A DNA stretch of 64,000 nucleotides, taken from Escherichia phage vB_EcoM-Ro111lw. The position numbers and the translations under genes were made by a program. Numbering within the stretch: position 1 is the first letter of the stretch; the number at the start of each line of letters is the position of its first letter. Of the stretch, positions 1-64,000 are shown piece after piece. The notes below the pieces were generated by a model. That model was not told the origin of the DNA, ran no database searches, and worked only from the letters and a program-made list of their open reading frames with translations. The stretch lies in the sequence record MH571750.1; one strand, 5' to 3'.

Positions 1-2
1 CT

Positions 3-833
3 CCTGATGAAATTCAGGGTGTACGTCAGCCAGGCACTGCAAACGAACTGACTACTGAAGCTGTAGTACGTGCTAAGAAGCTGATGAAGATTCGTACCAA
101 GTTCGATATTACTCGTGAGTTCCTGTTTATGCAAGCTCTGAAGGGTAAAGTTGTTGATGCTCGTGGTACTCTGTATGCTGACCTGTACAAGCAGTTCGAT
201 GTTGAGAAGAAGACTGTTTACTTCGACCTTGACAACCCTAATGCGGATATCGACGCTTCTATTGAAGAACTGCGTATGCACATGGAAGACGAAGCTAAGA
301 CTGGCACTGTAATCAACGGTGAAGAAATTCACGTAGTTGTTGACCGTGTGTTCTTCAGCAAGCTGACTAAACACCCTAAGATTCGTGATGCCTATCTTGC
401 ACAGCAGACCCCACTGGCTTGGCAACAGATTACTGGTTCTCTAAGAACTGGTGGTACTGACGGCGTTCAGGCTCACATGAACACCTTCTACTACGGTGGT
501 GTTAAGTTTGTCCAGTACAACGGTAAGTTCAAAGACAAGCGTGGTAAGGTTCATACTCTGGTGAGCATTGATGGTGCTGGTGCAGAGGTTGGTGTAGGAC
601 ACGCTTTCCCTAACGTTTCTATGCTTGGTGAAGCAAACAACATCTTCGAAGTGGCTTATGGCCCATGTCCTAAGATGGGTTACGCAAATACACTTGGTCA
701 GGAACTGTATGTATTCGAATACGAAAAAGACCGTGACGAAGGTATTGACTTTGAAGCTCACTCTTACATGCTGCCATACTGTACTCGTCCTCAGTTGCTG
801 GTAGATGTTCGTGCTGACGCTAAAGACGAATAA
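3..833 (+). CDS. Major capsid protein, lambda gpE-like family (5'-truncated; frame is open back to window start)
   Basis: Open frame from nt 3 with no upstream stop; C-terminal half recalls lambda major capsid protein E; sits at head of the structural module. Confidence 0.6.
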   Translation, partial: PDEIQGVRQPGTANELTTEAVVRAKKLMKIRTKFDITREFLFMQALKGKVVDARGTLYADLYKQFDVEKKTVYFDLDNPNADIDASIEELRMHMEDEAKTGTVINGEEIHVVVDRVFFSKLTKHPKIRDAYLAQQTPLAWQQITGSLRTGGTDGVQAHMNTFYYGGVKFVQYNGKFKDKRGKVHTLVSIDGAGAEVGVGHAFPNVSMLGEANNIFEVAYGPCPKMGYANTLGQELYVFEYEKDRDEGIDFEAHSYMLPYCTRPQLLVDVRADAKDE

Positions 834-854
834 TATTCTTAAGGAGGGTTATGA

Positions 855-1304
855 ATGTGTTATACAGGCGACCCAGCCAATAACCCTCTTGATAGAGTAA
901 GAATCCTCTGCACAGACACCAATAATGATGAAATTCTTATTGAACAGTCTGTGCTAGAGTGGTTCTATCTAGAATCTGGAAAGGATGAAAAGAAAGCAGC
1001 CATCAAAGCTCTTAAATATTTACTCTTTCAAGTAGCCAAGATGGGAGATGAGAAGGTTGGTGGTGTTTATTTACGTAACTCTTCCAGATTCAAATCTCTG
1101 AAAGCTGTTTATGATGACCTTGTTAAAAGCTCTGTTTCAGGACTACCCTATGCAGGTGGTATTAATCAGTGTGATATTGACATGCGTCGTCAGAATCCTT
1201 GCTCTGTCAAGAAATACACAGAATATGGTGATGCTGCCAGATACGAAGGCAGAGATTACTGCAACCGTGTTAATGGCGTATTTATTATCGAGCGAGATGA
1301 ATAA
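855..1304 (+). CDS. Hypothetical virion protein (head completion / head-tail joining region)
   Basis: ATG start 4 nt after AGGAGG; stop overlaps next start (ATGA-type coupling); position between capsid and tail genes. Confidence 0.5.
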   Translation: MCYTGDPANNPLDRVRILCTDTNNDEILIEQSVLEWFYLESGKDEKKAAIKALKYLLFQVAKMGDEKVGGVYLRNSSRFKSLKAVYDDLVKSSVSGLPYAGGINQCDIDMRRQNPCSVKKYTEYGDAARYEGRDYCNRVNGVFIIERDE

Positions 1305-1786
1305 TGGTTAAAAGGGTTATTCACCCCGCTAGAGCAAAATTAGTCGGGGCTATGAAGAACTTGCAAACGGCTAATGCTCAAGTTGGGTATTTTCAAGAAC
1401 AAGGTCAACATAGCTCTGGTTTTTCTTATCCTGCTTTAATGTATTTGCAAGAAGTTATTGGGGTTCCCTCAGCTTCTGGTAAAGTATATCGTAGGTTGTT
1501 TGAAATCACTATGATGCTAAACAGACAGACCTTGTTAGAGCAGACTAAGAAGAATCTATATAAGCAACTTAGCAGTCTCAACACAGACCCTTCAAGTACC
1601 CTAGAAGCATTTGCAAAGAATGCTCAAAAGGCAATTAAAAGAGGTTTTGGTAATTCTGCTATCCTCCCTCCTAACGCACCTTCCACAGTCAAGAAAAAAG
1701 GCTTTAATGCACCTCTTGTTGAGACAGGTGACTTAAGGGATAACCTTGCTTATAAAATTTCTACTAAGAAGGGTATTAAAAAATGA
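1304..1786 (+). CDS. Hypothetical structural protein
   Basis: Translationally coupled ORF in structural operon. Confidence 0.5.
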   Translation: MVKRVIHPARAKLVGAMKNLQTANAQVGYFQEQGQHSSGFSYPALMYLQEVIGVPSASGKVYRRLFEITMMLNRQTLLEQTKKNLYKQLSSLNTDPSSTLEAFAKNAQKAIKRGFGNSAILPPNAPSTVKKKGFNAPLVETGDLRDNLAYKISTKKGIKK

Positions 1787-2184
1787 GACTCTTAAACAGA
1801 CACAGCTTTGTAGTAAAGCGCAAAGCCTCTGAAGATGGTTATTACAATGATGATGGTGATTGGGTAGCTTCACAAGATATTGTAGAGGTTAACTGTAAAG
1901 GTAATATCCAGCCATATATCAAAGGTTCTGTAAAGAATGGTACACAGATTGCTTTACCGGAAGGTATCAGACTTACCGATACAAGAATCCTGTATACTAC
2001 ATATAAACTTAGAACTTCAGATGATGTAGAGTGGAATGAGTCTGACATTGTTATGATTGATGGTCATGAGTATGAAGTATTTATGACTATGGATTGGTCA
2101 CAGCAATTAGCCCATACGTCCCATTATGAATATATCATTATTAGAAGGGATAAAATGAATGCAGTTAGAAACAGCAGAACTTGA
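1783..2184 (+). CDS. Hypothetical structural protein
   Basis: 4-nt overlap with upstream ORF; structural operon. Confidence 0.5.
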   Translation: MRLLNRHSFVVKRKASEDGYYNDDGDWVASQDIVEVNCKGNIQPYIKGSVKNGTQIALPEGIRLTDTRILYTTYKLRTSDDVEWNESDIVMIDGHEYEVFMTMDWSQQLAHTSHYEYIIIRRDKMNAVRNSRT

Positions 2185-2758
2185 AAAAGGTCTAGTTAGA
2201 ACCTTAGTGGGTGTTATTGGTCACAGACTAGCTCGTGATAAAAATAATAGACCAAATGTAATTAGAGCTTACCCTTCTGATAACTCAAATGACAAAGGTT
2301 TAAAACCTGACCAGCCATTTATTACCGTATATTGTCAAGACGCTGCAACACCTTATGGTTGGGTTCTTGATAAGTTTGTTGAGGATGATGTAGTTTGCTA
2401 CAGAATTGCTTTTCAGATTCCAGTATTAATTACGGTAAATGGTAAAGGTGCTCACAGTATTATGCTTGAGCTTAAACAACGATTAGAGATGAGTTCAGTC
2501 AGAGATTTAATTCTTGAAGAGACAGGAGCTACAGTTTTAGACACTGGAGCTATCCCAAATGACTACACTTATCTTAATACAGATTTCGAAAATTCTGCAC
2601 CTCTTGTTGTAACTCTTGTAAAAAATTCAGTCCTGAAAGATGAACGTGGAAGTATTATTGAGCGTGTCATTGTTGATGGTGAATTAGTTTACGAAGAAGG
2701 ACAAGAGCCACCAGAATATACTATCCATCTAGATGTAGACTCCAAAGGGGTAAAATAA
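2159..2758 (+). CDS. Hypothetical structural protein (tail completion/terminator candidate)
   Basis: ATG with AGAAGGGA upstream; immediately precedes putative sheath gene. Confidence 0.45.
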   Translation: MQLETAELEKGLVRTLVGVIGHRLARDKNNRPNVIRAYPSDNSNDKGLKPDQPFITVYCQDAATPYGWVLDKFVEDDVVCYRIAFQIPVLITVNGKGAHSIMLELKQRLEMSSVRDLILEETGATVLDTGAIPNDYTYLNTDFENSAPLVVTLVKNSVLKDERGSIIERVIVDGELVYEEGQEPPEYTIHLDVDSKGVK

Positions 2759-4111
2759 ATGTGGAATCCAATTGTTAATGTAGATATTACATTGAACACC
2801 GCAGGAACTACAAGAGAAGGTTTTGGGCTGCCACTATTTTTAGCTTCAACAGATAACTTTGAAGAAAGAGTCCGTGGTTACACTTCCTTAACTGAAGTTG
2901 CTGAAGATTTCGATGAAAATTCTGCTGCATATAAGGCTGCTAAACAACTTTGGAGTCAGACTCCTAAAGTAACTCAGCTTTATATTGGTAGACGTGCTAT
3001 GCAGTACACTGTATCAATTCCTGATGAGGTTACTGAGAGCACCGACTATTCTTTAACTGTAGCTGTGAGCGGTGGAGTTTCTCAGCCATTCCAGTACACT
3101 TCACAGTCAGAAGATACTGCTGAGAAGGTGCTACAGCAGCTTAAAACTCAGATTGAAGCAGAACCTTCTGTAAAAGACCTTGTTACTGTCAATGTAACTG
3201 GTGCTGGCGGTTCAGCAACAATGGTAATCACCAAAGCTGGTGTCAACGACTTCGTGAAGGTTACTACTACAGCACAAACAGTGTCAATTGCAAGCACAAC
3301 TGCTGACACAGCATCGACTGCTCTGGCAGCTATTGAAGCGTATTCAACTGACTGGTATTTCATTGCAGCAGAAGACAGAACTCAACAGTTTGTCTTAGCA
3401 ATGGCTTCTGAGATTCAAGCTCGTAAGAAGATTTTCTTTACAGCTAACTCCGATGTAGCAGCACTGCAAGGTACAGAATTAGCGAGTGCAAATGATGTTC
3501 CAGCACAGCTTGCTAAGAATCAGTACACTCGTACAGTTTGCTTGTGGCATCACACAGCAGCAGAAGACTATCCAGAAATGGCTTATATTGCTTATGGTGC
3601 TCCGTATGATGCAGGTTCAATTGCTTGGGGTAACGCACAGCTAACTGGCGTAGCTGCTTCTCTACAGCCATCTAATCAGAGACCTCTGACAAGTATTCAG
3701 AAGTCAGCTTTAGATGCACGTCACTGTAACTTTATTGACCTTGATGGTGGTGTTCCAGTGGTTCGTAGAGGGATTACTTCTGGTGGGGAATGGATTGATA
3801 TCATCCGTGGTGTTGACTGGTTAGAATCAGACCTGAAAACTTCTCTGAGAGACTTGCTAATTAACCAGAAGGGTGGTAAGATTACTTATGATGATACTGG
3901 TATTACCCGTATTCGTCAAGTCATTGAAACCTCTCTGCAAAGAGCAGTCAACAGAAACTTCCTGTCATCTTACACAGTTAATGTTCCTAAAGCCTCTCAA
4001 GTTGCTTTGGCAGACAAGAAAGCTCGTATCCTGAAAGATGTTACCTTCGCAGGTATCTTGGCAGGGGCTATCTTGGATGTTGACTTGAAAGGTACAGTGG
4101 CTTACGAATAA
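2759..4111 (+). CDS. Tail sheath protein (putative)
   Basis: 450-aa ORF directly upstream of a ~148-aa tube-sized ORF, chaperone pair and tape measure; canonical contractile-tail gene order; assignment by synteny and size. Confidence 0.5.
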   Translation: MWNPIVNVDITLNTAGTTREGFGLPLFLASTDNFEERVRGYTSLTEVAEDFDENSAAYKAAKQLWSQTPKVTQLYIGRRAMQYTVSIPDEVTESTDYSLTVAVSGGVSQPFQYTSQSEDTAEKVLQQLKTQIEAEPSVKDLVTVNVTGAGGSATMVITKAGVNDFVKVTTTAQTVSIASTTADTASTALAAIEAYSTDWYFIAAEDRTQQFVLAMASEIQARKKIFFTANSDVAALQGTELASANDVPAQLAKNQYTRTVCLWHHTAAEDYPEMAYIAYGAPYDAGSIAWGNAQLTGVAASLQPSNQRPLTSIQKSALDARHCNFIDLDGGVPVVRRGITSGGEWIDIIRGVDWLESDLKTSLRDLLINQKGGKITYDDTGITRIRQVIETSLQRAVNRNFLSSYTVNVPKASQVALADKKARILKDVTFAGILAGAILDVDLKGTVAYE

Positions 4112-4126
4112 TAGAGGTAAATTGGA

Positions 4127-4573
4127 ATGGCTATGTATCAGCAATATTCCCCTAAAGACGTTGTGTGTAGCTGGAATGGTATTGCCATTGAAGGCTTTGC
4201 CCCAGACTCATTCTTACGTCTACAGAGAACATCACCACTTGTGACACCAGTTGTAGGTGCGGGTGGTCAGGTTGCTCTGACAAGAAATGCAGACAAGACA
4301 GGTACTATTGAGATTGAGTTAATGCAGACTTCTCTCTCTAATCAGATGCTTTCTGCAATTCAAGCTAAACAAGACAATATGGAACTTGAAGAAGATATCT
4401 CTTCTAACTTCGTAATCTACGACCCATCAGGCTCTGTTCTGGCAACTGGTATTAATGCTTGGTTGCAGGAATTACCACAGATTGAACTTGGTCGTGACCA
4501 GAACTCTAAAACTTGGATTTTTGGTTGTGAGAAGCTAGACTACACTTCTACAATTCCAGCGTCAAGTGTTTAA
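4127..4573 (+). CDS. Tail tube protein (putative)
   Basis: 148-aa ORF between sheath candidate and chaperones; followed by strong terminator. Confidence 0.5.
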   Translation: MAMYQQYSPKDVVCSWNGIAIEGFAPDSFLRLQRTSPLVTPVVGAGGQVALTRNADKTGTIEIELMQTSLSNQMLSAIQAKQDNMELEEDISSNFVIYDPSGSVLATGINAWLQELPQIELGRDQNSKTWIFGCEKLDYTSTIPASSV

Positions 4574-4585
4574 TAAATCCTATAA

Positions 4586-4617
4586 GGGGGAGACTTTAAA
4601 AGGTCTTCCCCTTTTTT
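4586..4617 (+). terminator. Rho-independent terminator after tail tube gene
   Basis: GGGGGAGAC / GTCTTCCCC stem (one G-U wobble) followed by TTTTTT. Confidence 0.6.
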
Positions 4618-4646
4618 GTTTCTTTTAAAAGTATTAAGGAATCACA

Positions 4647-5045
4647 ATGAAAACAGAATCTAGAGTAATTAATGGTAAGAAAGTAAATATTGTTCTGCTT
4701 GGGGCAAGAGATGGTATTAAGATGTCTATGAAGTTGGGTAAAATTGTTGTTCCAACCTTTGCACAGATGCTGTCAAGTCTGACTGATAAAGACAAGAAAG
4801 AAGCTCCAATGGTTCCATTTAAAGAACTTGTTGAAGCTTGTTTTGACAGAATTGAAGAAATTAACCTTGAAGAAATGGCTACCCTGCTGTTTCAAGGGGC
4901 AACTGTCGATGACTTCCCACTCAATATTGATACGTACTTCCAAGCAAACTACGGTGAGTTTATTGATTACTTAGCATTTGCGCTGGAGGCAAACTTCGGA
5001 AGTTTTTTCGAAGCAAGCATTTTCAAAAGCCTAACTTCTCAGTAA
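4647..5045 (+). CDS. Tail assembly chaperone (G-like)
   Basis: Small acidic ORF between tube and tape measure; slippery T_TTT_TTC heptamer at 5003-5009 near its 3' end. Confidence 0.55.
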   Translation: MKTESRVINGKKVNIVLLGARDGIKMSMKLGKIVVPTFAQMLSSLTDKDKKEAPMVPFKELVEACFDRIEEINLEEMATLLFQGATVDDFPLNIDTYFQANYGEFIDYLAFALEANFGSFFEASIFKSLTSQ

Positions 5046-5047
5046 AC

Positions 5048-5286
5048 ATGGGTAACACTCTACAGACACCACTGACTGATGCTGCTGTAGAGGCAACCTA
5101 TGAAGAAGCAGACGAGATGAAATTTGTGCTTGCTATTTATGGTATGGAAGGGTGTAAAGAAACACTTGACCAACTCTTTGCTATGACATTCTCTGATTTA
5201 TTATCATTGAGACAATTTCTTGAGATTCAGAGGTCGTATAAAGAGGAAATTGCTTACAACGAACTTAGAAGAGCAGGAAAAATGTA

Positions 5287-5287
<1 letters not shown>
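5048..5287 (+). CDS. Tail assembly chaperone frameshift extension (GT-like); probably made as -1 fusion with 4647..5045
   Basis: Lies in the -1 frame relative to upstream ORF; that frame is open upstream through the slippery site at 5003-5009. Confidence 0.5.
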
Positions 5288-10671
<5,384 letters not shown>

Positions 10672-10672
<1 letters not shown>

Positions 10673-12141
10673 TGGCAGGATTAACTACAACAGGATTACA
10701 AACTCTAAGATATCAGGAAATTTTTGATAATATCAAATCAAGACTTCTTAGAGATATTTCACCAAACCTTGACGTTTCTGAAGATAGCCAATTAGGTCTC
10801 TTCCTAGCTTCAATTGCAAGGTCTTTAGCAGATACACATGAGATTCTATCAGAAATCTATGACGGCGGGACAATTGACAAGGCTGAAGGATTTAACCTTG
10901 ATGATATTACAGCTTTGAATGCTGTATACAGATATGTTGCTCAGGCAACAAGGGGTCAGGTTGAGTTCACTGGAACAACTGGTGCTACCATCTCTTCAAC
11001 AACAAGATTGAGAAGTACTGCTGGAAATATCTTTTATCCAGTTAACAATATTACCCTTACCCCATCATATTGTGTTGAAGCTGTTCTTGAAGTTAACTCT
11101 TTACGAACTGATGCAGATTATGTTATTATTATTGATAACGTTATTTTCTCATATAAACCAACCTCATCAGACACAATTACCACACTACTAACTAAATTAG
11201 CAGAGACTATTAATGGTGGTATTGTAGCAAAAGCAGAAGTTATCAATGATGGAGCCTCATTAAGAATCTATAAAGATGAGGGTGATATCATTGCAAGAAC
11301 AAACCCTATGGTTGTTACTGCGACAACGTTTCTGACATTTACAAAGATTACAACTATCTCAGATGTAGTAGCTGAAGAGGTTGGTGCTATTCCTGCTTTA
11401 GCTGGGACTCTTATTGAGATTGAAACCACTGTTGATGGCCTTGACAGCATCTATAACAGGTATGACTTAACAACTGGTAGAAACGAAGAAACTGACACAG
11501 AACTTAGACAGAGGTATTTAGAATCCTTAGCAGTTACTGGTGTAGGGACTTTGGATGCAATTGTAGCTGCTGTTAAAAGGGTTCAAGGTGTCTCAGATGC
11601 TTCAGGTGTTGAAAATGATACTGAAGAGACGAACTCAGAAGGTCTTCCACCAAAATCTTTTAAGATTGTCGTAGTCGGTGGTCAAAATGATAATGTTGCT
11701 CAAGCAATCTGGGATACAAAACCTGCTGGTATTAGAGCTTACGGCTCGATTTTTGGCACAGCCTATGATTTAGGTGGTTTAGCACATAATATTTACTTTA
11801 GCAGACCAACACCAAAATACGCATTTGTTAAAGTCTCTTACTCTTTATATGACGAAGAGAGCTTGACAATCCCTGAAGAGGATATCAGAGACAGTATTGT
11901 ACAAGGTATTAATGCCTACGGAAGAACTCTTAAGGTTGGTAATGACGTTATCCCTAACAGAATCTACGGATATATCTATGATGTAATTAAAGGTATTGAG
12001 ATTAACGAGGTTAAAGTAGCCTTATCAAACAGCCAATCAGTTCCACCTAGTGACGGACAATATACTACAGCAAGAATTACTGTCGACGGTGACCAATATA
12101 CTGTTTGGGAAAGCAGCCAGTATACCATCACTAAGGAGTAA
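10672..12141 (+). CDS. Baseplate J-like wedge protein (putative)
   Basis: 489 aa; position and size typical of baseplate J family. Confidence 0.4.
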
Positions 12142-12143
12142 CA

Positions 12144-12998
12144 ATGTTTGAAAAGATTGATAGTGTTTATTATAAAACACTTGATGAAAGAACTGTAACA
12201 CAGTTTAAAGATAAGTTTATCTATACAAGCATCTTGAAAGCAATCACTGATGAGTTACAAACCTTAGAAGATGTTTGCTGGCAAATGCACACAGAGAGGA
12301 ATATTAGGACGTCAGTAGGCCAACAACTTGATAATATTGGCTCACTGATTAAAGTTCCTAGACCTTTAGGTGCTGATGATGAAACATATAGAGCTATGCT
12401 TTATATCCAAATCTTCCTAAGACGTTCTGACACTACTCCAACATTCTTGCAAAAAGCAATTATGACATTGTATGGTGCAACTTTCTCTCAGATTTTTGAG
12501 CATATTACCCCTAAGACTGGTGGTATCGTTATCCGTGTTAACACCAGAAAAAGCGTTCTTGATGCTGCATATACACTGTCAAAGATTTCTGCAACAACCA
12601 CTGGTTCCGCTGTTATCTTAAGAGATGTTACTTTAAATGGGACTGCTTGGACACCTGTAGAGGTTGCTGATTCATCACTTGCTATTGTTGATGATAAAGA
12701 GAACTGGTTTGTAACTGATGCTAACAGAGGTCTGGTCACAAATAACACTGGCGGCTCTCTGGAGTCCAACCTAGTAGGGAGTCTTGCAGATGCTGGTGTT
12801 ATTGATGGTTACTTTAAGGTTGACAGAACAGCAAACCCACAGAGCAATGATTATATGACTGTAGATAGGTCTAATAATAGCGGCTATTTCATTGCTGGTA
12901 GAGAAGCTATTGCAGGTGGTGCATATGGAATCATGGCTGAGGTTGCACAAATTGTCAAAGGCAGAAAAGATAAATCACAACAAGAAGGAAATTCTTAA
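12144..12998 (+). CDS. Baseplate / tail-fiber attachment protein (putative)
   Basis: 284 aa between J-like gene and fibers. Confidence 0.35.
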
Positions 12999-13300
12999 TG
13001 GCAGTTTTAAATTGGTCTACAAATGAAGTAGATACTGATGGTAATCAGTTAAAAGTTTTACCACCACCGGAAGTTCAAGAGACAGGTCTTTTAAAGGGTG
13101 AGCCTATGGGTAGACAGTGGTTCAACTATATTATCAACTACCTGCTGAATAAAGTAAATGGCACTGTTGGTGAAGTTCGTTCATATGCAACTGAGCAACC
13201 AGATTTAGTGGCTAATGGCTGGAACCTCATTAAGTCTGAGACAGGGACTGCATCAACAAGTACAAGAAACCTTTACACATATGAATATGTAGGAGCTTAA
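12998..13300 (+). CDS. Hypothetical tail protein
   Basis: Coupled ORF (ATG overlaps upstream stop). Confidence 0.45.
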
Positions 13301-13302
13301 TA

Positions 13303-14478
13303 ATGGCAGTAGGTGAAATTCAAATTAGTGCCTTGCCACAAGCGGCCTTACCAATTGATTTGAGTGATATCTTCCATCTTAAGCAAGGTGTTGAGGATAA
13401 AAGATGTACGCTTGAACAGTTGTTAGCACCTCACGCATCTTTGAGGAATAACCCTCATGGTGTAACGAAATCGCAAGTAGGTCTTGATAATGTTATTAAC
13501 TCTCTTCAATTAGTTGCAGCTAATAACTTGTCAGACATTGTAAATGTTGCTGAGGCAAGAGCAAATCTACAAATTATGTCGTCAGAGGAAGTGAATAGCT
13601 TAATTCAGCAACATATTGACGATAAAAGCAACCCACACAACACAACGAAAGCACAGGTTGGTTTAAGTAATGTTCAGAACTGGACAACATCCAATCTGTA
13701 CAATGAAGATGCTGATAAGTATGCTACAGCTAGAGCAGTGAATAATCTATATAAAGCTATCCAAGCATCATATCCAGTGGGTACTATTCATCTATCTGTT
13801 AACTCTGCTAACCCATCCACTTACTTGCTTTGTGGAGGTACTTGGGAGTTAGTTTCTAAAGGTAGAGCACTAGTTGGTTATGATACAGATTCTAGACCTG
13901 TTGGTTCAACGTTTGGTTCTCAGACTGTAGCATTAACAAATAATAATTTACCAGCGCATACTCACTCTATCTATCTAACAGGTGGTGGTCATACACACTC
14001 TGCAAGTGTATCTATCTCTAGTTTTGATTATGGTTCAAAAAGTACATCAACTTTTGATTACGGTACAAAAACGACTAATAGTGCTGGTGCTCACACTCAC
14101 ACGTTTAGTGGCACAACAAGCAATGCTGGTAACCACAACCATAGAGTCCCTATGAGGGGTAATGATAGGGGTGGCACAAACGCTATTACTGCATCTGCTG
14201 ATGCTGGTGTTGGTAATGCTATGTATACTGATTTAGCTGGTGCTCACACCCATAGCTTCTCAGGTACAACTGCATCATCTGGTGCTCATAGCCATACTGT
14301 CGCAATTGGTGCTCACAGCCACACTGTTAATATTGGTTCGCACAGTCATACAGGCACTGTTACTGTTTCTAGCTCTGAGCATACACACTCAGGGACATCT
14401 GGTTCTGTTGGTGGTGGTCAAGCTTTCAGTGTTGAGCAGCCATCTTTTGTAGTGTATGTGTGGCAGAGAACAGCTTAA
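13303..14478 (+). CDS. Tail fiber protein with T4-type fibre repeats and His-rich (HxH) C-terminal tip
   Basis: N-terminal repeats NPHGVTKSQVGLDNV / NPHNTTKAQVGLSNV (phage tail-fibre repeat pattern); C-terminal run of HTHS/HSHT motifs like metal-binding fibre tips; C-terminus AFSV...W.RTA shared with next ORF. Confidence 0.7.
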   Translation: MAVGEIQISALPQAALPIDLSDIFHLKQGVEDKRCTLEQLLAPHASLRNNPHGVTKSQVGLDNVINSLQLVAANNLSDIVNVAEARANLQIMSSEEVNSLIQQHIDDKSNPHNTTKAQVGLSNVQNWTTSNLYNEDADKYATARAVNNLYKAIQASYPVGTIHLSVNSANPSTYLLCGGTWELVSKGRALVGYDTDSRPVGSTFGSQTVALTNNNLPAHTHSIYLTGGGHTHSASVSISSFDYGSKSTSTFDYGTKTTNSAGAHTHTFSGTTSNAGNHNHRVPMRGNDRGGTNAITASADAGVGNAMYTDLAGAHTHSFSGTTASSGAHSHTVAIGAHSHTVNIGSHSHTGTVTVSSSEHTHSGTSGSVGGGQAFSVEQPSFVVYVWQRTA

Positions 14479-14488
14479 TTTCTTTACA

Positions 14489-14508
14489 GGGGCTTTGTAG
14501 CCCCTTTT
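14489..14508 (+). terminator. Terminator hairpin between the two fiber genes
   Basis: GGGGCT-ttgt-AGCCCC followed by TTTT; preceded by TTTACA as in the type-B cassettes. Confidence 0.5.
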
Positions 14509-14524
14509 AAGAGGAAAACTTATA

Positions 14525-16885
14525 ATGGCAGATTACAAATTGAGTCAATTAAACTCAATCGACACAATTAGTTCAGAAGACCTATTGCACATCAGAGTTA
14601 AGAAAAGACCTGAAATGTTGGGTGACGAAGACCGTAGAATGACCTATCAAGACTTCTTAGCTTCCTTCAAACTAGAAAGGTTTGTTCAGATTGCTGGGAG
14701 CAATATGACGGGGGATTTAGGTATTGTCAAGTTACTTTACGGTGGCAAGGCTGTATTTGACCCTACAGGTTCTTCTGAAATTACTATTGGGGATGTTTTA
14801 AAGACTTTTAAACTTAACGCAAATGGTCTTAAACTAACTATTGCAGATGCTTCAAGGTCAGCAACTGTTTATCATACTCTGAATAAGCCAAGTCCTAATG
14901 AACTTGGGATGAGAACTAATGAAGAAAATGATGCAAGATATGCAAGACTTGCTGTTACAAATAACTTCAGTATTAGGCAAGCAATTGTAACTGATGGTGA
15001 GCAGTTAACTCTTAAGAAGGCAACCAATGCAGGTGCTTCATATATTCAAGGTAGAGATGCTAATAACCAGCAAACTTGGTATGTTGGACAGGGGACTTCA
15101 AACAGTACCAATGTTTATTTGTACAATCATGCTACTGGCTCAATGTTAACCCTTGATGCAACAGCAGCATTTAATAAGTCACTTAGAATCTCCGGACAGA
15201 TTCAACCTTCAGATTTCTCTAACTTAGATGCTAGATACTTCACTCAGACAGTTGCTAATCAGAGATTTGCACAGTTAGCTGGCAATAATACTTTTACAGG
15301 TGCTAACACTTTCACTAACCTTGTTGCTAAGAAGAATGCTAATGCTATTACTTTACAGAATACTGATGCAAGTACAGCACTTTACATTCTCGGTAAGAAG
15401 TCTGATGGAACAAATAAATGGTATGTTGGTACAGATTCTGACGAGACACGTCTAAACATTTATAACTACCTTACAGGTTCACAGATTTCACTAGGTACTA
15501 CTATTGGTATCAATAAGACTGTGCAAATCACTGGACAAGTCCAACCTTCAGATTGGGCTAATATTGACTCTAGATATATTCCGGCAGCAACATTAAGTAC
15601 GATTGCAAGAACTAATGCTGCTAATACATTCTCTGCACAACAGGTTATCAACTCTGATGGCGAAGCTCTTGCGTTACAAGCAAAAACTGTAACGTCATTG
15701 TTTATCAGAGGTAAATCTGCTGATGGAACTAGCAAGTGGTATGTTGGGAATGGTGATGCCAGCGACATCTTAAACCTGTATAACTACAAGACAGGTAAAG
15801 GGCTTAACATTGGTTCATCATTCGAAATGAATGCAACTTTAACAATCACTGGGCAAGTTCAACCTTCAGATTTCTCTAACTTAGATGCTAGATATTACAC
15901 GCAATCTACCGCAAACTCTAGGTATATGCTTGCTTATTCTTCTGGCACTGGTACAGAGGTAGGTGATAGTGATGGAATTGCTTGGAATGCTAAAACTGGT
16001 CTGTATAATGTTATAACGAAATCTGGTGGTTCAACACAACTGGTCTACCATATGTATCAGGGTAGCAGTTCTACACCAGCAGCTCAGTTAAAATTTAACT
16101 ACAACAATGGCGGTTTTTGGTATAGGTCAGCAAGAGACGGTTATGGTTTTGAGAGTGCTTGGTCTAAAATCTATACAGACAAAGATAAACCAACCCCTTC
16201 AGACATCGGTGCATACACTAAAGCTGAAACTGACCAGAAGATTGCAGATGCAATTAGTGACTCTACAGACCTGAATAAAATCTATCCAGTAGGGATTGTG
16301 ACGTGGTTTAACAGTAATGTCAACCCTAACACAGCACTTCCTGGGTTAACTTGGACGTACCTGAACAATGGTGTTGGCAGAACTATTAGAATTGCAGCAG
16401 CAAATGGTTCAGATGTTGCTACAACTGGTGGTTCAGACTCTGTAACATTAGCTGTTGGTAACTTGCCTTCACACACGCATAGTTTCTCTGCTACCACTTC
16501 ATCATTTGATTATGGTACTAAGACTTCTAGCACAACTGGTAACCATAACCACAACAGAGGGACTATGGAGATTACTGGTACAGTGGGTTACTTTAGAAGT
16601 GACTCTAGCAGCTTCTACACAGCAAGTGGTGCATTCACACTTGGTAGCTCAACTGCTTCTAAGGGTTTTACTGGCTCTAACTTCACTAATGGTATCCCTG
16701 CTAACTTTAATGCGTCAAGAACTTGGTCTGGTGTAACGAATACGACAGGTAACCACAGCCACACTGTTGGTATTGGTGCTCACAGCCACACAGTTAGTGG
16801 TAACACAGGTGGTACTGGTTCTGGTTCAGCATTTAGTGTTACTAACCAGTTCTATAAGTTAATGGCTTGGGTGAGAACTGCTTAG
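14525..16885 (+). CDS. Tail fiber protein (long), three internal ~110-aa repeats, same His-rich C-terminal module
   Basis: Three tandem repeats ending (I/V)QPSD(F/W)(S/A)N(L/I)D(A/S)RY; C-terminal HTHS/HNHN/HSHT motifs and ending AFSV...W.RTA paralogous to 13303..14478. Confidence 0.7.
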   Translation: MADYKLSQLNSIDTISSEDLLHIRVKKRPEMLGDEDRRMTYQDFLASFKLERFVQIAGSNMTGDLGIVKLLYGGKAVFDPTGSSEITIGDVLKTFKLNANGLKLTIADASRSATVYHTLNKPSPNELGMRTNEENDARYARLAVTNNFSIRQAIVTDGEQLTLKKATNAGASYIQGRDANNQQTWYVGQGTSNSTNVYLYNHATGSMLTLDATAAFNKSLRISGQIQPSDFSNLDARYFTQTVANQRFAQLAGNNTFTGANTFTNLVAKKNANAITLQNTDASTALYILGKKSDGTNKWYVGTDSDETRLNIYNYLTGSQISLGTTIGINKTVQITGQVQPSDWANIDSRYIPAATLSTIARTNAANTFSAQQVINSDGEALALQAKTVTSLFIRGKSADGTSKWYVGNGDASDILNLYNYKTGKGLNIGSSFEMNATLTITGQVQPSDFSNLDARYYTQSTANSRYMLAYSSGTGTEVGDSDGIAWNAKTGLYNVITKSGGSTQLVYHMYQGSSSTPAAQLKFNYNNGGFWYRSARDGYGFESAWSKIYTDKDKPTPSDIGAYTKAETDQKIADAISDSTDLNKIYPVGIVTWFNSNVNPNTALPGLTWTYLNNGVGRTIRIAAANGSDVATTGGSDSVTLAVGNLPSHTHSFSATTSSFDYGTKTSSTTGNHNHNRGTMEITGTVGYFRSDSSSFYTASGAFTLGSSTASKGFTGSNFTNGIPANFNASRTWSGVTNTTGNHSHTVGIGAHSHTVSGNTGGTGSGSAFSVTNQFYKLMAWVRTA
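15201..15237 (+). repeat. 37-bp direct DNA repeat inside fiber gene (copy 1; partner near 15858-15894)
   Basis: ttcaaccttcagatttctctaacttagatgctagata occurs twice about 660 bp apart within 14525..16885. Confidence 0.6.
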
Positions 16886-16892
16886 TCCCTTA

Positions 16893-16921
16893 TTGACTGA
16901 TTGTTAAGATGGTGCTAATAT
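16893..16921 (+). promoter_or_regulatory. Sigma70-like promoter TTGACT-N17-TAATAT, overlapping a 9-bp-stem hairpin (16906-16946)
   Basis: Hexamers identical to the cassette promoter at 57172; hairpin AAGATGGTG...CACCATCTT. Confidence 0.4.
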
Positions 16922-16964
16922 TCTTTATGGGTATTCTCACCATCTTGGCTGATGAGGTGATTAA

Positions 16965-17162
16965 ATGCCTACAATCCTAGCAATTCTTCTAAAAAATCTA
17001 GGTAGCTTCTTCTGGAAACTCATTTTATCCCTTCTAAGTGAATACATGATTGAGAAAGTGTTCTTTAAGCTTGCAAGATACCTTGCGAGTAAGACAGACA
17101 CACCTATTGATGATGAGTTCGTAGATAACTTAGAAAAAGCTTTTAAGGGGGAGAATAAATGA
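16965..17162 (+). CDS. Small amphipathic protein (lysis-associated or virion protein; unknown)
   Basis: 65 aa; ATG with GAGGTGA RBS; hydrophobic/amphipathic N-terminus. Confidence 0.45.
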   Translation: MPTILAILLKNLGSFFWKLILSLLSEYMIEKVFFKLARYLASKTDTPIDDEFVDNLEKAFKGENK

Positions 17163-17530
17163 AGTGGCTAGAGGATGCTTTTAAAAATAATATTGGTGCA
17201 ATTGTAGTTGGTATTTTTAGTGTTATTGGGATGTATACCACGATGCAGGTTTCAAGTGGTAAACAAGAAGTGTCTGTCACAACAAAGTTACAACAGCTAG
17301 ATAATTATTCCAAAAGTAACTATTCAGCTATTCGTGATTTACAGTCTGACATGAGACTGATTCAGCTAGGGATGGAGAACCAGAAAGTCCAGTTAGAGAA
17401 TGTTAAGGGTGAAAACGCAAAACTTACCAAAACCCTTGATAAATTCTCTGACAGTGTGAACAATCTGGCTCAATCAGTATCAGCCTTGCAAGCTATTACT
17501 GAAAAGAACACAAAGAATACTGAAAAATAA
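17159..17530 (+). CDS. Membrane-anchored coiled-coil protein (unknown)
   Basis: N-terminal TM helix (IGAIVVGIFSVIGMY) then heptad-rich region; RBS AAGGGGGAG. Confidence 0.5.
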   Translation: MKWLEDAFKNNIGAIVVGIFSVIGMYTTMQVSSGKQEVSVTTKLQQLDNYSKSNYSAIRDLQSDMRLIQLGMENQKVQLENVKGENAKLTKTLDKFSDSVNNLAQSVSALQAITEKNTKNTEK

Positions 17531-17537
17531 AATTTAA

Positions 17538-17562
17538 GGCTCCTTTTTACGGGAGCCTTTTT
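17538..17562. terminator. Bidirectional terminator between convergent operons
   Basis: GGCTCC-ttttta-cGGGAGCC hairpin with T-run on plus strand and A/T-rich flank on minus; sits between the + gene ending 17530 and the - gene ending 17567. Confidence 0.6.
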
Positions 17563-17566
17563 GTTT

Positions 17567-18466
17567 TTACTTGCCTACTGACAGAGGTGCTTCAATCTTT
17601 CCTGCATGTTGGTAGTTGTTAATGCCACCAATAAAATCACTTGCAGTAAGATGTTTCAGGTCACTTAAAGTATTAAGTGGTAGACCAATCTCAAAAGTTG
17701 GTGCATGGAACTCTTCATTGTTCATCAGTTCATAAACCTGTTTCATATGGTTCTGATAAATCTGAGTATCTCCAAAGACACCTATCAAGTACCGTGGAGT
17801 GTATCCAGTCATCTTACAAAGAACTTCTAAGATGAAACCATAAGACGCAATGTTAAATGGAAGTCCTAAAAAGGTGTCTACAGAACGCTGATACCATTGC
17901 AAATCCACTTCACCTTCATTAGTGATATAAATCTGAAACAGAACATGACAAGGTGCTAAAGCCATTGAGTTTGCTGCAATATCTGCTGCATTCCAAGCAT
18001 TAACAAGCATGTAACGGTCTGTGATATCACCCTTCATCTTCGTTACTAAGGTCTCTAGTTGGTCTACAACACAACCATTATGACCTTCAAAGTTTCTCCA
18101 CTGAACCCCATAGATTCTCCCACCTGCATCATCTAACCAATCTTGTTCAGAAGAATAATTAGAGCTTAACCAGCGTTTAAAATCATCTGACCAGATAGTC
18201 CAGCGTTCCCCGTCATTTTCATCCCAAGTACGGTAACGAAGTTCACCCAGCTTATTCTCACCATTCAGGAACCATAAAGCCTCCCCAATAACTTGCCGTG
18301 TAAACACCTGTTTAGATGTTAAGAGCGGGAAACCAGTCCTCATATCAAAACGAAACTGAGGTGGAGCAAAAGCAGAGATAACATCTCCAGTTCTTGTAGT
18401 ACGCAGTTCACCAACGGATAAAACATGGTTCAGGATATTTTTGTAACTTGTATCTGCTTGTGACAT
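17567..18466 (-). CDS. thyA: Thymidylate synthase
   Basis: Active-site region ...LAPCHVLFQ... and conserved thymidylate synthase blocks (FLGLPFNIASY); 299 aa. Confidence 0.9.
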   Translation of the reverse strand: MSQADTSYKNILNHVLSVGELRTTRTGDVISAFAPPQFRFDMRTGFPLLTSKQVFTRQVIGEALWFLNGENKLGELRYRTWDENDGERWTIWSDDFKRWLSSNYSSEQDWLDDAGGRIYGVQWRNFEGHNGCVVDQLETLVTKMKGDITDRYMLVNAWNAADIAANSMALAPCHVLFQIYITNEGEVDLQWYQRSVDTFLGLPFNIASYGFILEVLCKMTGYTPRYLIGVFGDTQIYQNHMKQVYELMNNEEFHAPTFEIGLPLNTLSDLKHLTASDFIGGINNYQHAGKIEAPLSVGK

Positions 18467-18467
18467 A

Positions 18468-19013
18468 TCAAAAGTGTCCTTTTACTTGTGGAACATAAAT
18501 TTCAAAAGTTGCTTTACCATCCTCTGATGGTTTTGACTGTACCTTTGTAAACACACGGTTATCATACAGCTTCTCAAAGAAGTTTTCAAAAGGTAAATGC
18601 ACAGTGGCCTCTTCAGTAACTTTATGGAAAACAGTATGGAACACCACACTAGCATACGGTAAAGCATTGACAAGGATACCTGCACCACCAATTACAAAGA
18701 CATCTTCATCAATAGAGCTATCAAGATACTTCAAAAATGCTCCAAATGACTCTTTACTGGCTTTAGCATACATTATCTCATCTTTGCCAAAATCTATGCC
18801 TAAGTATGGTACAGAATTTGTTAAGATTAGGTTTGCACGTTCTGGTAAAGGTTTACTCCCCAGAGTCTTGAAAGTCTCGTTACCCATCACTACTAAGTTG
18901 TTTTTAGTGAGTCTCTTAAACTCTTGCATGTCCTGTTTATGTCGAGGCCACGGCATACCAGTTGGAGTACCAAACTCACCATTTTCACCACTTGCAAAGA
19001 TTAATTTAATCAT
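18468..19013 (-). CDS. folA: Dihydrofolate reductase
   Basis: N-terminal DHFR signature (IFA...NG..G....PW, LVVMGNETF, RANLILT); adjacent to thyA. Confidence 0.8.
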   Translation of the reverse strand: MIKLIFASGENGEFGTPTGMPWPRHKQDMQEFKRLTKNNLVVMGNETFKTLGSKPLPERANLILTNSVPYLGIDFGKDEIMYAKASKESFGAFLKYLDSSIDEDVFVIGGAGILVNALPYASVVFHTVFHKVTEEATVHLPFENFFEKLYDNRVFTKVQSKPSEDGKATFEIYVPQVKGHF

Positions 19014-19270
19014 TTTGTAAATCCTTTCTTAATGAACCAGTTGATAACATTCTTCACCGCTTTATTGCTATGATAGATTAAGTGTGGTGCAGGTTGGTAT
19101 GAACCATAAGCCCAGAAAGCAATAATTTCACTACACCCTGTACACCTTGTACTCTCTTCAGCAATATGACCGTTGACTATTTCACTTACCTCACCTTGTA
19201 AGTCTGTGCATCCACAATGTGGACAACGGATAGGTGCTCCGTCAGACTCATAGCAGTGTTCAATTTTCAT
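19010..19270 (-). CDS. Small Cys-rich (zinc-ribbon-like) protein
   Basis: CPHCGC...C.GC pattern; 86 aa. Confidence 0.45.
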   Translation of the reverse strand: MKIEHCYESDGAPIRCPHCGCTDLQGEVSEIVNGHIAEESTRCTGCSEIIAFWAYGSYQPAPHLIYHSNKAVKNVINWFIKKGFTK

Positions 19271-19786
19271 TTATTTAACCTCAAAAACTGGTTCAAGAAC
19301 CAATATAAAATCTACACAGTCATCTTCTTCATCCAGAATACCATCAAAGTTCTTAGGAACGAAGTCGAAGAGGCTCATCACAAAGCAGTCAGAAGTAACC
19401 CTGATAGTTCCTCCAATGTTCTCTACAGTTAACACTGTACGACTTTCTTTTACCTCTCGCAAAAGATTACTCACAAAGTCATCTAAGAAGTACTTCATCA
19501 GTGATTTAAAGCCTTTAGGGTAATCTGTACCAGAGTATGTTTCAATCTGAGGTACAAGCTTAACATTTATACTAGTCTTTGTTAAGAATGTGTTAGAGAA
19601 CATACTATCAGGTAACTTACAAACAATCTTTCCAGTACCTTCATGTTCAATCTCAACAAAACCAGCTTCATCGCCACATGTAACTATTTTAAAAGATGCT
19701 TCATTCTCACACTGTGAAGCCATAAACTTTTTAAGCATCACTTTAAGGAAATCTGCATGAGCATCTTGTAAGTAGACATCAATCAT
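19271..19786 (-). CDS. Hypothetical protein
   Basis: 171-aa ORF, ATG start, in minus-strand operon. Confidence 0.5.
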   Translation of the reverse strand: MIDVYLQDAHADFLKVMLKKFMASQCENEASFKIVTCGDEAGFVEIEHEGTGKIVCKLPDSMFSNTFLTKTSINVKLVPQIETYSGTDYPKGFKSLMKYFLDDFVSNLLREVKESRTVLTVENIGGTIRVTSDCFVMSLFDFVPKNFDGILDEEDDCVDFILVLEPVFEVK

Positions 19787-19799
19787 AGTTAATCACCTA

Positions 19800-20159
19800 T
19801 TATGGGAACAGACACTTAATGTCATCATTTTTGAAAACGAAGCTTGTGTAATTGTGACCATCAACATCCAGCCAAACAGCCTGAACATCTACACCATCAA
19901 GATTGTGGTAAAGCTCTTTGATGAAGTGGTCTTTTACAATCTGGCTACTAGTTGTTTCCAGCTTAATGTTTGAGATTGCTGAACCTACAGCCATATAACC
20001 CATGACACGTTTCTTCTCAGTATGCTTAATCTTACCATCTTTATAAGCCATAATGAGATTGGAAAGAATCTTCACACCATAATACTTTTCAAGGTGAGTA
20101 GGTACACCATAAAAGCCTAATGCGAAGTTTTCAGAGTGGATAATGTTTTCACGTTTCAT
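19800..20159 (-). CDS. Hypothetical protein
   Basis: 119-aa ORF, ATG start. Confidence 0.5.
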   Translation of the reverse strand: MKRENIIHSENFALGFYGVPTHLEKYYGVKILSNLIMAYKDGKIKHTEKKRVMGYMAVGSAISNIKLETTSSQIVKDHFIKELYHNLDGVDVQAVWLDVDGHNYTSFVFKNDDIKCLFP

Positions 20160-20160
20160 A

Positions 20161-20460
20161 TTAATCTGCCAGCCTTAAATTAAAATTAACACCAAATTTT
20201 TCGCATACTTCCAACATATACTCAAGGGAGACATTACCAGTGAGGTGGATTATGTTGGATACGCGAGCCTGAGAGATACCACAAATTTTAGCAACTTGCT
20301 CTTGAGAAAGACCTCTGGATTTAATCTCTCTCTTAAAACGATGTGCAACGAAGTCTCTCATTTCGTCTACATCCATTGGACAAATATAACTCTCCATTTC
20401 AGCCTCTCTGTCAGCCTCCCAATCATCTTGTGGAGCATAAGGGTCAAAAGTCTCATTCAT
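20161..20460 (-). CDS. HTH (XRE-family-like) DNA-binding protein; start moved to ATG (MNETF...)
   Basis: C-terminal helix-turn-helix LSQEQVAKICGISQARVSNIIHL; ORF-track start is a TTG, in-frame ATG at 20460. Confidence 0.6.
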   Translation of the reverse strand: MNETFDPYAPQDDWEADREAEMESYICPMDVDEMRDFVAHRFKREIKSRGLSQEQVAKICGISQARVSNIIHLTGNVSLEYMLEVCEKFGVNFNLRLAD

Positions 20461-20665
20461 CTTTCTTCTTCCGTTTGCGTGAAGTGTCAATCAATGAATC
20501 TATGTTTGTAGCCCTAACCTTTTCACGTTCATCGTTAAGATAATCATCAAGAGCCTTTTCAATCTGTGAATCATCTTGACAGATAACTGTAAAGACTGTA
20601 AAGCCGTCTGTATCATCAATTATCTTACCATAACCACTTCTAGGATGTAACTTTTTAAGAGCCAT
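20453..20665 (-). CDS. Hypothetical protein
   Basis: 70-aa ORF with ATG start; basic C-terminus. Confidence 0.4.
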   Translation of the reverse strand: MALKKLHPRSGYGKIIDDTDGFTVFTVICQDDSQIEKALDDYLNDEREKVRATNIDSLIDTSRKRKKKDE

Positions 20666-20666
20666 A

Positions 20667-21050
20667 TCAAATACCTGTGCAGCTTCTGTTTTCTAAGAAA
20701 TACTCAACACCATACATAGCTTTTTGCATCAAATCTTCTTTAAACTGAATACGATGATTGAGCATAGTCTGTACATCAATATCATCAGGGTGCTTCTCTT
20801 TAATATTTGCAGATTGCAGGAAATACTCTGCAAGAACACGATACTGATAGTCAGTTACCTTATCAGTCATCTCTGTTAAAGACTCTTCAGAGATTGGTTT
20901 AAGTAACTCACCATTAGTCAAAGCAACACCTTTAACAATCTGACAAGTGTCTTCTGGAACACCTGATAAGTCCACATTTGGGAGTTCTGTTGCATTGACT
21001 GGTAAATTCATTGACATAACCATTGCAGCAGCTAATAAAATCTTTTTCAT
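20667..21050 (-). CDS. Secreted (signal-peptide) protein of unknown function
   Basis: N-terminal MKKILLAAAMVMSMNLPVNA signal-peptide-like sequence. Confidence 0.55.
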   Translation of the reverse strand: MKKILLAAAMVMSMNLPVNATELPNVDLSGVPEDTCQIVKGVALTNGELLKPISEESLTEMTDKVTDYQYRVLAEYFLQSANIKEKHPDDIDVQTMLNHRIQFKEDLMQKAMYGVEYFLENRSCTGI

Positions 21051-21481
21051 AATGACCTCAAAGTTATATTAAATTTTGTATTACATTGAGCATAAAAATA
21101 AGCTATAACACCTGACTTGTCAACAGATTTTATAGCTTATTTGGCAGATTTTTTATAAGGCTACTGCCATCCTTCCATACCAGACCACACCATGCAAAAC
21201 CAGACTTCACATCGCCTTGCCGTGCAATACATTACTTAAAAACCCTCTTAGAAGACTCTTAAGTGATGCTGGTGAGTACCTGTTGGTTTATGCTGCTCAG
21301 TATACTCACCAAATTTTCTATGTCAACAACTTTATATAAAAGTCCTGATAGCTATATGTGTTACAAAACAGAAGATTGTGAACAAGACACCCATTGCAAA
21401 GGATGTGTTCAAAAGTTTACTTGTTATGTAAGACAATACAAAGACAACTAATGCAAACAGAATGATTGTGCTTAACATAGT

Positions 21482-22585
21482 TTACTCATAATCCCTAATA
21501 ACTAGCCCAACAGGAAACTGTAAAGAACCCTTACGAGTCATCTTCTGGAACTGAACCGTTAAAGGCTTCCCAATAAACTCTTCAGGATGCTCAGCAAGAT
21601 ACTGTTTCTTCTCATGAGTAGTCTTCCATGAGACATCTACAAAGACGTTAGGAAGAGTCTCTACAACGAACTTGCCATGACCACGCTTATCAGTCTTTAC
21701 ACCAGTCACTTTAAACTCTTCAGTGTGCATCTTCTTGTGCTTAATCAAGAAGTATGAACGGTGACAGCACTCATAGAAGGAGTCTTCAGAGATTGAACGG
21801 TACATTGCACCTTCAAACTTAGCTTCAACCCACTTATCATGAGCTTCATCAAACTCTTCCCAAGAATTTACACGACGAGACTTAACAGGAACAACTTTAC
21901 AGCCGTCTCTAAAGTCATTCAATGGTGAAGTCTCAATAATATCTCTACGCTCAGGCCACGTCTTAGTACTGTCACAGATATCATACCAGTAAAACTTAAG
22001 TAGATGACGGTCAGGATTGTCTTCATTTTTAATCATAGAGACAATATCTTCTAAGTCCCACCCATGAGCATAAATCTCACCATCAAATTCATCAACATCT
22101 TTGTGGAGCCTTAACATTGCCATAATGTCAGGTATTAGCTCAGTGGGGATTTTATAAACAGTATTCTCACGAGAGTATGCTGTAAATACACTACCAATGC
22201 TTAAGTGTCTTGAAATTCTACAACGGACACCATCAAGTTTTGGTTGAGCGTCAGCAGGGAACTTCAGATACTTTGCATGACTAACCTTTGCAGCATCATG
22301 AGCAAGCTGTACACCTACCTTCTCAGTATTCTGTGCAGACTCTTTTGTGTAAGCATAACCTTTGCGGTCAACTTGTTTTTTATACTTAGCAGCAACTTCA
22401 AAGAGAGCTTGTTGTTCAGCGTTACGCTCATTCTTTTTACCGATGTTTTTAGGTTCTGCTGTATACTCTTCAAACATCATCTTGCCATTTTCTTTGCCAT
22501 ACGTGGTAACAACTTTGTCACCTACAGCGACACATGACCAGACGTTAAAAGAGCCATCTTTATTTTGTTTGTATAGAATTGTCAT
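21482..22585 (-). CDS. ATP-dependent DNA ligase
   Basis: Adenylation motif I PKLDGVRC (KxDG); 367 aa, T7-ligase-like size. Confidence 0.75.
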   Translation of the reverse strand: MTILYKQNKDGSFNVWSCVAVGDKVVTTYGKENGKMMFEEYTAEPKNIGKKNERNAEQQALFEVAAKYKKQVDRKGYAYTKESAQNTEKVGVQLAHDAAKVSHAKYLKFPADAQPKLDGVRCRISRHLSIGSVFTAYSRENTVYKIPTELIPDIMAMLRLHKDVDEFDGEIYAHGWDLEDIVSMIKNEDNPDRHLLKFYWYDICDSTKTWPERRDIIETSPLNDFRDGCKVVPVKSRRVNSWEEFDEAHDKWVEAKFEGAMYRSISEDSFYECCHRSYFLIKHKKMHTEEFKVTGVKTDKRGHGKFVVETLPNVFVDVSWKTTHEKKQYLAEHPEEFIGKPLTVQFQKMTRKGSLQFPVGLVIRDYE

Positions 22586-22590
22586 TCAAA

Positions 22591-23115
22591 TTACCTTAGC
22601 ATGTGTGATTTTACTGGAATAAAGATACCAAATTGTGAGACTGCTAAATCAGATAGTGACATACACTGTTCAGGTAAGTACACAAAAACCCCTGTGTAGA
22701 AGTCTATAAAAGAACCATCATCTTGTTTGCAGGCTAGTTTTCCATAACCATAGTTGTACAACTTTAATGAACCATCATCATACTTTAAGTAGTTCTTGAA
22801 CTGAACATTAAAAGCATATTCAGAGAACCTTGTGTACAGGTCATAAAGCAACCCAATACTGTCGTCGACTATTGCTACACCAAACTTTTTACAAATATCT
22901 ACATAGTTTTTGTATAATTTATTATGATTTTCAGGTGTTGCAAAGTTTGTATACCAATGTTCTAAGATAGATAACTTAATTGGCTGATTTTTAGAATATT
23001 CTAATACCTTCATGTCATACCAAGATTTCCTAAGTCTGACATCATCTAGCCTTAAATTTTGAGACACTTCACGGAAGTTTTTGATGATTATATTTCTGCG
23101 CCTATTGTCAATCAT
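22591..23115 (-). CDS. Hypothetical protein (start moved to in-frame ATG)
   Basis: ORF-track start is TTG; ATG at MIDNRRRN. Confidence 0.45.
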   Translation of the reverse strand: MIDNRRRNIIIKNFREVSQNLRLDDVRLRKSWYDMKVLEYSKNQPIKLSILEHWYTNFATPENHNKLYKNYVDICKKFGVAIVDDSIGLLYDLYTRFSEYAFNVQFKNYLKYDDGSLKLYNYGYGKLACKQDDGSFIDFYTGVFVYLPEQCMSLSDLAVSQFGIFIPVKSHMLR

Positions 23116-23117
23116 AA

Positions 23118-23309
23118 TCAGCCCTCTGAGTGATACCAAGTATTACAAGCATTACATGCGTAAAGCTCTAAGTCATTTTTATCTGGTTTATGAAAACAGT
23201 TTGCTCCGCAGTGGCAACGAAACGGCTTTCCACCAACTGTCAGGATGAAGGATTGAACCTTTCCATCTGGAGTTCGTACAGCATTTTTATGCTTATCTTC
23301 TTTGTTCAT
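23118..23309 (-). CDS. Small zinc-binding protein (CxxC...CxxC)
   Basis: C.C....C..C pattern in 63 aa. Confidence 0.4.
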   Translation of the reverse strand: MNKEDKHKNAVRTPDGKVQSFILTVGGKPFRCHCGANCFHKPDKNDLELYACNACNTWYHSEG

Positions 23310-23512
23310 TTTCTCTTACCACCAATCTCTACGTCAATAACTTGAACATCACCAGCAACATCAAACTTATGAATGATGCTTTCCACAGTGTAAGTCCAAC
23401 CCTCGATTCGAACCAACTCACCTTCTCGTGGGACGATTGGGTTACGTTGAGCTACGGTTGTAGTGGAGTGAACAACATCATAACAGTAGATATAGTTTAC
23501 TAGGACTTCCAT
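23306..23512 (-). CDS. Hypothetical protein
   Basis: 68 aa, ATG start, 4-nt overlap. Confidence 0.45.
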   Translation of the reverse strand: MEVLVNYIYCYDVVHSTTTVAQRNPIVPREGELVRIEGWTYTVESIIHKFDVAGDVQVIDVEIGGKRK

Positions 23513-23522
23513 CGTAAAAACC

Positions 23523-23780
23523 TCACTCTATAACAGTAGTGTGTGATTGACCATTTTTGCCATAGCTATAAGATGTTGTTGTTTGAGAGTTTGGACATCT
23601 GACAACAACAATATCTCTGCTTATTGCATCCCCATTTAACTTATAGACTTTGCAATCTTGCATCTCTGGTGGGAGACTATAAGAAGCATTTTTGTCCTCA
23701 TAAGAGGGGTTGCAGCCAGATAGAAAAAGTACTCCAAGTGCAACCATTGCTTTCACACAACTCTTAACCTTATTGTTCAC
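23523..23780 (-). CDS. Small lipoprotein (possible receptor-blocking / superinfection-exclusion type)
   Basis: Basic n-region, hydrophobic core and lipobox LSGC; mature part about 60 aa; GTG start with GAGAGG RBS (alternative ATG 33 nt downstream). Confidence 0.5.
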   Translation of the reverse strand: MNNKVKSCVKAMVALGVLFLSGCNPSYEDKNASYSLPPEMQDCKVYKLNGDAISRDIVVVRCPNSQTTTSYSYGKNGQSHTTVIE

Positions 23781-23916
23781 GATAGTCTACCTCTCTGTAT
23801 GTTTTTAAATAGTGAGTGATGAGTTCTGGTAATTCACTACGTTTAACGTTTGAACGAAGAAGTGTCCAGTCAAAACCTTTACCAACCCTTCCCCAGAGAC
23901 TGTACATTTTCTTCAT
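23770..23916 (-). CDS. Possible small ORF (48 aa) not in the ORF track
   Basis: ATG overlapping upstream stop (ATGA); fills an otherwise empty 130-bp gap; below the 60-aa track cutoff. Confidence 0.25.
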   Translation of the reverse strand: MKKMYSLWGRVGKGFDWTLLRSNVKRSELPELITHYLKTYREVDYREQ

Positions 23917-24131
23917 AGCAACTCCAGAATATCAATACGTTCACCTTTAAGTACTCCAGTACGGTCTTTTGCAATCTTACCGTCAACGATAAGGATGTGT
24001 GTAGACCTTAAAGCGTCGTTGTTAAAGGTTTTTACGAACTTGCTAGGCATGACTACAATGGACATCTCCTGAATTAACTCTGGAGTGTAGCAGTTATCAT
24101 GAAGTTGCTGAATAACGTCTGCAAGTGTCAT
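23913..24131 (-). CDS. Hypothetical protein (start moved to ATG)
   Basis: Track start is TTG; ATG at MTLADV overlaps upstream stop. Confidence 0.45.
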   Translation of the reverse strand: MTLADVIQQLHDNCYTPELIQEMSIVVMPSKFVKTFNNDALRSTHILIVDGKIAKDRTGVLKGERIDILELL

Positions 24132-24337
24132 TTTTGATGTCTCCAATATTCAATATCTACAAGTTCTTGTGCAATACTTTTCAGATTACCTTTCAAGAAA
24201 ACCTTCTCAGAACCTGAAAGAGATGAATTGTCAATTAACCTGTTCATTCTCTCAAACAACTTCTGCTTACGATTTTTGATAGTCTCCTTTGAAGCACCTT
24301 TCATCATCGCTGCATGGGTTCTTCCACGATGGCTCAT
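24128..24337 (-). CDS. Hypothetical basic protein
   Basis: 69 aa, ATG start. Confidence 0.45.
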   Translation of the reverse strand: MSHRGRTHAAMMKGASKETIKNRKQKLFERMNRLIDNSSLSGSEKVFLKGNLKSIAQELVDIEYWRHQK

Positions 24338-24398
24338 AAGCCCTCCTATATAAGATATAGTATAAGGTACTCTTCCATGAGCACCTTGTCAATACTAA

Positions 24399-27098
24399 TT
24401 AGTGTACTTCAAGCCAGCTTTTACCAACCTTACCAGTACCTGTTACAAGTGTTTCTTTCTTAAGACCTAAGTTCTTAGAAGCTTGTCCATAATACCAGTC
24501 AGTAACTGCTTTCACTTCTGCCGTCATACTTTCTGGACATTCCCAGCTTGTTTCATCGTGATATGCGCAGAGCAAACGAGCACCAATAGCTGGTTTACGA
24601 CCATTTAACTTCATCAAACCTTCGTCAATCATACGACGACAAGCAAGGTTAATTGCCTCATTTTGAATCTGACTTTCCGAACCCATAAGCAAATAATTCA
24701 ATAACTTATGTGGAGATTTACACCACAACCAAGCTCCAGCAACCTTTACGAAGCCCCCTTTAGAGATTGCAGCAGTCTTACCAAACACCTCTTCAAGTGC
24801 CTTTTTAGTCGCTTTGTAGTCAGCTTCCAAGTCATCCAGCAGCTTCTTAATTTTAGGCAAACGAATAAAGTAAGTCTGTTTGGTCAGTGCACCTTCCTGA
24901 GTAGTTGCAGCTTTAATCGTCTTAGCAAACTTCTCATCACCTGCACCGAACAGCAGTGCATAGATACCATTCTTAGCTTTCTTACGACCCTTGCTAATCT
25001 CATGGAGAAGGTTCTCATCCTGAGTAGCTCGACAAGTCAAGATATCCTGCTCATCATTCAAGCTAAAGTAAATACTGTTCAGTGTGTGTGCATCAGTCCC
25101 TGAATAGACAACGTACAGGTCATTCTCAGAGTCATAGCGAAGGTACTTATCAATCTCTGGGTTGAGGTACTCATCAAAGTGTTTGCAGTAATAGCGTCCA
25201 TCCTCTTGACGAATAAACTCAATCTCTTCTTTACCTTGCGTTACCGCTTTGGTGAAGTCTTTGTCACCCATAAAGTTACAAAGGAGAACTAGCTGGGCTG
25301 AGTTCATGTCTACAGAGACAACGTTAGTACCTTCCTCACAAATCCACACTGCCCTCATTGGTTCCCCATAGACAGCAGCACCAGACGGTACGTTTACAAT
25401 ACCATATTGTGTCATACGTCCAGTTGAAGTACCAAATACCATTGCACCAGCACTAAGGCGACCATCAGGACGAATCTGGTTTAGCCAACCTTTTTCATCA
25501 TCCTTTGAGTTCTCAATGGTTCTGCGTCGGTGCATCAAAGTATAGTACTTAGCAATCTTCTGTCCAAGCTCACCTTCAATCGTATCATAAGAAGATTCAG
25601 TAAGTTTTGGTGAAGTACGGATTAAACAAGGCTCAAGCAAATCTGTGTACTTCTTAACAGACCAGTTATGCTCAATGTACTGGACACCTTCATGTTCAAC
25701 ATAACTCAAGCCACACCGTTCAACCATCTCCTGCCACTTAGGATGCTTGGTAATCATCTTTTTGTTGTCTTTGAAACGACAAACCTTAACAGGACGACCA
25801 TCTGAGTCTTTCTTGTAGTTCCAGTCATCTGGAATCCAACCAACTGATTTCAAGTAATCTTTAACAACTGCTACCTGAGTCATACGAGAAACTTCGAACT
25901 CAATTGGTGTATATGGTGCATCAATCAAACCTGTGTAGCGACTTGACTCAAGTCCAAAGTGGTTAACAACATGGCTGTTATAGTACTTCACAGTCTTAAC
26001 TGTTTTTACTGGCTTCCAGTCTTTGCATTTCTTACCAATCTTTGCATTCAACTCATTGCAAATTGCACGAGCATCCTTCATTGCTACAAAACCTTCCTTG
26101 TACTCTTCACCAGTTACAGAGTTGGTTGGCGTATAGCAATTTCTCTTTTCAATGTTAAAAATCTTTGTAGTTGGCTTACCAAATGGTTTGATTTCATAAG
26201 TCTGCATCTCACCATTACGTACCTGCTGACGATACTTTGTCTTAGGGTACTTGGTAATCCTCTTCAGTCCATCTGCATGACCAAATGTTTCAACATACTC
26301 ATTCCAAGCCTTTGCAAACTCTTCACCAGTTACTTTACCTTTGGTCTTAATAGTTGGTGGTAGATGTGGTTCAACCTCTGAAGCAAGCTCATTAGTCAAC
26401 TTGTCAAGTTCCTTTACATGGAACTCCATAAGTTCTTTATCAGCTTTCCAACCATTGATAGCTTGCTGGCTCATCCAGAAAGATGTCTCTTTAGCTCGCA
26501 TGTAGGTTTCATAAGTGTCTATGCCACACTTCTTAAGCTTGAGATACTCGTTATCAAGTGCCCGTTTAGTTTTGGCGTTAATACGGATATCTTCTACAAC
26601 ACGAGTGAAGATTTCTGCATTCCACACACCCCAATGTTCAATCTCTGGCTTACGAACACCAACACGAGCACCCCATGCAGCCAAACCATGAGCACCTTTA
26701 TAACCCTTTGGAGTTGGTCTATCCATCCACTGAACACGAGACTGGATAAGAGAATCCTGAAAGAAATTACTCCACGGCTTACATTTTGGATTATCAAAGT
26801 TCCATAAATCCGGTGCAATGTGATTGAAGACCCACCAGTCATAACCGAGGCCGTTATGGATACAAAGTCGTTTTGCCTTTAACGCAAACTCAACACCTTC
26901 ACGTAAACCACCCTTAATGTACTTAGTGTACTTGTGACCGAGGATAGGCTCATCTGTAAAGACCCATACAGGTGGCTCTTCATCGTCAGATTTATAGTCT
27001 GCAAAGGCCATTACGTGAACTTTAGTGAACTCAAGGAGTAAACCATCAGTTTCTGTATCACCAACCAAATGTAAGTTTTTAAAATCTACGTTTTCCAT
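24399..27098 (-). CDS. DNA polymerase, family A with 3'-5' exonuclease domain (T7 gp5-like); start set to MENVDF ATG
   Basis: Exo I motif DTETDGL near N-terminus; YHDE motif near C-terminus; about 900 aa; AGAGGGAG RBS before the ATG at 27098. Confidence 0.85.
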   Translation of the reverse strand: MENVDFKNLHLVGDTETDGLLLEFTKVHVMAFADYKSDDEEPPVWVFTDEPILGHKYTKYIKGGLREGVEFALKAKRLCIHNGLGYDWWVFNHIAPDLWNFDNPKCKPWSNFFQDSLIQSRVQWMDRPTPKGYKGAHGLAAWGARVGVRKPEIEHWGVWNAEIFTRVVEDIRINAKTKRALDNEYLKLKKCGIDTYETYMRAKETSFWMSQQAINGWKADKELMEFHVKELDKLTNELASEVEPHLPPTIKTKGKVTGEEFAKAWNEYVETFGHADGLKRITKYPKTKYRQQVRNGEMQTYEIKPFGKPTTKIFNIEKRNCYTPTNSVTGEEYKEGFVAMKDARAICNELNAKIGKKCKDWKPVKTVKTVKYYNSHVVNHFGLESSRYTGLIDAPYTPIEFEVSRMTQVAVVKDYLKSVGWIPDDWNYKKDSDGRPVKVCRFKDNKKMITKHPKWQEMVERCGLSYVEHEGVQYIEHNWSVKKYTDLLEPCLIRTSPKLTESSYDTIEGELGQKIAKYYTLMHRRRTIENSKDDEKGWLNQIRPDGRLSAGAMVFGTSTGRMTQYGIVNVPSGAAVYGEPMRAVWICEEGTNVVSVDMNSAQLVLLCNFMGDKDFTKAVTQGKEEIEFIRQEDGRYYCKHFDEYLNPEIDKYLRYDSENDLYVVYSGTDAHTLNSIYFSLNDEQDILTCRATQDENLLHEISKGRKKAKNGIYALLFGAGDEKFAKTIKAATTQEGALTKQTYFIRLPKIKKLLDDLEADYKATKKALEEVFGKTAAISKGGFVKVAGAWLWCKSPHKLLNYLLMGSESQIQNEAINLACRRMIDEGLMKLNGRKPAIGARLLCAYHDETSWECPESMTAEVKAVTDWYYGQASKNLGLKKETLVTGTGKVGKSWLEVH

Positions 27099-27270
27099 TT
27101 TTACTCCCTCTAAAATCATTAACCTCATACATTACTGCAAAAAATTATAAAAAGCAAGTTGACAATGTACTTGACAAGGTGTTAATCTTTGCGAAGTGGG
27201 TTTTTACTTAAAAGGTTACTTAACAGTTTAACTATACAGATACTTTAAAACTCTTAAAAGATTATTTAAT

Positions 27271-27312
27271 AGCTTTTAAAAAGCTTTAAAGTATAACGTA
27301 TAGAATACGTTA
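27271..27312. promoter_or_regulatory. Two palindromes (AGCTTTT-A-AAAAGCT and AACGTAT-AGA-ATACGTT) in the divergent intergenic region; candidate operators
   Basis: Perfect 7-1-7 and 7-3-7 inverted repeats 45-85 bp upstream of the 27356 start, in AT-rich region between divergent operons. Confidence 0.4.
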
Positions 27313-27355
27313 AGATAAAAGATTAAAACTTAATAGTTACTTAAAAGAGGCTTAC

Positions 27356-27778
27356 ATGCAGAAAATGTTTGTTCACCCAGACATAGCTGACTTTGTTAGA
27401 GCTTTGCAGAAGTTGGAAGAACTTGACATTGCTGCTCAACGGGAATATGCTCACCATCACAGGAGAATGGTTGATATACAACATGAAATAGAGTTGTCTG
27501 AAAACTATGAAGATGACTTAAAATGCTCTGTATTTGAGCATATGAAAGATGTTGCTACAGCGAGACGTAAAGCTAAAGACACAGTTGCTTTACTAGATTC
27601 TCTTAAAAAGAGGTTGCAAAGTGGTACAGACCTGTGTAATCTAGCGTCACTGATTAACGATGTTGAAACTTCTTGGGATAGGCACTATTATCCACGTTCT
27701 GAAAAGACACTTGACTTTTCTTCATCTGAAAACTTAAAATGTTCTAGAAAGAAACTTAACCAACTGAGAGAGAAATAA
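27356..27778 (+). CDS. Hypothetical protein
   Basis: 140 aa, RBS AAAGAGG, first gene of plus-strand operon. Confidence 0.55.
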   Translation: MQKMFVHPDIADFVRALQKLEELDIAAQREYAHHHRRMVDIQHEIELSENYEDDLKCSVFEHMKDVATARRKAKDTVALLDSLKKRLQSGTDLCNLASLINDVETSWDRHYYPRSEKTLDFSSSENLKCSRKKLNQLREK

Positions 27779-27779
27779 T

Positions 27780-28592
27780 ATGAATACTACTGTAGACCAG
27801 ATGCTTGAAGAGAAAGGTGTTGATGAAGCATTCTTAATCAATGCCGTAGAAAGCATGGCTATGATTCTTCGTGGTAATAACTACACAGAACAGTTTATGC
27901 CTGCAAGCTATAACTTGCCTGAAGACAAGTCTGATAACAGTGCTTTTGCAGAACAGGTCAACATGATGCTTTGCGACAAAACACTTGCTCTGGCATCTAT
28001 TGCGGTTGGTGTTGATGCTCTTGCAGAGTTTATTTTTTATGAGATGCAGAGAAATGACTATATCAGGATGTCAGACGAAGATAAGGAACTGTTGCTGACT
28101 AAGGACACTGATTTCATTATTGATACGCTTATCTCATCAACGAGTGCTGTTATGGCTGTTCTTGAGAAGCGCATGGAAGAGAAACTTTCACGATATGAAA
28201 AACTTGATTGGGGCGTAGAAGAACTAAACCCACGAATCAAGGAGATTATCCAGCAAACTAAAGAGTCTTTGGAAGAAGCTGTTGAGAATGACTCTGTAGC
28301 TGATGTAGAACCACTACAGGTGAAGGTTGCTCTGATGATTCCAGCTATTTCTACAATGATGAATATCGTTGCACTAATCCAACTTTCTCAGATGTTGGGT
28401 GTAACCATTGAGTTCGTTGAGGAGATGACTGGTGGTGTCAGTATGCAAGCAATCAATGATGTTTTGGTAAACATTGGTGCTTCAATCATTGAAGAGAAGC
28501 TACGTATCAACTTCGGTGATGATTTTGTGAAGCAAATCTCAGCTATGGCTGAAAAAGAGCACTCACAAATTACCAGTGACCAACTGCACTAA
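27780..28592 (+). CDS. Hypothetical protein
   Basis: 270 aa, coupled to upstream ORF. Confidence 0.55.
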   Translation: MNTTVDQMLEEKGVDEAFLINAVESMAMILRGNNYTEQFMPASYNLPEDKSDNSAFAEQVNMMLCDKTLALASIAVGVDALAEFIFYEMQRNDYIRMSDEDKELLLTKDTDFIIDTLISSTSAVMAVLEKRMEEKLSRYEKLDWGVEELNPRIKEIIQQTKESLEEAVENDSVADVEPLQVKVALMIPAISTMMNIVALIQLSQMLGVTIEFVEEMTGGVSMQAINDVLVNIGASIIEEKLRINFGDDFVKQISAMAEKEHSQITSDQLH

Positions 28593-28610
28593 GTCTTTAT
28601 AAATCTTACA

Positions 28611-28634
28611 AGCCTCCTTAGTTGGGGGCTTTTT
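28611..28634 (+). terminator. Terminator-like hairpin
   Basis: AGCCTCC-ttagtt-GGGGGCT then TTTT. Confidence 0.45.
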
Positions 28635-28653
28635 AGTAATTAAGGGAGACAAA

Positions 28654-29397
28654 ATGAGTAATATTATTGCATTTACTGGAAAGGCACGTTCTGGAAAAGA
28701 CACCTCATGTTCTATTGTTAAGAATATCTTAGAAGATGAGTATGGTTACAATGTTGCAGTAATGGCCTATGCAGACAATCTTAAGCTATCTGCGTCAAAG
28801 ATATTTGACTTGACATGGAATGACCTGTACGGTGAAACTAAAGAGACTCCACAGGTTTTTGATTTATCATACTCTGAACTGATGTCCAAAGTTACAGAAG
28901 CTATGGAGTTCACCTTCAGAGATGAACGTTACCATATGGACTTTAAGCTTATGTCGGAGTTAACCGGACGATTAATTATGGAGCTTAAGAAGGTTGCTAA
29001 ACCAACTCTATTGACACGTCTGGGATTTAGCAAGAAGTATAAATTCTCATCAAGACAAATTCAACAGATTTGGGGTACTGAAGTTATCCGTAAAGTTATG
29101 GGTGACAAGTTCTGGTCTAAAGACCTTGAAAAAAGAATGGTAAACTTCTTTGATGTTTGCTCACTTAGGAATCAAGAAGGTGTTGTTTTAATCAGTGACT
29201 TAAGGTTTGACTCTGAAGCTGAGTGGTTGAGCAGATTTGCACACCAAACTATTGAAGTAAAAAGAGACAATGTGGACAAGGTTTCATCACATGTTTCAGA
29301 AAATGGAATTTCTACCAAATATGCGCGTGACATTATCCATAATAATGGTACTCTTGAAGACCTTGAAAGCAAGCTAAGAGCTATCCTGAAAATTTAA
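28654..29397 (+). CDS. Deoxynucleoside monophosphate kinase (T4 gp1-like)
   Basis: N-terminal P-loop IIAFTGKARSGKDT matches the T4 dNMP kinase pattern (G.KRSGKDT). Confidence 0.55.
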   Translation: MSNIIAFTGKARSGKDTSCSIVKNILEDEYGYNVAVMAYADNLKLSASKIFDLTWNDLYGETKETPQVFDLSYSELMSKVTEAMEFTFRDERYHMDFKLMSELTGRLIMELKKVAKPTLLTRLGFSKKYKFSSRQIQQIWGTEVIRKVMGDKFWSKDLEKRMVNFFDVCSLRNQEGVVLISDLRFDSEAEWLSRFAHQTIEVKRDNVDKVSSHVSENGISTKYARDIIHNNGTLEDLESKLRAILKI

Positions 29398-29405
29398 AAG
29401 AGAGA

Positions 29406-29606
29406 ATGAAGATGAGAGTAAAAGATAATTTTAAAGTTATTGACCATCGTTTAGTGGAACTCTCATCTCTTTCCAATGAGGTAATGATTGAACGTCTTAA
29501 GAGAGTTGAATCACGAAGGAAAGAGATTGCAGATGAAATTCATGAACTGGACAAGATTGAAAACGGATTGAAGGCAGAACTACAACGAAGAGGTGCTAAT
29601 GTCTAA
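29406..29606 (+). CDS. Small coiled-coil protein
   Basis: 66 aa, ATG start. Confidence 0.4.
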   Translation: MKMRVKDNFKVIDHRLVELSSLSNEVMIERLKRVESRRKEIADEIHELDKIENGLKAELQRRGANV

Positions 29607-31584
29607 AGGTCGTAAATTGAAAGAGGCTGGTCAGTTTATTGGTCATTGTGCATGTCCACGTTGTGGCTCATCAGATGCTGGTTCAATCTACCATCATGAC
29701 GATGATTCTTATTCGATGACTTGCTTTAGCTGTAACAAAGGTTTCCCAGAGTGGGATTTTGATAAAGGACAAATCGTGAGCACTTATTCTACTGGTTCAG
29801 ATAATAAAAACCGTACTTTCCGTGGAATGGATTTAGACGATGTAAAAGAAAACCTAGAAGCAATGGACTTGAAAGACAGGAAGATTCCTGCAAAAGTCCT
29901 CGAACGCTTAGGTATCAAGGTTGACATTGATAGTGACGGTGAAATTGATGCACATTTCTATCCAACTTACAAACGTAATGAAGATGGCAAGCTAGAACAT
30001 GTTGGTTATCGTGTTCGTCACCGTTACCCAGAAGACCATCCAAAAGAACACCTACGTGGCAAGCTAAAAGACTTCTCAGGTGGTGTTGGAGACATTAAAG
30101 GTGAACTGGCAATGTTCGGTTCATGGATTGCTCCAGAAGGTGGTAACCGTCTATTCATCTGGGAAGGTGAGATGGAATGTGCGACAGCTATCTACATGAC
30201 TTCTCTGGCAATTAAAGATAAGTCTCGTCGTAAGAATTACTGTCACGTATCTGTTCCATCAGGTGCAAACATTAAGTCTATCAAAGACAACTATCAGTAC
30301 ATCACATCATTTGATGAGATTTACTTGTGCTTTGATAACGATGAAGCAGGTGCTAAAGCTACCAAAGAGGCTGCTGGTATCCTACCTATTGAGAAGGTTC
30401 GTTTATTCCAGTACCCAGAAGGCGTAAAAGACCTTAACGAATGGTGGACAAAGTTCTATAAAGAGAAAGACACAGTTCTGGAAGGATTTAAACAGCGTAT
30501 CTACAATGCACCTCGTTACTGCCCTGCTGGTATCAAGAACTTTGCAGATGGTTTTGAGGCAATGAAGAATCGTGGTCAGATTCCATTGATTCCTTTCCCA
30601 GAATCTTTCGGGGATTTGAACAGACTGACTTACGGTGGTTATGGTTTGGGTGAGATTACGACTATTGCAGCACCATCTTCAGTAGGTAAGTCAGCTTACA
30701 CTCGTGAGATGATTTACACTGCTTGGAAGGAAACTGATTATAATATCGGTGTAATTCCTGTAGAAGATACCTATGAAGAGTTGATGGAAATGCTCTGTGC
30801 AATCCACCTGAGCAAGCAGATTTCTGAGATTCCTTATGACGAACGTGATTGGGATGAATTAAAGGAAGCACACGCAGAACTATCTAAAGGTCGTCGTATC
30901 CACATCGTAGACCATCAAGGGGCGATTGACCAAGACAACCTGCTGGAATTTGTTGACTATCTTGTTAACAGTTTAGACTGTAAGATTATTATTCTTGACC
31001 CTATTACGTTGGCTCTGTCACGTTCAGATACGGATGAAGAGGAAGTTTTGTCTGAGCTATTGCGTCGTTGCAAACGCTACCAGTATGCGCAGGTAAACGT
31101 ATGTCACGTTCGTAAGAGTGCAGGTGGTCAGAAAGCTAACTCTGAAGGTGGGGATATCTCTGAAGAGGATATCAAGGGTTCTGGTGCGTATTTCCAGATT
31201 TCCATGAATAATATTTTGTTAATGCGTAACAAGGTTGACCCAGACCCTGTTAAGAAAAACTTAACAAAAATCAAGTTAACTAAGTGTCGTCGTCACGGTA
31301 AGTCAACAGGTATTGCTGGTCATACTTGGTACAATCCAGATACAGGACGCCTCATCAAAGCATCTGGTTGTGGGGTTGACATTGATGGTGCAGCAGAAAA
31401 TATTCGCCAACAGTTTGGTATTGGTGAAGCTGAAGACCATTACGATGACTCTTTACCGCATTATGAGGATGAAGTGTTTGACCGTGAGACTGGTGAAGTC
31501 TATACTGAAGAACAGCGTCAAAGCTCAACGATTCCACCTGTATTAAGTGAGGATGCAGATGACTGCCCGTTTGAAACTGAGTGA
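29599..31584 (+). CDS. Bifunctional DNA primase/helicase (T7 gp4-like); start set to ATG (MSKGRK)
   Basis: N-terminal zinc ribbon CPRCGS...CFSCNKGF; TOPRIM-like LCFDNDEAG; Walker A APSSVGKS; track start is GTG. Confidence 0.85.
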   Translation: MSKGRKLKEAGQFIGHCACPRCGSSDAGSIYHHDDDSYSMTCFSCNKGFPEWDFDKGQIVSTYSTGSDNKNRTFRGMDLDDVKENLEAMDLKDRKIPAKVLERLGIKVDIDSDGEIDAHFYPTYKRNEDGKLEHVGYRVRHRYPEDHPKEHLRGKLKDFSGGVGDIKGELAMFGSWIAPEGGNRLFIWEGEMECATAIYMTSLAIKDKSRRKNYCHVSVPSGANIKSIKDNYQYITSFDEIYLCFDNDEAGAKATKEAAGILPIEKVRLFQYPEGVKDLNEWWTKFYKEKDTVLEGFKQRIYNAPRYCPAGIKNFADGFEAMKNRGQIPLIPFPESFGDLNRLTYGGYGLGEITTIAAPSSVGKSAYTREMIYTAWKETDYNIGVIPVEDTYEELMEMLCAIHLSKQISEIPYDERDWDELKEAHAELSKGRRIHIVDHQGAIDQDNLLEFVDYLVNSLDCKIIILDPITLALSRSDTDEEEVLSELLRRCKRYQYAQVNVCHVRKSAGGQKANSEGGDISEEDIKGSGAYFQISMNNILLMRNKVDPDPVKKNLTKIKLTKCRRHGKSTGIAGHTWYNPDTGRLIKASGCGVDIDGAAENIRQQFGIGEAEDHYDDSLPHYEDEVFDRETGEVYTEEQRQSSTIPPVLSEDADDCPFETE

Positions 31585-31840
31585 TAGTTATAAAAGAGAG
31601 GGGTTCATACCCTTCTTTGAAGAAAAAAGTTTAAATAAATTTCAGGAAGAGTGTTTGACAAAGATTGATAGGTTCTATAGAATGCTCCTCATGAAATGCA
31701 ACGGGGAAGTTGAGATAAAAGAAGATTTCCACCAAAGCATGATTACAGTCATCATTTCGCTGCCTCAGCATAATATTAGTTGGCTGTTTATAATTAAAGA
31801 AAATGTGTTTGAATATCAAGTATATCGGAGAATATCATGA
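31553..31840 (+). CDS. Hypothetical ORF overlapping primase 3' end (doubtful)
   Basis: Overlaps primase-helicase by about 30 nt; no motifs. Confidence 0.3.
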   Translation: MQMTARLKLSDSYKREGFIPFFEEKSLNKFQEECLTKIDRFYRMLLMKCNGEVEIKEDFHQSMITVIISLPQHNISWLFIIKENVFEYQVYRRIS

Positions 31841-31986
31841 AACACTCTAAAGCATTTGAAAAAGTTTTTGGGGATTCCTTAAAAGCCACTGCTGGAAAAC
31901 CAGCAAAATACTATGAAGAAAAACGTGTAAGAACTGGAAAAACTGCACGTAAAGCAGCTTCTAAAGATAAGCACAACTTCCAGTAA
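31837..31986 (+). CDS. Small lysine-rich protein (49 aa), not in ORF track
   Basis: ATG overlapping upstream stop (ATGA); highly basic. Confidence 0.3.
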   Translation: MKHSKAFEKVFGDSLKATAGKPAKYYEEKRVRTGKTARKAASKDKHNFQ

Positions 31987-31993
31987 TTAATGT

Positions 31994-32022
31994 TTGACAA
32001 TAGAGTATCAACAAATTAGAAT
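31994..32022 (+). promoter_or_regulatory. Sigma70-like promoter TTGACA-N17-TAGAAT upstream of SSB-like gene
   Basis: Consensus -35, 17-bp spacer, 5/6 -10; 37 bp upstream of the 32059 start. Confidence 0.5.
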
Positions 32023-32058
32023 TGGTACTCTTCATAAATTGAGATAGAGGTTTAAATA

Positions 32059-32916
32059 ATGTCTAAAGTTGTTAAAATGAAAGCTCCGGTAGAGAAGTAC
32101 AATGGTACTGAACGTCAAACTCTGCGTTACCTTCTGAAAGATGTTTGGTTTTATTACCTGAACACTTCACCACGTCCGGGGAAAGGTAAATCCATTGATA
32201 AGAAATTCCCAGGCAAAGACTGTAACTACAGTGTTTCAATTCTGGCAGAAGATGGTAACAAACTGTTTAAAGAGTTTACTAAGTCTAAGAAAAACCCAGA
32301 AGGTTGGGATAAAGTTACTACTGAAGCAGTTGATGCAGATGACTTCGAAGAGAAGTTTGGTTGCAAACCACCATTTGAAGCAGACACTTACTACATCTTG
32401 AAAGTAAGTCGTGCAGCAGCTTATAAAGATGGTGCTGTATGGACAGCTAAACAGTCATTCCCTGTTATGCTTATTGAAGAAGTAAATGGTAAGCGTGTAG
32501 CTGTTAAGCAGCCGATGAAGAAAATCAAAGCTCAAGCATCTGATAAACATGAAGATGACAAGAACTATGATGTAATCCATCCAGATATTGCAGTTGGTAA
32601 CGGTTCTTTTGGTAGTGTGATTCTTTCTACTCATTTCTACACTTTTGAGAACAATGTTCTGACAAAACCTATTCAGGAACAGTTTATCATTGATACTCTT
32701 GTGCCTTACACTGGTGGTAATGGTGCTAATGGCGAACCTGAACTGGATGAAGACGAACTGGCTATGCTTGGTCTTGATGGTGTTGAAGATAACGGTGAAA
32801 TCACTGAAGAAGACGCAACAGACCACAAACCTTCGAATGATTCTGATGATGGCGACGATGAAGACTTGCCAGACCCAGATGATGAAGAAGATGAAGACTT
32901 CGATACAGAAGACTAA
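32059..32916 (+). CDS. Single-stranded DNA-binding protein (T7 gp2.5-like, acidic C-terminal tail)
   Basis: Strongly acidic C-terminus DDEDLPDPDDEEDEDFDTED; location next to primase and exonuclease. Confidence 0.5.
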   Translation: MSKVVKMKAPVEKYNGTERQTLRYLLKDVWFYYLNTSPRPGKGKSIDKKFPGKDCNYSVSILAEDGNKLFKEFTKSKKNPEGWDKVTTEAVDADDFEEKFGCKPPFEADTYYILKVSRAAAYKDGAVWTAKQSFPVMLIEEVNGKRVAVKQPMKKIKAQASDKHEDDKNYDVIHPDIAVGNGSFGSVILSTHFYTFENNVLTKPIQEQFIIDTLVPYTGGNGANGEPELDEDELAMLGLDGVEDNGEITEEDATDHKPSNDSDDGDDEDLPDPDDEEDEDFDTED

Positions 32917-32934
32917 TCTCTAAAAGTTACTTTA

Positions 32935-32962
32935 AAGCCCTGTACTTAGTATGGGGCTTTTT
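32935..32962 (+). terminator. Terminator after SSB-like gene
   Basis: AAGCCC...GGGCTT stem followed by TTTTT. Confidence 0.5.
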
Positions 32963-32978
32963 CATATGGAGAGTCACA

Positions 32979-34019
32979 ATGGAGAAGTATACGCTAACAA
33001 AACTTCCCGATTCAGTTACACATGTCTTTATTGACTCTGATAGCATTGCCTATAAAGGTGCTTGTGTAGTTGAGAAAGCAAAATATAAATATGTCAATAA
33101 ACTCACAGCAGAAGAATCTGAACCATTTGATAATGCAAAAGATGCTGCAAGATGGTTAGCAGACCAGAGAATCCTTGTAGAAGAGCTTGGCCTGACATTT
33201 GATGAAGATGAATGGGAAAGACAGACTTGGAAAGAAGCTAAGAGCGAAAAAGAAGCTATCATGGCTACTCAGCAGGTTCTTCAGGAATGGCTTAAGGTTG
33301 TTGGTAAAGAAAGAACTTGGGTAGGTTACTTAACAGAGAAAGGTGTACATAAACATAAAGACATTAAAGGTCTTGAGCACCAATATCAAGGTAACCGTAA
33401 AGATGCTGTCACACCAACACACTTAGTCGCTTGTCGTGAATATCTTCTGTCAAGACCAGAGTTCAAGCTCTTAAAGGGAGGCTTCGAAGCCGATTCCATC
33501 GTAATTGCTAAAGCTGAAAAGATGGGTAAGAAAGCTGCTCTTATGAGTATTGACAAAGACCTTCGACAAGCTGAAGGAACTTATTGTATTGATATGACTT
33601 ATGAAAAATCACCACTCATCTTTATTGCTGACAATAATGTTGGTGATATCTGGGATTGTCCTATCAAATCAAAACCAAAAGCTGCAAAAACAGTTGGTGT
33701 AGGTTTTAAATTTTTGTGTTATCAGGCTGTTGCTGGAGATAATGCAGACAACTACTTCGGCCTTAAAGGTGCTGGAAAAGTAGCTGTGATGAATGCTTTA
33801 GAGGGTAAAGAGACCTATAAAGAGTGTCTTGATGCTATCTATGAACTCTATGCTAAAAAAGAGTCTTACACCTATGTGTCATGGGATGGACAGACTGTTA
33901 CCAAAACACCATTAGAGTTAATGGAACAACATTTCTGGATAGCATATCAAGAGAGAAATCCAAAAGATAATTTCTCTTTTAAGAAATATAATTGGGAGCC
34001 GTGTATGAATGAAGATTAA
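32979..34019 (+). CDS. 5'-3' exonuclease / flap endonuclease (FEN family)
   Basis: FEN-type motifs: N-terminal acidic cluster (FIDSDSIAYK), YQGNRKD, GFEADSIV, helix-3-turn-helix region GDNADNYFGLKGAGKV. Confidence 0.7.
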   Translation: MEKYTLTKLPDSVTHVFIDSDSIAYKGACVVEKAKYKYVNKLTAEESEPFDNAKDAARWLADQRILVEELGLTFDEDEWERQTWKEAKSEKEAIMATQQVLQEWLKVVGKERTWVGYLTEKGVHKHKDIKGLEHQYQGNRKDAVTPTHLVACREYLLSRPEFKLLKGGFEADSIVIAKAEKMGKKAALMSIDKDLRQAEGTYCIDMTYEKSPLIFIADNNVGDIWDCPIKSKPKAAKTVGVGFKFLCYQAVAGDNADNYFGLKGAGKVAVMNALEGKETYKECLDAIYELYAKKESYTYVSWDGQTVTKTPLELMEQHFWIAYQERNPKDNFSFKKYNWEPCMNED

Positions 34020-34506
34020 AGGATTTGGCAATTGTCCCACCTATGGTCATTGGGTATCTTTGTGTGGGGAAGTTGACCCCACTAAACATTTTGGTTTTGT
34101 CTATTTAGTATACTGTAAGAAAACCGGACAATACTATATCGGAAAGAAACAACTTAATAGTGTGACCAAAAGAAAAGTTGCTGGCAAGACTCGGAAGAAG
34201 GTAGTCACTAAGGAAAGTGATTGGATGACTTATGAGACTTCTTCTGAGTATATTAAAAAAGATATTGAGAGCTTTGGAAAAGAATTTTTTGACTTTTACA
34301 TTATTCAAACCTACCACACAAAAGGTGGTCTAGTTTATGGTGAAGCAAACCTTCAACATAAATTCGATGTAATGACAAAAAGGATTGACTCTAAGCTCAG
34401 ACTCTTCTACAATGCCAACATTGCAGCAATTAAGTTTATCACTAAAGAAACTTATGAAGATGCTGAAAAAAGAATCCATAAGGTAATGAAAGCAAACTGT
34501 GCTTGA
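34009..34506 (+). CDS. GIY-YIG domain nuclease (putative)
   Basis: FGFVYLVYCKKTGQYYIGKK matches the GIY-(10-11)-YIG spacing. Confidence 0.45.
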   Translation: MKIKGFGNCPTYGHWVSLCGEVDPTKHFGFVYLVYCKKTGQYYIGKKQLNSVTKRKVAGKTRKKVVTKESDWMTYETSSEYIKKDIESFGKEFFDFYIIQTYHTKGGLVYGEANLQHKFDVMTKRIDSKLRLFYNANIAAIKFITKETYEDAEKRIHKVMKANCA

Positions 34507-34527
34507 TAACTATTGAGAGAGAATAAA

Positions 34528-34776
34528 ATGTTTAACAAAAGTAAAGCTGTGAGTCATGTAGCAAAAGTTGACAGCAAGATTGAAGAACTTGAGCGCATTC
34601 TTGCAAATGCCAGAGAGTCAATAATTAAAGAGGTTGAAGCTGTTGAATCTCAAATGCAGCACCTAATGCTTAAACGTAAAGAGCTACGTGAGCATCTGGA
34701 ATATATTGAAACACGAGAGCTAAAGGTTAACAGATATTTTAAGGAGTCCAAATGTTTAACTCAAGAGAATCAGTAA
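34528..34776 (+). CDS. Small coiled-coil protein (start moved to ATG)
   Basis: Track start TTG; ATG 15 nt downstream with GAGAGAG RBS. Confidence 0.45.
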   Translation: MFNKSKAVSHVAKVDSKIEELERILANARESIIKEVEAVESQMQHLMLKRKELREHLEYIETRELKVNRYFKESKCLTQENQ

Positions 34777-35507
34777 AAAACTGGAATCTTCGTTGTGGAA
34801 ACACTCAAAAGCAACCTTACAGTGATGAGTATTGGGAGTCTTTGAAATCTCAATCTCTATGTATGCTTGAAGAAGCAAAAGAGCTTGTAAAAGCAATTGA
34901 AGAGAAAGACCCCATTGAGACACTTGATGCTCAGGCAGATTTGCAATATGTCCTTGACGGTTTGATTTACCTGTCACAACATGACCATAATGGTGCTATG
35001 GAAGCTGTTTGCCATAATAATGACCTGAAGTATACAGACGACTATGAAGAAGCTTTAAAGCGTCTTGCAGATATTGAGAAGCGTACTGGTCAAGAGTGTA
35101 TCATCAGAATGTCAGTAGTTGATGGTAAAGAGTGGTATGCGATTGTTCGTGCAGCCGATGGGAAGATTATGAAGCAATCAAATCTCCCTAAAGTACAGCT
35201 TGGTGAATACATTGTAGAGCTTGAAAGCCAAGAACTTTTTGTGGTAGTATCTGAGACATGCGTTATCTGCAAAGGTATTGTATGTAGCTTAAAGGATTTG
35301 GGTGTAGATGGTTTTGTAGAAGTTAATCCAATTACCTCTAAAGCAGATAAAGATTTCTGTAAAGAGAATGGACTATGGATTGCAGATATTGTCTACTATG
35401 ATGGTGAGCAGTTCCATGTAACCTCATACCCGAAACTGAATTATGATGCTAATAACCTGAAGTGCTGGTTAAAAGGGGTTGGTTATAATGGATTCACAGA
35501 ACATTAA
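34752..35507 (+). CDS. MazG-like nucleotide pyrophosphohydrolase domain protein (putative)
   Basis: N-terminal all-alpha region EEAKELVKAIEEKD...DAQADLQYVLDGLIYL resembles the MazG/HisE E..E...D..Y pattern; AAGGAG RBS. Confidence 0.35.
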   Translation: MFNSRESVKNWNLRCGNTQKQPYSDEYWESLKSQSLCMLEEAKELVKAIEEKDPIETLDAQADLQYVLDGLIYLSQHDHNGAMEAVCHNNDLKYTDDYEEALKRLADIEKRTGQECIIRMSVVDGKEWYAIVRAADGKIMKQSNLPKVQLGEYIVELESQELFVVVSETCVICKGIVCSLKDLGVDGFVEVNPITSKADKDFCKENGLWIADIVYYDGEQFHVTSYPKLNYDANNLKCWLKGVGYNGFTEH

Positions 35508-35811
35508 TAAAGAAGGTGTGGCTCAGAAGAGCCACTTCTCAAACTACAATATTTCTATGACGGTGTTTATGAATGACCCGTTACTTGAGAAGTATGGTGA
35601 GACTCCAGATACACTTCTGGATAATGAACAAGTTTTAAAAGCAGTCCTGTACAAATACGGGATTGATATTGAGAAAGAGTATTCTTTTGAAATCTGTCAA
35701 CACAGGAATACTTTTGGTAAAGTTGTAATGGCTCCACTCTTCATGGGTGTAGAAAGAACTGACTATGGTTGGTTATATCTAAAAAGAAACTTGGAGAAAT
35801 ACCGTGTCTAA
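35488..35811 (+). CDS. Hypothetical protein (start moved to ATG)
   Basis: Track start TTG; ATG 9 nt downstream. Confidence 0.45.
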   Translation: MDSQNINKEGVAQKSHFSNYNISMTVFMNDPLLEKYGETPDTLLDNEQVLKAVLYKYGIDIEKEYSFEICQHRNTFGKVVMAPLFMGVERTDYGWLYLKRNLEKYRV

Positions 35812-36136
35812 AGCAAAAAAGTTATCTTATGATGACATTATCTCAGGTGCTAAATTAGGTGTTGATAGTATCGGACAAGATGTTAAGCACGGAGACACAG
35901 TTATGTACTGTGACGACCGAAGAGGCAGAAGTGCAATCTTGTTTGGAAGAGTTGTTTGCAAGATGCGAGGTAATTACGTTGTTGAAGACATGAATGTGGA
36001 TGTCACAAAACAGCTTGAAATAATTATGAATAGTAATATATCATGGTTCGTCAATTGTATGCACACTTCGTCAGTCACAAAGGTAAGTGATAAGTTTTAC
36101 GATATGTGGCAGAATGAGCAAATTTTCAAGATTTAA
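35804..36136 (+). CDS. Hypothetical protein (GTG start)
   Basis: GTG start with GGAG 7 nt upstream; 110 aa. Confidence 0.4.
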   Translation: MSKAKKLSYDDIISGAKLGVDSIGQDVKHGDTVMYCDDRRGRSAILFGRVVCKMRGNYVVEDMNVDVTKQLEIIMNSNISWFVNCMHTSSVTKVSDKFYDMWQNEQIFKI

Positions 36137-36142
36137 ACTAGG

Positions 36143-36160
36143 GAGCCTCTTCGGAGGCTC
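36143..36160 (+). terminator. Stable stem-loop (UUCG tetraloop) before nrdA; attenuator/terminator-like
   Basis: GAGCCTC-ttcg-GAGGCTC; weak U-tract. Confidence 0.4.
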
Positions 36161-36182
36161 TTCTCATCTGTAGGATTCAAAA

Positions 36183-38417
36183 ATGATTAAGACAATTAAA
36201 AAATCAAACGGTGCAGTAGTAAGCTTTGACCCAGAAAGACTTAATAAGTGGGCATCATGGGCAGATAAGCGTGGAATTATCTGGTCAGAAGTCACTATGG
36301 AAGCTATGAAGCGTGTCTATGAAGGTTGCACTACAAAAGAGATGCACCAAGCTATGATTGATGTTTGTGTTGATAAACAAACTCAAGAGTACTCAGACAT
36401 GGCTGGACGGCTACTTCTGGGTATTATCTACAAAGAAGCCTTTGGAGGCTTTACTAAGGTTCCTACGCTGGTTACCTTCGTTAAAAATATGGAGAGAGCA
36501 GGACTTTGGGAGAAGATGGATTATTCACAGGAAGAGCTTGAATATCTGCAAGGTTACATCGTACACTCAAAAGATATCTCTTACGGCTATGCAGTATTGA
36601 AACAGTTCAGAGACAAGTATGGTATCCGTGATATTAAAACTGGAAGACTTTTTGAGTCACCACAATTTATGTTTATGGGTATGGCTATGAAAGCCTTTGA
36701 GAAGCAACCAAAGCACCGTAGACTGCAAGATGTTATTAAGCTGTACACTTACCTATCTGACCTGAAGATTAATGCTCCTACACCTTATCTGAATGGTTTA
36801 CGTGCTACTAAGTCAGGTTATGCGTCATGCTGTTTGATTAAGGCAAATGATACTGCTGAGTCACTTGGTATTGCTGCAAAGGTTGCTTATGATATGACTA
36901 CGAAGCAAGCTGGTATTGGTATGCTGATGGAGACCCGTACTATTGGTGATGGTATCCGTCAAAACACTATCGAACACATGGGTAAACTACCTTATTACAA
37001 GCTTGTACGTTCATCTGTAGAGGCAAATAAACAGAAGAGTCGTGGTGGTTCAGCTAACAACTTCTACACCGCTCTAGACCCGCAGATTGAAGATTTACTA
37101 CGTTTGAAGCACCCTACAACGGTTCCTTCTAAACGTATTAACGAGATGGACTACTCATTTGGTACAAATGATTATTTCTGGCAGTGTGTTCAGTATGATA
37201 CAGATTGGTTGCTATTCTCTTACAAAGATGCACCAAAACTTTATGATATGTTCTACACCGCATCTGCTGATGAGTTTGCTATGGCAGTTGGTCACGCAGT
37301 ACATGCAGGTGTTAAGCACAGACGAGTAAAGGCTCGTGAAATTGCTAAACTGTTTATCCAGCAGCGTTATGCAACAGGTCGTGTGTACCCATTCTTCACA
37401 AACAATGCAAACACACATACACCATTTAAAGAGCCTTTGAAGATGTCAAATCTTTGCATGGAAATTGTGTTGCCAGTGTACGGCTTTGAGAAAGAGACAG
37501 ACCTTTACAGAGACGATGCTGTGAAGGAGGATGGTGAGGTAGCTCTTTGCTTCCTAGCTAGTTTGGTTGCAGGGAGAATTTCAGAAGATGAATACGCTGA
37601 CGTTGCTTATTATGCTCTTGCAATGGTTGACTCCGTTATTGACCTTATGGATTATCCGTATCCGTCGATGCGTAACCATGTTCAGAAGCGTCGCTCTGTT
37701 GGCATTGGCCTTACAAATGTGGCTCATTACCTTGCGAAGAACTACGTGAACTACTCTTCAAGGGCTGGTAAGACAAAGCTTCACGAACTTGCAGAGATGC
37801 ACTCTTACTATCTGCATGAAGCTTCTCTAAGACTTGCTAAAGAGCGTGGTGTACCTGAATACATGAAGTTCACTAAGTACCCTGAAGGATGGGTTCCTCC
37901 GAAGACAGCTAACAAGAAGATTGATGAGAAGCATGATGCAAAACTAAGATATGATTGGGATGACTTAGCACAACGTATCAAAGAAAATGGTGGCATCCGA
38001 AACTCTGTACTTGAGGCTTATATGCCTAATGAGAGTTCTTCACTGGCAACTAATACGACAAATGGCTTGTACCCAATTCGTGACTTTATTTTAACTAAAA
38101 AGTCTGCAACTGGTAACGTACTGTTTATTGTTCCAGATTATGAAGAGTTGAAGTATGTCTATGAAATTGCTTGGGATATTGACACCTTTGACCTGATTGA
38201 TTGTTATGCAATTGTCCAAAAGTTCACTGGTCAAGCTATCTCTTCAGATTTCTATGTTGACTACGCAAAAGCTAAGAAGGTATCATTGGCTCAAGCTTTA
38301 AAATACATGATTTACGCTAACTCGGTAGGTATGAAAACCATGTACTACCTTAACAGTCGCATCGGTGTAGGTAAGTCTGCACTGCAAGATGCCTATTGCG
38401 AGGGTTGTGGTGTTTAG
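36183..38417 (+). CDS. nrdA: Ribonucleotide reductase class Ia large subunit
   Basis: N-terminal ATP-cone; active-site block NLCMEIVLP; C-terminal CEGCGV redox tail; 744 aa. Confidence 0.9.
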   Translation: MIKTIKKSNGAVVSFDPERLNKWASWADKRGIIWSEVTMEAMKRVYEGCTTKEMHQAMIDVCVDKQTQEYSDMAGRLLLGIIYKEAFGGFTKVPTLVTFVKNMERAGLWEKMDYSQEELEYLQGYIVHSKDISYGYAVLKQFRDKYGIRDIKTGRLFESPQFMFMGMAMKAFEKQPKHRRLQDVIKLYTYLSDLKINAPTPYLNGLRATKSGYASCCLIKANDTAESLGIAAKVAYDMTTKQAGIGMLMETRTIGDGIRQNTIEHMGKLPYYKLVRSSVEANKQKSRGGSANNFYTALDPQIEDLLRLKHPTTVPSKRINEMDYSFGTNDYFWQCVQYDTDWLLFSYKDAPKLYDMFYTASADEFAMAVGHAVHAGVKHRRVKAREIAKLFIQQRYATGRVYPFFTNNANTHTPFKEPLKMSNLCMEIVLPVYGFEKETDLYRDDAVKEDGEVALCFLASLVAGRISEDEYADVAYYALAMVDSVIDLMDYPYPSMRNHVQKRRSVGIGLTNVAHYLAKNYVNYSSRAGKTKLHELAEMHSYYLHEASLRLAKERGVPEYMKFTKYPEGWVPPKTANKKIDEKHDAKLRYDWDDLAQRIKENGGIRNSVLEAYMPNESSSLATNTTNGLYPIRDFILTKKSATGNVLFIVPDYEELKYVYEIAWDIDTFDLIDCYAIVQKFTGQAISSDFYVDYAKAKKVSLAQALKYMIYANSVGMKTMYYLNSRIGVGKSALQDAYCEGCGV

Positions 38418-38430
38418 TTTTAATAACTAT

Positions 38431-38450
38431 GAGGGTCGTAAAAGACCCTC
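38431..38450 (+). terminator. Stem-loop between nrdA and downstream ORF
   Basis: GAGGGTC-gtaaaa-GACCCTC; no strong T-run. Confidence 0.35.
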
Positions 38451-38472
38451 TAAAATTAACTTTGGAGAGACT

Positions 38473-38730
38473 ATGAAAGATTTAATAGCAAACCATGAAT
38501 GGCCTATATACTTGCTCCACAAACCTCGAAAAACGCTGTACTATGTGAGTAGCACAGACATGATGATAAAACAAAATGATGACTCATGGGTCGATGGCGT
38601 CTCTTACATCTCTACAGCAGATGGTAAAATCTATGCAAGACCTTATGACATGTTTAATAAAGAAAATTGGGAAGTTTTAGACAGAAAACAAGCCTTAGAG
38701 ATGATAAAGAAAGGAGAAATCACATTATGA
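38473..38730 (+). CDS. Hypothetical protein between nrdA and nrdB (start moved to ATG after GGAGAG)
   Basis: Track start overlaps nrdA by 29 nt; internal ATG has an RBS. Confidence 0.45.
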   Translation: MKDLIANHEWPIYLLHKPRKTLYYVSSTDMMIKQNDDSWVDGVSYISTADGKIYARPYDMFNKENWEVLDRKQALEMIKKGEITL

Positions 38731-39800
38731 TTAACCAACACCCAATCTTTTTAGGTGGTGAGAGAAAGACATTTGACTCACTTAACAAGCACTACCCAAA
38801 AATCTTTGAGCTATATAAACAACAAAAAGCGCAAGACTGGTCAGAAGATGAGTTCCCTTTTGAACAATCACGTCTTGATTTTGAGAGTGTGCCAGCATCA
38901 ATGTCAGGTGTAATGCTTGAGATTCTTAAGTGGCAGTGGGAAGCAGATACCCAAGTTGCTAAGAGTTTAGCGTTTGCTTTTGCACCATTCATCTCTGATG
39001 ACATTTATGCAACTGCAATTATGAAGCAGTCTGAGATTGAAAACTTACATGCTCTGACTTACTCAGAGATTGTAAGGCAATGTATTAAAAACCCTGAAAC
39101 AATCTTAGATGAGATTAACCAGAATGTTGCTGTACAAGACCGATTAAAAACTGTGAATCGTGTTCTTGAAGAATTACTGGATGAAGGTATAAACTATCGG
39201 CTGAGCTATGTTCGTGACTCACTTCTGGACAAAGACCCTTTACACTTCCATAAAGTGATTCTGAAAGGGTTGTTTGCAGTGACTGCACTTGAAGGTATAT
39301 CTTTTATGGCATCCTTTGCATGTACTTTTGCACTTGATGCTCAAGATAAATTTCAGGGTATTGCTCAAGCTGTCCAGAAAATTATGCTTGATGAAATCCT
39401 TCACACTAAAATTGATATTGAAGTTTTAAAAGAAACTTTAAGAGATGATGAGTGGCAGAAAGCTTTTCAACAAATTCTTCCAGAGATTAAAGTAATCTTA
39501 GATGAAGTAGTTGAAAGTGAAGAGAAATGGTCGTATTATATCTTCTCCGAAGGACGTGCTGTAGTTGGCTTAAATACAAAGCTTCTTCATGAGTGGGTTT
39601 ACTATAATGCTGCCCCATTGTATGATATGTTTGGCATTCCCAGAGATTTTGTAGCTCCTAAAGAACCACCTTTGAAGTACATGATTAAGAAGATGGAAAT
39701 TGATAAAGAGCAGAATGCTAATCAGGAGCAACAGAACGGTGCGTACCTGTTGAATACTGTTGTAGATGATTTGAATAGTGGATTTTTAGAGGTTCCTTAA
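38727..39800 (+). CDS. nrdB: Ribonucleotide reductase class Ia small subunit (start set to MINQHPIF ATG)
   Basis: Di-iron/tyrosyl-radical R2-like helices; AAGGAG RBS 7 nt before ATG; follows nrdA. Confidence 0.85.
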   Translation: MINQHPIFLGGERKTFDSLNKHYPKIFELYKQQKAQDWSEDEFPFEQSRLDFESVPASMSGVMLEILKWQWEADTQVAKSLAFAFAPFISDDIYATAIMKQSEIENLHALTYSEIVRQCIKNPETILDEINQNVAVQDRLKTVNRVLEELLDEGINYRLSYVRDSLLDKDPLHFHKVILKGLFAVTALEGISFMASFACTFALDAQDKFQGIAQAVQKIMLDEILHTKIDIEVLKETLRDDEWQKAFQQILPEIKVILDEVVESEEKWSYYIFSEGRAVVGLNTKLLHEWVYYNAAPLYDMFGIPRDFVAPKEPPLKYMIKKMEIDKEQNANQEQQNGAYLLNTVVDDLNSGFLEVP

Positions 39801-40042
39801 TGACTTATGTAATTTACTCCAAAACTGGATGCCCTCAGTGTGAGACTGCAAAGAATTTTGCAAAAGCTCGCGGTATTGACCATGTTGTGAGAATGTTAGG
39901 GCAGGACTATGAGCTATCAGACCTTATGGATATTGCACAGATGCCAGTTCGTCAGATGCCATTCATCATGAAAACTGATGGACAAAATCTAAAACCTGTT
40001 GGGACGCTACAGAATTTTATGGCAGAGGTGAATAATGCTTAA
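39800..40042 (+). CDS. Glutaredoxin (NrdC/NrdH-like redoxin)
   Basis: CPQC active site at residues 11-14 in an 80-aa protein; coupled to nrdB. Confidence 0.7.
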   Translation: MTYVIYSKTGCPQCETAKNFAKARGIDHVVRMLGQDYELSDLMDIAQMPVRQMPFIMKTDGQNLKPVGTLQNFMAEVNNA

Positions 40043-40241
40043 ACGCCTTTGGGAAGGTTTGGTTGTTGATGCACCAGCCATTGTGATTGGTATGCTTGTT
40101 GTTAACCTATTTACTGATTTTGAACAAGGTTCATTGTTTGGAGCCATGCTATTATGGGTTATCTTTGAAATATTAGAGATACAGCTAGGCATCACTGAAA
40201 AACTAAGAAAACTCGTTTCGAAGTTTTCTAAAAAGATTTAA
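40035..40241 (+). CDS. Small membrane protein
   Basis: 68 aa, two hydrophobic segments. Confidence 0.45.
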   Translation: MLKRLWEGLVVDAPAIVIGMLVVNLFTDFEQGSLFGAMLLWVIFEILEIQLGITEKLRKLVSKFSKKI

Positions 40242-40248
40242 AATGAAA

Positions 40249-40270
40249 GGGTCTCTTCGGAGACCTTTTT
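40249..40270 (+). terminator. Rho-independent terminator before nrdD
   Basis: GGTCTC-ttcg-GAGACC followed by TTTTT. Confidence 0.6.
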
Positions 40271-40289
40271 AGCATGTAAAGGGGCAATA

Positions 40290-42434
40290 ATGAACAAAGT
40301 ACAGATTATTAAAAAGAATGGCTCACTTGAAGAACCTGATATCAAAAAAGTTTTAGCGGCAGTAACAAAGTCAGCTAACAGGGTTGGATATAAAGAACTT
40401 CCACCAGATGTTACCCAAGCTCTTGAGTCAGCATTTATGAGGATTCTGGTAAAGTCCACTAAGCAGAATAATTTGCTCATTTCAGTAAATGATATTCACA
40501 GTATTGTTGAGGGTGCTTTGGCAGAAGCCAATCACGAGATTTATGAGTCTTACTCAACATATAGAAATTATCGTAAAGAGGTTGCTCAAAATTGGGATGA
40601 GCTTTACCAAAAGACTAGAGACACACTCTTCTTAGGTGACCGTGAAAATGCTAACTTTGACAGCAGTTTAATTTCTACAAAAGGTTCAATTATTCGTGGT
40701 TACCTGACTAAAGAAATCTTTAAACAGTACCATTTAACACCAGAGGAACTTGAAGCCATTGAAAAAGGGTTTATCTACATCCATGACTTAAGAGACCTGA
40801 TTTTTGGTGGTATCAACTGTTGCCTGTTTGACATTGGTAAAGTGCTGAAGGGTGGCTTTGAAATGTCTGGCATCGAATACTGTGAACCAAAGTCTGTGCT
40901 GTCAGCCTTACAGGTTATCGGTGATGTAGTTCTTTCAGCAACTGCACAGCAATTTGGTGGCTTTACTTTAGCAGAGATTGATAAGGTGCTTGTACCGTAT
41001 GCTAAGAAGTCTCTACGTTATCATGCTGAGAAAGCAGCATCTTACGGTATTCCTAAAGAACATTACCATAATTATGTCATGGAGCAGCTACAGATTGAAT
41101 TAACTCAAGGTTTCCAGTCACTTGAAATGAAGCTAAACACTGTACCTTGCAGCCGTGGTGATTTCGCATTCACAACTTTAACATTTGGTTTACTTGACTC
41201 AGATATGACTAATGAAGACAACCGATTACAATACATGATTGCAAGTACTCTCCTAGATGTTCGTATGAATGGACAAGGGAAGAGCAAGAAGCCTGTTGTA
41301 TTTCCTAAACTGGTTTATATTTATGACCAGAAGAGACACGATGAGAATATCTGTCAAGGACACCTGTACAGTAAAGCCATTGAGTGTTGCTCTAAAGCAA
41401 TGTATCCAGATTTCTTAAGTGTATCTGGTCATGGTGCTGTAGCAGAGGCTTTTGAGCGTTCTGGTAAGGTTATTTCACCGATGGGTTGTAGAGCCTTCTT
41501 ATCTCCATATTTTAACGAGAATGGAGAAGAGTTCTATGTTGGTCGTGCTAATATTGGTGCTGTATCTTTGAACTTACCAATGATTTATCAGTACGCCAAA
41601 GAGGATGGTTTAGATTTCTGGAAAGAGCTTGATAAGTACCTAGAGATGATTCGCAGCTTCCACAAGAAACGCTACGAAATGATTGCTAATATGCCAGCAA
41701 GTTCTAACCCTCTTGCATTCACACAAGGTGGTCTGTACAAAGGAACTAAGAAACCTACTGACAAGGTTGGTTGGGATATTGTGAAGTCCTTCACAGCTTC
41801 TTTTGGGGTTACTGCGCTTGATGAGCTATCTGTTCTTGCTGAAGGTAAACGACTTCATGAAGTTGGAAGCTGTAGTTTTGCATACGATGTTCTGGCATAC
41901 ATCAACATGAAAACTGAAGAGTTTAAAAATGAAGATGGCTTCTTATATGCCGTCTATGGTACTCCAGCAGAATCACTTTGCGGAACTCAGCTAAAACAGT
42001 TCAGAGATATGTTTGGCGTTATCAAAGGTGTTTCTGATAAGGAATACTTTACAAACAGTTTCCATATGAATGTTGCAGCAGACATCTCACCATTTGAGAA
42101 GCAGGACTTAGAAGAGCCATTCTTCCATATCTGTAGAGGTGGGAGAATCCAGTATGTCAGGGTAGCTAACCCAGAAAACTTAACAGCACTTAAAAGTTGT
42201 ATCACAAGAGGGATGTTGAAAGGTTTCTATCAGGGGCTTAACTTTGACTTAGCAATCTGTGAACATTGTGGTAACAGACCAAAGGCTGATGTTGAAGAAT
42301 GCGAGGTTTGCCATTCACATGATATCTCTGTGATTAACAGGGTGTGTGGGTATCTTGGATGGACTAAGATTAAAGGTGAATCCCGAATGAACGATGCAAA
42401 AATCGCTGAGATTCGTGATAGAGTATCTATGTAA
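40290..42434 (+). CDS. nrdD: Anaerobic ribonucleoside-triphosphate reductase (class III)
   Basis: N-terminal ATP-cone, C-terminal glycyl-radical motif RVCGYLG preceded by a Cys-rich zinc site (CEHCG...CEVC); 714 aa. Confidence 0.85.
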   Translation: MNKVQIIKKNGSLEEPDIKKVLAAVTKSANRVGYKELPPDVTQALESAFMRILVKSTKQNNLLISVNDIHSIVEGALAEANHEIYESYSTYRNYRKEVAQNWDELYQKTRDTLFLGDRENANFDSSLISTKGSIIRGYLTKEIFKQYHLTPEELEAIEKGFIYIHDLRDLIFGGINCCLFDIGKVLKGGFEMSGIEYCEPKSVLSALQVIGDVVLSATAQQFGGFTLAEIDKVLVPYAKKSLRYHAEKAASYGIPKEHYHNYVMEQLQIELTQGFQSLEMKLNTVPCSRGDFAFTTLTFGLLDSDMTNEDNRLQYMIASTLLDVRMNGQGKSKKPVVFPKLVYIYDQKRHDENICQGHLYSKAIECCSKAMYPDFLSVSGHGAVAEAFERSGKVISPMGCRAFLSPYFNENGEEFYVGRANIGAVSLNLPMIYQYAKEDGLDFWKELDKYLEMIRSFHKKRYEMIANMPASSNPLAFTQGGLYKGTKKPTDKVGWDIVKSFTASFGVTALDELSVLAEGKRLHEVGSCSFAYDVLAYINMKTEEFKNEDGFLYAVYGTPAESLCGTQLKQFRDMFGVIKGVSDKEYFTNSFHMNVAADISPFEKQDLEEPFFHICRGGRIQYVRVANPENLTALKSCITRGMLKGFYQGLNFDLAICEHCGNRPKADVEECEVCHSHDISVINRVCGYLGWTKIKGESRMNDAKIAEIRDRVSM

Positions 42435-42442
42435 AACTTGAC

Positions 42443-42482
42443 AAGGTGACGTGGGTCTTGATAGGCTTACATCACCTTTTTT
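42443..42482 (+). terminator. Terminator after nrdD
   Basis: AAGGTGA...TCACCTT stem with long loop, followed by TTTTTT. Confidence 0.45.
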
Positions 42483-42496
42483 ATTGGATGTTAGAT

Positions 42497-42613
42497 ATGG
42501 CAGAGAGTATTATTGGGTTGTTCATAGGTTCTGTCTTACTAGGGTTCTTTTTAGGACTCTCTTATTGTGAATTGAAAGGTAAGTTAAAATGTTTAAGATA
42601 TCAAAAGCGTTGA
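42497..42613 (+). CDS. Possible 38-aa hydrophobic peptide (not in ORF track)
   Basis: ATG ORF encoding MAESIIGLFIGSVLLGFFLGLSYCELKGKLKCLRYQKR; overlaps next ORF in another frame. Confidence 0.2.
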   Translation: MAESIIGLFIGSVLLGFFLGLSYCELKGKLKCLRYQKR

Positions 42614-42789
42614 TATACATACTCCATATTCTAGTCTTCTTCTTTGGGGTTAGTGTTATGGTATGGGGTTTTTCAGACCCACAATGGAGTTTCTCATATC
42701 ATGGTCAGATGGATTTATGGTCATGCTTCAAACCATTTTTAGGGTTAGTCATAGCATTCAGTGCATTACCAACTAAGGTGAAATTATGA
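42589..42789 (+). CDS. Small membrane protein
   Basis: 66 aa with two hydrophobic helices. Confidence 0.45.
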   Translation: MFKISKALIYILHILVFFFGVSVMVWGFSDPQWSFSYHGQMDLWSCFKPFLGLVIAFSALPTKVKL

Positions 42790-43181
42790 TTAAGTTGAGT
42801 CAAAAACAGTTAGAGTGGATTAAAGATTATGCCTCAGAGTGTGGCTCTTGTGAAAAGAATCACGTAAGATACTCAACATTCCACACGGTCTTCACATTGT
42901 ATATCGGTGACAATGTTCTAAGTGATTCTGTAGAAGATGGTGTAGCATTGCCTAATGAATTGCTTGACAAATTAGCTGTAGTCACTGGAACTTGGTCTGA
43001 AGAAGATGGTCACGAACTATCTGATGATGTTGTCTTCTACAGTCTTGAAAACATCATGAATCCAGAGTACATTATGCTAATGACTTGTGCACAAGATTGT
43101 GTACCATTACAAAACTTCATTAAAGAGCACTGTGAAGAATTTATTACTAAACAGGTTCCTTGTCAGGTGGTGTTTGAATGA
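42786..43181 (+). CDS. Cys-rich hypothetical protein
   Basis: 131 aa, coupled start. Confidence 0.5.
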   Translation: MIKLSQKQLEWIKDYASECGSCEKNHVRYSTFHTVFTLYIGDNVLSDSVEDGVALPNELLDKLAVVTGTWSEEDGHELSDDVVFYSLENIMNPEYIMLMTCAQDCVPLQNFIKEHCEEFITKQVPCQVVFE

Positions 43182-43240
43182 GTAAAACAATTCGAAGAAA
43201 AGGTTTAAAGAACGTTTATATTTATTGGTGAGGTAACTAG

Positions 43241-43726
43241 ATGAATTACATGGAGATTAGGCCATTTGACACAGCTAATGGTGAAGGGGTTCGTGTAAGC
43301 CTCTTCGTAGCTGGTTGTAAGCATCACTGCGAAGGCTGCTTTAACAGGGAGTCTTGGAAGTTTAATGCTGGTAAAGTATTTACTTATGCAAACCTCTACG
43401 GAATCATCCAGCTAATGGGTGATAATGCTGTCAGTGGTTTGTCAATACTTGGTGGAGAACCTCTGGATGATAGAAATATTCAAGAGGTTACCAACATATG
43501 CAAACGTATTAAAACTGTTTATCCAGAGAAGTCTATCTGGCTCTGGACAGGTTTTCAACTGCACGAAAAAATCCACTTAGATGTGATGAAATATGTTGAC
43601 GTGGTGATTGATGGTAAGTATGATGCTTCTAAACCAACGAATAAACCATATCGTGGTTCAGACAACCAAAACTTGTGGAGAAAAGAATATGGCTGGCAAG
43701 GTGACTGTCAATGGAGAGCAGAGTAG
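43241..43726 (+). CDS. nrdG: Anaerobic RNR activating enzyme (radical SAM)
   Basis: CKHHCEGC = CxxxCxxC radical-SAM cluster motif near N-terminus; 161 aa; downstream of nrdD. Confidence 0.8.
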   Translation: MNYMEIRPFDTANGEGVRVSLFVAGCKHHCEGCFNRESWKFNAGKVFTYANLYGIIQLMGDNAVSGLSILGGEPLDDRNIQEVTNICKRIKTVYPEKSIWLWTGFQLHEKIHLDVMKYVDVVIDGKYDASKPTNKPYRGSDNQNLWRKEYGWQGDCQWRAE

Positions 43727-44009
43727 CGGTGGATTCAAACGCGGTGAGTTTGTTATGTCGTACTGTAACATGTCACTATTTGGTAGTTACAAAGTAAATC
43801 CAGAAACCATTGAAGAGTGGAAAGTCTATACTAAAAGTCTGTTTGACTCCACTGGTATGGAAGCATTGAAATGTATTGAGGCTGCTGGAGTATTTAAAGT
43901 AAAACACAAAGCACATTTCTCAAATTTTTACGCGACAAACTTACGTGTTGATGATAAAGTTGTCGCAGTTACTGAAGAAGAACTTCATAAGTTCTGTATT
44001 AAACTTTAA
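43689..44009 (+). CDS. Hypothetical protein (start uncertain)
   Basis: Track ORF starts at a TTG inside nrdG; first in-frame ATG at 43689. Confidence 0.35.
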   Translation: MAGKVTVNGEQSSGGFKRGEFVMSYCNMSLFGSYKVNPETIEEWKVYTKSLFDSTGMEALKCIEAAGVFKVKHKAHFSNFYATNLRVDDKVVAVTEEELHKFCIKL

Positions 44010-44290
44010 TGAGAGAGACTAAAATGGGAATTTTAGGTAATATGAAAGCTGGCTTCTTGAAGGCACTGGCAAAAGCAGCAGCAATCATTTCTATGACTGG
44101 AAAGCAGGTTGGTGTAGATGCTTCAGCAGTTGCACAAGTTCTTACAAGCCAAATTGAACAGCAACCTTACATCTATGTAGGCCGTGGCAAAGGTGGTAAG
44201 AAACAAGCCCACCGTCCGTCTGGTGCAGCAGCTATTAAACGAGCAGCCAAGAAAGCTCGTAACCGTAAACGTAATAAGAAGGCTAAATAA
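44009..44290 (+). CDS. Small basic protein (Lys/Arg-rich C-terminus)
   Basis: C-terminal KRAAKKARNRKRNKKAK; alternative ATG at 44024. Confidence 0.45.
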   Translation: MRETKMGILGNMKAGFLKALAKAAAIISMTGKQVGVDASAVAQVLTSQIEQQPYIYVGRGKGGKKQAHRPSGAAAIKRAAKKARNRKRNKKAK

Positions 44291-44292
44291 TC

Positions 44293-44613
44293 ATGAGCAA
44301 AGTTTATAACACTCGCAAATTACAGATTTTCGTACTGTGCCAGTTTATGGCTAAAGAATACAACTTCTACTATTGCGGCACAGGTTTTATTAGTGATGAT
44401 GATGGCTCATACCTTCCATTCAAAGAAGCTGTGAAGCTCTTTAATGAAGAGGAAAGCTCTAAGAAAGATATTGAAAAGGTGAAACTGACCTACAGCAAGA
44501 AAGATAAGAAGATTATCTGCCTAGATAACTTTGTAAAAGTTACTGGAGAAGCAAAAGAGTTTATGAATGAGAGTGAGATTTCATTCACAAGCATCTTGAA
44601 AGTAGCTCAGTAA
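44293..44613 (+). CDS. Hypothetical protein
   Basis: 106 aa, ATG start. Confidence 0.5.
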   Translation: MSKVYNTRKLQIFVLCQFMAKEYNFYYCGTGFISDDDGSYLPFKEAVKLFNEEESSKKDIEKVKLTYSKKDKKIICLDNFVKVTGEAKEFMNESEISFTSILKVAQ

Positions 44614-44626
44614 ACAGATACTATAG

Positions 44627-44650
44627 GGGAACTGTAAAGGTTCCCTTTTT
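44627..44650 (+). terminator. Rho-independent terminator
   Basis: GGGAAC-tgtaaag-GTTCCC followed by TTTTT. Confidence 0.6.
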
Positions 44651-44664
44651 ATTTTGGAGATGAT

Positions 44665-45180
44665 ATGTATCTGTCAAACCTGAAACGTTCGGCTGCAATG
44701 TCAGTTCTAAGACTCAGCTTTGATGAGCGTCAAGAATTTATAGACTCCCACAAATATGACCCTTCAAATTCTAATCACATGGTTCTTTGGAATCGTGAGA
44801 GTACTCGTGAAAGAGCATTATTCCGATATTACCCACACTACACCATAGACAACCTGTATGAATGTTTTGTTGTGAAGAACACCATTACAGTACTCAATAA
44901 ACTTTGCAGATACACAGGTAGTCAATCTTTCACATTAGGCCACCACAAACCTGTTACAAAGGGTGGTGAGCATCACTGTGCAAACTGGTTTATCCAGACT
45001 AAACTTGATAATCAGAAGCAAGGTGATAGTCTTCTAAGCATCCCTAAGATGACCTATGAAGAGCAAGAGAAATATATCAAAAATAATATGCCAGATGTGC
45101 TTGACAACAACTATACAGATTTGGCAATATCTCTCCTGTTGAAGTTCGAGACAGTTTATAGGGCAACTTACAATGGCTAA
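44665..45180 (+). CDS. HNH endonuclease
   Basis: LGHHKPVTKGGEHHCANWFIQTKLDNQKQG resembles an HNH core (H-H...N...H/C). Confidence 0.55.
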   Translation: MYLSNLKRSAAMSVLRLSFDERQEFIDSHKYDPSNSNHMVLWNRESTRERALFRYYPHYTIDNLYECFVVKNTITVLNKLCRYTGSQSFTLGHHKPVTKGGEHHCANWFIQTKLDNQKQGDSLLSIPKMTYEEQEKYIKNNMPDVLDNNYTDLAISLLLKFETVYRATYNG

Positions 45181-45451
45181 AGAAAAGTGGGAGATTTTAC
45201 CATTAGTCAGTGAAGGTGGTAATGGTTGTGAAATGTACATGATACGTGGTCATGTTCCAGAACCAATTGCACTTGAGATGGTAAACAACTTTACAGATGG
45301 CTCTTACAAAGACTTAGGAGAGCCAACTATAAAGCATCAATGGGTAAAACCTGTACCAGACAGCACAGGTAACTGTAGTGTACTTTACCACGTTGTAGAC
45401 CCTGTAAAATGCAAATCTGCAATGGCAGTAACAAACGTAACTTTTGATTGA
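45173..45451 (+). CDS. Hypothetical protein
   Basis: 92 aa, overlapping start. Confidence 0.45.
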   Translation: MAKEKWEILPLVSEGGNGCEMYMIRGHVPEPIALEMVNNFTDGSYKDLGEPTIKHQWVKPVPDSTGNCSVLYHVVDPVKCKSAMAVTNVTFD

Positions 45452-45462
45452 GAGACAAAACT

Positions 45463-46344
45463 ATGAAAACATCTATCCGTGTTACAGTTCATTCACCAAC
45501 TAAAGGGACTCATGAAGAAGAGTTTAACATCGTCCAATTCCCTTCTGGTGAGATTGGTGGACACTTTTCGCCAGAGTTTGTTGATTTTACTGCTTATGCA
45601 GCATCATCTATCAACAATGTGATTATGATTGTAAAAGGTTATGATAAGGACACATTGTTTGCTGTGGCACTTGCTAAAGAAGCAATTGATGATTTAGTAC
45701 CTCATAAGTTTGCTATGAAGACTGCTATCTTTTACTATTTGCCAAATGCACGTTACGACCGTCACATGTTTAAAGGTGATGCAGCAGCTTTGAAAGTGTT
45801 TGCACAACAGGTTAATGCAATGGGTTTTGATGCAGTCTGTGCAGTTGACCCTCACAGCTATGTACCAGATAACCTGTTTAACTGCTTCCAGAGTATTCCT
45901 CAAAAGGAAATTGCAGTCCACTATGCAAATGACCCACTGATTGATTACTTAGTAGCCCCAGATGCAGGTGCTGCTAAGAAGATTGCAGAGACTGCTAAAG
46001 AGGTGGATAAACCATACATCACAATGTCTAAAGTGCGTAACCTTAAGACTGGTGAAATTACTGGTATGCGAATCCTTGATGATGTTGATTTGACAGATAA
46101 AACCGTCATGATTCTGGATGATATCTGTGATGGTGGTCGAACCTTCATAGAAGCAGCGAAACATCTTCGTGAAGCAGGTGCAAAACGTGTGGAACTTTAT
46201 GTAACACATGGTATCTTCTCTAAAGATGTTGAAAACCTTCTTGACAATGGTATCGACCATATTTACACTACAAACTCTTTAGGCGAAGCTAAAGACCGTG
46301 GCTTAACACATTACAGTCAAGTTACTGTAGCAAACCTTGATTGA
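45463..46344 (+). CDS. Ribose-phosphate pyrophosphokinase family protein (PRPP synthetase-like; could be an ADP-ribose pyrophosphate synthetase-type homolog)
   Basis: PRPP-binding loop VMILDDICDGGRTF; about 290 aa; start moved from TTG to ATG (MKTSIRV) with GAGAGAC RBS. Confidence 0.7.
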   Translation: MKTSIRVTVHSPTKGTHEEEFNIVQFPSGEIGGHFSPEFVDFTAYAASSINNVIMIVKGYDKDTLFAVALAKEAIDDLVPHKFAMKTAIFYYLPNARYDRHMFKGDAAALKVFAQQVNAMGFDAVCAVDPHSYVPDNLFNCFQSIPQKEIAVHYANDPLIDYLVAPDAGAAKKIAETAKEVDKPYITMSKVRNLKTGEITGMRILDDVDLTDKTVMILDDICDGGRTFIEAAKHLREAGAKRVELYVTHGIFSKDVENLLDNGIDHIYTTNSLGEAKDRGLTHYSQVTVANLD

Positions 46345-46389
46345 AAGTTTATAAGGACTTAAAAGCCCCATTTTGAGAGAGATTAAAAG

Positions 46390-48171
46390 ATGACTAAATC
46401 ACTTTATGCAGTACCAGCAGGTTTAAACGCAGATGCTTACAAATCTGGTCATGTTTACCAGTACCCTAGTGCAACAGAGTACTTGATGTTCAACCTGACA
46501 CCACGTAGTGACAAATGGTTTAACAGCCCCTTAGCAATTGATGGTGTAGTAGCTTTTGGTATTCAACGTTTCGTTAAAGATTACTTGATAGACCACTGGA
46601 ACGCCACTTTCTTTGAACGTGATAAAAAAGAAGCCATTGATGAAATCTTAGAAGTCATGAATGGTGTTCTGGGTAAAGATGCTATCGGTCGAGAGCATTG
46701 GGAAGCACTTCACGACTTAGGTTATCTACCAGTTGAAGTATACGCTGTAGAAGAAGGTACAGTTGTCCCTATGCGTGTCCCAATGATTGTCTTCCAGAAC
46801 ACTGTTTCAGGTTTCCATTGGGTAGCGGGGTATCTGGAAGATGCTTTCTCTGCTGAGATTTGGAAGGCTTGTACCATTGCAACTATTGCATTGCATTATA
46901 AACGCATCTGTAAGAAGTGGGCTGACCTTACTTGCGACAACGACTTACATTTATCTTATCAGTGCCATGACTTTGCTATGCGTGGTATGTCCGGCTTTAC
47001 TGATGACGCATTTAACGCTGTAGGCCACTTAACCAGCTTTAAAGGAACTGATAGCTTCCCTGCTGTGTATACGGCTAAACGAATCTATGGACAGTCTTAC
47101 CCAATCTCTGATATTGGTAGTTCTGTACCAGCCACTGAACACTCTGTGATGTGTGCAAACATTGCTTGGGAAGGTGGTAATGAGTTGATTGAAGAAGAAA
47201 GACGCTTTAAGGGTGAGTTACAAACCTTCCGTCGTTTCTTAACAGAAACTTACCCAACTGGTATTGCAAGTGTTGTTTCAGACACTTATAACTTCTGGAG
47301 AACTGTGTCAGAAATTTTACCAGCACTTCGTAAAGAAATTATGGAACGTGATGGCAAACTGGTAATTCGTCCTGACTCTGGAGACCCTGTACATATTGTC
47401 ACAGGTTATAAAGCAATCCACTTAGAATGTGCTAAGAAGGCTTATTACGAGCACCTAAGCAAGCTGGAAGCCAGTGACACAATGTTGAATGCTGTTCTGA
47501 ACATGAAGCTTGAAAACATCAACTATGGTATTGCTGGATGGCTACTGTCAGAAGGCTACGAAATGGTTGTTGACAGAGAAGACTTTGAAGTTGCTGATAC
47601 AGTGATGTTGAAGAACGCTTATATGGTTGGTTCTGCAAACGTTGTAACACGCCCTGTAGCAGAGATTGATGGAGCTATTAAGACCTTGTATAACATCTTT
47701 GGAGGAACTATTAACTCTAAAGGTTTTAAGGTACTGGATGAGCACATTGGCCTTATCTATGGCGACTCTATCACGTTGGAACGTGCAAACGAAATCCTGA
47801 AGCGTCTGTATGAAATGGGGTTTGCAAGCTCTAACGTGGTGTTTGGTGTAGGCTCTTACACTTACCAGTACATGACTCGTGACACCTTTGCATTTGCTGT
47901 CAAAGCAACTCTTGCAAGCATTGGTGGCAAAGAGATTATGCTTGCAAAAGACCCTAAAACAGATAGTGGTGTTAAGAAATCTGCCTTTGGTGGTGTAGCA
48001 CCTATGTGGGATGGTGAGAATTTGAAAGCTGTAGATGGCTATGGATTCCAGAGCTTTGCAGATGCACTTGAACATCCAGCTTGTGCTTTACGTTTAGTCT
48101 TTAGCGACTCTGAGCAGTACGGTTACACAACTCTTGGTGATATTCGAAATAATATTGACAAGCAGCTTTAA
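46390..48171 (+). CDS. Nicotinamide phosphoribosyltransferase family protein (NadV/NAMPT-like)
   Basis: 593 aa; adjacent to the PRS-like gene; N-terminal region and size consistent with NAMPT family; family assignment moderately confident, substrate not determinable. Confidence 0.55.
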   Translation: MTKSLYAVPAGLNADAYKSGHVYQYPSATEYLMFNLTPRSDKWFNSPLAIDGVVAFGIQRFVKDYLIDHWNATFFERDKKEAIDEILEVMNGVLGKDAIGREHWEALHDLGYLPVEVYAVEEGTVVPMRVPMIVFQNTVSGFHWVAGYLEDAFSAEIWKACTIATIALHYKRICKKWADLTCDNDLHLSYQCHDFAMRGMSGFTDDAFNAVGHLTSFKGTDSFPAVYTAKRIYGQSYPISDIGSSVPATEHSVMCANIAWEGGNELIEEERRFKGELQTFRRFLTETYPTGIASVVSDTYNFWRTVSEILPALRKEIMERDGKLVIRPDSGDPVHIVTGYKAIHLECAKKAYYEHLSKLEASDTMLNAVLNMKLENINYGIAGWLLSEGYEMVVDREDFEVADTVMLKNAYMVGSANVVTRPVAEIDGAIKTLYNIFGGTINSKGFKVLDEHIGLIYGDSITLERANEILKRLYEMGFASSNVVFGVGSYTYQYMTRDTFAFAVKATLASIGGKEIMLAKDPKTDSGVKKSAFGGVAPMWDGENLKAVDGYGFQSFADALEHPACALRLVFSDSEQYGYTTLGDIRNNIDKQL

Positions 48172-48185
48172 AAGTATATGATAAG

Positions 48186-48207
48186 AGGCTCCTACGGGAG
48201 CCTTTTT
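48186..48207 (+). terminator. Rho-independent terminator
   Basis: AGGCTCC-tacg-GGAGCCT followed by TTTTT. Confidence 0.6.
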
Positions 48208-48224
48208 AATTTCTGGAGAAGATT

Positions 48225-48560
48225 ATGAAAATCAAAGAGATGAACATCAACATTGTCTTAGAAGAACGTTGGGAGAATATTAAGAAACCTGAAGATGGTA
48301 AAAAGTTCCTTAACAAAATTTTAGTAGCAGCTAAAGAAGAACTGACTGGCAAGATTGCAGCAGCAATCACAATAAAAGTTTGTGTAAAAGGTCTTCCAGA
48401 CAACCACCAATTTGCGCTTGACGAGTTTAAAAAAAGCTTCTACAATCCAAACAAACAGATGCTTGAAAGTAACTTTGCAGTATCTACAAGTATCGTCCAT
48501 GACAGAAGCTTTATCCTTTACAAAAATATGAGAGGTGAGTCATGCAAGCATATTGGATAG
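48225..48560 (+). CDS. Hypothetical protein
   Basis: 111 aa, RBS GGAGAAG. Confidence 0.5.
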   Translation: MKIKEMNINIVLEERWENIKKPEDGKKFLNKILVAAKEELTGKIAAAITIKVCVKGLPDNHQFALDEFKKSFYNPNKQMLESNFAVSTSIVHDRSFILYKNMRGESCKHIG

Positions 48561-48718
48561 AAATTTTACTGTCACTTGGTAGCGTAGCAGTATTTGTTTA
48601 CCTTCTTTGCAAGTACTATGCAGAGCACAAAAAATGTGACTACTGTAATGGAGAAGGCTATACAAGAGCAGGTTGTTGCCCTATGTGTGGCGGTTCTGGT
48701 AAAATGTTTAATAAGTAA
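48542..48718 (+). CDS. Possible small membrane-anchored zinc-ribbon protein (58 aa, not in ORF track)
   Basis: N-terminal TM segment then C.YC...(9)...CCPMCGGSG. Confidence 0.3.
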   Translation: MQAYWIEILLSLGSVAVFVYLLCKYYAEHKKCDYCNGEGYTRAGCCPMCGGSGKMFNK

Positions 48719-48746
48719 TTTAACAGTAAACTAAGAGGAAAGTATT

Positions 48747-51113
48747 ATGCGCATGGTAAACGACCACGCAGAAGTGATTAAGAGTTCAACTTCTTTAGAG
48801 ACGTCTCAAGCACAGATTACAATGACACCTGAAATGTTCAGCCTTTTGAGTTCTGGTGTATATACCTTTAAAGAAAGGGCAGTGATTCGTGAACTGTCAT
48901 GTAACGCAGTAGATGCTCAGAAAGAAGCTGGAAAAGAGAACATCCCGTTCCATGTGCATTTACCTACTCGTTTTGAGCCTTACTTTGAAGTCCGTGATTT
49001 TGGAACTGGATTGACTCATGATAAAGTTATGAGTTTGTACCTAAACTACGGGGCTTCTACGAAGAATGACTCTAATGACTACATTGGTGCAATGGGTATC
49101 GGCTCAAAATCCCCATTTGCAATTGCTCAGTCATTCACAGTGTCTAGCTATGTTGACGGTGTTGTTAATAAGTACTCTGTTTATCTTGAGAATGGTATCC
49201 CTCAAGTAACTAAGCTTACCACTAACCCAACAAAAGAGCCTAATGGTTTAGCTGTACGTGTAGCAGTTGCTGACCACCGTATCTCAAAGTTCTTTGAAGA
49301 AGCGGGTCACGTATACTCATACTTTGCTGTAAAACCAGAAAGTAATATCGAGTATGATGATGTATTAGCAGATATGAACGTCATTGCCCGTGAAGAAGGT
49401 GTTTACGATGCCATGATTCATAAGCAAAGCTGGCGTTCTAGTGGTAACAGGACAGAGTTTAATGTGGTGATGGGTAATATTGCCTATCCAGTGAACATGG
49501 AAGCATTACTTGGTGATGATTTCTTCAAAGTCTTGCCAGAGTTTTTCCGTAGGAGCGTAGACCTTGTAAACATCTACATGCCTATTGGTTCAGTTGCTAT
49601 TGCAGCTTCTCGTGAAGCATTGCAGATGAATGACACGACAAAAAATGTTATCATTGAGGCTACTAAAAAGATAACTGAAGCCATTACAAAGGATGTTATC
49701 AAGAAAGTTAATAGCCAACCTACACTCATGGATGCTGCACAGGCTTATGCTGAGTTACGTTTGAACTCACGAGAGATGTTTAATGCTGTGTGTCCAAAGC
49801 TAGAGTGGGGAGGCGTTAAGCTTGATTCTCTGGAAGAAGAATTACTAAACATTCGTCGTGGGATTATCTACGCAGAAGACGGCTCAGTCATTTATGAACG
49901 TGACGGTAAAGGTAATATTAAGGTTGATAGGAACGGAAACAACATCCCTAAAGTAGATTTTCTTTATGACCCAGTTGCTTATGTCAAGTTCAACTCTTTA
50001 GAGAGTAAGATTCGTGCAACAGCACTTTCCTACACTCAAGAGGCAAGTATGTTCAATATCTTTGGTGCAATGCGTAAAAGCCAAATTGAACAGTTTTTGT
50101 TCGTGATTAATGACCGTCGCAATAAAAATGGTACTGAGAAGACTGTAGGACGAAATCAAATCTTGCGTGGTGCATGTCGAGACTACGCTAACGAGTCAGG
50201 CCTGTTCCACAGATACAATGGCATTGTGTTTGTATTCTCGACTGAAAAAGAGTTAGATGATTTAATCAATCTACACAAACTTGATAAAAGCTTGTTAAAG
50301 ATTGTGAAGATGTCTGATAAGGAACACCACTATCAGCGCAAAGAAGCTGTAAGGGGTGTTGTAAAACTATGGAAAGCTGTTCCAGCAGAATCTGTAGCTT
50401 CATACGAAGAGGTGTCAGAAGACTTAGACACAATTGAAGAACCTCAGCTTTACATTAAGGCAGTTGGTGACACAGTTGATGGTAGATGTTTTTGCTCATC
50501 TCCAGAAGATGTAGCTAAGTCAGTTGCTAATGTTACAGGTAAGACAGTCTATGTTTTCCGAAAAGCAAATTGGAAAAAGATACCAGAAGACTGGATTGAA
50601 GTAGATGAGCAACTCTTGAACGATAGCTTAACTGATGTTCACTGGATTAACCATAACAGATATATGACACGTATCTATATGAATGGTGTCCTTGACCTTA
50701 CAAGCAGTTGGATTATTGCCAGAAACTTTACGTTTAATAACAGGAAGATTTCTCGCGGGTATTGTTATTCAAGGGATACTATTAAGACAATCTTCTTAGA
50801 AGGGAATGAAGATGCTGTTGAGGCAATGTTCGGTAAGATTCAGTATGTGGCTGCACCGTTTGCATACACTTACACTATCAGTGTTCTTCAGGATTTGAAG
50901 ACATGCCTTGATAATGACACAAAACTGTACAAAAAGATTAAGAAAGCAGGTGACCGCATGGTTATCAAGCTGACAAACTATCTTTCAAAAAGAAAACAAG
51001 AAAACTTCTTGCTTTCACACTTAGATTGGAATAAAGTATCACCTATCGAAGTGAGTAAGTTTTTAGGCTTTGATGTGAAATGTGTTCCAGAAGGTACAAC
51101 AATTTACGATTAA
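48747..51113 (+). CDS. rIIA-like protein with N-terminal GHKL-type ATPase fold
   Basis: GHKL boxes: ELSCNAVDAQ (N box), VRDFGTGLT (G1), GAMGIGSKS (G2); 788 aa, size and neighbour consistent with rIIA/rIIB pairs. Confidence 0.45.
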   Translation: MRMVNDHAEVIKSSTSLETSQAQITMTPEMFSLLSSGVYTFKERAVIRELSCNAVDAQKEAGKENIPFHVHLPTRFEPYFEVRDFGTGLTHDKVMSLYLNYGASTKNDSNDYIGAMGIGSKSPFAIAQSFTVSSYVDGVVNKYSVYLENGIPQVTKLTTNPTKEPNGLAVRVAVADHRISKFFEEAGHVYSYFAVKPESNIEYDDVLADMNVIAREEGVYDAMIHKQSWRSSGNRTEFNVVMGNIAYPVNMEALLGDDFFKVLPEFFRRSVDLVNIYMPIGSVAIAASREALQMNDTTKNVIIEATKKITEAITKDVIKKVNSQPTLMDAAQAYAELRLNSREMFNAVCPKLEWGGVKLDSLEEELLNIRRGIIYAEDGSVIYERDGKGNIKVDRNGNNIPKVDFLYDPVAYVKFNSLESKIRATALSYTQEASMFNIFGAMRKSQIEQFLFVINDRRNKNGTEKTVGRNQILRGACRDYANESGLFHRYNGIVFVFSTEKELDDLINLHKLDKSLLKIVKMSDKEHHYQRKEAVRGVVKLWKAVPAESVASYEEVSEDLDTIEEPQLYIKAVGDTVDGRCFCSSPEDVAKSVANVTGKTVYVFRKANWKKIPEDWIEVDEQLLNDSLTDVHWINHNRYMTRIYMNGVLDLTSSWIIARNFTFNNRKISRGYCYSRDTIKTIFLEGNEDAVEAMFGKIQYVAAPFAYTYTISVLQDLKTCLDNDTKLYKKIKKAGDRMVIKLTNYLSKRKQENFLLSHLDWNKVSPIEVSKFLGFDVKCVPEGTTIYD

Positions 51114-51127
51114 AGTGTTTGACAAGG

Positions 51128-51157
51128 GGCTTTGAAGCCCCTTAGAATAGCCTCACA
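51128..51157 (+). promoter_or_regulatory. Promoter-like TTGACA-N18-TAGAAT with GGGGCTTTGAAGCCCC hairpin in the spacer
   Basis: Consensus -35, hairpin inside spacer, 5/6 -10; upstream of 51193 gene. Confidence 0.4.
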
Positions 51158-51192
51158 AATTGATTGATTAACTAACAAGAGAGAGTAATAAG

Positions 51193-52302
51193 ATGACTAC
51201 TAAAACTAAAGCACAGATTGACGCAGAAATTTACAAACTGGTTAAAGAAGGTAAGCTGACCAAAACAGCTATTGCACAGAAATTTAACACTTCAACCCGT
51301 TCAGTTGGTCGTGCTGTAGAGCGTCATGAAGCAACCCTAAAAGGGAATAAAAAGGCAACTTCTACACCAGCTACGAAGACTTTGAAACAAGTTGCTAAGA
51401 CTTTTAAAAAGAAAGCTGGCAAACCAGTTGAAAAGGTCGTTAAAGAGACTGTACAGAAAGCTCCAGTAAATAAACTGCACGAAGCTATGCAGAAAGATGA
51501 CAAAATTGAGTACATGATTACTGGTGACTCTGTAATTATGACTTATGGTTCAGAATCTGAAATTGTTGAGTCTACTCATCCAAACTATCAAGAGATTGTA
51601 GTTCATGTTGTGAAAGGTGAGTTCAAGAAAGCATTTGAACTGATGAACATCCGTAAGTCTATCGAAAACTTCACTCAGGGTACTATTACAATCAAAGGTG
51701 ACAAGCTATTCTACGGTGCTGTTGAGATGCGTTCTACTCTGGTTGACCGTATTCTCCACATGATGAAGACTGGTGATAAAGGTTTTGAACGACTTGTAAT
51801 GTTCTTCGAAAAACTGATGGAAAACCCATCTAAAGATTCTGTAGAACAACTTTGGGGATTTGTATCTCACCTTGATGTTGAAATTGATGAAGAAGGCTAC
51901 ATCATTGGTTGGAAGAAAGTCTCTACTCGTGAAGGCAAGCTGGTTGACTCTCACACCTACAAAGTGCCTAATGATTTGGGTAACATTGTAGAAATGCCAC
52001 GTTGGATGGTTGATAATAACCGTAACGTAACTTGCTCTCAAGGTCTTCATGTTGGTGCTTGGGATTATGTTCGTTGCTTCTCAGGTGATACAATCCTGAA
52101 GGTTCGCGTACATCCACGAGATGTTGTATCTGTTCCAACTGATTACAACGATATGAAGATGCGTTCCTCTCGTTATGAAGTTGCAGCAATCGTTGATAAT
52201 CAACGTAAAGTGCTGGAAGCATGGGACGGTAAGACTGAAGCTTTGCATGTCATCGTTGGCACTGCTGGTGAACTCATCTCTCAACGTAAACGTGAAATCT
52301 AA
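51193..52302 (+). CDS. rIIB-like protein (by synteny only)
   Basis: 369-aa ORF immediately after rIIA-like gene. Confidence 0.3.
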   Translation: MTTKTKAQIDAEIYKLVKEGKLTKTAIAQKFNTSTRSVGRAVERHEATLKGNKKATSTPATKTLKQVAKTFKKKAGKPVEKVVKETVQKAPVNKLHEAMQKDDKIEYMITGDSVIMTYGSESEIVESTHPNYQEIVVHVVKGEFKKAFELMNIRKSIENFTQGTITIKGDKLFYGAVEMRSTLVDRILHMMKTGDKGFERLVMFFEKLMENPSKDSVEQLWGFVSHLDVEIDEEGYIIGWKKVSTREGKLVDSHTYKVPNDLGNIVEMPRWMVDNNRNVTCSQGLHVGAWDYVRCFSGDTILKVRVHPRDVVSVPTDYNDMKMRSSRYEVAAIVDNQRKVLEAWDGKTEALHVIVGTAGELISQRKREI

Positions 52303-52318
52303 TAAGTAATTTCTTAAA

Positions 52319-52341
52319 AGGCTGCTTCGGCGGCCTTTTTT
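52319..52341 (+). terminator. Rho-independent terminator
   Basis: AGGCTGC-ttcg-GCGGCCT followed by TTTTTT. Confidence 0.6.
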
Positions 52342-52342
52342 A

Positions 52343-52371
52343 TTTGTATTTTGTGCAGAGTGCTGTATAAT
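52343..52371 (+). promoter_or_regulatory. Candidate promoter with consensus -10 TATAAT
   Basis: TATAAT at 52366-52371 with weak -35 (TTTGTA/TTGTAT); 30 bp upstream of the SLT gene. Confidence 0.35.
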
Positions 52372-52402
52372 TGTTGTCACGATAAACTAAACAGGAGAAC
52401 CA

Positions 52403-52951
52403 ATGAAGAAATTGATTCTAGGTTTGTGCTTAATGTTTACAGCACACTTATCTTATGCAGTTGACTGCCCAGAGCTATCAATTAGCCAAAAAGTGAACAT
52501 GTTAAAAGCTTACCAGTATGGTGAGAATAACATGGGTAAAGGTTGGGGTATCACTCTAGCAGCTATAGCCTTACAAGAGTCAGAGTTAGGTCTGAAGGTA
52601 GAAAATAAAAAGACCCATGACTATGGTATCTTCCAGAATCACTTGAAGACTGTTGTAAAGCGTAACAAAATTAGTCCTAATGTTGCTAAAAAGAAACTCT
52701 TAAAAGATTTTGACTATGCTGCGAAGGAAACGCACAAAGAACTTGAGTTTTGGACAAAGGTGCATGGTCAGCCAAAGTCAAAGAAGACTTTACAAAAAGT
52801 TTTAGCATCATATAATGCTGGGTATTCGTACAGAATCCCTAAAGCTAAGAAGTATTCTCAAGATGTCTATAACAACATGAAAGTTATTGCTCAATGTGAA
52901 TTTGCAACAAACATTTCTAAGGTAAACCATGAAAAAATTAAAAAAGTCTGA
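52403..52951 (+). CDS. Secreted lytic transglycosylase (SLT-domain) protein
   Basis: Signal peptide MKKLILGLCLMFTAHLSYA; SLT-like motifs AIALQESEL (catalytic Glu), GIFQ, SYNAG. Confidence 0.55.
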   Translation: MKKLILGLCLMFTAHLSYAVDCPELSISQKVNMLKAYQYGENNMGKGWGITLAAIALQESELGLKVENKKTHDYGIFQNHLKTVVKRNKISPNVAKKKLLKDFDYAAKETHKELEFWTKVHGQPKSKKTLQKVLASYNAGYSYRIPKAKKYSQDVYNNMKVIAQCEFATNISKVNHEKIKKV

Positions 52952-53624
52952 TGAAGTCCTGTGCCACGCTTATGACTTACATCCTCATGAGTTAGGTCTT
53001 GATTCCTGTGTATGGACTCCAGAACAGTGCAGAGATTTTGAAGACACTGCAAGAGAGGTTGTATGTTCACTTGAAGAGTTCCACACATCAGAACCCATTG
53101 TGAACGTTGTGGACAAAGAGACTGGACAAACTATAGGTGTAAGGCGTGATAGTTTAGTGATAGTCAATAAAGACCTTGTAGAAAAAGGTAACCTCATCTT
53201 AGCAGATATTGATGGTGTTCTTACAAATTTTAATCACGAAGATTGCTCAACGGAATTGACTGATGGGTCATTCTCACAGTACACTAATCTTCTTGATTCT
53301 GTAAGAGCAAAACCAACATATGTTTTCAACATTATTGATGCAATTGCAAATCATGCAGCAGTTGGACTCTTGACAGCAAGAGGTGAATCTCAGAGAATAC
53401 CTACTGAGATGTTTTTAAGGCACAATATAGAGCATGATTACTTGCTTTTTATGCGTGGTTTTGGAACTAACTCTATAAGTGCAGAAAGTTTGAAAGTGAG
53501 GATGATTCAGTCTTGCATTCTTCCTTACTTTAATATAGTATGCTTTATAGAAGATACAGAGAAGAATGTTCAGAAGGTAAACAGAATCCTTCCACACATT
53601 AAAACCATGTTAGTTAAACATTGA
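52929..53624 (+). CDS. HAD-superfamily protein, 5'(3')-deoxyribonucleotidase-like (putative)
   Basis: ILADIDGVLTNF resembles HAD motif I of NT5C-type nucleotidases; LLTARGE as motif II candidate. Confidence 0.3.
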   Translation: MKKLKKSDEVLCHAYDLHPHELGLDSCVWTPEQCRDFEDTAREVVCSLEEFHTSEPIVNVVDKETGQTIGVRRDSLVIVNKDLVEKGNLILADIDGVLTNFNHEDCSTELTDGSFSQYTNLLDSVRAKPTYVFNIIDAIANHAAVGLLTARGESQRIPTEMFLRHNIEHDYLLFMRGFGTNSISAESLKVRMIQSCILPYFNIVCFIEDTEKNVQKVNRILPHIKTMLVKH

Positions 53625-53635
53625 GAGAAGAACTT

Positions 53636-54100
53636 ATGAACAATATCATTACGGTAGCACTGGACGATACGGCAAACAAATCTGAAGTAGTTCGTAAAAT
53701 GATTCAAGGTAACTTTGAAGGTAAAATTTTCCGTGCTGTTAATGTAAAAGCTGATGGCAGCATTCGTGAATATCGTGCATTGTTGAACGTTAAGAAGCAC
53801 GTAAAAGGTGTTGGTTCAACGACTGCACACAAAGAAAACCTGATGACTATCTATGATATGGGTAAGGCTTCAGAGTTAGGTGCTGAAGGTATCGTTAAAG
53901 AAGGTGCTCCGTATCGCTCTTTCAATCTGGAAACTACCCTTATGCTTTCCTTTACAAGTGGTTCCAAAACAATCACTTATCTCTTTACTGATGCTGCAAC
54001 GGTATCTGCTATTAAGGATAGCACTGTCAAAGCTGGCGTAGTTGCTGCTGCAAAAGCTTCTTCGATGGCTGCAAATATCCTTGCTAAAGTCCTCGGTTAA
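53636..54100 (+). CDS. Hypothetical protein (start moved to ATG)
   Basis: Track start TTG; ATG with GAGAGAAG RBS. Confidence 0.5.
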   Translation: MNNIITVALDDTANKSEVVRKMIQGNFEGKIFRAVNVKADGSIREYRALLNVKKHVKGVGSTTAHKENLMTIYDMGKASELGAEGIVKEGAPYRSFNLETTLMLSFTSGSKTITYLFTDAATVSAIKDSTVKAGVVAAAKASSMAANILAKVLG

Positions 54101-54112
54101 GGTTAAGATACA

Positions 54113-54133
54113 GGCTCCTTCGGGAGCCTTTTT
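54113..54133 (+). terminator. Rho-independent terminator
   Basis: GGCTCC-ttcg-GGAGCC followed by TTTTT. Confidence 0.6.
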
Positions 54134-54152
54134 CATTTCAGGAGATTGTTAA

Positions 54153-54500
54153 ATGACATTTAAAGAGTTCTGTCAAGCTACTTTCATAGTTGTTTTCTTA
54201 GTTGGGGCAGGTGTCTGGGGAGGATACTCTTACAGAGACTACCAAGTTGCTGAAACTGAGCTAAACAATGAGAAGCTGATAAGTGTTGCTAAAGATGCTT
54301 ATCAGGAAGGATTAGCTACACTGAGCACCAATTACAAAAATGATTTGAAAGATGTGCTTGCTAAGAATAAGCACACAAAAGAGGTACTAACGTATGAAAA
54401 AACTAAGCCAGAGTTTTATAATGTTTGTGTTACTGATAATTATGTCAGGGTGTTCAACGAACAAAGTGAACAGTACATTCAAAAACTCCCAAGTAAGTGA
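54153..54500 (+). CDS. i-spanin-like protein (N-terminal TM anchor + periplasmic domain)
   Basis: N-terminal TM (FIVVFLVGAGVWGGY) then charged helical region; an out-of-frame lipoprotein ORF overlaps its 3' end. Confidence 0.4.
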   Translation: MTFKEFCQATFIVVFLVGAGVWGGYSYRDYQVAETELNNEKLISVAKDAYQEGLATLSTNYKNDLKDVLAKNKHTKEVLTYEKTKPEFYNVCVTDNYVRVFNEQSEQYIQKLPSK

Positions 54501-54663
54501 GGGTGACAAGTACACTCAAGAAGAATCACGGTATATCATCAAAGGTAACACAGGCAGTGATGTAGCAGCAGCACTTGAGTTCTACCGTGACGGCTTTTAC
54601 CAGTGTACAATTAAAGCTAATAACCTTATTGACATGATTTTATTAGGAAATAAACAGCAATGA
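54394..54663 (+). CDS. o-spanin-like outer-membrane lipoprotein (overlapped with upstream gene)
   Basis: Signal peptide with lipobox-like IMSGC; own RBS AAGAGG 8 nt upstream; starts inside 54153..54500 in a different frame. Confidence 0.4.
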   Translation: MKKLSQSFIMFVLLIIMSGCSTNKVNSTFKNSQVSEGDKYTQEESRYIIKGNTGSDVAAALEFYRDGFYQCTIKANNLIDMILLGNKQQ

Positions 54664-54929
54664 CAGAGAATGAAGATACTTTTTACGTAGAAGGGTACTT
54701 ACTGTTACCACGACCAAAAGAAACTTATATGCGAATTGACTTCATACCAACCATTATGGATAATGTGATGTGTCATATCTTTATGCAGGGTGTCACAGCA
54801 CAGCTTAAGTATGTTGGTAAAGAGTGCAAAATAAAGGTTGACACTCATCCAGAAATCAAAGAGAATCACTACACATGGTTCTTACCAGACTCTAAAGAAA
54901 TCTTAGCAGTTCTTAAAACGAGGAAATGA
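54660..54929 (+). CDS. Hypothetical protein
   Basis: 89 aa, overlapping start. Confidence 0.45.
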   Translation: MTENEDTFYVEGYLLLPRPKETYMRIDFIPTIMDNVMCHIFMQGVTAQLKYVGKECKIKVDTHPEIKENHYTWFLPDSKEILAVLKTRK

Positions 54930-55240
54930 TTATGCAATTCCAGCCAACAAATCGTGGATTTTCTTATGCAGAATTTAAAGATGCTAAAGGGGAAATTTGT
55001 ACTTTACAAGAGAGTTCATCATACGAACCATGTATCTGGTTAGGTGCTAAAGAGGTCTCTGTTCAGTACCTAGATAATGGCTGGAAAACACTTGATATCC
55101 CAGCATTAGTTGGTAAAGATTTTGTAGGTAATCAAAGAATGAAGCTCAATCAAGAACAGGTAAAAGAATTGTTGCCGTACCTCCAATACTTTGCTGAAAA
55201 TGGTGAATTACCAACAGAGGAACTTACAAATGCAGATTAA
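54926..55240 (+). CDS. Hypothetical protein
   Basis: 104 aa. Confidence 0.45.
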   Translation: MIMQFQPTNRGFSYAEFKDAKGEICTLQESSSYEPCIWLGAKEVSVQYLDNGWKTLDIPALVGKDFVGNQRMKLNQEQVKELLPYLQYFAENGELPTEELTNAD

Positions 55241-55556
55241 TGGAAGAGACTTTGTAGCCGTTTACTACGAGAAAGGTAAAGAAGTTGGTGTAGCACAAGT
55301 ATCTTATGGCAATGGTAAGTGGCTATATGGAACAATCGCAGTAGTAGGGACAAGAAGTGATACAAAAACTTTTAAAGATTGTGTTGACCTTCTTGAAGAA
55401 TCCATCCAGAATCATTGGTGTCTGATATGGATGACTGATAACGAAGTGATGGAGCGTTTCAAAAAGATTGATATCAACATTGACAGTATCGAGCATGTTG
55501 ATTTATATGAGCTAACTGAGAAGGTAAACTATGAAAGTAATACTAGCCAGAGATAA
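55230..55556 (+). CDS. Hypothetical protein (start moved to ATG)
   Basis: Track start TTG; ATG MQINGRD with AGAGG RBS. Confidence 0.45.
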   Translation: MQINGRDFVAVYYEKGKEVGVAQVSYGNGKWLYGTIAVVGTRSDTKTFKDCVDLLEESIQNHWCLIWMTDNEVMERFKKIDINIDSIEHVDLYELTEKVNYESNTSQR

Positions 55557-55764
55557 AAAGACCCGTAAAATTGTAAGTTCAGCAGTATTCATAGGGAGAG
55601 ATGAAGTCATCCCGTTTGCAGGAGAAGATGTGTTAACTTACAAGAAGGTGATGAAACGTGAGTTCAGTAACCGTTTCCGTGACTTCTTCTCTGAACCATT
55701 AGAAGACTTTAAAAGCCGTCGTGGTAAAGGTATCATCATTCAAGAGGCAATTATTCATGGCTGA
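55531..55764 (+). CDS. Hypothetical protein
   Basis: 77 aa. Confidence 0.4.
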   Translation: MKVILARDKKTRKIVSSAVFIGRDEVIPFAGEDVLTYKKVMKREFSNRFRDFFSEPLEDFKSRRGKGIIIQEAIIHG

Positions 55765-55957
55765 CTTCTGCAAAGACTGTTCTATCGAAATGTTTGGACG
55801 TGATACAGGTGACTTAAAAGGTCTCATCACTGAAGATGATTTTAAAGCTGGCTACGCAATGCCAGTAATCTGTGAAGGCTGTGGGTGCATCTGGGTAGAC
55901 CACGAAGGACAGCGTGTAAAACCTTCAGAAGATAAAGAATCTTGGGAGAGATGTTAA
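55757..55957 (+). CDS. Small zinc-ribbon protein (start moved to ATG)
   Basis: CKDC...CEGCGC; track start is GTG. Confidence 0.4.
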   Translation: MADFCKDCSIEMFGRDTGDLKGLITEDDFKAGYAMPVICEGCGCIWVDHEGQRVKPSEDKESWERC

Positions 55958-56743
55958 ATGGGTATTGTAAAAATCATCAATGGTGATATCTTTGCTGCAT
56001 TTGATAAAGGTAAGTTTGACGTCATCGGTCACGGTTGCAACTGTATGAACTTAATGGGTGCAGGTATCGCTGACAAGATTTCTAAACTTTACCCAAAAGC
56101 ATATGAGACTGATACAGAAGTTTATCTGTATGCAGGTGGAATAGGCCACAAGCCCTGTGAGAATTTACTAGGCAATTTCTCTGTAGCACGTTTAAAACAA
56201 GGCCGTATAGCTAACCTTTACACTCAGCTTAAGACTGGTAAAGATGCCCGATACAGTGCTTTAGAGTCATCTTTGAAACAGCTTAACAGATACTGTGAAG
56301 TCAATCAGTTGAAGAAAGTCGGGTTACCTATGATTGGTGCAGGTATCGGTGGGCTAGACCCTCAAGCCGTCACAGTTATCATTAATCAGGTGATGAAGAG
56401 TGTAGATGTTTATCTGTATGTCTACGAAGGAGAGATGTACCACAAGTTACGCTCAGGTTGGAAGAACTACTGTGAGCCAGAATACTTTGCAGGTGTAGTA
56501 ACGTTCACAGATGATGCAGTTACCCTCTTCAGACGAAGAAAAGGTAAGATACATCAAAGTAACCCTCCGGTTGAGAAGATGTCTCTAAGTAACGCTCTAG
56601 TTACCCACCTGTCGAAGGGCAATCACAGGATAGCCGTAACATTTGGCAGTGATGCAGATACATATATCTATGCAAGAACTGATGAGGATATCGAGACGGT
56701 CTTCTCTTCATCGGAAGTTACCTTCTTAGACGCAAAGAACTAA
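55958..56743 (+). CDS. Macro-domain (ADP-ribose-binding/processing) protein with about 100-aa C-terminal extension
   Basis: N-terminus VKIINGDIF...DVIGHGCNCMNLMGAGIADKI parallels the macro-domain pattern (GDIT...D.IVNAAN...GGGV..AI); RBS GGGAGAG. Confidence 0.5.
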   Translation: MGIVKIINGDIFAAFDKGKFDVIGHGCNCMNLMGAGIADKISKLYPKAYETDTEVYLYAGGIGHKPCENLLGNFSVARLKQGRIANLYTQLKTGKDARYSALESSLKQLNRYCEVNQLKKVGLPMIGAGIGGLDPQAVTVIINQVMKSVDVYLYVYEGEMYHKLRSGWKNYCEPEYFAGVVTFTDDAVTLFRRRKGKIHQSNPPVEKMSLSNALVTHLSKGNHRIAVTFGSDADTYIYARTDEDIETVFSSSEVTFLDAKN

Positions 56744-56827
56744 GAAACTCTGTATAATATTCACAATATACTAAGCCTTTCTTATCTGGTAAATTTTTCA
56801 GGTAAGGAGGGCTTTTTTATTTCAGGA

Positions 56828-57010
56828 TTGTGCAGGTAGAGTTCTGGACAGAAATCTGTAGAGAAAATTTTGAACTCCAAAGAGAAAATTCATTTTCAAA
56901 CTGTGCAGGTAATCTCCAAAGAGCTTTTTCATTTTCAAAACGTGCAGACCCCGCTCAGGTCGGGCAAGAAAAATCATTTTAGAATTGTGCAGGTAGGTGG
57001 ATGCAGGTGG
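56828..57010 (+). repeat. Tandem degenerate repeats (about 40-45 bp unit) with core CATTTTCAAA-N-TGTGCAGGTA in a 520-bp non-coding gap
   Basis: TGTGCAGGTA-like cores at about 56830, 56902, 56941, 56987 and 57001; AAAGAG...TTCATTTTCAAA precedes three of them. Confidence 0.6.
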
Positions 57011-57171
57011 GGATGTCGCCATTTCTCACAAGGCTAACACATCTGGAAATAAAAGTCAACAGAAAAATTTGTAGCGGATTGAAAAATAATTCTTGATTGT
57101 AGTTCTGTTTTGTGGTAGTCGCGTGCGCCCGTTTCATTACAATTTTTGCAAAAATATTTTTAAAATTCCTA

Positions 57172-57263
57172 TTGACTCTTTGAGTATGGTTATCTAATAT
57201 TTGCATCAACGGGGAGGGAATGACCTTCCCCACTAAGTAAAGTCCTAAACTGGAGATTCTAAA
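57172..57263 (+). promoter_or_regulatory. Type-A cassette 1: TTGACT-N17-TAATAT promoter plus conserved hairpin leader and RBS
   Basis: Leader TCAACGGGGAGGGAATGACCTTCCCCACTAAGTAAAGTCCTAAACTGGAGATTCTAAA immediately before ATG 57264; GGGAA-tgacc-TTCCC hairpin. Confidence 0.6.
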
Positions 57264-57644
57264 ATGGCATACCGTGCACCTAAATTCATCAACAAAGACA
57301 ACTTCCGCAACGCACTGGAGAAGTCACTTGATGAAAAATTTAACGGCAAATTGATTGTTGTTCACGCATTCAATTTTAAGTATGATATTAACGGGAATAA
57401 AATCAACCATTACACGGCAACCATGTTAGATGGTACGCTATCAAGTGAAAAAGCCGTACTGAATGCACTTGCAGGACGTGGTAAAAACCTGATAAGCTGC
57501 AATAAGAGACGTTATCAAGGTGGCGCATATGGTTATGATGATGCTGTTTACCATCTTGAAAATATGGGCTATTCAGTGGAGAAAGCTGGAGCGTCTCAAA
57601 TAATTGGTAGTGATGGTTATGTGACAATCTTCAAAATTAAATAA
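57264..57644 (+). CDS. Hypothetical small protein (cassette-associated)
   Basis: 126 aa, ATG after conserved leader. Confidence 0.55.
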   Translation: MAYRAPKFINKDNFRNALEKSLDEKFNGKLIVVHAFNFKYDINGNKINHYTATMLDGTLSSEKAVLNALAGRGKNLISCNKRRYQGGAYGYDDAVYHLENMGYSVEKAGASQIIGSDGYVTIFKIK

Positions 57645-57650
57645 AAGTAC

Positions 57651-57730
57651 TTTACAAGGGGCTTATAGTTCGATAAAGTAAGCCCCAGATAAAGAGCTTT
57701 ATCACTCAATCCTAAATTGGAGATTCAAAA
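57651..57730 (+). promoter_or_regulatory. Type-B cassette 1: TTTACA + GGGGCTTA...TAAGCCCC hairpin (with embedded -10-like TAAAGT) + conserved leader
   Basis: 8-bp GC-rich stem; followed by AGATAAAGAGCTTTATCACTCAATCCTAAATTGGAGATTCAAAA then ATG 57731. Confidence 0.55.
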
Positions 57731-57988
57731 ATGGCTATTATCAAAAACGTTGTAGTTCCTGCAAAAACTCGTGATGACGCTCGCATCATGGCGAAAAAGT
57801 TAGGCGGGAAAGTGGTTGACAACGGAAAACAATCTGCTGTAAGATGGAGCGTGAAGGCTGATAAGCAACTAACCTTAAAACGCAGTTCAAACAATCTTTT
57901 TAAAGGTGTAAAATCACTCGGTAAAGTGAACGTGTTTACCAAAAAAGGCTATAAAATGCACTTATCATTAACTGGCAATTTAATCTGA
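57731..57988 (+). CDS. Hypothetical small basic protein (cassette-associated)
   Basis: 85 aa. Confidence 0.5.
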   Translation: MAIIKNVVVPAKTRDDARIMAKKLGGKVVDNGKQSAVRWSVKADKQLTLKRSSNNLFKGVKSLGKVNVFTKKGYKMHLSLTGNLI

Positions 57989-57996
57989 TAAAGTAC

Positions 57997-58078
57997 TTTA
58001 CAGGGGGCTTAAAAGCTGATATCTTAAGCCCCAGATAAAGAGCTTTACCACTCAATCCTTAAACTAGGAGATTCAAAA
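57997..58078 (+). promoter_or_regulatory. Type-B cassette 2 (TTTACA + GGGGCTTAA...TTAAGCCCC hairpin + leader)
   Basis: 9-bp stem, -10-like TATCTT in 3' arm, conserved leader to ATG 58079. Confidence 0.55.
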
Positions 58079-58591
58079 ATGAAAACTGTAGAAGCTACCT
58101 TTGAAGTTGTAAAAGAAAAATTTTCCATCATTTACGAAGCTGTTAATTGCTTTGAAGCAAGCCATAACCTTGATAATTGGGAGTTTACAGATGACCATCA
58201 AGGCGGCGTGACTATTAAAAACCCCAACTGTCAGCGTAATGATTTTAAATATGCAATCCCTTTACATTACAGCCTTAAACAGCTTTCAAGTGACTATGCA
58301 AAACAAGGCCGGGAAAATCCATCAAAAGAGGCTTACATAAGCTTACAGAAAGAACTAGAAAGAGATTTAGAGGCTTCAGAATACAACCTTGCCGCGAAAG
58401 TTGTCGATGCAAATGGTCAAACAATTTTAGATAGTTTTTATATTGGTTACGCTTTCGATTGGTGCTATAGTGACGGCGATGATTTAGAGGATAGACTAAA
58501 AGAAGAGGTGAGCAATTCAGACGCAGAATCTGAAGTATTAGAACGCTTGGAAGCATTAAAAGATTCAGTGATGAATATCTTTAAGAACTAA
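58079..58591 (+). CDS. Hypothetical protein (cassette-associated)
   Basis: 170 aa. Confidence 0.55.
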   Translation: MKTVEATFEVVKEKFSIIYEAVNCFEASHNLDNWEFTDDHQGGVTIKNPNCQRNDFKYAIPLHYSLKQLSSDYAKQGRENPSKEAYISLQKELERDLEASEYNLAAKVVDANGQTILDSFYIGYAFDWCYSDGDDLEDRLKEEVSNSDAESEVLERLEALKDSVMNIFKN

Positions 58592-58600
58592 ATAGATTTC

Positions 58601-58678
58601 TTTACACGGGGCTATCAAGCTGATAAGATAGCCCCAGATAAAGAGATTTATCAACTATCCTAAACTGGAGATTCAAAA
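58601..58678 (+). promoter_or_regulatory. Type-B cassette 3 (TTTACA + GGGGCTATC...GATAGCCCC hairpin + leader)
   Basis: Different stem sequence from cassettes 1 and 2 but base pairing kept (compensatory changes). Confidence 0.55.
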
Positions 58679-58975
58679 ATGAAATTATCAAATAAAGTCC
58701 GTGAAAATCTAAGCAAGTTACTCAACAAAATTGATTTTATCGAGACATCAAGGAATAGTCATGATGTTATGGAATGGTTACACGGAAAAATCAAAGGCCG
58801 TCGTGTAGTGATTTGCTTATGGAATAGTTGCAGGGAATATAAAAAACCTGTATTACAAGTCAATATCTATGATGATACTTTTAAAAGCCCTGTAAAGTCT
58901 AAAAGTGATTTATTAGAATCCTATGAGATAACTGTAAATGGCAAAGTATCAAGTAAAGAGGAAACACCATGTTAA
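58679..58975 (+). CDS. Hypothetical small protein (cassette-associated)
   Basis: 98 aa. Confidence 0.5.
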   Translation: MKLSNKVRENLSKLLNKIDFIETSRNSHDVMEWLHGKIKGRRVVICLWNSCREYKKPVLQVNIYDDTFKSPVKSKSDLLESYEITVNGKVSSKEETPC

Positions 58976-59301
58976 TGACTGGTATCACTGCAATCATTGC
59001 CATTTTCGCGCTATATAAGGCATATAAAGCCTATAATCTAGCAAATAAGGCAATCACACAGCAGGTTAGCAATAGCCTTGTAGAAAGCTTTCTAGGGCGT
59101 CTCAGTGATGAGCAAATAAAGCGGTTAGAAATGAGCTTCAGATTCAAAGCGAAAACCTATCAGATAAGTGACATCTTCAAGGATGATTTCCAGTTAGTCG
59201 ATGATTATAATTCTCTGATAAATGCTTTAAATATCAGTGACTTAAAAGACTACTACGCTGTAATTGTTCAAGAGTTGAGCAAACGAAAACAAAACTGTTG
59301 A
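58969..59301 (+). CDS. Hypothetical membrane-anchored protein
   Basis: N-terminal hydrophobic helix (MLMTGITAIIAIFALY); RBS AAGAGGAAA. Confidence 0.5.
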   Translation: MLMTGITAIIAIFALYKAYKAYNLANKAITQQVSNSLVESFLGRLSDEQIKRLEMSFRFKAKTYQISDIFKDDFQLVDDYNSLINALNISDLKDYYAVIVQELSKRKQNC

Positions 59302-59390
59302 CACTGATTTTTAGATAGATTAAATTACACATCAACGGGGAGGGAACAACCTTCCCACTAAATAAAGTCCTTAAACTAGGAGATTCTAAA
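59298..59390 (+). promoter_or_regulatory. Type-A cassette 2: TTGACA-N17-TAAATT promoter plus conserved hairpin leader
   Basis: Consensus -35; leader ACACATCAACGGGGAGGGAACAACCTTCCCACTAAATAAAGTCCTTAAACTAGGAGATTCTAAA before ATG 59391. Confidence 0.65.
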
Positions 59391-59663
59391 ATGTATACTA
59401 CTAACAATGGCCTCACTTTGAACGTCACACTACGTCACTATGTAGATGGTGTCATGCACTTTGAAGATTTACAAGCTGAACAACATATCTTAGATTGGCA
59501 AGTCGCAGGACTCCAAAAAACTGCTACGGGATACGGTAAAAAGATTCCAACTAGTTGGAAAGTTCACTATGAAGGACGTTTGCGCAGAATTTATCAAGAT
59601 GTGCAAAGCAATAGCGCATCGAGTTACATTATAGTAAAAGGTGAAAAACTGCATTTAGTATAA
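59391..59663 (+). CDS. Hypothetical small protein (cassette-associated)
   Basis: 90 aa. Confidence 0.5.
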   Translation: MYTTNNGLTLNVTLRHYVDGVMHFEDLQAEQHILDWQVAGLQKTATGYGKKIPTSWKVHYEGRLRRIYQDVQSNSASSYIIVKGEKLHLV

Positions 59664-59668
59664 AGTAC

Positions 59669-59748
59669 TTTACATGGGGTTTAAAAGTTGGTATCTTAAG
59701 CCCCAGATAAAGAGCTTTACCCCTAAATCCTAAATTGGAGATTCAAAA
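59669..59748 (+). promoter_or_regulatory. Type-B cassette 4 (TTTACA + GGGGTTTAA...TTAAGCCCC hairpin + leader)
   Basis: Stem retains pairing through a G-U wobble; conserved leader to ATG 59749. Confidence 0.55.
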
Positions 59749-60153
59749 ATGGCTATTAATAATCGTGAGTTATCAATCTTAAAAGCACGTTTAACCGTTA
59801 ATCGAATCAATGTTATCACGTCATCAGCACCAGACGAGACATTACACAACATTATCGGGAAGATTCAAGGTGTTATCTTAGACGTTGAGAATGTAAAAAA
59901 CTCATTAGCAGACGTTGCAGCAGGTGTTACACTAGACGGCGCACAATATGAAATGATTGACATGTTAGGCAAATCAAAGGTTATGAATAAAGAGTTAGAC
60001 TTAAAAATGTTTCGATTTGCCGTGAAAGTATGGCTATCTGTCGAGTATGATGCTAATTTTGCAATTGCTGATTTCTTTGCCACTTGGTTGCAACGTAACT
60101 TAACAAATCATGATTTTCGTGATATCTGTGATGCAATTTACGCAGAACTTTAA
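59749..60153 (+). CDS. Hypothetical protein (cassette-associated)
   Basis: 134 aa. Confidence 0.55.
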   Translation: MAINNRELSILKARLTVNRINVITSSAPDETLHNIIGKIQGVILDVENVKNSLADVAAGVTLDGAQYEMIDMLGKSKVMNKELDLKMFRFAVKVWLSVEYDANFAIADFFATWLQRNLTNHDFRDICDAIYAEL

Positions 60154-60161
60154 AAATTTTA

Positions 60162-60253
60162 TTGACACTGATTTTTAGATAGACTAAATTACACATCAAC
60201 GGGGAGGGAACAACCTTCCCACTAAATAAAGTCCTTAAACTAGGAGATTCAAA
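60162..60253 (+). promoter_or_regulatory. Type-A cassette 3: TTGACA-N17-TAAATT promoter plus conserved leader
   Basis: Almost identical over about 90 bp to cassette at 59298. Confidence 0.65.
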
Positions 60254-60796
60254 ATGAAATGCTTTCACGGTACTACTCAAGAAAACTTTATCAACCTGAT
60301 TAATAACGGTGATAAACCATCAGGTGTATGGAATTGTTCGGATATGGACGGCAATTTTTACGTGTACCCAGAAAATAAACTCTATGGTGATGATGAGGAA
60401 GAGATAGCATCGGAAGGTATCCAGCAAGCTCTAGGAAATGCCACTATCACGGCAGCTTTTCAGATGAAAACTCAAAATATTGTTATCTTAGAACTTGACA
60501 TTCCAGAGGATGAGCTAAATGATGATTATTCTTGTGATAACATGTCAAATATAGCAAGCTTTACAGAGTACTTTGATGTAAATTGGATTAAAAAGGTCTA
60601 TACAACAGAGTTCAACGCTATGTATTCACCTTTTTGTCTCCCTTCACTGGATAACCCAAATTTGAATTATCTTGATGAAACATTGGAGCTACTTGCTAAA
60701 AGTATCCAACAATCCGACAGTATTCAGGTTTTTTGTGACATCATGGATACACTGACAGAAAACATTGTAGAGAGTGATTTAAAGGTCTTTTTCTAA
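60254..60796 (+). CDS. Hypothetical acidic protein (cassette-associated)
   Basis: 180 aa. Confidence 0.55.
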   Translation: MKCFHGTTQENFINLINNGDKPSGVWNCSDMDGNFYVYPENKLYGDDEEEIASEGIQQALGNATITAAFQMKTQNIVILELDIPEDELNDDYSCDNMSNIASFTEYFDVNWIKKVYTTEFNAMYSPFCLPSLDNPNLNYLDETLELLAKSIQQSDSIQVFCDIMDTLTENIVESDLKVFF

Positions 60797-60862
60797 AAAC
60801 CTATACATTCACCTTATAAACACTGATTAACCCCTTACAGGGGCTTTTAGAGGGCTTAAATC

Positions 60863-61096
60863 ATGCTTACAACCATTTATCTCATCCTTTCTATCTGTAA
60901 CGGTCATTCATGTGACTTTAAAGGGCTTGAAGAGTTTACAGGAAGTAAAGAAAATGCTATTCAGGTTTGCCAGATAGCAAGACAAGACTATCCCGCCAGT
61001 GACGACATTCAATGCTACTTTAAGACAGAAGATGAAGACGGCATCTATTTTGACAGCGTTGACGGTCAATATGAAATTATCATTGAAAAAGACTAG
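60863..61096 (+). CDS. Hypothetical small protein
   Basis: 77 aa; RBS AGAGGG; preceded by CCCCT-tac-AGGGG hairpin. Confidence 0.45.
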   Translation: MLTTIYLILSICNGHSCDFKGLEEFTGSKENAIQVCQIARQDYPASDDIQCYFKTEDEDGIYFDSVDGQYEIIIEKD

Positions 61097-61187
61097 ACAA
61101 GCCTGATAAAAGTCTGTAAATTACACATCAACGGGGAGGGAATGACCTTCCCCACTAAATAAAGTCCTTAAACTAGGAGATTCAAAA
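61094..61187 (+). promoter_or_regulatory. Type-A cassette 4: TAGACA-N17-TAAATT promoter plus conserved leader
   Basis: Leader identical to cassette 1 hairpin version (GGGAATGACCTTCCCC). Confidence 0.6.
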
Positions 61188-61529
61188 ATGGCTTATGTAA
61201 CCGTAATTACCGATAAAGCTGGCTCATCTTGGTCAACTCAGGTTAGTGATAAGATGTCGCCTATGCAGTGCCTAAAATACTTTGAGCAGTGGAACAAAGG
61301 CGAGGATGTAAGCCCCTTTCAAGTGATGCAAATCATCCATACAGATAACGAAGGGAATAAAACGACCTTGAACAGTGAATACTACGCAAGCCGTTTTGAA
61401 ACGAGAAGTAAAACAATGAAGCTTTTACGTGAATCCGGCTATTCTCATATTGCCGCGCTAATCTGGGATGACCTGCTAAAAAGCCAGCGTATCAGCTATG
61501 TAAAACCTGAAAAAATATTCATCAGTTAA
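61188..61529 (+). CDS. Hypothetical protein (cassette-associated)
   Basis: 113 aa. Confidence 0.55.
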   Translation: MAYVTVITDKAGSSWSTQVSDKMSPMQCLKYFEQWNKGEDVSPFQVMQIIHTDNEGNKTTLNSEYYASRFETRSKTMKLLRESGYSHIAALIWDDLLKSQRISYVKPEKIFIS

Positions 61530-61561
61530 TCAATAACTTACAAAAAACTTTTAAAAAAGTG

Positions 61562-61590
61562 TTGACAATACCCCTTGACATTGGTAACTT
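61562..61590 (+). promoter_or_regulatory. Possible additional promoter TTGACA-N17-TAACTT in a 220-bp non-coding spacer (tandem TTGACA hexamers)
   Basis: Two TTGACA hexamers 13 bp apart; no ORF directly downstream. Confidence 0.3.
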
Positions 61591-61658
61591 TGTTCGAGGG
61601 GGTTTATCTAAAAGGGATTCACTTAATAGATTCTTTATAGATAAACTTAAAAAATTGC

Positions 61659-61750
61659 TTGCAAAGGCAAATCAAAACAAGTAAATTACTAATCAACGGG
61701 AAGGGATTAACCTTCCCACTAAGTAAAGTCCTTAAACTAGGAGATTCAAA
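61659..61750 (+). promoter_or_regulatory. Type-A cassette 5: TTGCAA-N17-TAAATT promoter plus leader (hairpin variant GGGA-ttaacct-TCCC)
   Basis: Conserved TAAATTACTAATCAACGGG...ACTAAGTAAAGTCCTTAAACTAGGAGATTCAAA before ATG 61751. Confidence 0.6.
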
Positions 61751-62281
61751 ATGAACAAGTTTCAAGCTATCAACTATATTCGCTCATCCAACGTTATGAC
61801 TAAGCCCGTTAAAGATACCTTCGAATTTCGTTGCAACGGTGTACACTTTGCAACTATCACTAAATCAGAAAACGGGGCTTATTATATACATCGTCGTAAT
61901 GCCTCTACTGTTGTAGTCTCTCACTTTATGCAAGCTGTAGCAGAACTGTTACCGCTATTCTTAGGTATTTACTTAGATGAGTGCAAAAACGTTCGCAACC
62001 ACGTTAAAGACCTTTTAAATGGTTATAAAATGGCTTATGAACGTTCTATCAAGAATCTTAACAAGTTCTATAAAGCCCCTGAAAATACTGTTTCAATGGC
62101 TTACAGTGTAAGCGGTGAGTTGGTTAGCCTCTTTGAAGTGGAAGAAATCGCGTTGCATGACTTACGCCCTAGCGGTTACTCTAAGACACTAGAGGAAGGT
62201 TTAACGTTCAATATCAAGAACTTAGAAAAAACTTTAAAAGATATTGAAAAAGATATTGACGAGACAATCAAAAATCTGTAA
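61751..62281 (+). CDS. Hypothetical protein (cassette-associated)
   Basis: 176 aa. Confidence 0.55.
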   Translation: MNKFQAINYIRSSNVMTKPVKDTFEFRCNGVHFATITKSENGAYYIHRRNASTVVVSHFMQAVAELLPLFLGIYLDECKNVRNHVKDLLNGYKMAYERSIKNLNKFYKAPENTVSMAYSVSGELVSLFEVEEIALHDLRPSGYSKTLEEGLTFNIKNLEKTLKDIEKDIDETIKNL

Positions 62282-62343
62282 ATTGTCAATCAACGGGGGA
62301 TAACCTCCCCCACTAAACAAAATCCTAAACTGGAGTTATCAAG
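62256..62343 (+). promoter_or_regulatory. Type-A cassette 6: TTGACG-N17-TAAATT promoter (overlapping upstream stop) plus leader with compensated hairpin GGGGGA-taacc-TCCCCC
   Basis: Stem sequence differs from other copies but pairing is kept. Confidence 0.6.
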
Positions 62344-62607
62344 ATGGAAAACGTAGAATTAACCACACTTTTACAAATTGCAACCGACAAAGAAGATGTA
62401 GCATTATTCCACCGTATCGAAAGCGATTTGTTCAATGGTGAAATCATTAAAGAATCTTACGAAGTTGTCGGATTCAAAGATGGTAAAGCATTTGGCTTTT
62501 TTGACCTCGACAAAAGCAAAGCGGTTACAATGTACGATGTTCTATCTTGTGAAATTCTGACAAAATACAACGAAAAAAGGCTTGCAACCTACGCCAATAT
62601 GCAGTAA
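62344..62607 (+). CDS. Hypothetical small protein (cassette-associated)
   Basis: 87 aa. Confidence 0.5.
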   Translation: MENVELTTLLQIATDKEDVALFHRIESDLFNGEIIKESYEVVGFKDGKAFGFFDLDKSKAVTMYDVLSCEILTKYNEKRLATYANMQ

Positions 62608-62674
62608 ATTACTAATCAACGGGGAGGGAATGACCTTCCCACTAAACAAAGTCCTAAACTGGAGAATCTAAATT
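62582..62674 (+). promoter_or_regulatory. Type-A cassette 7: TTGCAA-N17-TAAATT promoter plus conserved leader
   Basis: -10 overlaps upstream stop codon; leader with GGGAATGACCTTCCC hairpin before ATG 62675. Confidence 0.6.
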
Positions 62675-62923
62675 ATGTCAACTATCCGCGTAACTGTTAA
62701 TGCTTATGGCTGCCACAAACTTGATGCAAAATTCGATATCGGTGGAACAGATAACACCTTTGACCTTATCAAAATGCTGATTCAGCAGGTGATACCAGAT
62801 TATAACCCTACTGATGACTTCTGGAAAGATGCCGTAAAAGAAGCCATAAACGAGGAATCTCACTACCATTATTGGGGTGACTTGATTGTCTCTCTATACT
62901 ACAGCAAACAAGGCTACAACTAA
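62675..62923 (+). CDS. Hypothetical small protein (last ORF before the repeat region)
   Basis: 82 aa. Confidence 0.5.
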   Translation: MSTIRVTVNAYGCHKLDAKFDIGGTDNTFDLIKMLIQQVIPDYNPTDDFWKDAVKEAINEESHYHYWGDLIVSLYYSKQGYN

Positions 62924-62933
62924 TCGACGCAAC

Positions 62934-62985
62934 GGGGCTAAATAGCCCCAGATACCTTTACAGCCCCTTAAATGGGGCTTTTTTA
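62934..62985 (+). terminator. Tandem hairpins ending in a rho-independent terminator
   Basis: GGGGCT-aaat-AGCCCC then AGCCCC-ttaaat-GGGGCT followed by TTTTTT. Confidence 0.6.
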
Positions 62986-63129
62986 CGTCTATCGAATCCT
63001 TATACAATCCCTTTCCCTTTCCTTTCTAGAATCTTATCAGACCTTAAAAAGCAATAACTCTATAGTCTACTCTATAACCTCTTATCAAATCAACTTAAAT
63101 ATAAGCCAATAACCCCAGAAAGGGGATGG

Positions 63130-63560
63130 CCCATTAAAACGCTCTATAAAGCTCTATAACAGCCTTATCAACCTAACTTAAGCAATCATATTAACCCACT
63201 CTAAAAAGCCCTTTATAGAGCTTCCCAGAGCCTTAAAAGAATCTTATAAGGGTGAAAGCTTATAGGCTGGCTAGTATCTTGTGAATAACTAAACAATCCC
63301 CTTGATAGTCACTAAAAAGCATGTTATAGGGGCTATAAAGTTACTTCAAAGTAACGTAAAAAAGGCTATAAAGTTACGTAAATGCTAGCCCCCTTAACAT
63401 TTTCTTAACAATTTCTTAACAAACCCTACATAGTTATGCTTTTAAGGCACTTGTTAGAGACTTGTTAGCCCCTTGTTAAATCTCTGTTAAGACCACGTAA
63501 AAGCCTTGTAAGAGTCTTTGGCATAGCCTTTAAAGCTCCTATAAAGCCCTATAAAGAGGT
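63130..63560. repeat. (G)CTATAAAG repeat family and palindromes in ORF-free region
   Basis: GCTCTATAAAGCTCTATAAC, inverted CTTTATAGAGC, GGCTATAAAGTTAC twice, CCTATAAAG twice; palindrome GTTACTTCAAAGTAAC and TTACGTAA. Confidence 0.6.
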
Positions 63561-64000
63561 GTCTGTATAGTTGGGGTGTAGATACTAGGAAGAGGTTTAA
63601 AAGAGCTTACAAGGAGCTATAGAGAGCTTTTAAGAGGTATGTTTAAGAGTTCACTAAGAAAGGAAAGGGAACGATAAGGAAGAGATAGTGACCATGTTAA
63701 TAGCTTGTTAAAAAGATTAAACACTTGTTAGAAACTTGTTAATTATCTAATTGGTATTGTTACCAATCCCTAACAAAATAACTCTTTAAAATTAACTTGT
63801 TAGCTCTTGTTAGTCATCTGTTAAGCCTCTGTAAAGACTATTCAGCACTTGTTAGAAAACTGTTAAGCCCTTGTTAGTTCTGTTAAGAAACTGTTAAGAC
63901 CTTTGAAGAGTTGTTAAGAAGATGTGAGAACTGTTAAGAGATTGTTAAGGATATTTTAAAATTTTGCAAAGTACTTGTAAGGGAGCTGTTAAGGGCTACC
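63404..64000. repeat. Array of about 20-25 CTTGTTAG / CTGTTAAG octamer repeats, many phased at 10-12 bp; continues to window end
   Basis: Direct copies at about 63450, 63461, 63472, 63484, 63705, 63724, 63735, 63796, 63806, 63818, 63848, 63860, 63870, 63880, 63891, 63910, 63931, 63942, 63986, plus inverted TTAACAA copies at 63404-63423; no ORF of 60 aa or more on either strand. Confidence 0.7.

What the first reader, a model, noticed from the sequence alone, without database searches (positions are those of the whole stretch)
56744..57263. 520-bp non-coding gap with tandem repeats carrying a TGTGCAGGTA core
Between the macro-domain gene and the first cassette there are four to five degenerate tandem units (about 40-45 bp) of the form AAAGAG..TTCATTTTCAAA-N-TGTGCAGGTAATCTCC. 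The repeats do not match sigma70, sigma54, CRP or LexA consensus as read by eye. They could be binding sites for a phage-encoded regulator, a cluster of phage-specific promoters, or a structured non-coding RNA locus. No tRNA-like T-loop or cloverleaf was seen.
Basis: seen in the sequence. Interest (0 to 1): 0.5.

Follow-up and report, generated by a model that had tools for sequence, protein, structure and literature searches.

The report
Conserved repeat array in Felix O1-like phages
A non-coding stretch of a Felix O1-type phage genome holds four same-direction copies of a ~36-bp DNA motif that are kept almost unchanged across the whole phage subfamily; this looks like a docking platform for a DNA-binding protein, and nobody has described it or knows what it does.

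Summary
The window is a Felixounavirus. The gap 56744-57263 lies between a macro-domain gene and the first small early "cassette" gene.

It contains a strong intrinsic terminator, then four co-oriented ~36-bp units: A/T tract, TCATTTT, 6 nt, GTGCAG(GTA). Starts are 56804, 56877, 56916 and 56961. Degenerate TGTAG-type copies follow, then a strain-variable block, a conserved block and a sigma-70 promoter.

The motif occurs nowhere else in the ~88-kb genome. The same array, in the same place, is found in Felixouna-, Susp-, Moogle- and Kolesnikvirus. It is also in an uncultivated relative whose proteins are only 30-44% identical. Within Felixounavirus it is more invariant than the neighbouring coding sequence.

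It is not coding, not a tRNA or Rfam RNA, not structured RNA, not a set of sigma-70 promoters, and not the terminal repeat, which is at 63388-64000. One orthologous unit flipped its tract from T5 to A5, which argues for DNA-level rather than RNA-level function.

Best reading: an iteron-like protein-binding array at the border of the right-terminal early-gene block, about 7-9% of the genome from the end. Its role is inferred only; it could be a boundary or regulatory complex, a replication origin, or a T5-like DNA-entry stop. I found no description of it.

The parts
55958..56743 (+). Upstream gene: macro-domain protein ('phosphatase' in public records), last gene of the long rightward operon
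   Evidence: Pfam Macro PF01661, E = 1.1e-7; PHROG 335; same position in all relatives
56773..56822 (+). Rho-independent terminator: long hairpin 56773-56814 plus T-run. It is t13 of the Felix O1 paper. Its T-run doubles as the A/T tract of unit U0.
   Evidence: Terminator scan; listed as t13, -21.8 kcal/mol, in PMC3185647; annotated in AYO145A and ASO1B
56804..56839 (+). Unit U0: AAGGAGGG-CTTTTT-TATTTC-AGGATT-GTGCAGGTAG
   Evidence: Weight-matrix score 42.9 bits; core 29.8 bits; present in every relative
56851..56874 (+). Degenerate partial unit between U0 and U1 (GAAATCTGTAGAGAAAATTTTGAA), with a TGTAG-type core
   Evidence: the repeat finder family D5; conserved within Felixounavirus
56877..56912 (+). 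Unit U1: CCAAAGAG-AAAAT-TCATTTT-CAAACT-GTGCAGGTAA (A-type tract)
   Evidence: 46.0 bits; essentially invariant in 24 distinct Felixounavirus sequences
56916..56951 (+). Unit U2: CCAAAGAG-CTTTT-TCATTTT-CAAAAC-GTGCAGACCC (T-type tract). The orthologous unit has an A5 tract in the L319-type variants.
   Evidence: 44.8 bits; T5-to-A5 flip of the orthologous unit
56961..56996 (+). Unit U3: CGGGCAAG-AAAAA-TCATTTT-AGAATT-GTGCAGGTAG (A-type tract)
   Evidence: 40.4 bits; invariant
56997..57050 (.). Strain-variable block. In most relatives it is replaced, at equal length, by a C-rich tract (CCCCTCTCCCCCTCTTACTCCCCC). Here it ends in an inverted partial unit, ATCTGGAAATAAAA.
   Evidence: Alignment; footprint; inverted repeat I1
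57051..57130 (+). Conserved block B, with two further degenerate units (GAAAAATTTGTAGCGG at 57063-57078; GAAAAATAATTCTTGATTGTAGTT at 57081-57104)
   Evidence: Invariant at 57054-57093 and 57104-57113; the repeat finder family D3; conserved in Mooglevirus
57145..57200 (+). A/T-rich UP-like stretch plus the sigma-70 promoter of the first cassette (TTGACT 57172-57177, 17 nt, TAATAT 57195-57200)
   Evidence: Promoter scan; annotated promoter in ASO1B; conserved TTGAC and TA..T columns
57204..57263 (+). 5' UTR shared by the cassettes: hairpin GGGGAGGG (57211-57218) / CCTTCCCC (57224-57231) plus the Shine-Dalgarno sequence GGAG (57252-57255)
   Evidence: Copies at 59330, 60194, 61126, 61692 and 62615

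Best explanation
The repeats are a cis-acting DNA element, not a gene. They form an array of four co-oriented, non-identical binding sites of about 36 bp, like iterons or operators.

Each site has three parts: a 5-bp A- or T-tract, probably read through groove shape; then TCATTTT; then, 6 bp further on, GTGCAG(GTA), probably read base by base. Three or four degenerate TGTAG-type copies flank the strong sites.

I infer that a sequence-specific DNA-binding protein occupies the sites cooperatively. It is most likely phage-encoded, because the core changed in concert between phage lineages. The resulting complex would sit between the terminator that ends the long rightward operon and the first strong host-type promoter of the right-terminal block of small early genes.

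The role I think most likely is a boundary or regulatory complex for that terminal early module. It would insulate the module from, or couple it to, what happens upstream. This could mean blocking read-through, or timing the first early promoter through the fixed-length upstream region.

Shown here: the anatomy, the uniqueness in the genome, the deep conservation, the fixed architecture, and the absence of coding or RNA signals. Inferred: that a protein binds, that it is phage-encoded, and the role.
For: Uniqueness and strength:
- The four sites score 40-46 bits; nothing else in the window or in the remaining 24 kb of a relative's genome exceeds chance.

Deep conservation:
- 288-290 phage records carry the region.
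- Every Felixounavirus, Suspvirus and Mooglevirus locus examined has the units at fixed offsets: about 73/39/45 bp, and 75/41/45 bp in Moogle.
- Erwinia phages have four units at 37/37/39 bp.
- An uncultivated relative with collinear proteins only 30-44% identical still has five units after its macro gene.
- Against Erwinia phages the array is one of a few DNA-level islands of similarity.
- Across 24 distinct Felixounavirus sequences, 56874-56947 and 56955-56996 are invariant, while third codon positions of the macro gene vary.

DNA level rather than RNA level:
- Orthologous unit U2 has T5 in most phages but A5 in the L319-type variants, with the rest unchanged.
- The array lies right after a strong terminator.
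- No RNA structure or covariation was found.

A co-evolving partner:
- The core is TGTGCA-GG-TAGG in all units of Felix, Susp and Moogle phages, but TGTGCA-TAGG in all units of Erwinia phages and most units of the uncultivated relative.

An integrated module:
- Gap length is nearly constant at 500-528 bp, even where the variable block is swapped at equal length.
Against: - No binding protein is identified.
- The only annotated regulator, the XRE HTH at 20161-20460, is missing from the Erwinia phages.
- Neighbouring genes have no DNA-binding domain detectable by Pfam.
- The strong units end 176 bp upstream of the promoter's -35, which is far for a classical operator.
- Unit spacing is not helically phased.
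- Predicted intrinsic curvature is average.
- The concerted core change could also come from gene conversion among the repeats, without any co-evolving protein.
- A knockout screen of phage Bas63 describes the ~46-66 kb segment, which contains the gap, as uniformly non-essential on four laboratory hosts. Any role is therefore dispensable or redundant there. Per-site data were not available.
Confidence: 0.4

Rival explanations
1. Iteron-type origin of replication. An initiator binds the four repeats and opens the A/T-rich DNA about 140 bp downstream, helped by transcription from the strong promoter at 57172. The phage's T7-like primase-helicase then loads.
For: Direct repeats unique in the genome are the classical signature of phage and plasmid origins. 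An A/T-rich stretch (57132-57172) lies nearby, among the 0.2-0.7% least stable 40-80-mers of the window. A strong promoter is adjacent. The cores in Erwinia phages and the uncultivated relative are 5-7 of 8 matches (most 7 of 8) to the DnaA-box complement TGTGNAWAA (consensus as quoted in 10.1101/866236).
Against: The least stable DNA in the window is elsewhere: 27.2-27.35 kb, the divergent region next to the DNA polymerase gene. Spacing is 37-45 bp, not about 22 bp. A strain-variable 54-bp block separates the repeats from the A/T-rich DNA. No initiator-like gene is adjacent. The Felix-type core matches the DnaA box at only 5 of 8 positions. GC skew shows no switch here. The region lies in the 'uniformly non-essential' segment of Bas63.
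Confidence: 0.2
2. DNA-entry checkpoint analogous to the T5 injection stop signal. The right end enters first, and the ~6.4-7.6 kb of autonomous early cassettes is expressed. Entry then pauses when the array is caught by a host or early phage protein.
For: The array lies 6.4 kb from the terminal repeat, about 7-9% of the genome from the right end, in both Felix and Erwinia phages. T5 transfers 7.9% of its genome in the first step. As in T5, it is a conserved untranslated repeat region kept more strictly than nearby coding DNA. The terminal block consists of self-contained promoter-gene units that could be expressed whatever the entry polarity. The cores are DnaA-box-like in two lineages.
Against: I found no report of two-step transfer in any Felix O1-like phage. 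Which end enters first is unknown. The array is not inside the terminal repeat. It lacks the paired DnaA boxes and large inverted repeats of T5. No A1/A2-like genes were detected among the ten neighbouring genes scanned, six of them cassette genes. T5's signal is thought to be essential, whereas this segment tolerates insertions in Bas63.
Confidence: 0.08
3. Repetitive non-coding RNA made by read-through. It would act as a decoy or sponge, for example a mimic of a type III antitoxin (ToxI-like tandem 34-45-nt repeats) or of another RNA-binding target of host defence.
For: The unit length of 37-45 nt matches type III antitoxin repeats (from memory of the ToxIN, CptIN and AbiQ literature). The array sits in the accessory, defence-related part of the genome, after the NAD salvage, rII, polynucleotide kinase and macro genes. 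The predicted RNA is unusually unstructured, as a single-stranded protein-binding RNA might be.
Against: The array follows a strong terminator, and no + strand promoter was found between the terminator and the array. The units are only 71-82% alike, and each orthologous unit keeps its own sequence; they are not homogenised. A T5-to-A5 flip in an orthologous unit would change the RNA completely. Rfam found nothing, even at E <= 10. No similar repeats occur in 72,556 plasmids or 5,426 E. coli genomes. No toxin-like gene lies downstream.
Confidence: 0.07
4. Four tandem promoters of a phage-specific class, read by modified host RNA polymerase and driving the downstream early genes.
For: The units are long contiguous conserved motifs, all pointing toward the downstream genes. 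Tandem early promoters are known near the ends of other phage genomes (T7 A1-A3, from memory).
Against: The motif occurs nowhere else in the genome, so it is not a promoter class. No -35/-10 combination fits on either strand (and reading of the sequence). A canonical promoter already serves the downstream gene. The Felix O1 paper reports no phage RNA polymerase and no known sigma modifier.
Confidence: 0.05
5. A functionless relic: serial duplications of the terminator tail and its downstream sequence.
For: The T-type units resemble the CTTTTT(C/T)ATTT tails of this phage's terminators. U0 is literally fused to one.
Against: The array has been retained, with the same order and orientation, in lineages whose proteins are only 30-44% identical. 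It is more invariant than synonymous sites next door.
Confidence: 0.03

Closest known systems
Iterons of phage and plasmid replication origins (lambda ori, P1, T4 oriE; from general knowledge)
   Same: Several co-oriented, non-identical direct repeats form a single locus in the genome, next to A/T-rich DNA and a promoter, and are conserved as DNA rather than as RNA or protein.
   Different: Spacing is 37-45 bp (73 bp between U0 and U1), not about 22 bp. The unit is bipartite and about 36 bp long. No initiator gene is adjacent. A variable block separates the repeats from the A/T-rich DNA. The region with the lowest duplex stability is elsewhere (27.2 kb).
Injection stop signal (iss) region of phage T5 (Davison, bioRxiv 10.1101/866236)
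   Same: Both are large untranslated, repeat-rich regions, conserved more strictly than neighbouring genes. Both lie about 8% of the genome from one end, at the inner border of a block of early host-takeover genes with strong host promoters.
   Different: T5's region lies inside a 10-kb terminal repeat and is built from large inverted repeats with eight paired DnaA boxes. Here the terminal repeat is only about 0.6 kb and lies 6.4 kb away. The units are direct repeats, and the Felix core is not a DnaA box. I found no report of two-step entry for this subfamily.
sopC centromere of the F plasmid (12 tandem 43-bp repeats bound by SopB; from memory)
   Same: A tandem array with a period of about 40 bp, in which each unit carries one protein-binding site.
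   Different: sopC units are nearly identical and contain an inverted repeat. No partition genes are known or expected in a virulent phage.
ToxI-type (type III) antitoxin repeat arrays and phage pseudo-ToxI (from memory)
   Same: Tandem non-coding repeats of 34-45 nt; phages are known to carry mimics.
   Different: Those arrays are transcribed from their own promoter, are nearly identical, fold into defined RNA structures, and precede a terminator and a toxin gene. None of this holds here.

Membership tests
Iteron-type replication origin | Cluster of co-oriented direct repeats, unique in the replicon | tested here: met
   Four units at 40-46 bits and nothing else above chance in about 88 kb
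Iteron-type replication origin | Repeats spaced at about two helical turns so that bound initiators lie on one face | tested here: not met
   Spacing is 73/39/45 bp here and 37/37/39 bp in Erwinia phages
Iteron-type replication origin | Directly adjacent, exceptionally unstable A/T-rich unwinding element | tested here: inconclusive
   57132-57172 is in the top 0.2-0.7% least stable, but it lies 136 bp away across a variable block. The window's minimum is at 27.2 kb.
Iteron-type replication origin | Initiator gene in or next to the origin | tested here: not met
   The upstream gene is a macro-domain protein. Downstream and upstream small genes have no Pfam match.
Iteron-type replication origin | Replication actually starts there | not testable with these tools
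   Needs marker-frequency sequencing or 2-D gels
T5-type injection stop signal | Conserved untranslated repeat region at the inner edge of the first ~8% of the genome to enter | tested here: inconclusive
   The position 7-9% from the right end and the conservation are met. Which end enters first is unknown.
T5-type injection stop signal | Located within a long terminal repeat | tested here: not met
   The terminal repeat is about 0.6 kb, at 63388-64000, which is 6.4 kb from the array
T5-type injection stop signal | Paired DnaA boxes inside large inverted repeats | tested here: not met
   The Felix core TGTGCAGGT matches TGTGNAWAA at 5 of 8 positions, and the units are direct repeats. Erwinia and L300 cores reach 5-7 of 8.
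T5-type injection stop signal | Two-step DNA transfer dependent on early proteins (A1/A2) | not testable with these tools
   No experimental report found. Ten neighbouring genes, six of them cassette genes, have no Pfam match.
Type III antitoxin RNA / phage pseudo-antitoxin | Tandem 34-45-nt repeats | tested here: met
   Periods of 37-45 nt
Type III antitoxin RNA / phage pseudo-antitoxin | Own promoter upstream; terminator and toxin gene downstream | tested here: not met
   The terminator lies upstream of the array. The downstream gene has its own promoter and no toxin family match.
Type III antitoxin RNA / phage pseudo-antitoxin | Near-identical repeats with a defined RNA fold; a bacterial counterpart to mimic | tested here: not met
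   Unit identity is 71-82%. Folding z = +1.55. No Rfam hit. No match in plasmids or E. coli genomes.
Sigma-70 promoter cluster | -35 and -10 hexamers at 16-18 bp in each unit | tested here: not met
   The scan finds none inside 56820-57000 on either strand
Structured non-coding RNA / tRNA | Covariance-model match, or a stable conserved fold with compensatory changes | tested here: not met
   Rfam and ARAGORN are negative. RNAalifold gives -4.7 kcal/mol with no meaningful covariation.
Direct terminal repeat / packaging end | Sequence present at both physical ends of virion DNA | tested here: not met
   The PhageTerm-defined repeat of Pr103Blw maps to 63388-64000, not to the gap

The most novel reading that the evidence does not exclude
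Felix O1-like phages deliver their DNA right end first and pause. The repeat array would be the cis-acting stop or anchor that defines a first-transfer segment of about 7-9% carrying the autonomous early cassettes. This would be a second, independently built version of the T5 two-step injection system, in a myovirus with only a 0.6-kb terminal repeat.
Probability: 0.08. Interest if true: 0.8.

Novelty: new variant of a known kind. Interest (0 to 1): 0.45.

Why it matters
Felix O1 and its relatives are classical typing phages and are now widely used for biocontrol and therapy. How their transcription is timed, where they start replication and how their DNA enters the cell are all unknown; the Felix O1 genome paper says so explicitly.

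This array is the most strikingly conserved non-coding feature at the border of their early-gene block, and public annotations currently cover it with spurious ORFs. It gives a defined 200-bp target for pull-down, deletion and mapping experiments, which could reveal the regulator or initiator that organises the early phase.

It also matters for engineering. The cassette region next to it is the natural place to insert payloads, so it is useful to know which flanking DNA must be kept.

Tried and rejected
1. Terminal repeat or packaging end. Rejected: the repeat defined by PhageTerm in Pr103Blw maps to 63388-64000.
2. tRNA or a known RNA family. Nothing found at gathering thresholds or at E <= 10.
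3. Structured RNA. Folding z-scores are +1.55 and -0.11, and there is no consensus fold.
4. Coding. The ORFs are inconsistent between records, indels are not multiples of three, and there are no family hits apart from a marginal PHROG match at E = 2e-4.
5. Sigma-70 promoters. None lie in the units. By eye, the sigma-54, sigma-E, CRP, LexA, Fis, IHF, Fur and MarA-box consensus sequences recalled from memory do not fit consistently across units.
6. Rho loading site. The array has G > C. The C-rich tract that would fit is absent from this window.
7. Intrinsic curvature. It is average under a wedge model whose parameters I recalled from memory.
8. Bacterial counterpart. blastn against plasmids and E. 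coli genomes found nothing.
9. More distant carriers. Two-unit pattern scans of IMG/VR and of metagenomes returned only Ounavirinae-like contigs, one new distant lineage (L300), and unrelated satellites or coding repeats.
10. The HTH protein as the universal binder. It is absent from Erwinia phage Roscha1 by phmmer and from all 28 Erwinia phage records by tblastn.
11. Literature. I found no description of the repeats, no transcriptome and no origin mapping for this subfamily. The phiEa21-4 genome paper could not be read. Per-gene PhageMaP scores were not available.

Full report
**What the window is.** The region 55900-58000 matches 228 phage records at 80-99% identity, nearly all Escherichia or Salmonella Felixounavirus. 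The window is therefore part of a Felix O1-like genome of about 88 kb. The terminal repeat that PhageTerm defined in phage Pr103Blw (581 bp; PMC8303462) is annotated at both ends of MW481326. It maps to window 63388-64000. A 608-bp repeat was shown experimentally with Bal31 in UAB_Phi87 (PMC4837284). The right end of the window is thus the physical right end of the virion DNA, and the gap under study lies 6.4-7.2 kb inside it.

**The observation.** The gap 56744-57263 lies between a macro-domain gene at 55958-56743 (Pfam Macro) and a 126-aa gene at 57264.
- The exact 10-mer TGTGCAGGTA occurs three times in 64 kb, all within 170 bp. With one mismatch there are 12 matches against 4.5 +/- 2.2 expected.
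- The repeat finder aligns 34-nt copies at 56875, 56914 and 56959 (82% and 71% identity; spacing 39 and 45 bp), and a fourth at 56808.
- Tandem Repeats Finder does not report the array.
- A 36-nt weight matrix built from 59 distinct units of related phages scores the four sites 40-46 bits. The next best site in the window scores 13.4. Nothing reaches 12 bits in the first 45 kb of Pr103Blw, which covers the part of the genome missing from the window.
- A 23-nt core matrix gives 28.8-34.4 bits against 10.8 for the next best. Shuffled sequence reaches 4.8-15.8.

The array is real, far beyond chance, and unique in the genome.

**Anatomy, left to right.**
- A long-stem intrinsic terminator at 56773-56822. 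It is t13 of the Felix O1 paper.
- Unit U0, whose A/T tract is the terminator's own T-run.
- A degenerate partial unit at 56851-56874.
- Units U1, U2 and U3 at 56877-56996.
- A 54-bp block that differs between strains.
- A conserved block (57051-57130) holding two more degenerate copies with TGTAG in place of TGTGCAG.
- An A/T-rich UP-like stretch and a TTGACT-17-TAATAT promoter at 57172-57200.
- A 5' UTR hairpin that recurs before five further cassettes.

Each strong unit reads [purine-rich 8 nt]-[A5 or T5]-TCATTTT-[6 nt]-GTGCAG(GTA). All copies, strong and degenerate, point the same way as the flanking genes.

**Conservation.**
- The gap is found in about 290 records.
- In 27 IMG/VR loci recovered through the macro gene, the units sit at identical offsets.
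- Suspvirus and Mooglevirus keep four units at about 75/41/45 bp. The Erwinia phages (Kolesnikvirus) keep four at 37/37/39 bp.
- Against Erwinia phages, blastn finds only a few islands of DNA similarity around this locus. The array is one of them.
- A pattern requiring two adjacent units recovered, besides these genera, one uncultivated 88-kb contig (L300). It has no nucleotide relative among isolates. Its genes are collinear with window 52.4-56.4 kb at only 30-44% amino-acid identity. After its shorter macro gene it carries five units, AAAAWTCATTTTAAAAACGTGCATAGG.
- Among 24 distinct Felixounavirus sequences, 56874-56947 and 56955-56996 are essentially invariant, while the macro gene shows the usual third-position variation.

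This is strong purifying selection on the nucleotide sequence itself.

**What it is not.**
- Not coding. Genera differ by 1-4-nt indels inside the array. The ORFs called there in public records differ in strand and position. They have no family support.
- Not a tRNA or any Rfam family.
- Not a structured RNA. The + strand folds worse than 188 of 200 shuffles (z = +1.55), and the - strand folds at chance level (z = -0.11). The alignment has no consensus fold.
- Not sigma-70 promoters, and not a promoter class, since the motif is unique to this locus.
- Not a Rho loading site, because G exceeds C.
- Not the terminal repeat.
- Not a copy of anything in 72,556 plasmids or 5,426 E. coli genomes.

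**DNA versus RNA.** Two observations favour a DNA-level function.
- First, the 5-nt tract before TCATTTT is A-rich in some units and T-rich in others. In the L319-type variants the orthologous unit U2 is recognisable by its unchanged flank GACCCCGCTCAGGTCGGG. There it carries AAAAA where all other phages carry TTTTT. For duplex DNA both tracts give a narrow-groove A-tract. For RNA they are unrelated sequences.
- Second, the array starts at the T-run of a strong terminator, and I found no promoter feeding it on either strand.

**A co-evolving partner?** All units of Felix, Susp and Moogle phages have TGTGCA-GG-TAGG. All units of Erwinia phages, and most units of L300, have TGTGCA-TAGG. A concerted two-base change in every unit suggests a partner that changed with it, hence a phage-encoded rather than a host protein. 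Gene conversion is an alternative explanation. The XRE-type HTH protein at 20161-20460 is present in 260 Felix, Susp and Moogle records. It is absent from all Erwinia phage records by tblastn, and from Roscha1 by phmmer. It could be the lineage-specific binder of the GG-type core, but it cannot be the universal one.

**Function.** This is inferred, not shown. The array marks the junction between the long rightward operon (replication, nucleotide metabolism, NAD salvage, rII, kinase, spanins, macro) and the right-terminal block of autonomous small early genes. The gap keeps a nearly constant length even where its middle is replaced, which suggests one integrated module from terminator to promoter. 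I therefore favour a boundary or regulatory nucleoprotein complex for the terminal early module.

An origin of replication is the main rival, but several points count against it:
- the most easily melted DNA is at 27.2-27.35 kb, beside the polymerase gene;
- the spacing is unlike that of iterons;
- no initiator gene is nearby.

A T5-like injection stop is the most interesting possibility. The position (7-9% from the end), the untranslated repeat character and the strict conservation parallel Davison's description of T5. However, the T5 hallmarks are missing, and I found no report of two-step entry for these phages.

A knockout screen of Bas63 calls the ~46-66 kb segment, which includes the gap at 64064-64571, uniformly non-essential on four laboratory strains. 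Whatever the array does is therefore dispensable or redundant there.

**Novelty.** The Felix O1 genome paper lists other direct repeats and the terminator but not this array. It states that temporal control is unknown. Searches for repeats, iterons, origins or transcriptomes in this subfamily found nothing. I rate it a real, previously undescribed variant of a familiar kind of element, a direct-repeat protein-binding array, with the binder and the role still open.

Noticed in passing
window 63388-64000: The direct terminal repeat of the genome. It holds about 20 copies of TGTTAR (as in CTTGTTAG) that cluster nowhere else in the window. It is preceded by three CTTAACA in the opposite orientation. 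These are likely terminase or end-binding sites. No small terminase subunit is known for this group.
   Followed up: partly
window 57204-57263, 59330, 60194, 61126, 61692, 62615: Near-identical 5' UTRs precede the small right-end genes: CAACGGGGAGGG...CCTTCCCC hairpin plus Shine-Dalgarno sequence. Each gene is a self-contained cassette. The repeats probably also mediate the cassette shuffling seen between strains.
   Followed up: partly
window 57643-57713, 57981-58061, 59660-59719: Inter-cassette modules in which a TTTACA-17-TAAAGT promoter is interwoven with a GGGGCTTA..TAAGCCCC hairpin spanning the -10. They are 75-80% identical at the DNA level even in Erwinia phages. The Felix O1 paper listed them only as 57-bp repeats.
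   Followed up: partly
window 56997-57050 and relatives (e.g. L003 1757-1825): Most relatives carry a C-rich tract, CCCCTCTCCCCCTCTTACTCCCCCTCTCCC, directly after the array. It is a canonical G-quadruplex motif on the - strand and has Rho-loading-like composition on the + strand. This window and AYO145A carry an equal-length unrelated replacement that ends in an inverted partial unit.
   Followed up: partly
window 27200-27350: The least stable duplex of the whole window. It is a divergent intergenic region next to the DNA polymerase gene, with a 27-nt imperfect palindrome at 27240-27294. It is a better a priori candidate for a replication origin than the repeat array.
   Followed up: partly
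L300 (IMGVR_UViG_3300045988_063805) 600-1060: An uncultivated 88-kb relative with 30-44% protein identity. Its array of five units is followed immediately by about 12 TTAACA motifs, the motif of the Felix terminal repeat. In that lineage the two kinds of repeat are adjacent.
   Followed up: partly
L263, L264, L267, L271 and record MK482689-like LMP34 (H65): Several near-full-length metagenome contigs and one isolate record end 286-415 bp after the macro gene, at or just after the strain-variable block. This is probably an assembly break at a polymorphic, low-complexity tract rather than a biological end.
   Followed up: no
public records: FO1a gp14, CPT_Moogle115, EcSzw1_16, 4Roscha1_00126, bas63_0096/0097: Gene callers place mutually inconsistent short ORFs over the array, on different strands and in different frames. 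These look like annotation artefacts, yet they are counted as 'genes' in functional screens.
   Followed up: yes
L343 about 39550-40137 (Roscha1 right end): The Erwinia phage has a run of CTTCTAA(G/A) repeats just before its right terminus. The motif differs from the Felix TGTTAR repeats.
   Followed up: no
window 52320-52375: A terminator followed by TTTTTTATTTGTATTTTGTGCAGAG, which resembles unit U0 (13 bits) and overlaps a TATAAT promoter. It may show how U0-like sequence arises from terminator tails.
   Followed up: partly

What the first reader, a model, noticed from the sequence alone, without database searches (positions are those of the whole stretch)
57172..62674. Seven copies of a conserved promoter-hairpin-leader cassette (type A) before small ORFs
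Seven ORFs (starts 57264, 59391, 60254, 61188, 61751, 62344, 62675) are each preceded by a near-identical element of about 90 bp: a sigma70-like promoter (TTGACA/TTGCAA/TTGACT -N17- TAAATT/TAATAT), then ACACATCAACGGGGAGGGAATGACCTTCCCCACTAAATAAAGTCCTTAAACTAGGAGATTCAAAA and the ATG. The leader has a small hairpin (GGGAA-N5-TTCCC); copy 6 has a different stem sequence (GGGGGA-taacc-TCCCCC) that still pairs, which argues for selection on structure. Conservation runs from the -10 through the Shine-Dalgarno, so the transcribed leader itself is likely functional (translation operator, RNase site or riboregulator target). The arrangement recalls the promoter-early stem-loop modules described in hyperplastic regions of T4-type phages.
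Basis: partly seen in the sequence, partly recalled or inferred. Interest (0 to 1): 0.65.

Follow-up and report, generated by a model that had tools for sequence, protein, structure and literature searches.

The report
Portable promoter-hairpin cassettes in Felix O1-like phage
Seven small genes of unknown function in a Felix O1-type phage each carry the same ~95-bp promoter, RNA hairpin and ribosome-binding leader, and comparison with relatives shows that genes are gained, lost and swapped exactly at these cassettes, as with the 'PeSL' cassettes of T4-like phages.

Summary
The window is a Felixounavirus (Felix O1-like myovirus). Seven + strand copies of a ~95-bp cassette precede seven unrelated ORFan genes and occur nowhere else in the 64 kb.

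Each copy has a sigma70-like promoter (TTGnnn-N17-TAnnnT). A 6-8 bp G-run/C-run hairpin starts exactly 10 nt after the -10 hexamer. An A-rich leader follows, and then a TIR (translation initiation region) that is shared with a second cassette type, B.

The hairpin is under structural selection. Among 53 unique variants from relatives, 44 keep at least 5 contiguous pairs, against 3.5% of shuffles. Eight of 11 modelled pairs show double changes, loops vary freely, and G-U pairs point to the sense RNA.

Comparison with 11 relatives shows one-gene-plus-one-cassette polymorphism. Of 67 internal synteny break ends, 54 fall inside cassettes, which make up 17.5% of the region.

This is a PeSL-like regulatory and recombination cassette system in Ounavirinae. 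It is not described in the Felix O1 or wV8 genome papers, which list or annotate the repeats without interpretation. Type A differs from PeSLs because the hairpin is transcribed from its own promoter. It is therefore most likely a 5'-proximal stabilising or insulating stem-loop rather than a terminator; that step is inferred.

Verdict: new variant of a known kind, moderate interest.

The parts
57172..57266 (+). Type A cassette 1, before the 126-aa ORFan. It has -35 TTGACT at 57172-57177, -10 TAATAT at 57195-57200, the hairpin GGGGAGGG-AAUGA-CCUUCCCC at 57211-57231, the small helix UCC/GGA over the SD at 57243-57254, and the ATG at 57264.
59298..59393 (+). Type A cassette 2, before the 90-aa ORFan. 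It has TTGACA-N17-TAAATT at 59298-59326, the hairpin at 59337-59356 (7 bp), and the ATG at 59391.
60162..60256 (+). Type A cassette 3, before the 180-aa ORFan. It has TTGACA-N17-TAAATT at 60162-60190, the hairpin at 60201-60220, and the ATG at 60254. In wV8, AYO145A, UAB_Phi87, NBSal004 and BPS15Q2 an extra gene plus a type B cassette sit between this promoter and this gene.
61094..61190 (+). Type A cassette 4, before the 113-aa ORFan. It has TAGACA-N17-TAAATT at 61094-61122, the hairpin at 61133-61153 (8 bp), and the ATG at 61188.
61659..61753 (+). Type A cassette 5, before the 176-aa ORFan. It has TTGCAA-N17-TAAATT at 61659-61687, the hairpin GGGAAGG-GAUUAA-CCUUCCC at 61698-61717, and the ATG at 61751.
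62256..62346 (+). Type A cassette 6, before the 87-aa ORFan. It has TTGACG-N17-TAAATT at 62256-62284, the variant hairpin GGGGGA-UAACC-UCCCCC at 62295-62311, and the ATG at 62344.
62582..62677 (+). Type A cassette 7, before the 82-aa ORFan. It has TTGCAA-N17-TAAATT at 62582-62610, the hairpin at 62621-62640, and the ATG at 62675.
57651..57733 (+). Type B cassette 1. It has TTTACA-N17-TAAAGT with a 9-bp GGGGCUUAU/GUAAGCCCC hairpin spanning the spacer and -10, then CAGATAAAGAGCTTTATC, then the TIR shared with type A. The ATG is at 57731.
57997..58081 (+). Type B cassette 2 (ATG 58079).
58601..58681 (+). Type B cassette 3 (ATG 58679).
59669..59751 (+). Type B cassette 4 (ATG 59749).
56773..56814 (+). 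Intrinsic-terminator-like hairpin with a T-run. It closes the upstream operon and marks the left edge of the cassette region.
62962..62979 (+). Intrinsic-terminator-like hairpin with a T-run after the last cassette gene. It marks the right edge of the region.

Best explanation
The seven elements are portable expression cassettes of the ORFan-rich early region of a Felix O1-like phage. They are the Ounavirinae counterpart of the PeSL cassettes of T4-type phages.

Each type A cassette supplies three things:
1. A host sigma70 promoter.
2. A G-run/C-run stem-loop that starts 10 nt after the -10 hexamer. It is therefore transcribed, and it sits about 2-4 nt from the predicted 5' end of the cassette's own mRNA.
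3. An A-rich leader with a strong SD, whose last ~25 nt are shared with the second cassette type, B.

Because this sequence is repeated between nearly all genes, homologous recombination between cassettes deletes, inserts or replaces one gene at a time without disturbing the expression of its neighbours. The promoter half stays with the genomic slot, and the TIR half travels with the gene.

The hairpin acts as RNA on the sense strand. Its most likely job is generic and depends on structure rather than on a specific sequence. In the cassette's own transcript it would form a 5'-proximal stem-loop that slows 5'-end-dependent decay. In read-through transcripts from upstream promoters it would form an intercistronic stem-loop that insulates or stabilises the upstream message.

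What is shown and what is inferred:
- Shown here: the repeat, the promoter footprint, the structural conservation, the strandedness, and the cassette-bounded synteny breaks.
- Inferred: promoter activity, the transcription start site (TSS), the stabilising role, and the recombination mechanism.
For: **Repeat and copy number**
- Seven copies, all on the + strand, and none elsewhere in the window.
- Across phage records there are 248 records and 1528 places, all in the Escherichia, Salmonella, Shigella and Citrobacter phage set; every record examined was Felixounavirus or Mooglevirus, apart from one record named Staphylococcus phage SA1.

**Promoter**
- The hexamers are conserved at a 17-bp spacing across 78 different spacers, with an A-rich upstream tract.

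**Hairpin**
- Of 53 unique variants, 44 keep at least 5 contiguous pairs from the base, against 3.5% of shuffles.
- On the model-based alignment of 137 copies, 93.5% of cells are paired, 8 of 11 pairs change on both sides, the covariation score of 0.256 is reached by 0 of 500 shuffles, and all slid controls score lower.
- Distinct stems all pair: GGGGAGGG/CCUUCCCC, GGGAGG/CCUCCC, GGGAGGU/ACCUCCC, GGGAGGC/GCCUCCC, GGGGGA/UCCCCC, GGGGC/GCCCC and GGGA/UCCC.
- G-U pairs account for 25 of 330 pairs. On the other strand these would be C-A mismatches.
- The loops are not conserved.
- The hairpin is not followed by a T-run, and none of the hairpins is flagged as a terminator.

**Modularity**
- The same gene carries type A in one phage and type B in another, depending on whether an extra gene lies in front of it. 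This holds for families F8, F7 and F4.
- 54 of 67 internal HSP ends lie inside cassettes, which occupy 17.5% of the region (binomial p = 3e-29). Neighbouring HSPs overlap by 20-40 nt in the shared leader.

**Downstream genes and timing**
- The downstream genes match PHROG families of unknown function and have no Pfam hit.
- Felix O1 RT-PCR puts ORFs 16, 20, 21 and 22 of this region at maximal expression 5 min after infection (PMC3185647).

**Comparison with PeSLs**
- PeSLs are defined as a sigma70-like promoter plus a polyG/polyC stem-loop with G-T pairs, followed by SD and ATG. They lie in ORFan-rich plastic regions, and indels fall at the cassettes (PMC2839356 and PMC4122927).
Against: - No transcription start, RNA 3' end or half-life data exist for any Felix O1-like phage in the searched library. 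Promoter use and the position of the hairpin relative to the 5' end are therefore predictions.
- With a predicted 2-4 unpaired 5' nucleotides, protection from RppH and RNase E would be only partial. This rests on my own knowledge of the Belasco-lab work on 5' stem-loops.
- Type B genes, and a few genes left with the TIR only (PHB11 F2 and NBSal004 F4), lack a 5' hairpin. The hairpin is therefore not needed for every gene.
- The invariant UCAAC before the stem has no explanation in a purely structural role.
- The HSP ends are not independent events, because the relatives share history.
- The covariance-model alignment leans towards the structure it was built with.
- Within-genome homogenisation of hairpin variants means that part of the conservation is concerted evolution rather than selection. 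For example, the GAAA loop occurs in four Maleficent slots.
Confidence: 0.6

Rival explanations
1. The hairpin is a transcription terminator or attenuator for RNA polymerase arriving from upstream, as shown for one PeSL stem-loop. Its presence in the cassette's own transcript would be incidental.
For: - The stem-loop of PeSL211/210 reduced lacZ expression as much as rrnB T1 (PMC2839356).
- The G-run-then-C-run design is the same here.
- Type B and the Kolesnikvirus cassettes place the hairpin upstream of the predicted start, as PeSLs do.
Against: - In type A the hairpin starts 10 nt after the -10 hexamer. An efficient terminator there would abort the cassette's own transcripts after about 25 nt.
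- No T-run follows the hairpin (CCCCACTAAATAAAG), and the terminator scan does not flag it, although it does find the real terminators at 56773 and 62962.
Confidence: 0.17
2. UCAAC plus the hairpin is the recognition site of a phage- or host-encoded factor that times early gene expression. The factor could be an endoribonuclease, a translational repressor or an antitermination factor of the nut/boxB kind.
For: - UCAAC immediately 5' of the stem is invariant in two genera while the stem varies.
- A related AUCAAA/AUCGAAAC motif flanks the hairpins in Kolesnikvirus.
- Some Mooglevirus loops are GNRA (GAAA, GAGA).
- Felix O1 RT-PCR shows different timing among genes of the region.
Against: - Loop length and sequence vary from 4 to 8 nt, and stem length from 4 to 8 bp. 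That is unlike boxB or other protein-specific hairpins.
- There is no Rfam match at the gathering or E-value thresholds.
- No candidate factor was identified.
- The stem is too short for RNase III.
Confidence: 0.13
3. The hairpin is an SD:anti-SD mimic that acts in cis on translation. The purine arm (GGGAGG) would be a standby or decoy ribosome site. Alternatively, once freed, the pyrimidine arm (ACCUCC, identical to the 16S 3' end) would pair with the gene's SD about 25 nt downstream.
For: - In nearly all variants the 5' arm is purine-only and SD-like, and the 3' arm is CCUCC-like.
- A second small helix, UCC(U)/(A)GGA, overlaps the SD. Its T and A indels are perfectly coupled: 283 instances have neither, 181 have both and 0 have only one.
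- Kolesnikvirus also has the complement of its SD just upstream of it.
Against: - The Mooglevirus variants GGGGC/GCCCC and GGGA/UCCC lack the mimicry yet keep the hairpin.
- The alternative pairing with the real SD is only about 4 bp, against -12 kcal/mol for the hairpin.
- Type B stems (GGGGCUUA) do not mimic the SD.
Confidence: 0.05
4. The similarity is only a by-product of recent duplication or gene conversion of intergenic DNA, and the hairpin itself has no function.
For: - Hairpin variants are homogenised within genomes.
- G-run and C-run length changes look like slippage.
Against: - Pairing is kept through at least seven different stem sequences and across three genera.
- Only 9 of 53 variants are degraded.
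- The G-first orientation is always kept.
Confidence: 0.04
5. The hairpins are rho-independent terminators for the minus strand, as annotated in the wV8 record.
For: The wV8 GenBank record marks two of them as minus-strand terminators.
Against: - No minus-strand genes converge on them.
- The G-U pair of the commonest variant becomes a C-A mismatch on the minus strand.
- There is no T-run on that strand, and the scan does not flag them.
Confidence: 0.01

Closest known systems
PeSL (promoter-early stem-loop) cassettes of T4-type phages RB49/phi1, T4/PST and KVP40/nt-1 (Arbiol 2010, PMC2839356; Comeau 2014, PMC4122927)
   Same: - A repeated intergenic unit made of an A/T-rich tract, a sigma70-like promoter with a 17-bp spacer, a polyG-then-polyC stem-loop with G-U/G-T pairs, then SD and ATG.
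- It sits between small ORFans in a plastic region.
- Insertions, deletions and replacements between close relatives begin and end in the cassettes.
- Type B here (hairpin between -35 and the start, overlapping -10) matches the commonest PeSL subclass.
   Different: - The host phage lineage differs (Ounavirinae, ~87 kb, not T4-like), and there is no sequence similarity.
- In type A the stem-loop lies after the predicted start, so it is part of the cassette's own mRNA and cannot be an efficient terminator.
- Two cassette classes share one TIR, which is where most crossovers map.
- Promoter and terminator activity and mini-circles were shown for PeSLs and not here.
5'-terminal stabilising stem-loops (ompA 5' UTR; phage T7 gene 10 leader GGGAGACCACAACGGUUUCCC). 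Cited from my own knowledge, not tested here.
   Same: A GC-rich hairpin within a few nucleotides of the mRNA 5' end, where the stem sequence is free to vary as long as it pairs.
   Different: The 5' end is not mapped here. The predicted 2-4 nt single-stranded tail is at the limit for protection. The element is repeated many times in one genome.
Lambda-type nut sites (boxA + boxB)
   Same: A small hairpin placed shortly downstream of early promoters and preceded by a conserved linear motif.
   Different: The boxB loop is conserved and protein-specific, whereas here the loops vary freely. A hairpin follows every promoter rather than one per operon. No N-like protein was identified.
Direct repeats listed for Felix O1 (Whichard 2010, PMC3185647) and the DR_1-DR_9 features of the wV8 GenBank record
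   Same: These are the same sequences. The 39-bp repeat TTGACACTGGTTTTTAGATAGATTAAATTACACATCAAC is a type A promoter, and the 57-bp repeat is type B.
   Different: They were reported only as repeats. Neither paper calls them promoters, hairpins or module boundaries, and the Felix O1 promoter list does not include them.

Membership tests
PeSL cassette | Repeated motif containing a sigma70-like early promoter (-35, ~17 bp, -10) with an A/T-rich upstream tract | tested here: met
   at sequence level only. TTG is present in 82.5% of 120 unique copies, the TAnnnT -10 (fixed in the search pattern) sits 17 bp downstream of the -35, and there are 78 different spacers.
PeSL cassette | Stable stem-loop, typically polyG followed by polyC, next to or overlapping the promoter | tested here: met
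   for type A, and for type B.
PeSL cassette | Stem-loop lies upstream of the cassette's own transcription start (five described positions, all before +1) | tested here: not met
   In type A the stem starts 10 nt after the -10 hexamer in every copy. That is after any plausible start. The start site itself is predicted, not mapped. Type B does meet this feature.
PeSL cassette | SD and start codon of the downstream gene at the 3' end of the motif | tested here: met
PeSL cassette | Clustered in a plastic region of small genes without known function | tested here: met
PeSL cassette | Insertions, deletions and replacements between close relatives are bounded by the cassettes | tested here: met
   54 of 67 HSP ends lie in 17.5% of the sequence, and at least 9 of the 11 cassettes are used as break points.
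PeSL cassette | Stem-loop terminates or attenuates transcription in vivo; promoter is strong in vivo; mini-circles form | not testable with these tools
   This needs reporter fusions, in vitro transcription and inverse PCR.
Intrinsic (rho-independent) terminator | GC-rich hairpin followed directly by a U-run | tested here: not met
   None of the seven hairpins is flagged, and the tail is ACUAAAUAAAG.
RNase III processing site (T7 early-region type) | Roughly two helical turns (~20 bp) of duplex. This criterion is from my own knowledge. | tested here: not met
   The stems are 4-8 bp.
nut/boxB antitermination site | Conserved loop sequence and size recognised by an N-type protein | tested here: not met
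   Loops range from 4 to 8 nt with unrelated sequences.
Any curated RNA family (Rfam 15) | Match at the gathering score | tested here: not met
   One search gave 0 hits. One search gave only chance-level hits unrelated to the cassettes.
5'-terminal stabiliser hairpin | Hairpin within about 0-4 nt of the mRNA 5' end, with half-life depending on it | tested here: inconclusive
   The geometry fits if the start is 7-8 nt after the -10 hexamer. No 5' end or half-life data exist.

The most novel reading that the evidence does not exclude
The G-run/C-run hairpin could be more than passive homology. It could be the recognition point of an active, targeted gene-cassette exchange system in lytic phages, working like an integron. 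A phage recombination or replication protein would act at the extruded or single-stranded hairpin, excise 'gene + cassette' mini-circles and re-insert them at any other cassette. The fact that unrelated myovirus lineages (T4-like phages and Ounavirinae) arrived at the same G4...C4 promoter-hairpin design would then reflect a shared mechanism.
Probability: 0.08. Interest if true: 0.8.

Novelty: new variant of a known kind. Interest (0 to 1): 0.45.

Why it matters
- Felix O1-like phages are reference typing and biocontrol phages with hundreds of sequenced genomes, yet their early transcription signals were left unexplained in the genome paper.
- The cassettes give a concrete map of about a dozen early promoters. 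The Felix O1 paper's own promoter list does not include them.
- The cassettes explain why gene content in this region differs by single genes between isolates.
- The results extend the PeSL idea of promoter-hairpin linkers driving modular shuffling beyond T4-like phages, to a second myovirus subfamily and three of its genera.
- The many natural variants form a ready-made mutational series for testing what a promoter-proximal G/C hairpin does.
- The cassettes are obvious safe insertion points and expression modules for engineering these phages.

Tried and rejected
- **Rfam.** The gathering search of the whole window gave nothing. The E-value search of 57-63 kb gave three chance-level hits unrelated to the cassettes.
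- **Literature.** Two searches with loose term requirements returned mostly irrelevant papers. No Felixounavirus transcriptome or TSS study is in the held library. The wV8 paper does not mention the repeats. A VpaE1-plus-promoter search found nothing relevant.
- **Mini-ORF in the loop.** ATGACCTTCCCCACTAAATAA (MTFPTK*) is present in only some copies and changes frame in copy 7, so I rejected it.
- **Duplication of whole genes.** Rejected, because the downstream proteins fall in seven separate families.
- **Minus-strand terminator** (as annotated in the wV8 record). Rejected on the G-U pairs and the lack of a T-run.
- **First alignment (A3).** It included two mis-cut Maleficent sequences and was not used for the model.
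- **TTGTGCAG as a phage-specific promoter motif.** It is not enriched window-wide: 90 hits against 76 expected.
- **Short inverted repeats inside type A promoter spacers** (CTTG...CAAG, AGAC...GTCT). They are only 4 bp, and I did not pursue them.

Full report
**What the window is.** The 5.6 kb around the finding matches 257 phage records. Those I examined belong to the genus Felixounavirus. The best match is Salmonella phage SPJ41, at 89% identity over 84% of the query. Gene order follows Felix O1: rIIA, rIIB, polynucleotide kinase, spanins, a macro-domain 'phosphatase', a terminator, the region of the finding, and then a non-coding stretch.

**Check of the observation.** The repeat finder returns seven copies of the core at 57204, 59330, 60194, 61126, 61690, 62284 and 62614, all on the + strand. 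Each ends at a real ATG ORF of 82-180 aa.

The core motif occurs six times exactly, plus the divergent copy 6, against 0.25 expected by chance. A covariance model built from ten copies (six from the window, four from relatives) finds the seven at 50-91 bits and nothing else comparable in 64 kb.

The alignment shows -35 hexamers TTGACT, TTGACA, TTGACA, TAGACA, TTGCAA, TTGACG and TTGCAA. A 17-bp spacer follows in every copy, then -10 TAATAT or TAAATT, four variable bases, an invariant (A/T)TCAAC, and the hairpin.

RNAfold gives a 7-8 bp stem, GGGGAGGG/CCUUCCCC, with one G-U pair and a 5-6 nt loop. A second, weak helix, UCC(U)-UAAACU-(A)GGA, overlaps the Shine-Dalgarno sequence.

The seven downstream proteins fall in seven separate families. 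They match only PHROGs of unknown function and have no Pfam hit.

**A second cassette type.** Four further genes (ATG at 57731, 58079, 58679 and 59749) are preceded by a different repeat, which I call type B. It reads AAAGTAC-TTTACA-N17-TAnnnT, with a 9-bp GGGGCUUA.../...UAAGCCCC hairpin whose arms lie in the spacer and just after the -10 hexamer. CAGATAAAGAGCTTTAYC follows, and then the same TCCT(T)AAACT(A)GGAGATTCAAAAATG as in type A.

In 198 instances from relatives, TTTACA is invariant and a TAnnnT hexamer sits exactly 17 bp downstream in 96%, although the loop varies. Type B is therefore a promoter embedded in a hairpin-forming palindrome. Its predicted start falls just 3' of the hairpin.

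**Is the type A hairpin selected?**
- *Distribution.* The leader occurs in 248 phage records at 1528 places. The records I fetched are Felixounavirus or Mooglevirus.
- *Data set.* I fetched the region from eleven annotated relatives and scanned IMG/VR with a gapped pattern. This gave 196 type A instances with 53 different hairpin segments.
- *Alignment-free test.* Pairing inward from the base, 44 of 53 variants keep at least five contiguous pairs (mean 6.2). Only 3.5% of shuffles do so (mean 1.9).
- *Stem and loop variation.* The stems differ in sequence and length: GGGAGG/CCUCCC, GGGAGGU/ACCUCCC versus GGGAGGC/GCCUCCC, GGGGGA/UCCCCC, and in Mooglevirus GGGGAGG-GAAA-CUUCCCC, GGGGC-AAGAUAAA-GCCCC and GGGA-AACA-UCCC. 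The loops are unrelated.
- *Model-based test.* On the alignment of 137 copies, 93.5% of cells pair, 8 of 11 pairs change on both sides, no shuffle out of 500 reaches the covariation score, and all slid registers score lower. That alignment is fitted to the model, so the alignment-free count is the more independent test.
- *Strand.* 25 of 330 pairs are G-U, including one in the commonest variant. They would be C-A mismatches in the complementary strand, so the structure belongs to the sense RNA.
- *Not a terminator by sequence.* No T-run follows, and the terminator scan finds the true terminators at 56773 and 62962 but none of these hairpins.

**Is the promoter real?** Only sequence evidence is available. 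Across 120 unique type A upstream sequences with 78 different spacers, the -35 hexamer keeps TTG in 82.5% (plus TAGACA in 11%). The -10 hexamer (TAnnnT, a requirement of the search pattern) lies exactly 17 bp downstream, and an A-rich tract precedes the -35.

This is the footprint expected of a sigma70 promoter. The AYO145A record annotates two of these sites as promoters. The Felix O1 genome paper reports end-point RT-PCR in which ORFs 16, 20, 21 and 22 of this region peak at 5 min, and ORFs 17, 19 and 23 at 25 min.

The start site is not mapped anywhere I could find. With the usual 7-8 nt after the -10 hexamer it would fall on the CA of UCAAC, leaving about 2-4 unpaired nucleotides before the stem.

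**What the cassettes do in evolution.** This is the best-supported part of the analysis.
- *Module map.* A map of twelve genomes shows that differences in gene content are always 'one gene plus one cassette'.
  - The 180-aa gene carries type A in the window and in SPJ41.
  - In wV8, AYO145A, UAB_Phi87, NBSal004 and BPS15Q2 a 65-67 aa gene sits behind that same type A promoter, and the 180-aa gene has type B.
  - In Maleficent, Sf13 and VpaE1 an unrelated 82-aa gene takes that place. PHB11 has both extra genes.
  - The same pattern holds for the 126-aa and 113-aa genes.
- *Which half travels.* The upstream alignments show that the promoter half, together with the end of the preceding gene, stays with the slot. 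The last ~25 nt and the ATG travel with the gene. The junction lies in the TIR shared by types A and B.
- *Break points.* In blastn comparisons of 56700-63000 with the eleven relatives, 54 of 67 internal HSP ends lie inside cassettes, which make up 17.5% of the region (p = 3e-29). Neighbouring HSPs overlap by 20-40 nt in the shared leader, and at least nine of the eleven cassettes serve as break points. The events are not independent, but the pattern is unambiguous.
- *Concerted evolution.* Hairpin variants are homogenised within genomes. For example, the GAAA loop occurs in four Maleficent slots, which points to exchange among cassettes.

**Comparison with what is known.** The Felix O1 genome paper lists the type A promoter and the type B cassette only as 39-bp and 57-bp direct repeats. 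Its promoter list does not include them. The wV8 record annotates them as DR_1-DR_9 and calls two hairpins minus-strand terminators. The wV8 paper does not mention them.

The closest described system is the PeSL of T4-type phages. A PeSL has a sigma70-like promoter with an A/T-rich upstream tract and a polyG-then-polyC stem-loop with G-T pairs. The stem-loop is most often placed between -35 and -10 or over -10, and SD and ATG follow. PeSLs are clustered among ORFans, lie at indel boundaries and form mini-circles. One stem-loop was shown to cut lacZ expression like a strong terminator.

Type B fits that description closely. A Kolesnikvirus (Erwinia phage vEam_PM_6) carries clearly related type B cassettes with the stem changed to GGUGUUUA/UAAGCACC. 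It also has other promoter-embedded hairpins (GGGGUUA/UAACCCC, GGGGG/CCCCC) before its small genes. The design therefore spans at least three genera of Ounavirinae.

Type A meets every PeSL feature I could test except one. Its stem-loop lies after any plausible start, so it is part of its own transcript.

**Mechanism.** Because the hairpin is transcribed from its own promoter and lacks a U-run, an efficient terminator role would be self-defeating. Free variation of loop and stem argues against a sequence-specific protein or RNA partner in the hairpin, and 4-8 bp is too short for RNase III.

The remaining simple reading is a structure-only role in the sense RNA. In the cassette's own transcript it would be a stem-loop close to the 5' end that slows 5'-end-dependent decay, as known for ompA and the T7 gene 10 leader (my own knowledge). 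In read-through RNA it would be an intercistronic stem-loop that insulates the upstream message.

I put this at roughly 0.35-0.4 on its own. The overall statement (PeSL-like promoter/hairpin/TIR cassette acting as a module boundary) I put at 0.6.

Three points remain unexplained:
- the invariant UCAAC before the stem;
- the SD-like and anti-SD-like composition of the two arms;
- the perfectly coupled T/A indels in the SD helix (283 neither, 181 both, 0 single).

These keep a regulatory-site rival alive.

**Verdict.** The element is a new variant of a known kind: PeSL-like cassettes in Felix O1-like phages, with the stem-loop moved into the 5' UTR and two cassette classes sharing one TIR. Interest is moderate.

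Noticed in passing
57651-57733, 57997-58081, 58601-58681, 59669-59751: Type B is a second cassette type, with a TTTACA-N17-TAnnnT promoter embedded in a 9-bp G4...C4 hairpin. An invariant near-palindrome, GATAAAGAGCTTTATC, follows at about +2 to +18 and could be an operator. Related copies with a compensated stem occur in an Erwinia Kolesnikvirus (L105 11293-11377, 12231-12315, 13693-13777).
   Followed up: partly
all 11 cassette TIRs, e.g. 57243-57254 and 59368-59381: The TIR comes in two forms, CCTAAACTGGAG and CCTTAAACTAGGAG. The T and A insertions are perfectly coupled: 283 instances have neither, 181 have both and 0 have only one. This keeps a 3- or 4-bp helix that covers the SD. Kolesnikvirus also has the complement of its SD just upstream of it.
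   Followed up: partly
62980-64000: This non-coding stretch is full of short repeats (CTTGTTAR, CTATAAAG). Ten of the 20 CTTGTTAR sites in the window lie in 63450-63877. Several GenBank relatives begin or end here, so it is probably the physical genome end or terminal repeat, or an origin. Kolesnikvirus has CTGTTAA repeats at the equivalent place (L105 17250-17650).
   Followed up: partly
56875-56992: Three direct repeats (..TCATTTTCAAA..GTGCAG) at about 40-nt spacing lie between the terminator at 56773-56814 and the first type A promoter. Kolesnikvirus has four at 37-nt spacing (L105 9828-9975). The 8-mer is not enriched window-wide. The function is unknown.
   Followed up: partly
L008 3484-3801 (Felix O1 ORF19, Felix01p037): The RefSeq start of this gene (105 aa) is the ATG inside the hairpin loop GGGAATGACC. 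Orthologues start 45 nt downstream at the cassette ATG (90 aa), so the annotated start is probably wrong.
   Followed up: no
L003 9551-9595 and 11070-11090 (wV8 record): The wV8 GenBank record annotates type A hairpins as minus-strand rho-independent terminators, which is very likely a software artefact.
   Followed up: partly
60820-60862 and 61560-61605: Two C-run-first hairpins have T-rich tails: CCCCTTACAGGGGCTTTT before the 77-aa gene, and CCCCT...AGGGGGTTTATCT after the 113-aa gene. They look like internal terminators or attenuators. The 77-aa gene (60863) has no cassette of its own.
   Followed up: no
L010 6206-6258; L007 7320-7369: Some genes in relatives (PHB11 90-aa gene, NBSal004 113-aa gene) keep only the TIR half of a cassette, after a small gene was inserted between the type A promoter and the gene. 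These cassettes are split at the leader.
   Followed up: partly

What the first reader, a model, noticed from the sequence alone, without database searches (positions are those of the whole stretch)
57264..62923. Accessory region of 13 small ORFs of unknown function
Thirteen consecutive ORFs (77-180 aa) have no recognisable catalytic motifs and individual regulatory cassettes, downstream of the core replication and nucleotide-metabolism genes. This is the profile of early host-takeover or anti-defence gene sets, which are often the most novel proteins in a phage. One (58969..59301) has a membrane anchor.
Basis: inference. Interest (0 to 1): 0.5.

Follow-up and report, generated by a model that had tools for sequence, protein, structure and literature searches.

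The report
Cassette-driven early gene array, Felix O1-like phage
This is the known but uncharacterised "hypothetical-protein" block of a Felix O1-like phage: 13 real small genes, most with their own copy of a repeated promoter/hairpin/leader cassette that also lets single genes be swapped between relatives. It is a typical phage early-gene array rather than a new kind of system.

Summary
Thirteen + strand ORFs lie exactly where stated. Each matches one PHROG family full length, and all are under purifying selection (dN/dS 0.03-0.23). The window is a Felixounavirus; the block corresponds to Bas63 g99-g111 and Felix O1 ORF16-23.

The most informative feature is not the proteins. Eleven of the 13 genes are preceded by a ~90-nt cassette: a sigma70-like promoter, a G/C stem-loop and a near-invariant leader. 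This cassette occurs nowhere else in the 64 kb. It is shared across Ounavirinae, including an Erwinia phage, with compensatory stem changes. It also marks the junctions of single-gene indels and one allele swap. That matches the PeSL cassettes described for T4-like phages.

Protein functions remain mostly unknown:
- o3 gives a confident model with no fold match.
- o5 has a conserved N-terminal anchor.
- The Felix O1 homologue of o13 was found in virions.

"Early" expression is supported for part of the block. "Anti-defence" is untested here and unsupported by the Bas63 knockout screen. "Accessory" is only half right, since 8 of 13 genes are near-universal in the loci sampled. Verdict: ordinary; a new member of a known kind.

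The parts
56773..56814 (+). Intrinsic terminator after the Macro-domain gene; left boundary of the block
   Evidence: 17-pair stem followed by a T-run
57172..57266 (+). Type A cassette of o1: TTGACT-17-TAATAT promoter, hairpin GGGGAGGG/CCTTCCCC, leader CCTAAACTGGAGATTCTAAAATG
   Evidence: fold -18.7 kcal/mol, z -2.4
57264..57644 (+). o1, 126 aa, basic; phrog_4495; function unknown
57642..57733 (+). Type B cassette of o2: TTTACA-17-TAAAGT promoter enclosed in a long three-part hairpin, then the leader
   Evidence: z -4.3; covariation
57731..57988 (+). o2, 85 aa, very basic (pI 10.8); phrog_5089; variable among relatives
57986..58081 (+). Type B cassette of o3
58079..58591 (+). o3, 170 aa, acidic (-16); confident model without a fold match; Felix O1 ORF16 orthologue, maximal at 5 min
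58589..58681 (+). Type B cassette of o4 (22-bp interrupted stem, -30.3 kcal/mol, z -6.2)
58679..58975 (+). o4, 98 aa; phrog_4401
58969..59301 (+). o5, 110 aa, N-terminal transmembrane anchor; overlaps o4 by 7 nt and has no cassette of its own
59298..59393 (+). Type A cassette of o6 (TTGACA-17-TAAATT; its -35 overlaps the stop codon of o5)
59391..59663 (+). o6, 90 aa; one of the most conserved genes of the block (81-84% identity to distant genera)
59661..59751 (+). Type B cassette of o7
59749..60153 (+). o7, 134 aa; Felix O1 ORF20 orthologue, maximal at 5 min
60162..60256 (+). Type A cassette of o8. In many relatives an extra module (gene x1 plus a type B cassette) sits here; its junctions are two identical 24-nt leader copies
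60254..60796 (+). o8, 180 aa, acidic (-24); ADP-ribosyltransferase-like fold; orthologue of Bas63 gp107
60863..61096 (+). o9, 77 aa, acidic, short hydrophobic N-terminus; no cassette, probably co-transcribed with o8
61094..61190 (+). Type A cassette of o10 (TAGACA-17-TAAATT)
61188..61529 (+). o10, 113 aa; confined to Felixounavirus/Mooglevirus-like phages; Felix O1 ORF21 orthologue, maximal at 5 min
61530..61664 (+). Conserved non-coding element: promoter-like TTGACA-17-TAACTT plus two hairpins. It lies upstream of the small gene x10 in distant genera; in the window only the last codons of x10 survive
   Evidence: 85-99% nucleotide identity across genera; consensus fold
61659..61753 (+). Type A cassette of o11
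61751..62281 (+). o11, 176 aa. Cassette plus gene were swapped as one module between otherwise identical phages (76% against 100%)
62256..62346 (+). Type A cassette of o12 (variant stem GGGGGA/TCCCCC)
62344..62607 (+). o12, 87 aa; present in about half of the relatives; the indel junctions lie inside the cassette hairpin
62582..62677 (+). Type A cassette of o13 (the stop codon of o12 is part of the -10 TAAATT)
62675..62923 (+). o13, 82 aa, fast-evolving; its Felix O1 homologue gp23 was found in virions
62962..62979 (+). Intrinsic terminator; right boundary of the block

Best explanation
The block is the far end of the long rightward early/middle transcription unit of a Felix O1-like myovirus. 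It is built as an array of plug-in gene modules.

Shown:
- 13 real small genes lie between two intrinsic terminators.
- 11 of them are preceded by a copy of a repeated ~90-nt cassette with three parts: a sigma70-type promoter; a G/C-rich stem-loop, either just after the -10 (type A) or enclosing the -10 (type B); and a near-invariant leader in which a 3-4-bp mini-hairpin partly covers the Shine-Dalgarno GGAG.
- The cassette is private to this block and conserved across Ounavirinae.
- It lies at the junctions of single-gene insertions, deletions and replacements.

Inferred:
- Host RNA polymerase fires each module directly after infection.
- The type A hairpin lies within a few nucleotides of the predicted transcript start, where it could act as a 5'-terminal stabiliser.
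- The long type B hairpin forms only in read-through RNA, where it could attenuate transcription or serve as an RNase III-type processing site.
- The ~25-90 nt of shared sequence gives the phage recombination system the homology it needs to gain, lose or swap modules. This is how PeSL cassettes work in T4-like phages.

The gene products are small proteins that most likely act on the host. One is an ADP-ribosyltransferase-like protein (o8), one is membrane-anchored (o5), one is probably carried in the virion (o13) and one is an acidic protein of unassigned fold (o3). Their targets are unknown.
For: Identity and synteny:
- Megablast finds 258 Felixounavirus-type records.
- The gene order matches Bas63 g99-g111 and Felix O1 ORF16-23.

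Real genes:
- Full-length PHROG matches for all 13.
- dN/dS 0.025-0.23.

Boundaries:
- Terminators at 56773-56814 and 62962-62979; none on the + strand in between.

Cassettes:
- The sequences are shown.
- Promoter-like sites sit at the expected distance from nine starts (o1-o4, o6-o8, o10, o12). TTGCAA-17-TAAATT sites upstream of o11 and o13 can be read directly in the sequence.
- All hairpin and leader motif copies lie in 57204-62677, + strand only. In Bas63 all 12 copies lie in g98-g111.
- Fold z-scores are -2.2 to -6.2.
- Among 134 non-B cassettes from 30 related loci, the hairpin is kept with many different stems: GGGGAGGG/CCTTCCCC, GGGAGG/CCTCCC, GGGC/GCCC, GGGA/TCCC and others.
- For the type B stem, 97% of cells are paired against 32-60% when the partner is slid, with GC->UA compensatory changes at two pairs.
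- The T and A insertions in the leader always occur together: 89 and 157 distinct cassettes of the two forms, and none mixed.
- Homologous cassettes occur in Erwinia phage phiEa104.

Module exchange:
- The 291-nt x1 module is flanked by identical 24-nt leader copies.
- The 330-nt o12 module has its junctions inside the hairpin.
- An o11 swap is bounded at 61650-62250 in an otherwise identical phage.
- A gene-content table of 26 loci shows a fixed backbone with optional slots.

Timing:
- Felix O1 ORFs 16, 20, 21 and 22 are maximal at 5 min (PMC3185647).

The PeSL definition matches feature by feature (PMC2839356).
Against: - No transcription start site, promoter activity or RNA processing has been measured for this phage or its relatives. 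All of that is consensus matching and folding.
- The hairpins lack U-tracts, so they are not classical terminators.
- Orthologues of o4, o6 and o13 peaked at 25 min, not 5 min, in the single low-resolution RT-PCR study.
- Eleven of the 18 type B stem pairs never vary, so most of that structure is untested by covariation.
- The coupled T/A leader variants lie only 7 nt apart and could be two lineages spread by recombination rather than selected pairing.
- Repeats at indel junctions show where recombination happened. They do not show that the cassettes evolved for that purpose.
- Host-directed function of the proteins rests on one modest fold match and on analogy.
Confidence: 0.7

Rival explanations
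1. Anti-defence island: most of the 13 genes are inhibitors of specific bacterial defence systems. They are expressed first so that they disarm the host, and they are exchanged between phages as hosts change.
For: - Own early-type promoters.
- Presence and absence of o2, o3, o11, o12, o13 and of extra modules x1, x2, x4 and others.
- An allele swap of o11.
- Fast-diverging o4, o5, o11 and o13 (39-58% identity to distant genera, against 64% for the Macro protein).
- The same transcription unit holds proven or likely counter-defence genes: NARP2 (PRPP synthetase and NAMPT), rIIA/B, polynucleotide kinase and a Macro domain.
- o3 and o8 are strongly acidic, as many inhibitor proteins are.
Against: - No homology to any curated family.
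- None of the validated counters in the Bas63 screen of 12 defence systems lies in g99-g111.
- Eight genes are near-universal in the loci sampled. o1, o6, o7 and o10 are more conserved than the Macro protein, which fits a conserved host target better than an arms race.
- Gene-wide dN/dS is low everywhere.
Confidence: 0.3
2. Phage-internal regulators and takeover factors: the conserved members (o1, o6, o7, o10, and o8 as an ADP-ribosyltransferase) redirect host RNA polymerase, the ribosome or nucleoid, and so drive the early-to-middle/late switch. No factor for that switch has been identified in Felix O1-like phages.
For: - The Felix O1 genome paper found no RNA-polymerase-modifying genes and states that temporal control is unexplained.
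- o6, o7 and o10 are 72-84% identical across genera.
- The PhageMaP paper describes the stretch that includes most of this block as having 'varying essentiality'.
- T4 uses early ADP-ribosyltransferases on RNA polymerase (established knowledge). o8 has that fold.
Against: - Felix O1 itself lacks o1, o2, o8, o9 and o12 yet is viable, so those cannot be essential regulators.
- No DNA- or RNA-polymerase-binding domain was detected.
- No per-gene essentiality values were available to me.
Confidence: 0.25
3. Structural or housekeeping genes wrongly read as accessory: the block encodes virion or assembly components.
For: Felix O1 gp23, the homologue of o13, was identified in doubly CsCl-banded virions (4 peptides, 53% coverage) and peaks at 25 min.
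Against: - Only one of the Felix O1 orthologues was detected in virions.
- No gene of the block appears in the text of the Bas63 cryo-EM paper.
- o13 is only 57% identical to gp23.
- Small, variable genes driven by sigma70-type promoters are atypical for structural modules.
Confidence: 0.1
4. Chance ORFs or mis-annotation in an AT-rich region.
For: The ORFs are short and have no Pfam hits.
Against: - Full-length family matches.
- Conserved order in 26 loci.
- dN/dS far below 1.
- An SD at a fixed distance from each start.
- A high-confidence fold for o3.
Confidence: 0.01

Closest known systems
PeSL (promoter-early stem-loop) cassettes of T4-like phages RB49/phi1, PST and nt-1 (Arbiol et al. 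2010, PMC2839356; Comeau et al. 2014, PMC4122927)
   Same: - Intergenic unit with the same parts in the same order: stop codon of the upstream gene, sigma70-like -35/-10, polyG...polyC stem-loop (with G-T pairs) between or over the hexamers or just after the -10, then SD and start codon.
- Concentrated among small ORFans.
- Sits at the junctions of single-gene insertions, deletions and replacements between close relatives, including junctions inside the stem-loop.
   Different: - Found here in Ounavirinae (about 87 kb, Felix O1-like), not in T4-like phages, with no sequence relationship to the T4-type cassettes.
- The cassette family is confined to one 5.7-kb block rather than spread over several hyperplastic regions.
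- The leader, including the SD, is itself near-invariant and folds into an SD-covering mini-hairpin.
- Type B has a much longer (~20 bp) interrupted stem.
- Promoter activity, terminator activity and mini-circles have not been tested.
T7 early region with RNase III processing hairpins between genes 0.3-1.3 (established knowledge)
   Same: A host-polymerase-transcribed early operon of small host-directed genes, separated by ~20-bp interrupted hairpins without U-tracts.
   Different: - T7 has three tandem promoters at the start and none between genes.
- Here almost every gene has its own promoter.
- RNase III cleavage is only my inference.
ADP-ribosyltransferase superfamily (H-Y-E clade: PARP, Tpt1/KptA, DarT; R-S-E toxins: LT-A, pertussis S1); T4 Alt/ModA/ModB as the phage precedent
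   Same: - o8 has an N-terminal strand-helix with HGT, as in KptA/PARP, and a conserved aromatic residue on the third strand.
- It is an early phage gene.
   Different: - No significant sequence match to any ADP-ribosyltransferase family.
- The glutamate of the triad is not conserved across the family; an invariant DDxSCxNM motif replaces it.
- The protein is very acidic and only about 180 aa.
- Activity is unknown.
Bas63 gp107 and the Bas63 g99-g111 block (PhageMaP, PMC11482910); Felix O1 ORF16-23 (PMC3185647)
   Same: Direct orthologues at 55-98% identity. gp107 has already been described as weakly similar to the NAD-binding domain of RNA 2'-phosphotransferase.
   Different: - The window carries o12 and lacks x1 and x2.
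- The cassettes were listed in the Felix O1 paper only as '57-bp and 39-bp direct repeats', without any interpretation.

Membership tests
PeSL-type regulatory cassette | Sigma70-like -35/-10 promoter in the intergenic unit | tested here: met
   Consensus matches at 9-10 of 12 positions with 17-nt spacing upstream of nine genes (o1-o4, o6-o8, o10, o12). TTGCAA-17-TAAATT upstream of o11 and o13 is read from the sequence. These are sequence matches only.
PeSL-type regulatory cassette | G/C-rich stem-loop placed between or over the hexamers, or just after the -10 | tested here: met
   In type B the arms flank the -10; in type A the stem starts about 10 nt after the -10. The stem is kept with different sequences in relatives.
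PeSL-type regulatory cassette | The unit runs from the upstream gene's stop codon to the SD and start codon of the next gene | tested here: met
   All 11 junctions are shown. In several, the stop codon lies inside the -35 or -10 hexamer.
PeSL-type regulatory cassette | Concentrated among small ORFans in a plastic region | tested here: met
   All copies lie in 57204-62677 of the 64-kb window, and in g98-g111 within 35 kb of Bas63.
PeSL-type regulatory cassette | Insertions, deletions and replacements between relatives have their junctions in the cassettes | tested here: met
   x1 and o12 indels and the o11 swap. Two further events (o3; o8-o9) could not be resolved because the flanks are too divergent.
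PeSL-type regulatory cassette | Measured promoter and terminator/attenuator activity; circular excision products | not testable with these tools
   Needs reporter fusions and inverse PCR on infected cells.
ADP-ribosyltransferase superfamily (for o8) | ADP-ribosyltransferase fold | tested here: inconclusive
   [not shown]
ADP-ribosyltransferase superfamily (for o8) | Conserved catalytic triad (H-Y-E or R-S-E) | tested here: inconclusive
   Across 69 diverse family members, H5-G6-T7 is at least 90% conserved and Y36 is invariant. E80 is not conserved. D91 and S93 are invariant instead.
ADP-ribosyltransferase superfamily (for o8) | Significant sequence match to a curated ADP-ribosyltransferase family | tested here: not met
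   - Pfam finds nothing for o8 itself.
- 4 of 69 relatives give sub-threshold PARP hits (best E 0.0087).
- The profile finds nothing among PDB sequences.
- hhalign against E. coli KptA aligns only the HGT strand, with probability 1.9%.
ADP-ribosyltransferase superfamily (for o8) | NAD+ binding or ADP-ribosyl transfer | not testable with these tools
   Biochemical assay needed.
Known anti-defence protein families | Homology to a characterised inhibitor | tested here: not met
   [not shown]
Known anti-defence protein families | Loss of the gene sensitises the phage to a defence system | not testable with these tools
   Published Bas63 screen: no validated hit in g99-g111 among 12 systems.
Virion protein (for o13) | Detected in purified particles | not testable with these tools
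   Only by homology: Felix O1 gp23 (57% identical) was found by shotgun mass spectrometry.

The most novel reading that the evidence does not exclude
The cassette may be more than a promoter repeat. Its near-invariant leader (the SD-covering mini-hairpin plus GAUUCAAAAAUG) and its hairpins could be the operator of a dedicated post-transcriptional switch: a phage RNA-binding repressor or endonuclease that shuts the whole block off together, as RegA and RegB do in T4. The same unit would also act as the portable end of a gene-cassette exchange system within Ounavirinae. In this reading o8 is the founding member of a catalytically active, previously unclassified clade of phage ADP-ribosyltransferases (276 clusters at 50% identity).
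Probability: 0.15. Interest if true: 0.6.

Novelty: new member of a known kind. Interest (0 to 1): 0.35.

Why it matters
Felix O1-like phages are widely used for Salmonella and E. coli typing, biocontrol and therapy, yet roughly 15 kb of their genome is annotated only as hypothetical. Three practical points follow from this analysis:

- Each gene in this block is a self-contained expression module. That gives a handle for engineering: genes can be removed or replaced at the cassette boundaries, as nature already does.
- It gives a short list of candidates for host-takeover studies: o8 (ADP-ribosyltransferase-like), o3, o6 and o10.
- It extends the PeSL idea of modular shuffling from T4-like phages to an unrelated myovirus subfamily, which suggests that the principle is general.

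None of this changes current concepts.

Tried and rejected
- Rfam scan of 54000-64000 at E <= 1: only chance-level hits.
- Pfam, NCBIfam and PADLOC scans of the ORFs: nothing significant.
- Profile of the o8 family against PDB sequences: nothing.
- BFVD fold search with the o8 model: uncharacterised proteins only, with DarT at E 0.11.
- The afdb50 fold library was not available.
- hhalign of the o8 family against E. coli KptA: a motif-level match only, probability 1.9%.
- Homologue search for o6: hypothetical proteins only.
- Literature: no transcriptome for any Felixounavirus. Only the Felix O1 genome paper quotes one of the repeat sequences I searched for. The DRT7 trigger in Bas63 is gene 035, outside the block. 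PhageMaP supplementary tables are not held.
- Global alignments meant to place the o3 and o8-o9 indel junctions failed because the flanking genes are too divergent.
- I considered the hairpins as intrinsic terminators and rejected that as their main role: none has a U-tract, and the scan finds + strand terminators only at the two ends of the block.
- I considered o9 and o11 as membrane proteins. The hydrophobic stretch of o9 is too short and that of o11 contains charged residues.

Full report
**What the window is.** Megablast of 57000-63200 finds 258 phage records, almost all Felix O1-like myoviruses of Escherichia, Salmonella, Shigella and Citrobacter. The best (Salmonella phage SPJ41) covers 85% of the query at 88% identity; most others cover only 53-55%, in several pieces. 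The region is therefore mosaic within a well-known genus. Upstream on the same strand lie primase-helicase, aerobic and anaerobic ribonucleotide reductases, a PRPP-synthetase-like gene and NAMPT (Pfam). Next come rIIA, rIIB and polynucleotide kinase, assigned by synteny with Bas63, and a Macro-domain protein at 55958-56743. The block is the last part of this long rightward unit. In relatives it is followed by about 1.6 kb of non-coding DNA and then by convergent minus-strand genes.

**Checking the observation.** The 13 ORFs are present exactly as listed. Each matches one PHROG family from first to last residue (E 1e-43 to 1e-92), all of unknown function. Pfam, NCBIfam and PADLOC give nothing significant. 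Orthologues occur in the same order in 25 related loci that I fetched through the neighbouring Macro gene. Median dN/dS against those orthologues is 0.025-0.23 for every gene. These are real, constrained protein-coding genes. The N-terminal hydrophobic segment of 58969-59301 (o5) is kept in all 22 distinct orthologues, although its sequence drifts.

**The regulatory cassettes.** This is the most informative part of the region. Eleven of the twelve junctions that could carry a cassette do so. There are two types.
- *Type A* (before o1, o6, o8, o10, o11, o12, o13): TTGACA-17 nt-TAAATT, then ACACATCAAC, then a 6-8-bp G/C hairpin (GGGGAGGG..CCTTCCCC), then ACTAAATAAAGT.
- *Type B* (before o2, o3, o4, o7): TTTACA-17 nt-TATCTT/TAAAGT. 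The arms of a 9-bp stem (GGGGCTTA/TAAGCCCC) flank the -10, and two outer stems (CTTTA/TAAAG and AAAGT/GCTTT) extend it to about 20 bp.
- *Shared leader.* Both types end in CCT(T)AAACT(A)GGAGATTCAAAAATG.

The cassettes are clearly not chance matches, for five reasons:
- The consensus scan places promoter-like sites in front of nine of the genes, and finds + strand terminators only at 56773-56814 and 62962-62979, the two ends of the block. The TTGCAA-17-TAAATT sites before o11 and o13 can be read directly.
- Every copy of the hairpin and leader motifs in the 64-kb window lies between 57204 and 62677 on the + strand. In 35 kb of Bas63 all 12 copies lie in g98-g111.
- As RNA the cassettes fold better than shuffled controls (z -2.2 to -6.2).
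- Thirty related loci hold 251 distinct cassettes. All 134 non-B cassettes fold, most of them with a G/C hairpin at the same place, and the stems differ widely in sequence.
- On an alignment of 35 type B cassettes, including four from Erwinia phage phiEa104, 97% of cells are paired against 32-60% when the partner is slid, and two pairs show GC->UA compensatory changes. Eleven of the 18 pairs never vary and so say nothing.

The leader folds into a 3-4-bp mini-hairpin that covers the first bases of the GGAG. Its two variants differ by a T on one side and an A on the other, and these always occur together: 89 and 157 distinct cassettes of the two forms, and none mixed. The two positions are only 7 nt apart, so this is suggestive, not proof.

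**Module exchange.** The gene-content table shows a backbone (o1, o4-o10) in essentially every locus that reaches that far. It also shows variable slots (o2, o3, o11, o12, o13) and optional extra genes (x1, x2, x4, x5, x6, x8, x9, x10). Felix O1 itself lacks o1, o2, o8, o9 and o12. Three events could be resolved to the nucleotide:
- The 291-nt x1 module, absent from the window, is flanked in L004 by two identical 24-nt leader copies.
- The 330-nt o12 module, present in the window and absent from Bas63, has both junctions inside the ATCAACGGGG hairpin region.
- Two metagenomic phages that are otherwise virtually identical to the window differ only in 61650-62250, that is, in the o11 cassette plus the o11 gene (76% protein identity).

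This is the behaviour described for PeSLs in T4-like phages. The PeSL definition has five elements: stop codon, sigma70-like promoter, polyG/polyC stem-loop in one of five positions relative to the hexamers, SD, and start codon. Its signature is junctions of ORFan indels, sometimes inside the loop. All of this is matched feature by feature (PMC2839356). The Felix O1 genome paper listed the type B and type A sequences merely as 57-bp and 39-bp direct repeats and did not count them among its promoters. A text search for four cassette sequences found only that paper.

**Expression timing.** The only data are RT-PCR time points for Felix O1. ORFs 13 (Macro), 16, 20, 21 and 22 (= o3, o7, o10, o11) peak at 5 min. 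ORFs 17, 19 and 23 (= o4, o6, o13) peak at 25 min (orthology). 'Early' is thus supported for part of the block only.

**The proteins.**
- *o6.* It is broadly distributed, with named homologues all hypothetical.
- *o10.* It is confined to the Felixounavirus/Mooglevirus group.
- *o13.* Its Felix O1 homologue gp23 (57% identity) was detected in doubly banded virions (4 peptides, 53% coverage).

**Anti-defence.** The Bas63 genome-wide knockout screen validated counters g77, g79, g80, g84, g85 and g130 and triggers g40 and g123. None lies in g99-g111. [quoted passage not shown] Per-gene values were not available to me. The anti-defence reading remains possible for the variable members but has no positive evidence.

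**Verdict.** The finding is real and correctly located, and the cautious part of its interpretation (early, host-directed) is reasonable. It describes a region already known as the hypothetical block of Felix O1-like phages. What can be added is its architecture: a private family of PeSL-type cassettes that drives each gene and mediates module exchange, conserved as far as Erwinia phages. Also added are an ADP-ribosyltransferase-like assignment for one gene and a conserved non-coding element at 61530-61664. This is a new member of a known kind and of moderate-to-low interest.

Noticed in passing
window 63390-64000: The non-coding stretch after the block's terminator holds an iteron-like array of CTTGTTAR / TGTTAAG 7-8-mers, several at 11-nt spacing. 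Ten of the 20 exact CTTGTTAR matches in the 64-kb window fall in 63450-63877, and inverted copies lie at 63391-63423. Erwinia phage phiEa104 has a different repeat (TTCTAAAC..) at the same place (L034 8342-8520). This could be an origin of replication or a protein-binding array.
   Followed up: partly
window 56875-56992: Three direct repeats of 34-45 nt (..CATTTTCAAA.TGTGCAG) lie in the 520-nt gap between the Macro gene's terminator and the first cassette (D12). Four copies of the same core (CATTTTCAATTTGTGCATAG) lie at the same position in Erwinia phage phiEa104 (L034 1051-1195). The element is therefore conserved across genera, and its role is unknown. Many relatives carry a 68-aa gene (x2) in this gap; the window does not.
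   Followed up: partly
window 61530-61664: This non-coding element is 85-99% identical across genera. It holds a promoter-like TTGACA-17-TAACTT and two hairpins, the second a 17-bp stem with one compensatory change. In Mooglevirus-like loci it precedes a 46-aa hydrophobic gene (x10). In the window only the last codons of that gene are recognisable (..KLLAKANQNK). It may be a small RNA or the leader of a lost gene.
   Followed up: partly
window 45448-48171: PRPP-synthetase-like and NAMPT genes. They are orthologous by position to Bas63 g79 and g80, the NAD+ reconstitution pair shown to counter Sir2-HerA and retron Ec86.
   Followed up: no
window 55958-56743: A Macro-domain protein (Pfam E 1e-7; phrog_335 'phosphatase') lies 3.5 kb upstream of the ADP-ribosyltransferase-like o8. 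It could be a writer/eraser pair, but Felix O1 keeps the Macro gene while lacking o8.
   Followed up: partly
L002/L003 15573-16300 against window 61650-62281: Two metagenomic phages that are virtually identical to the window across the rest of the block carry a different o11 allele (76% protein identity). Their o11 cassette has no G/C hairpin.
   Followed up: yes
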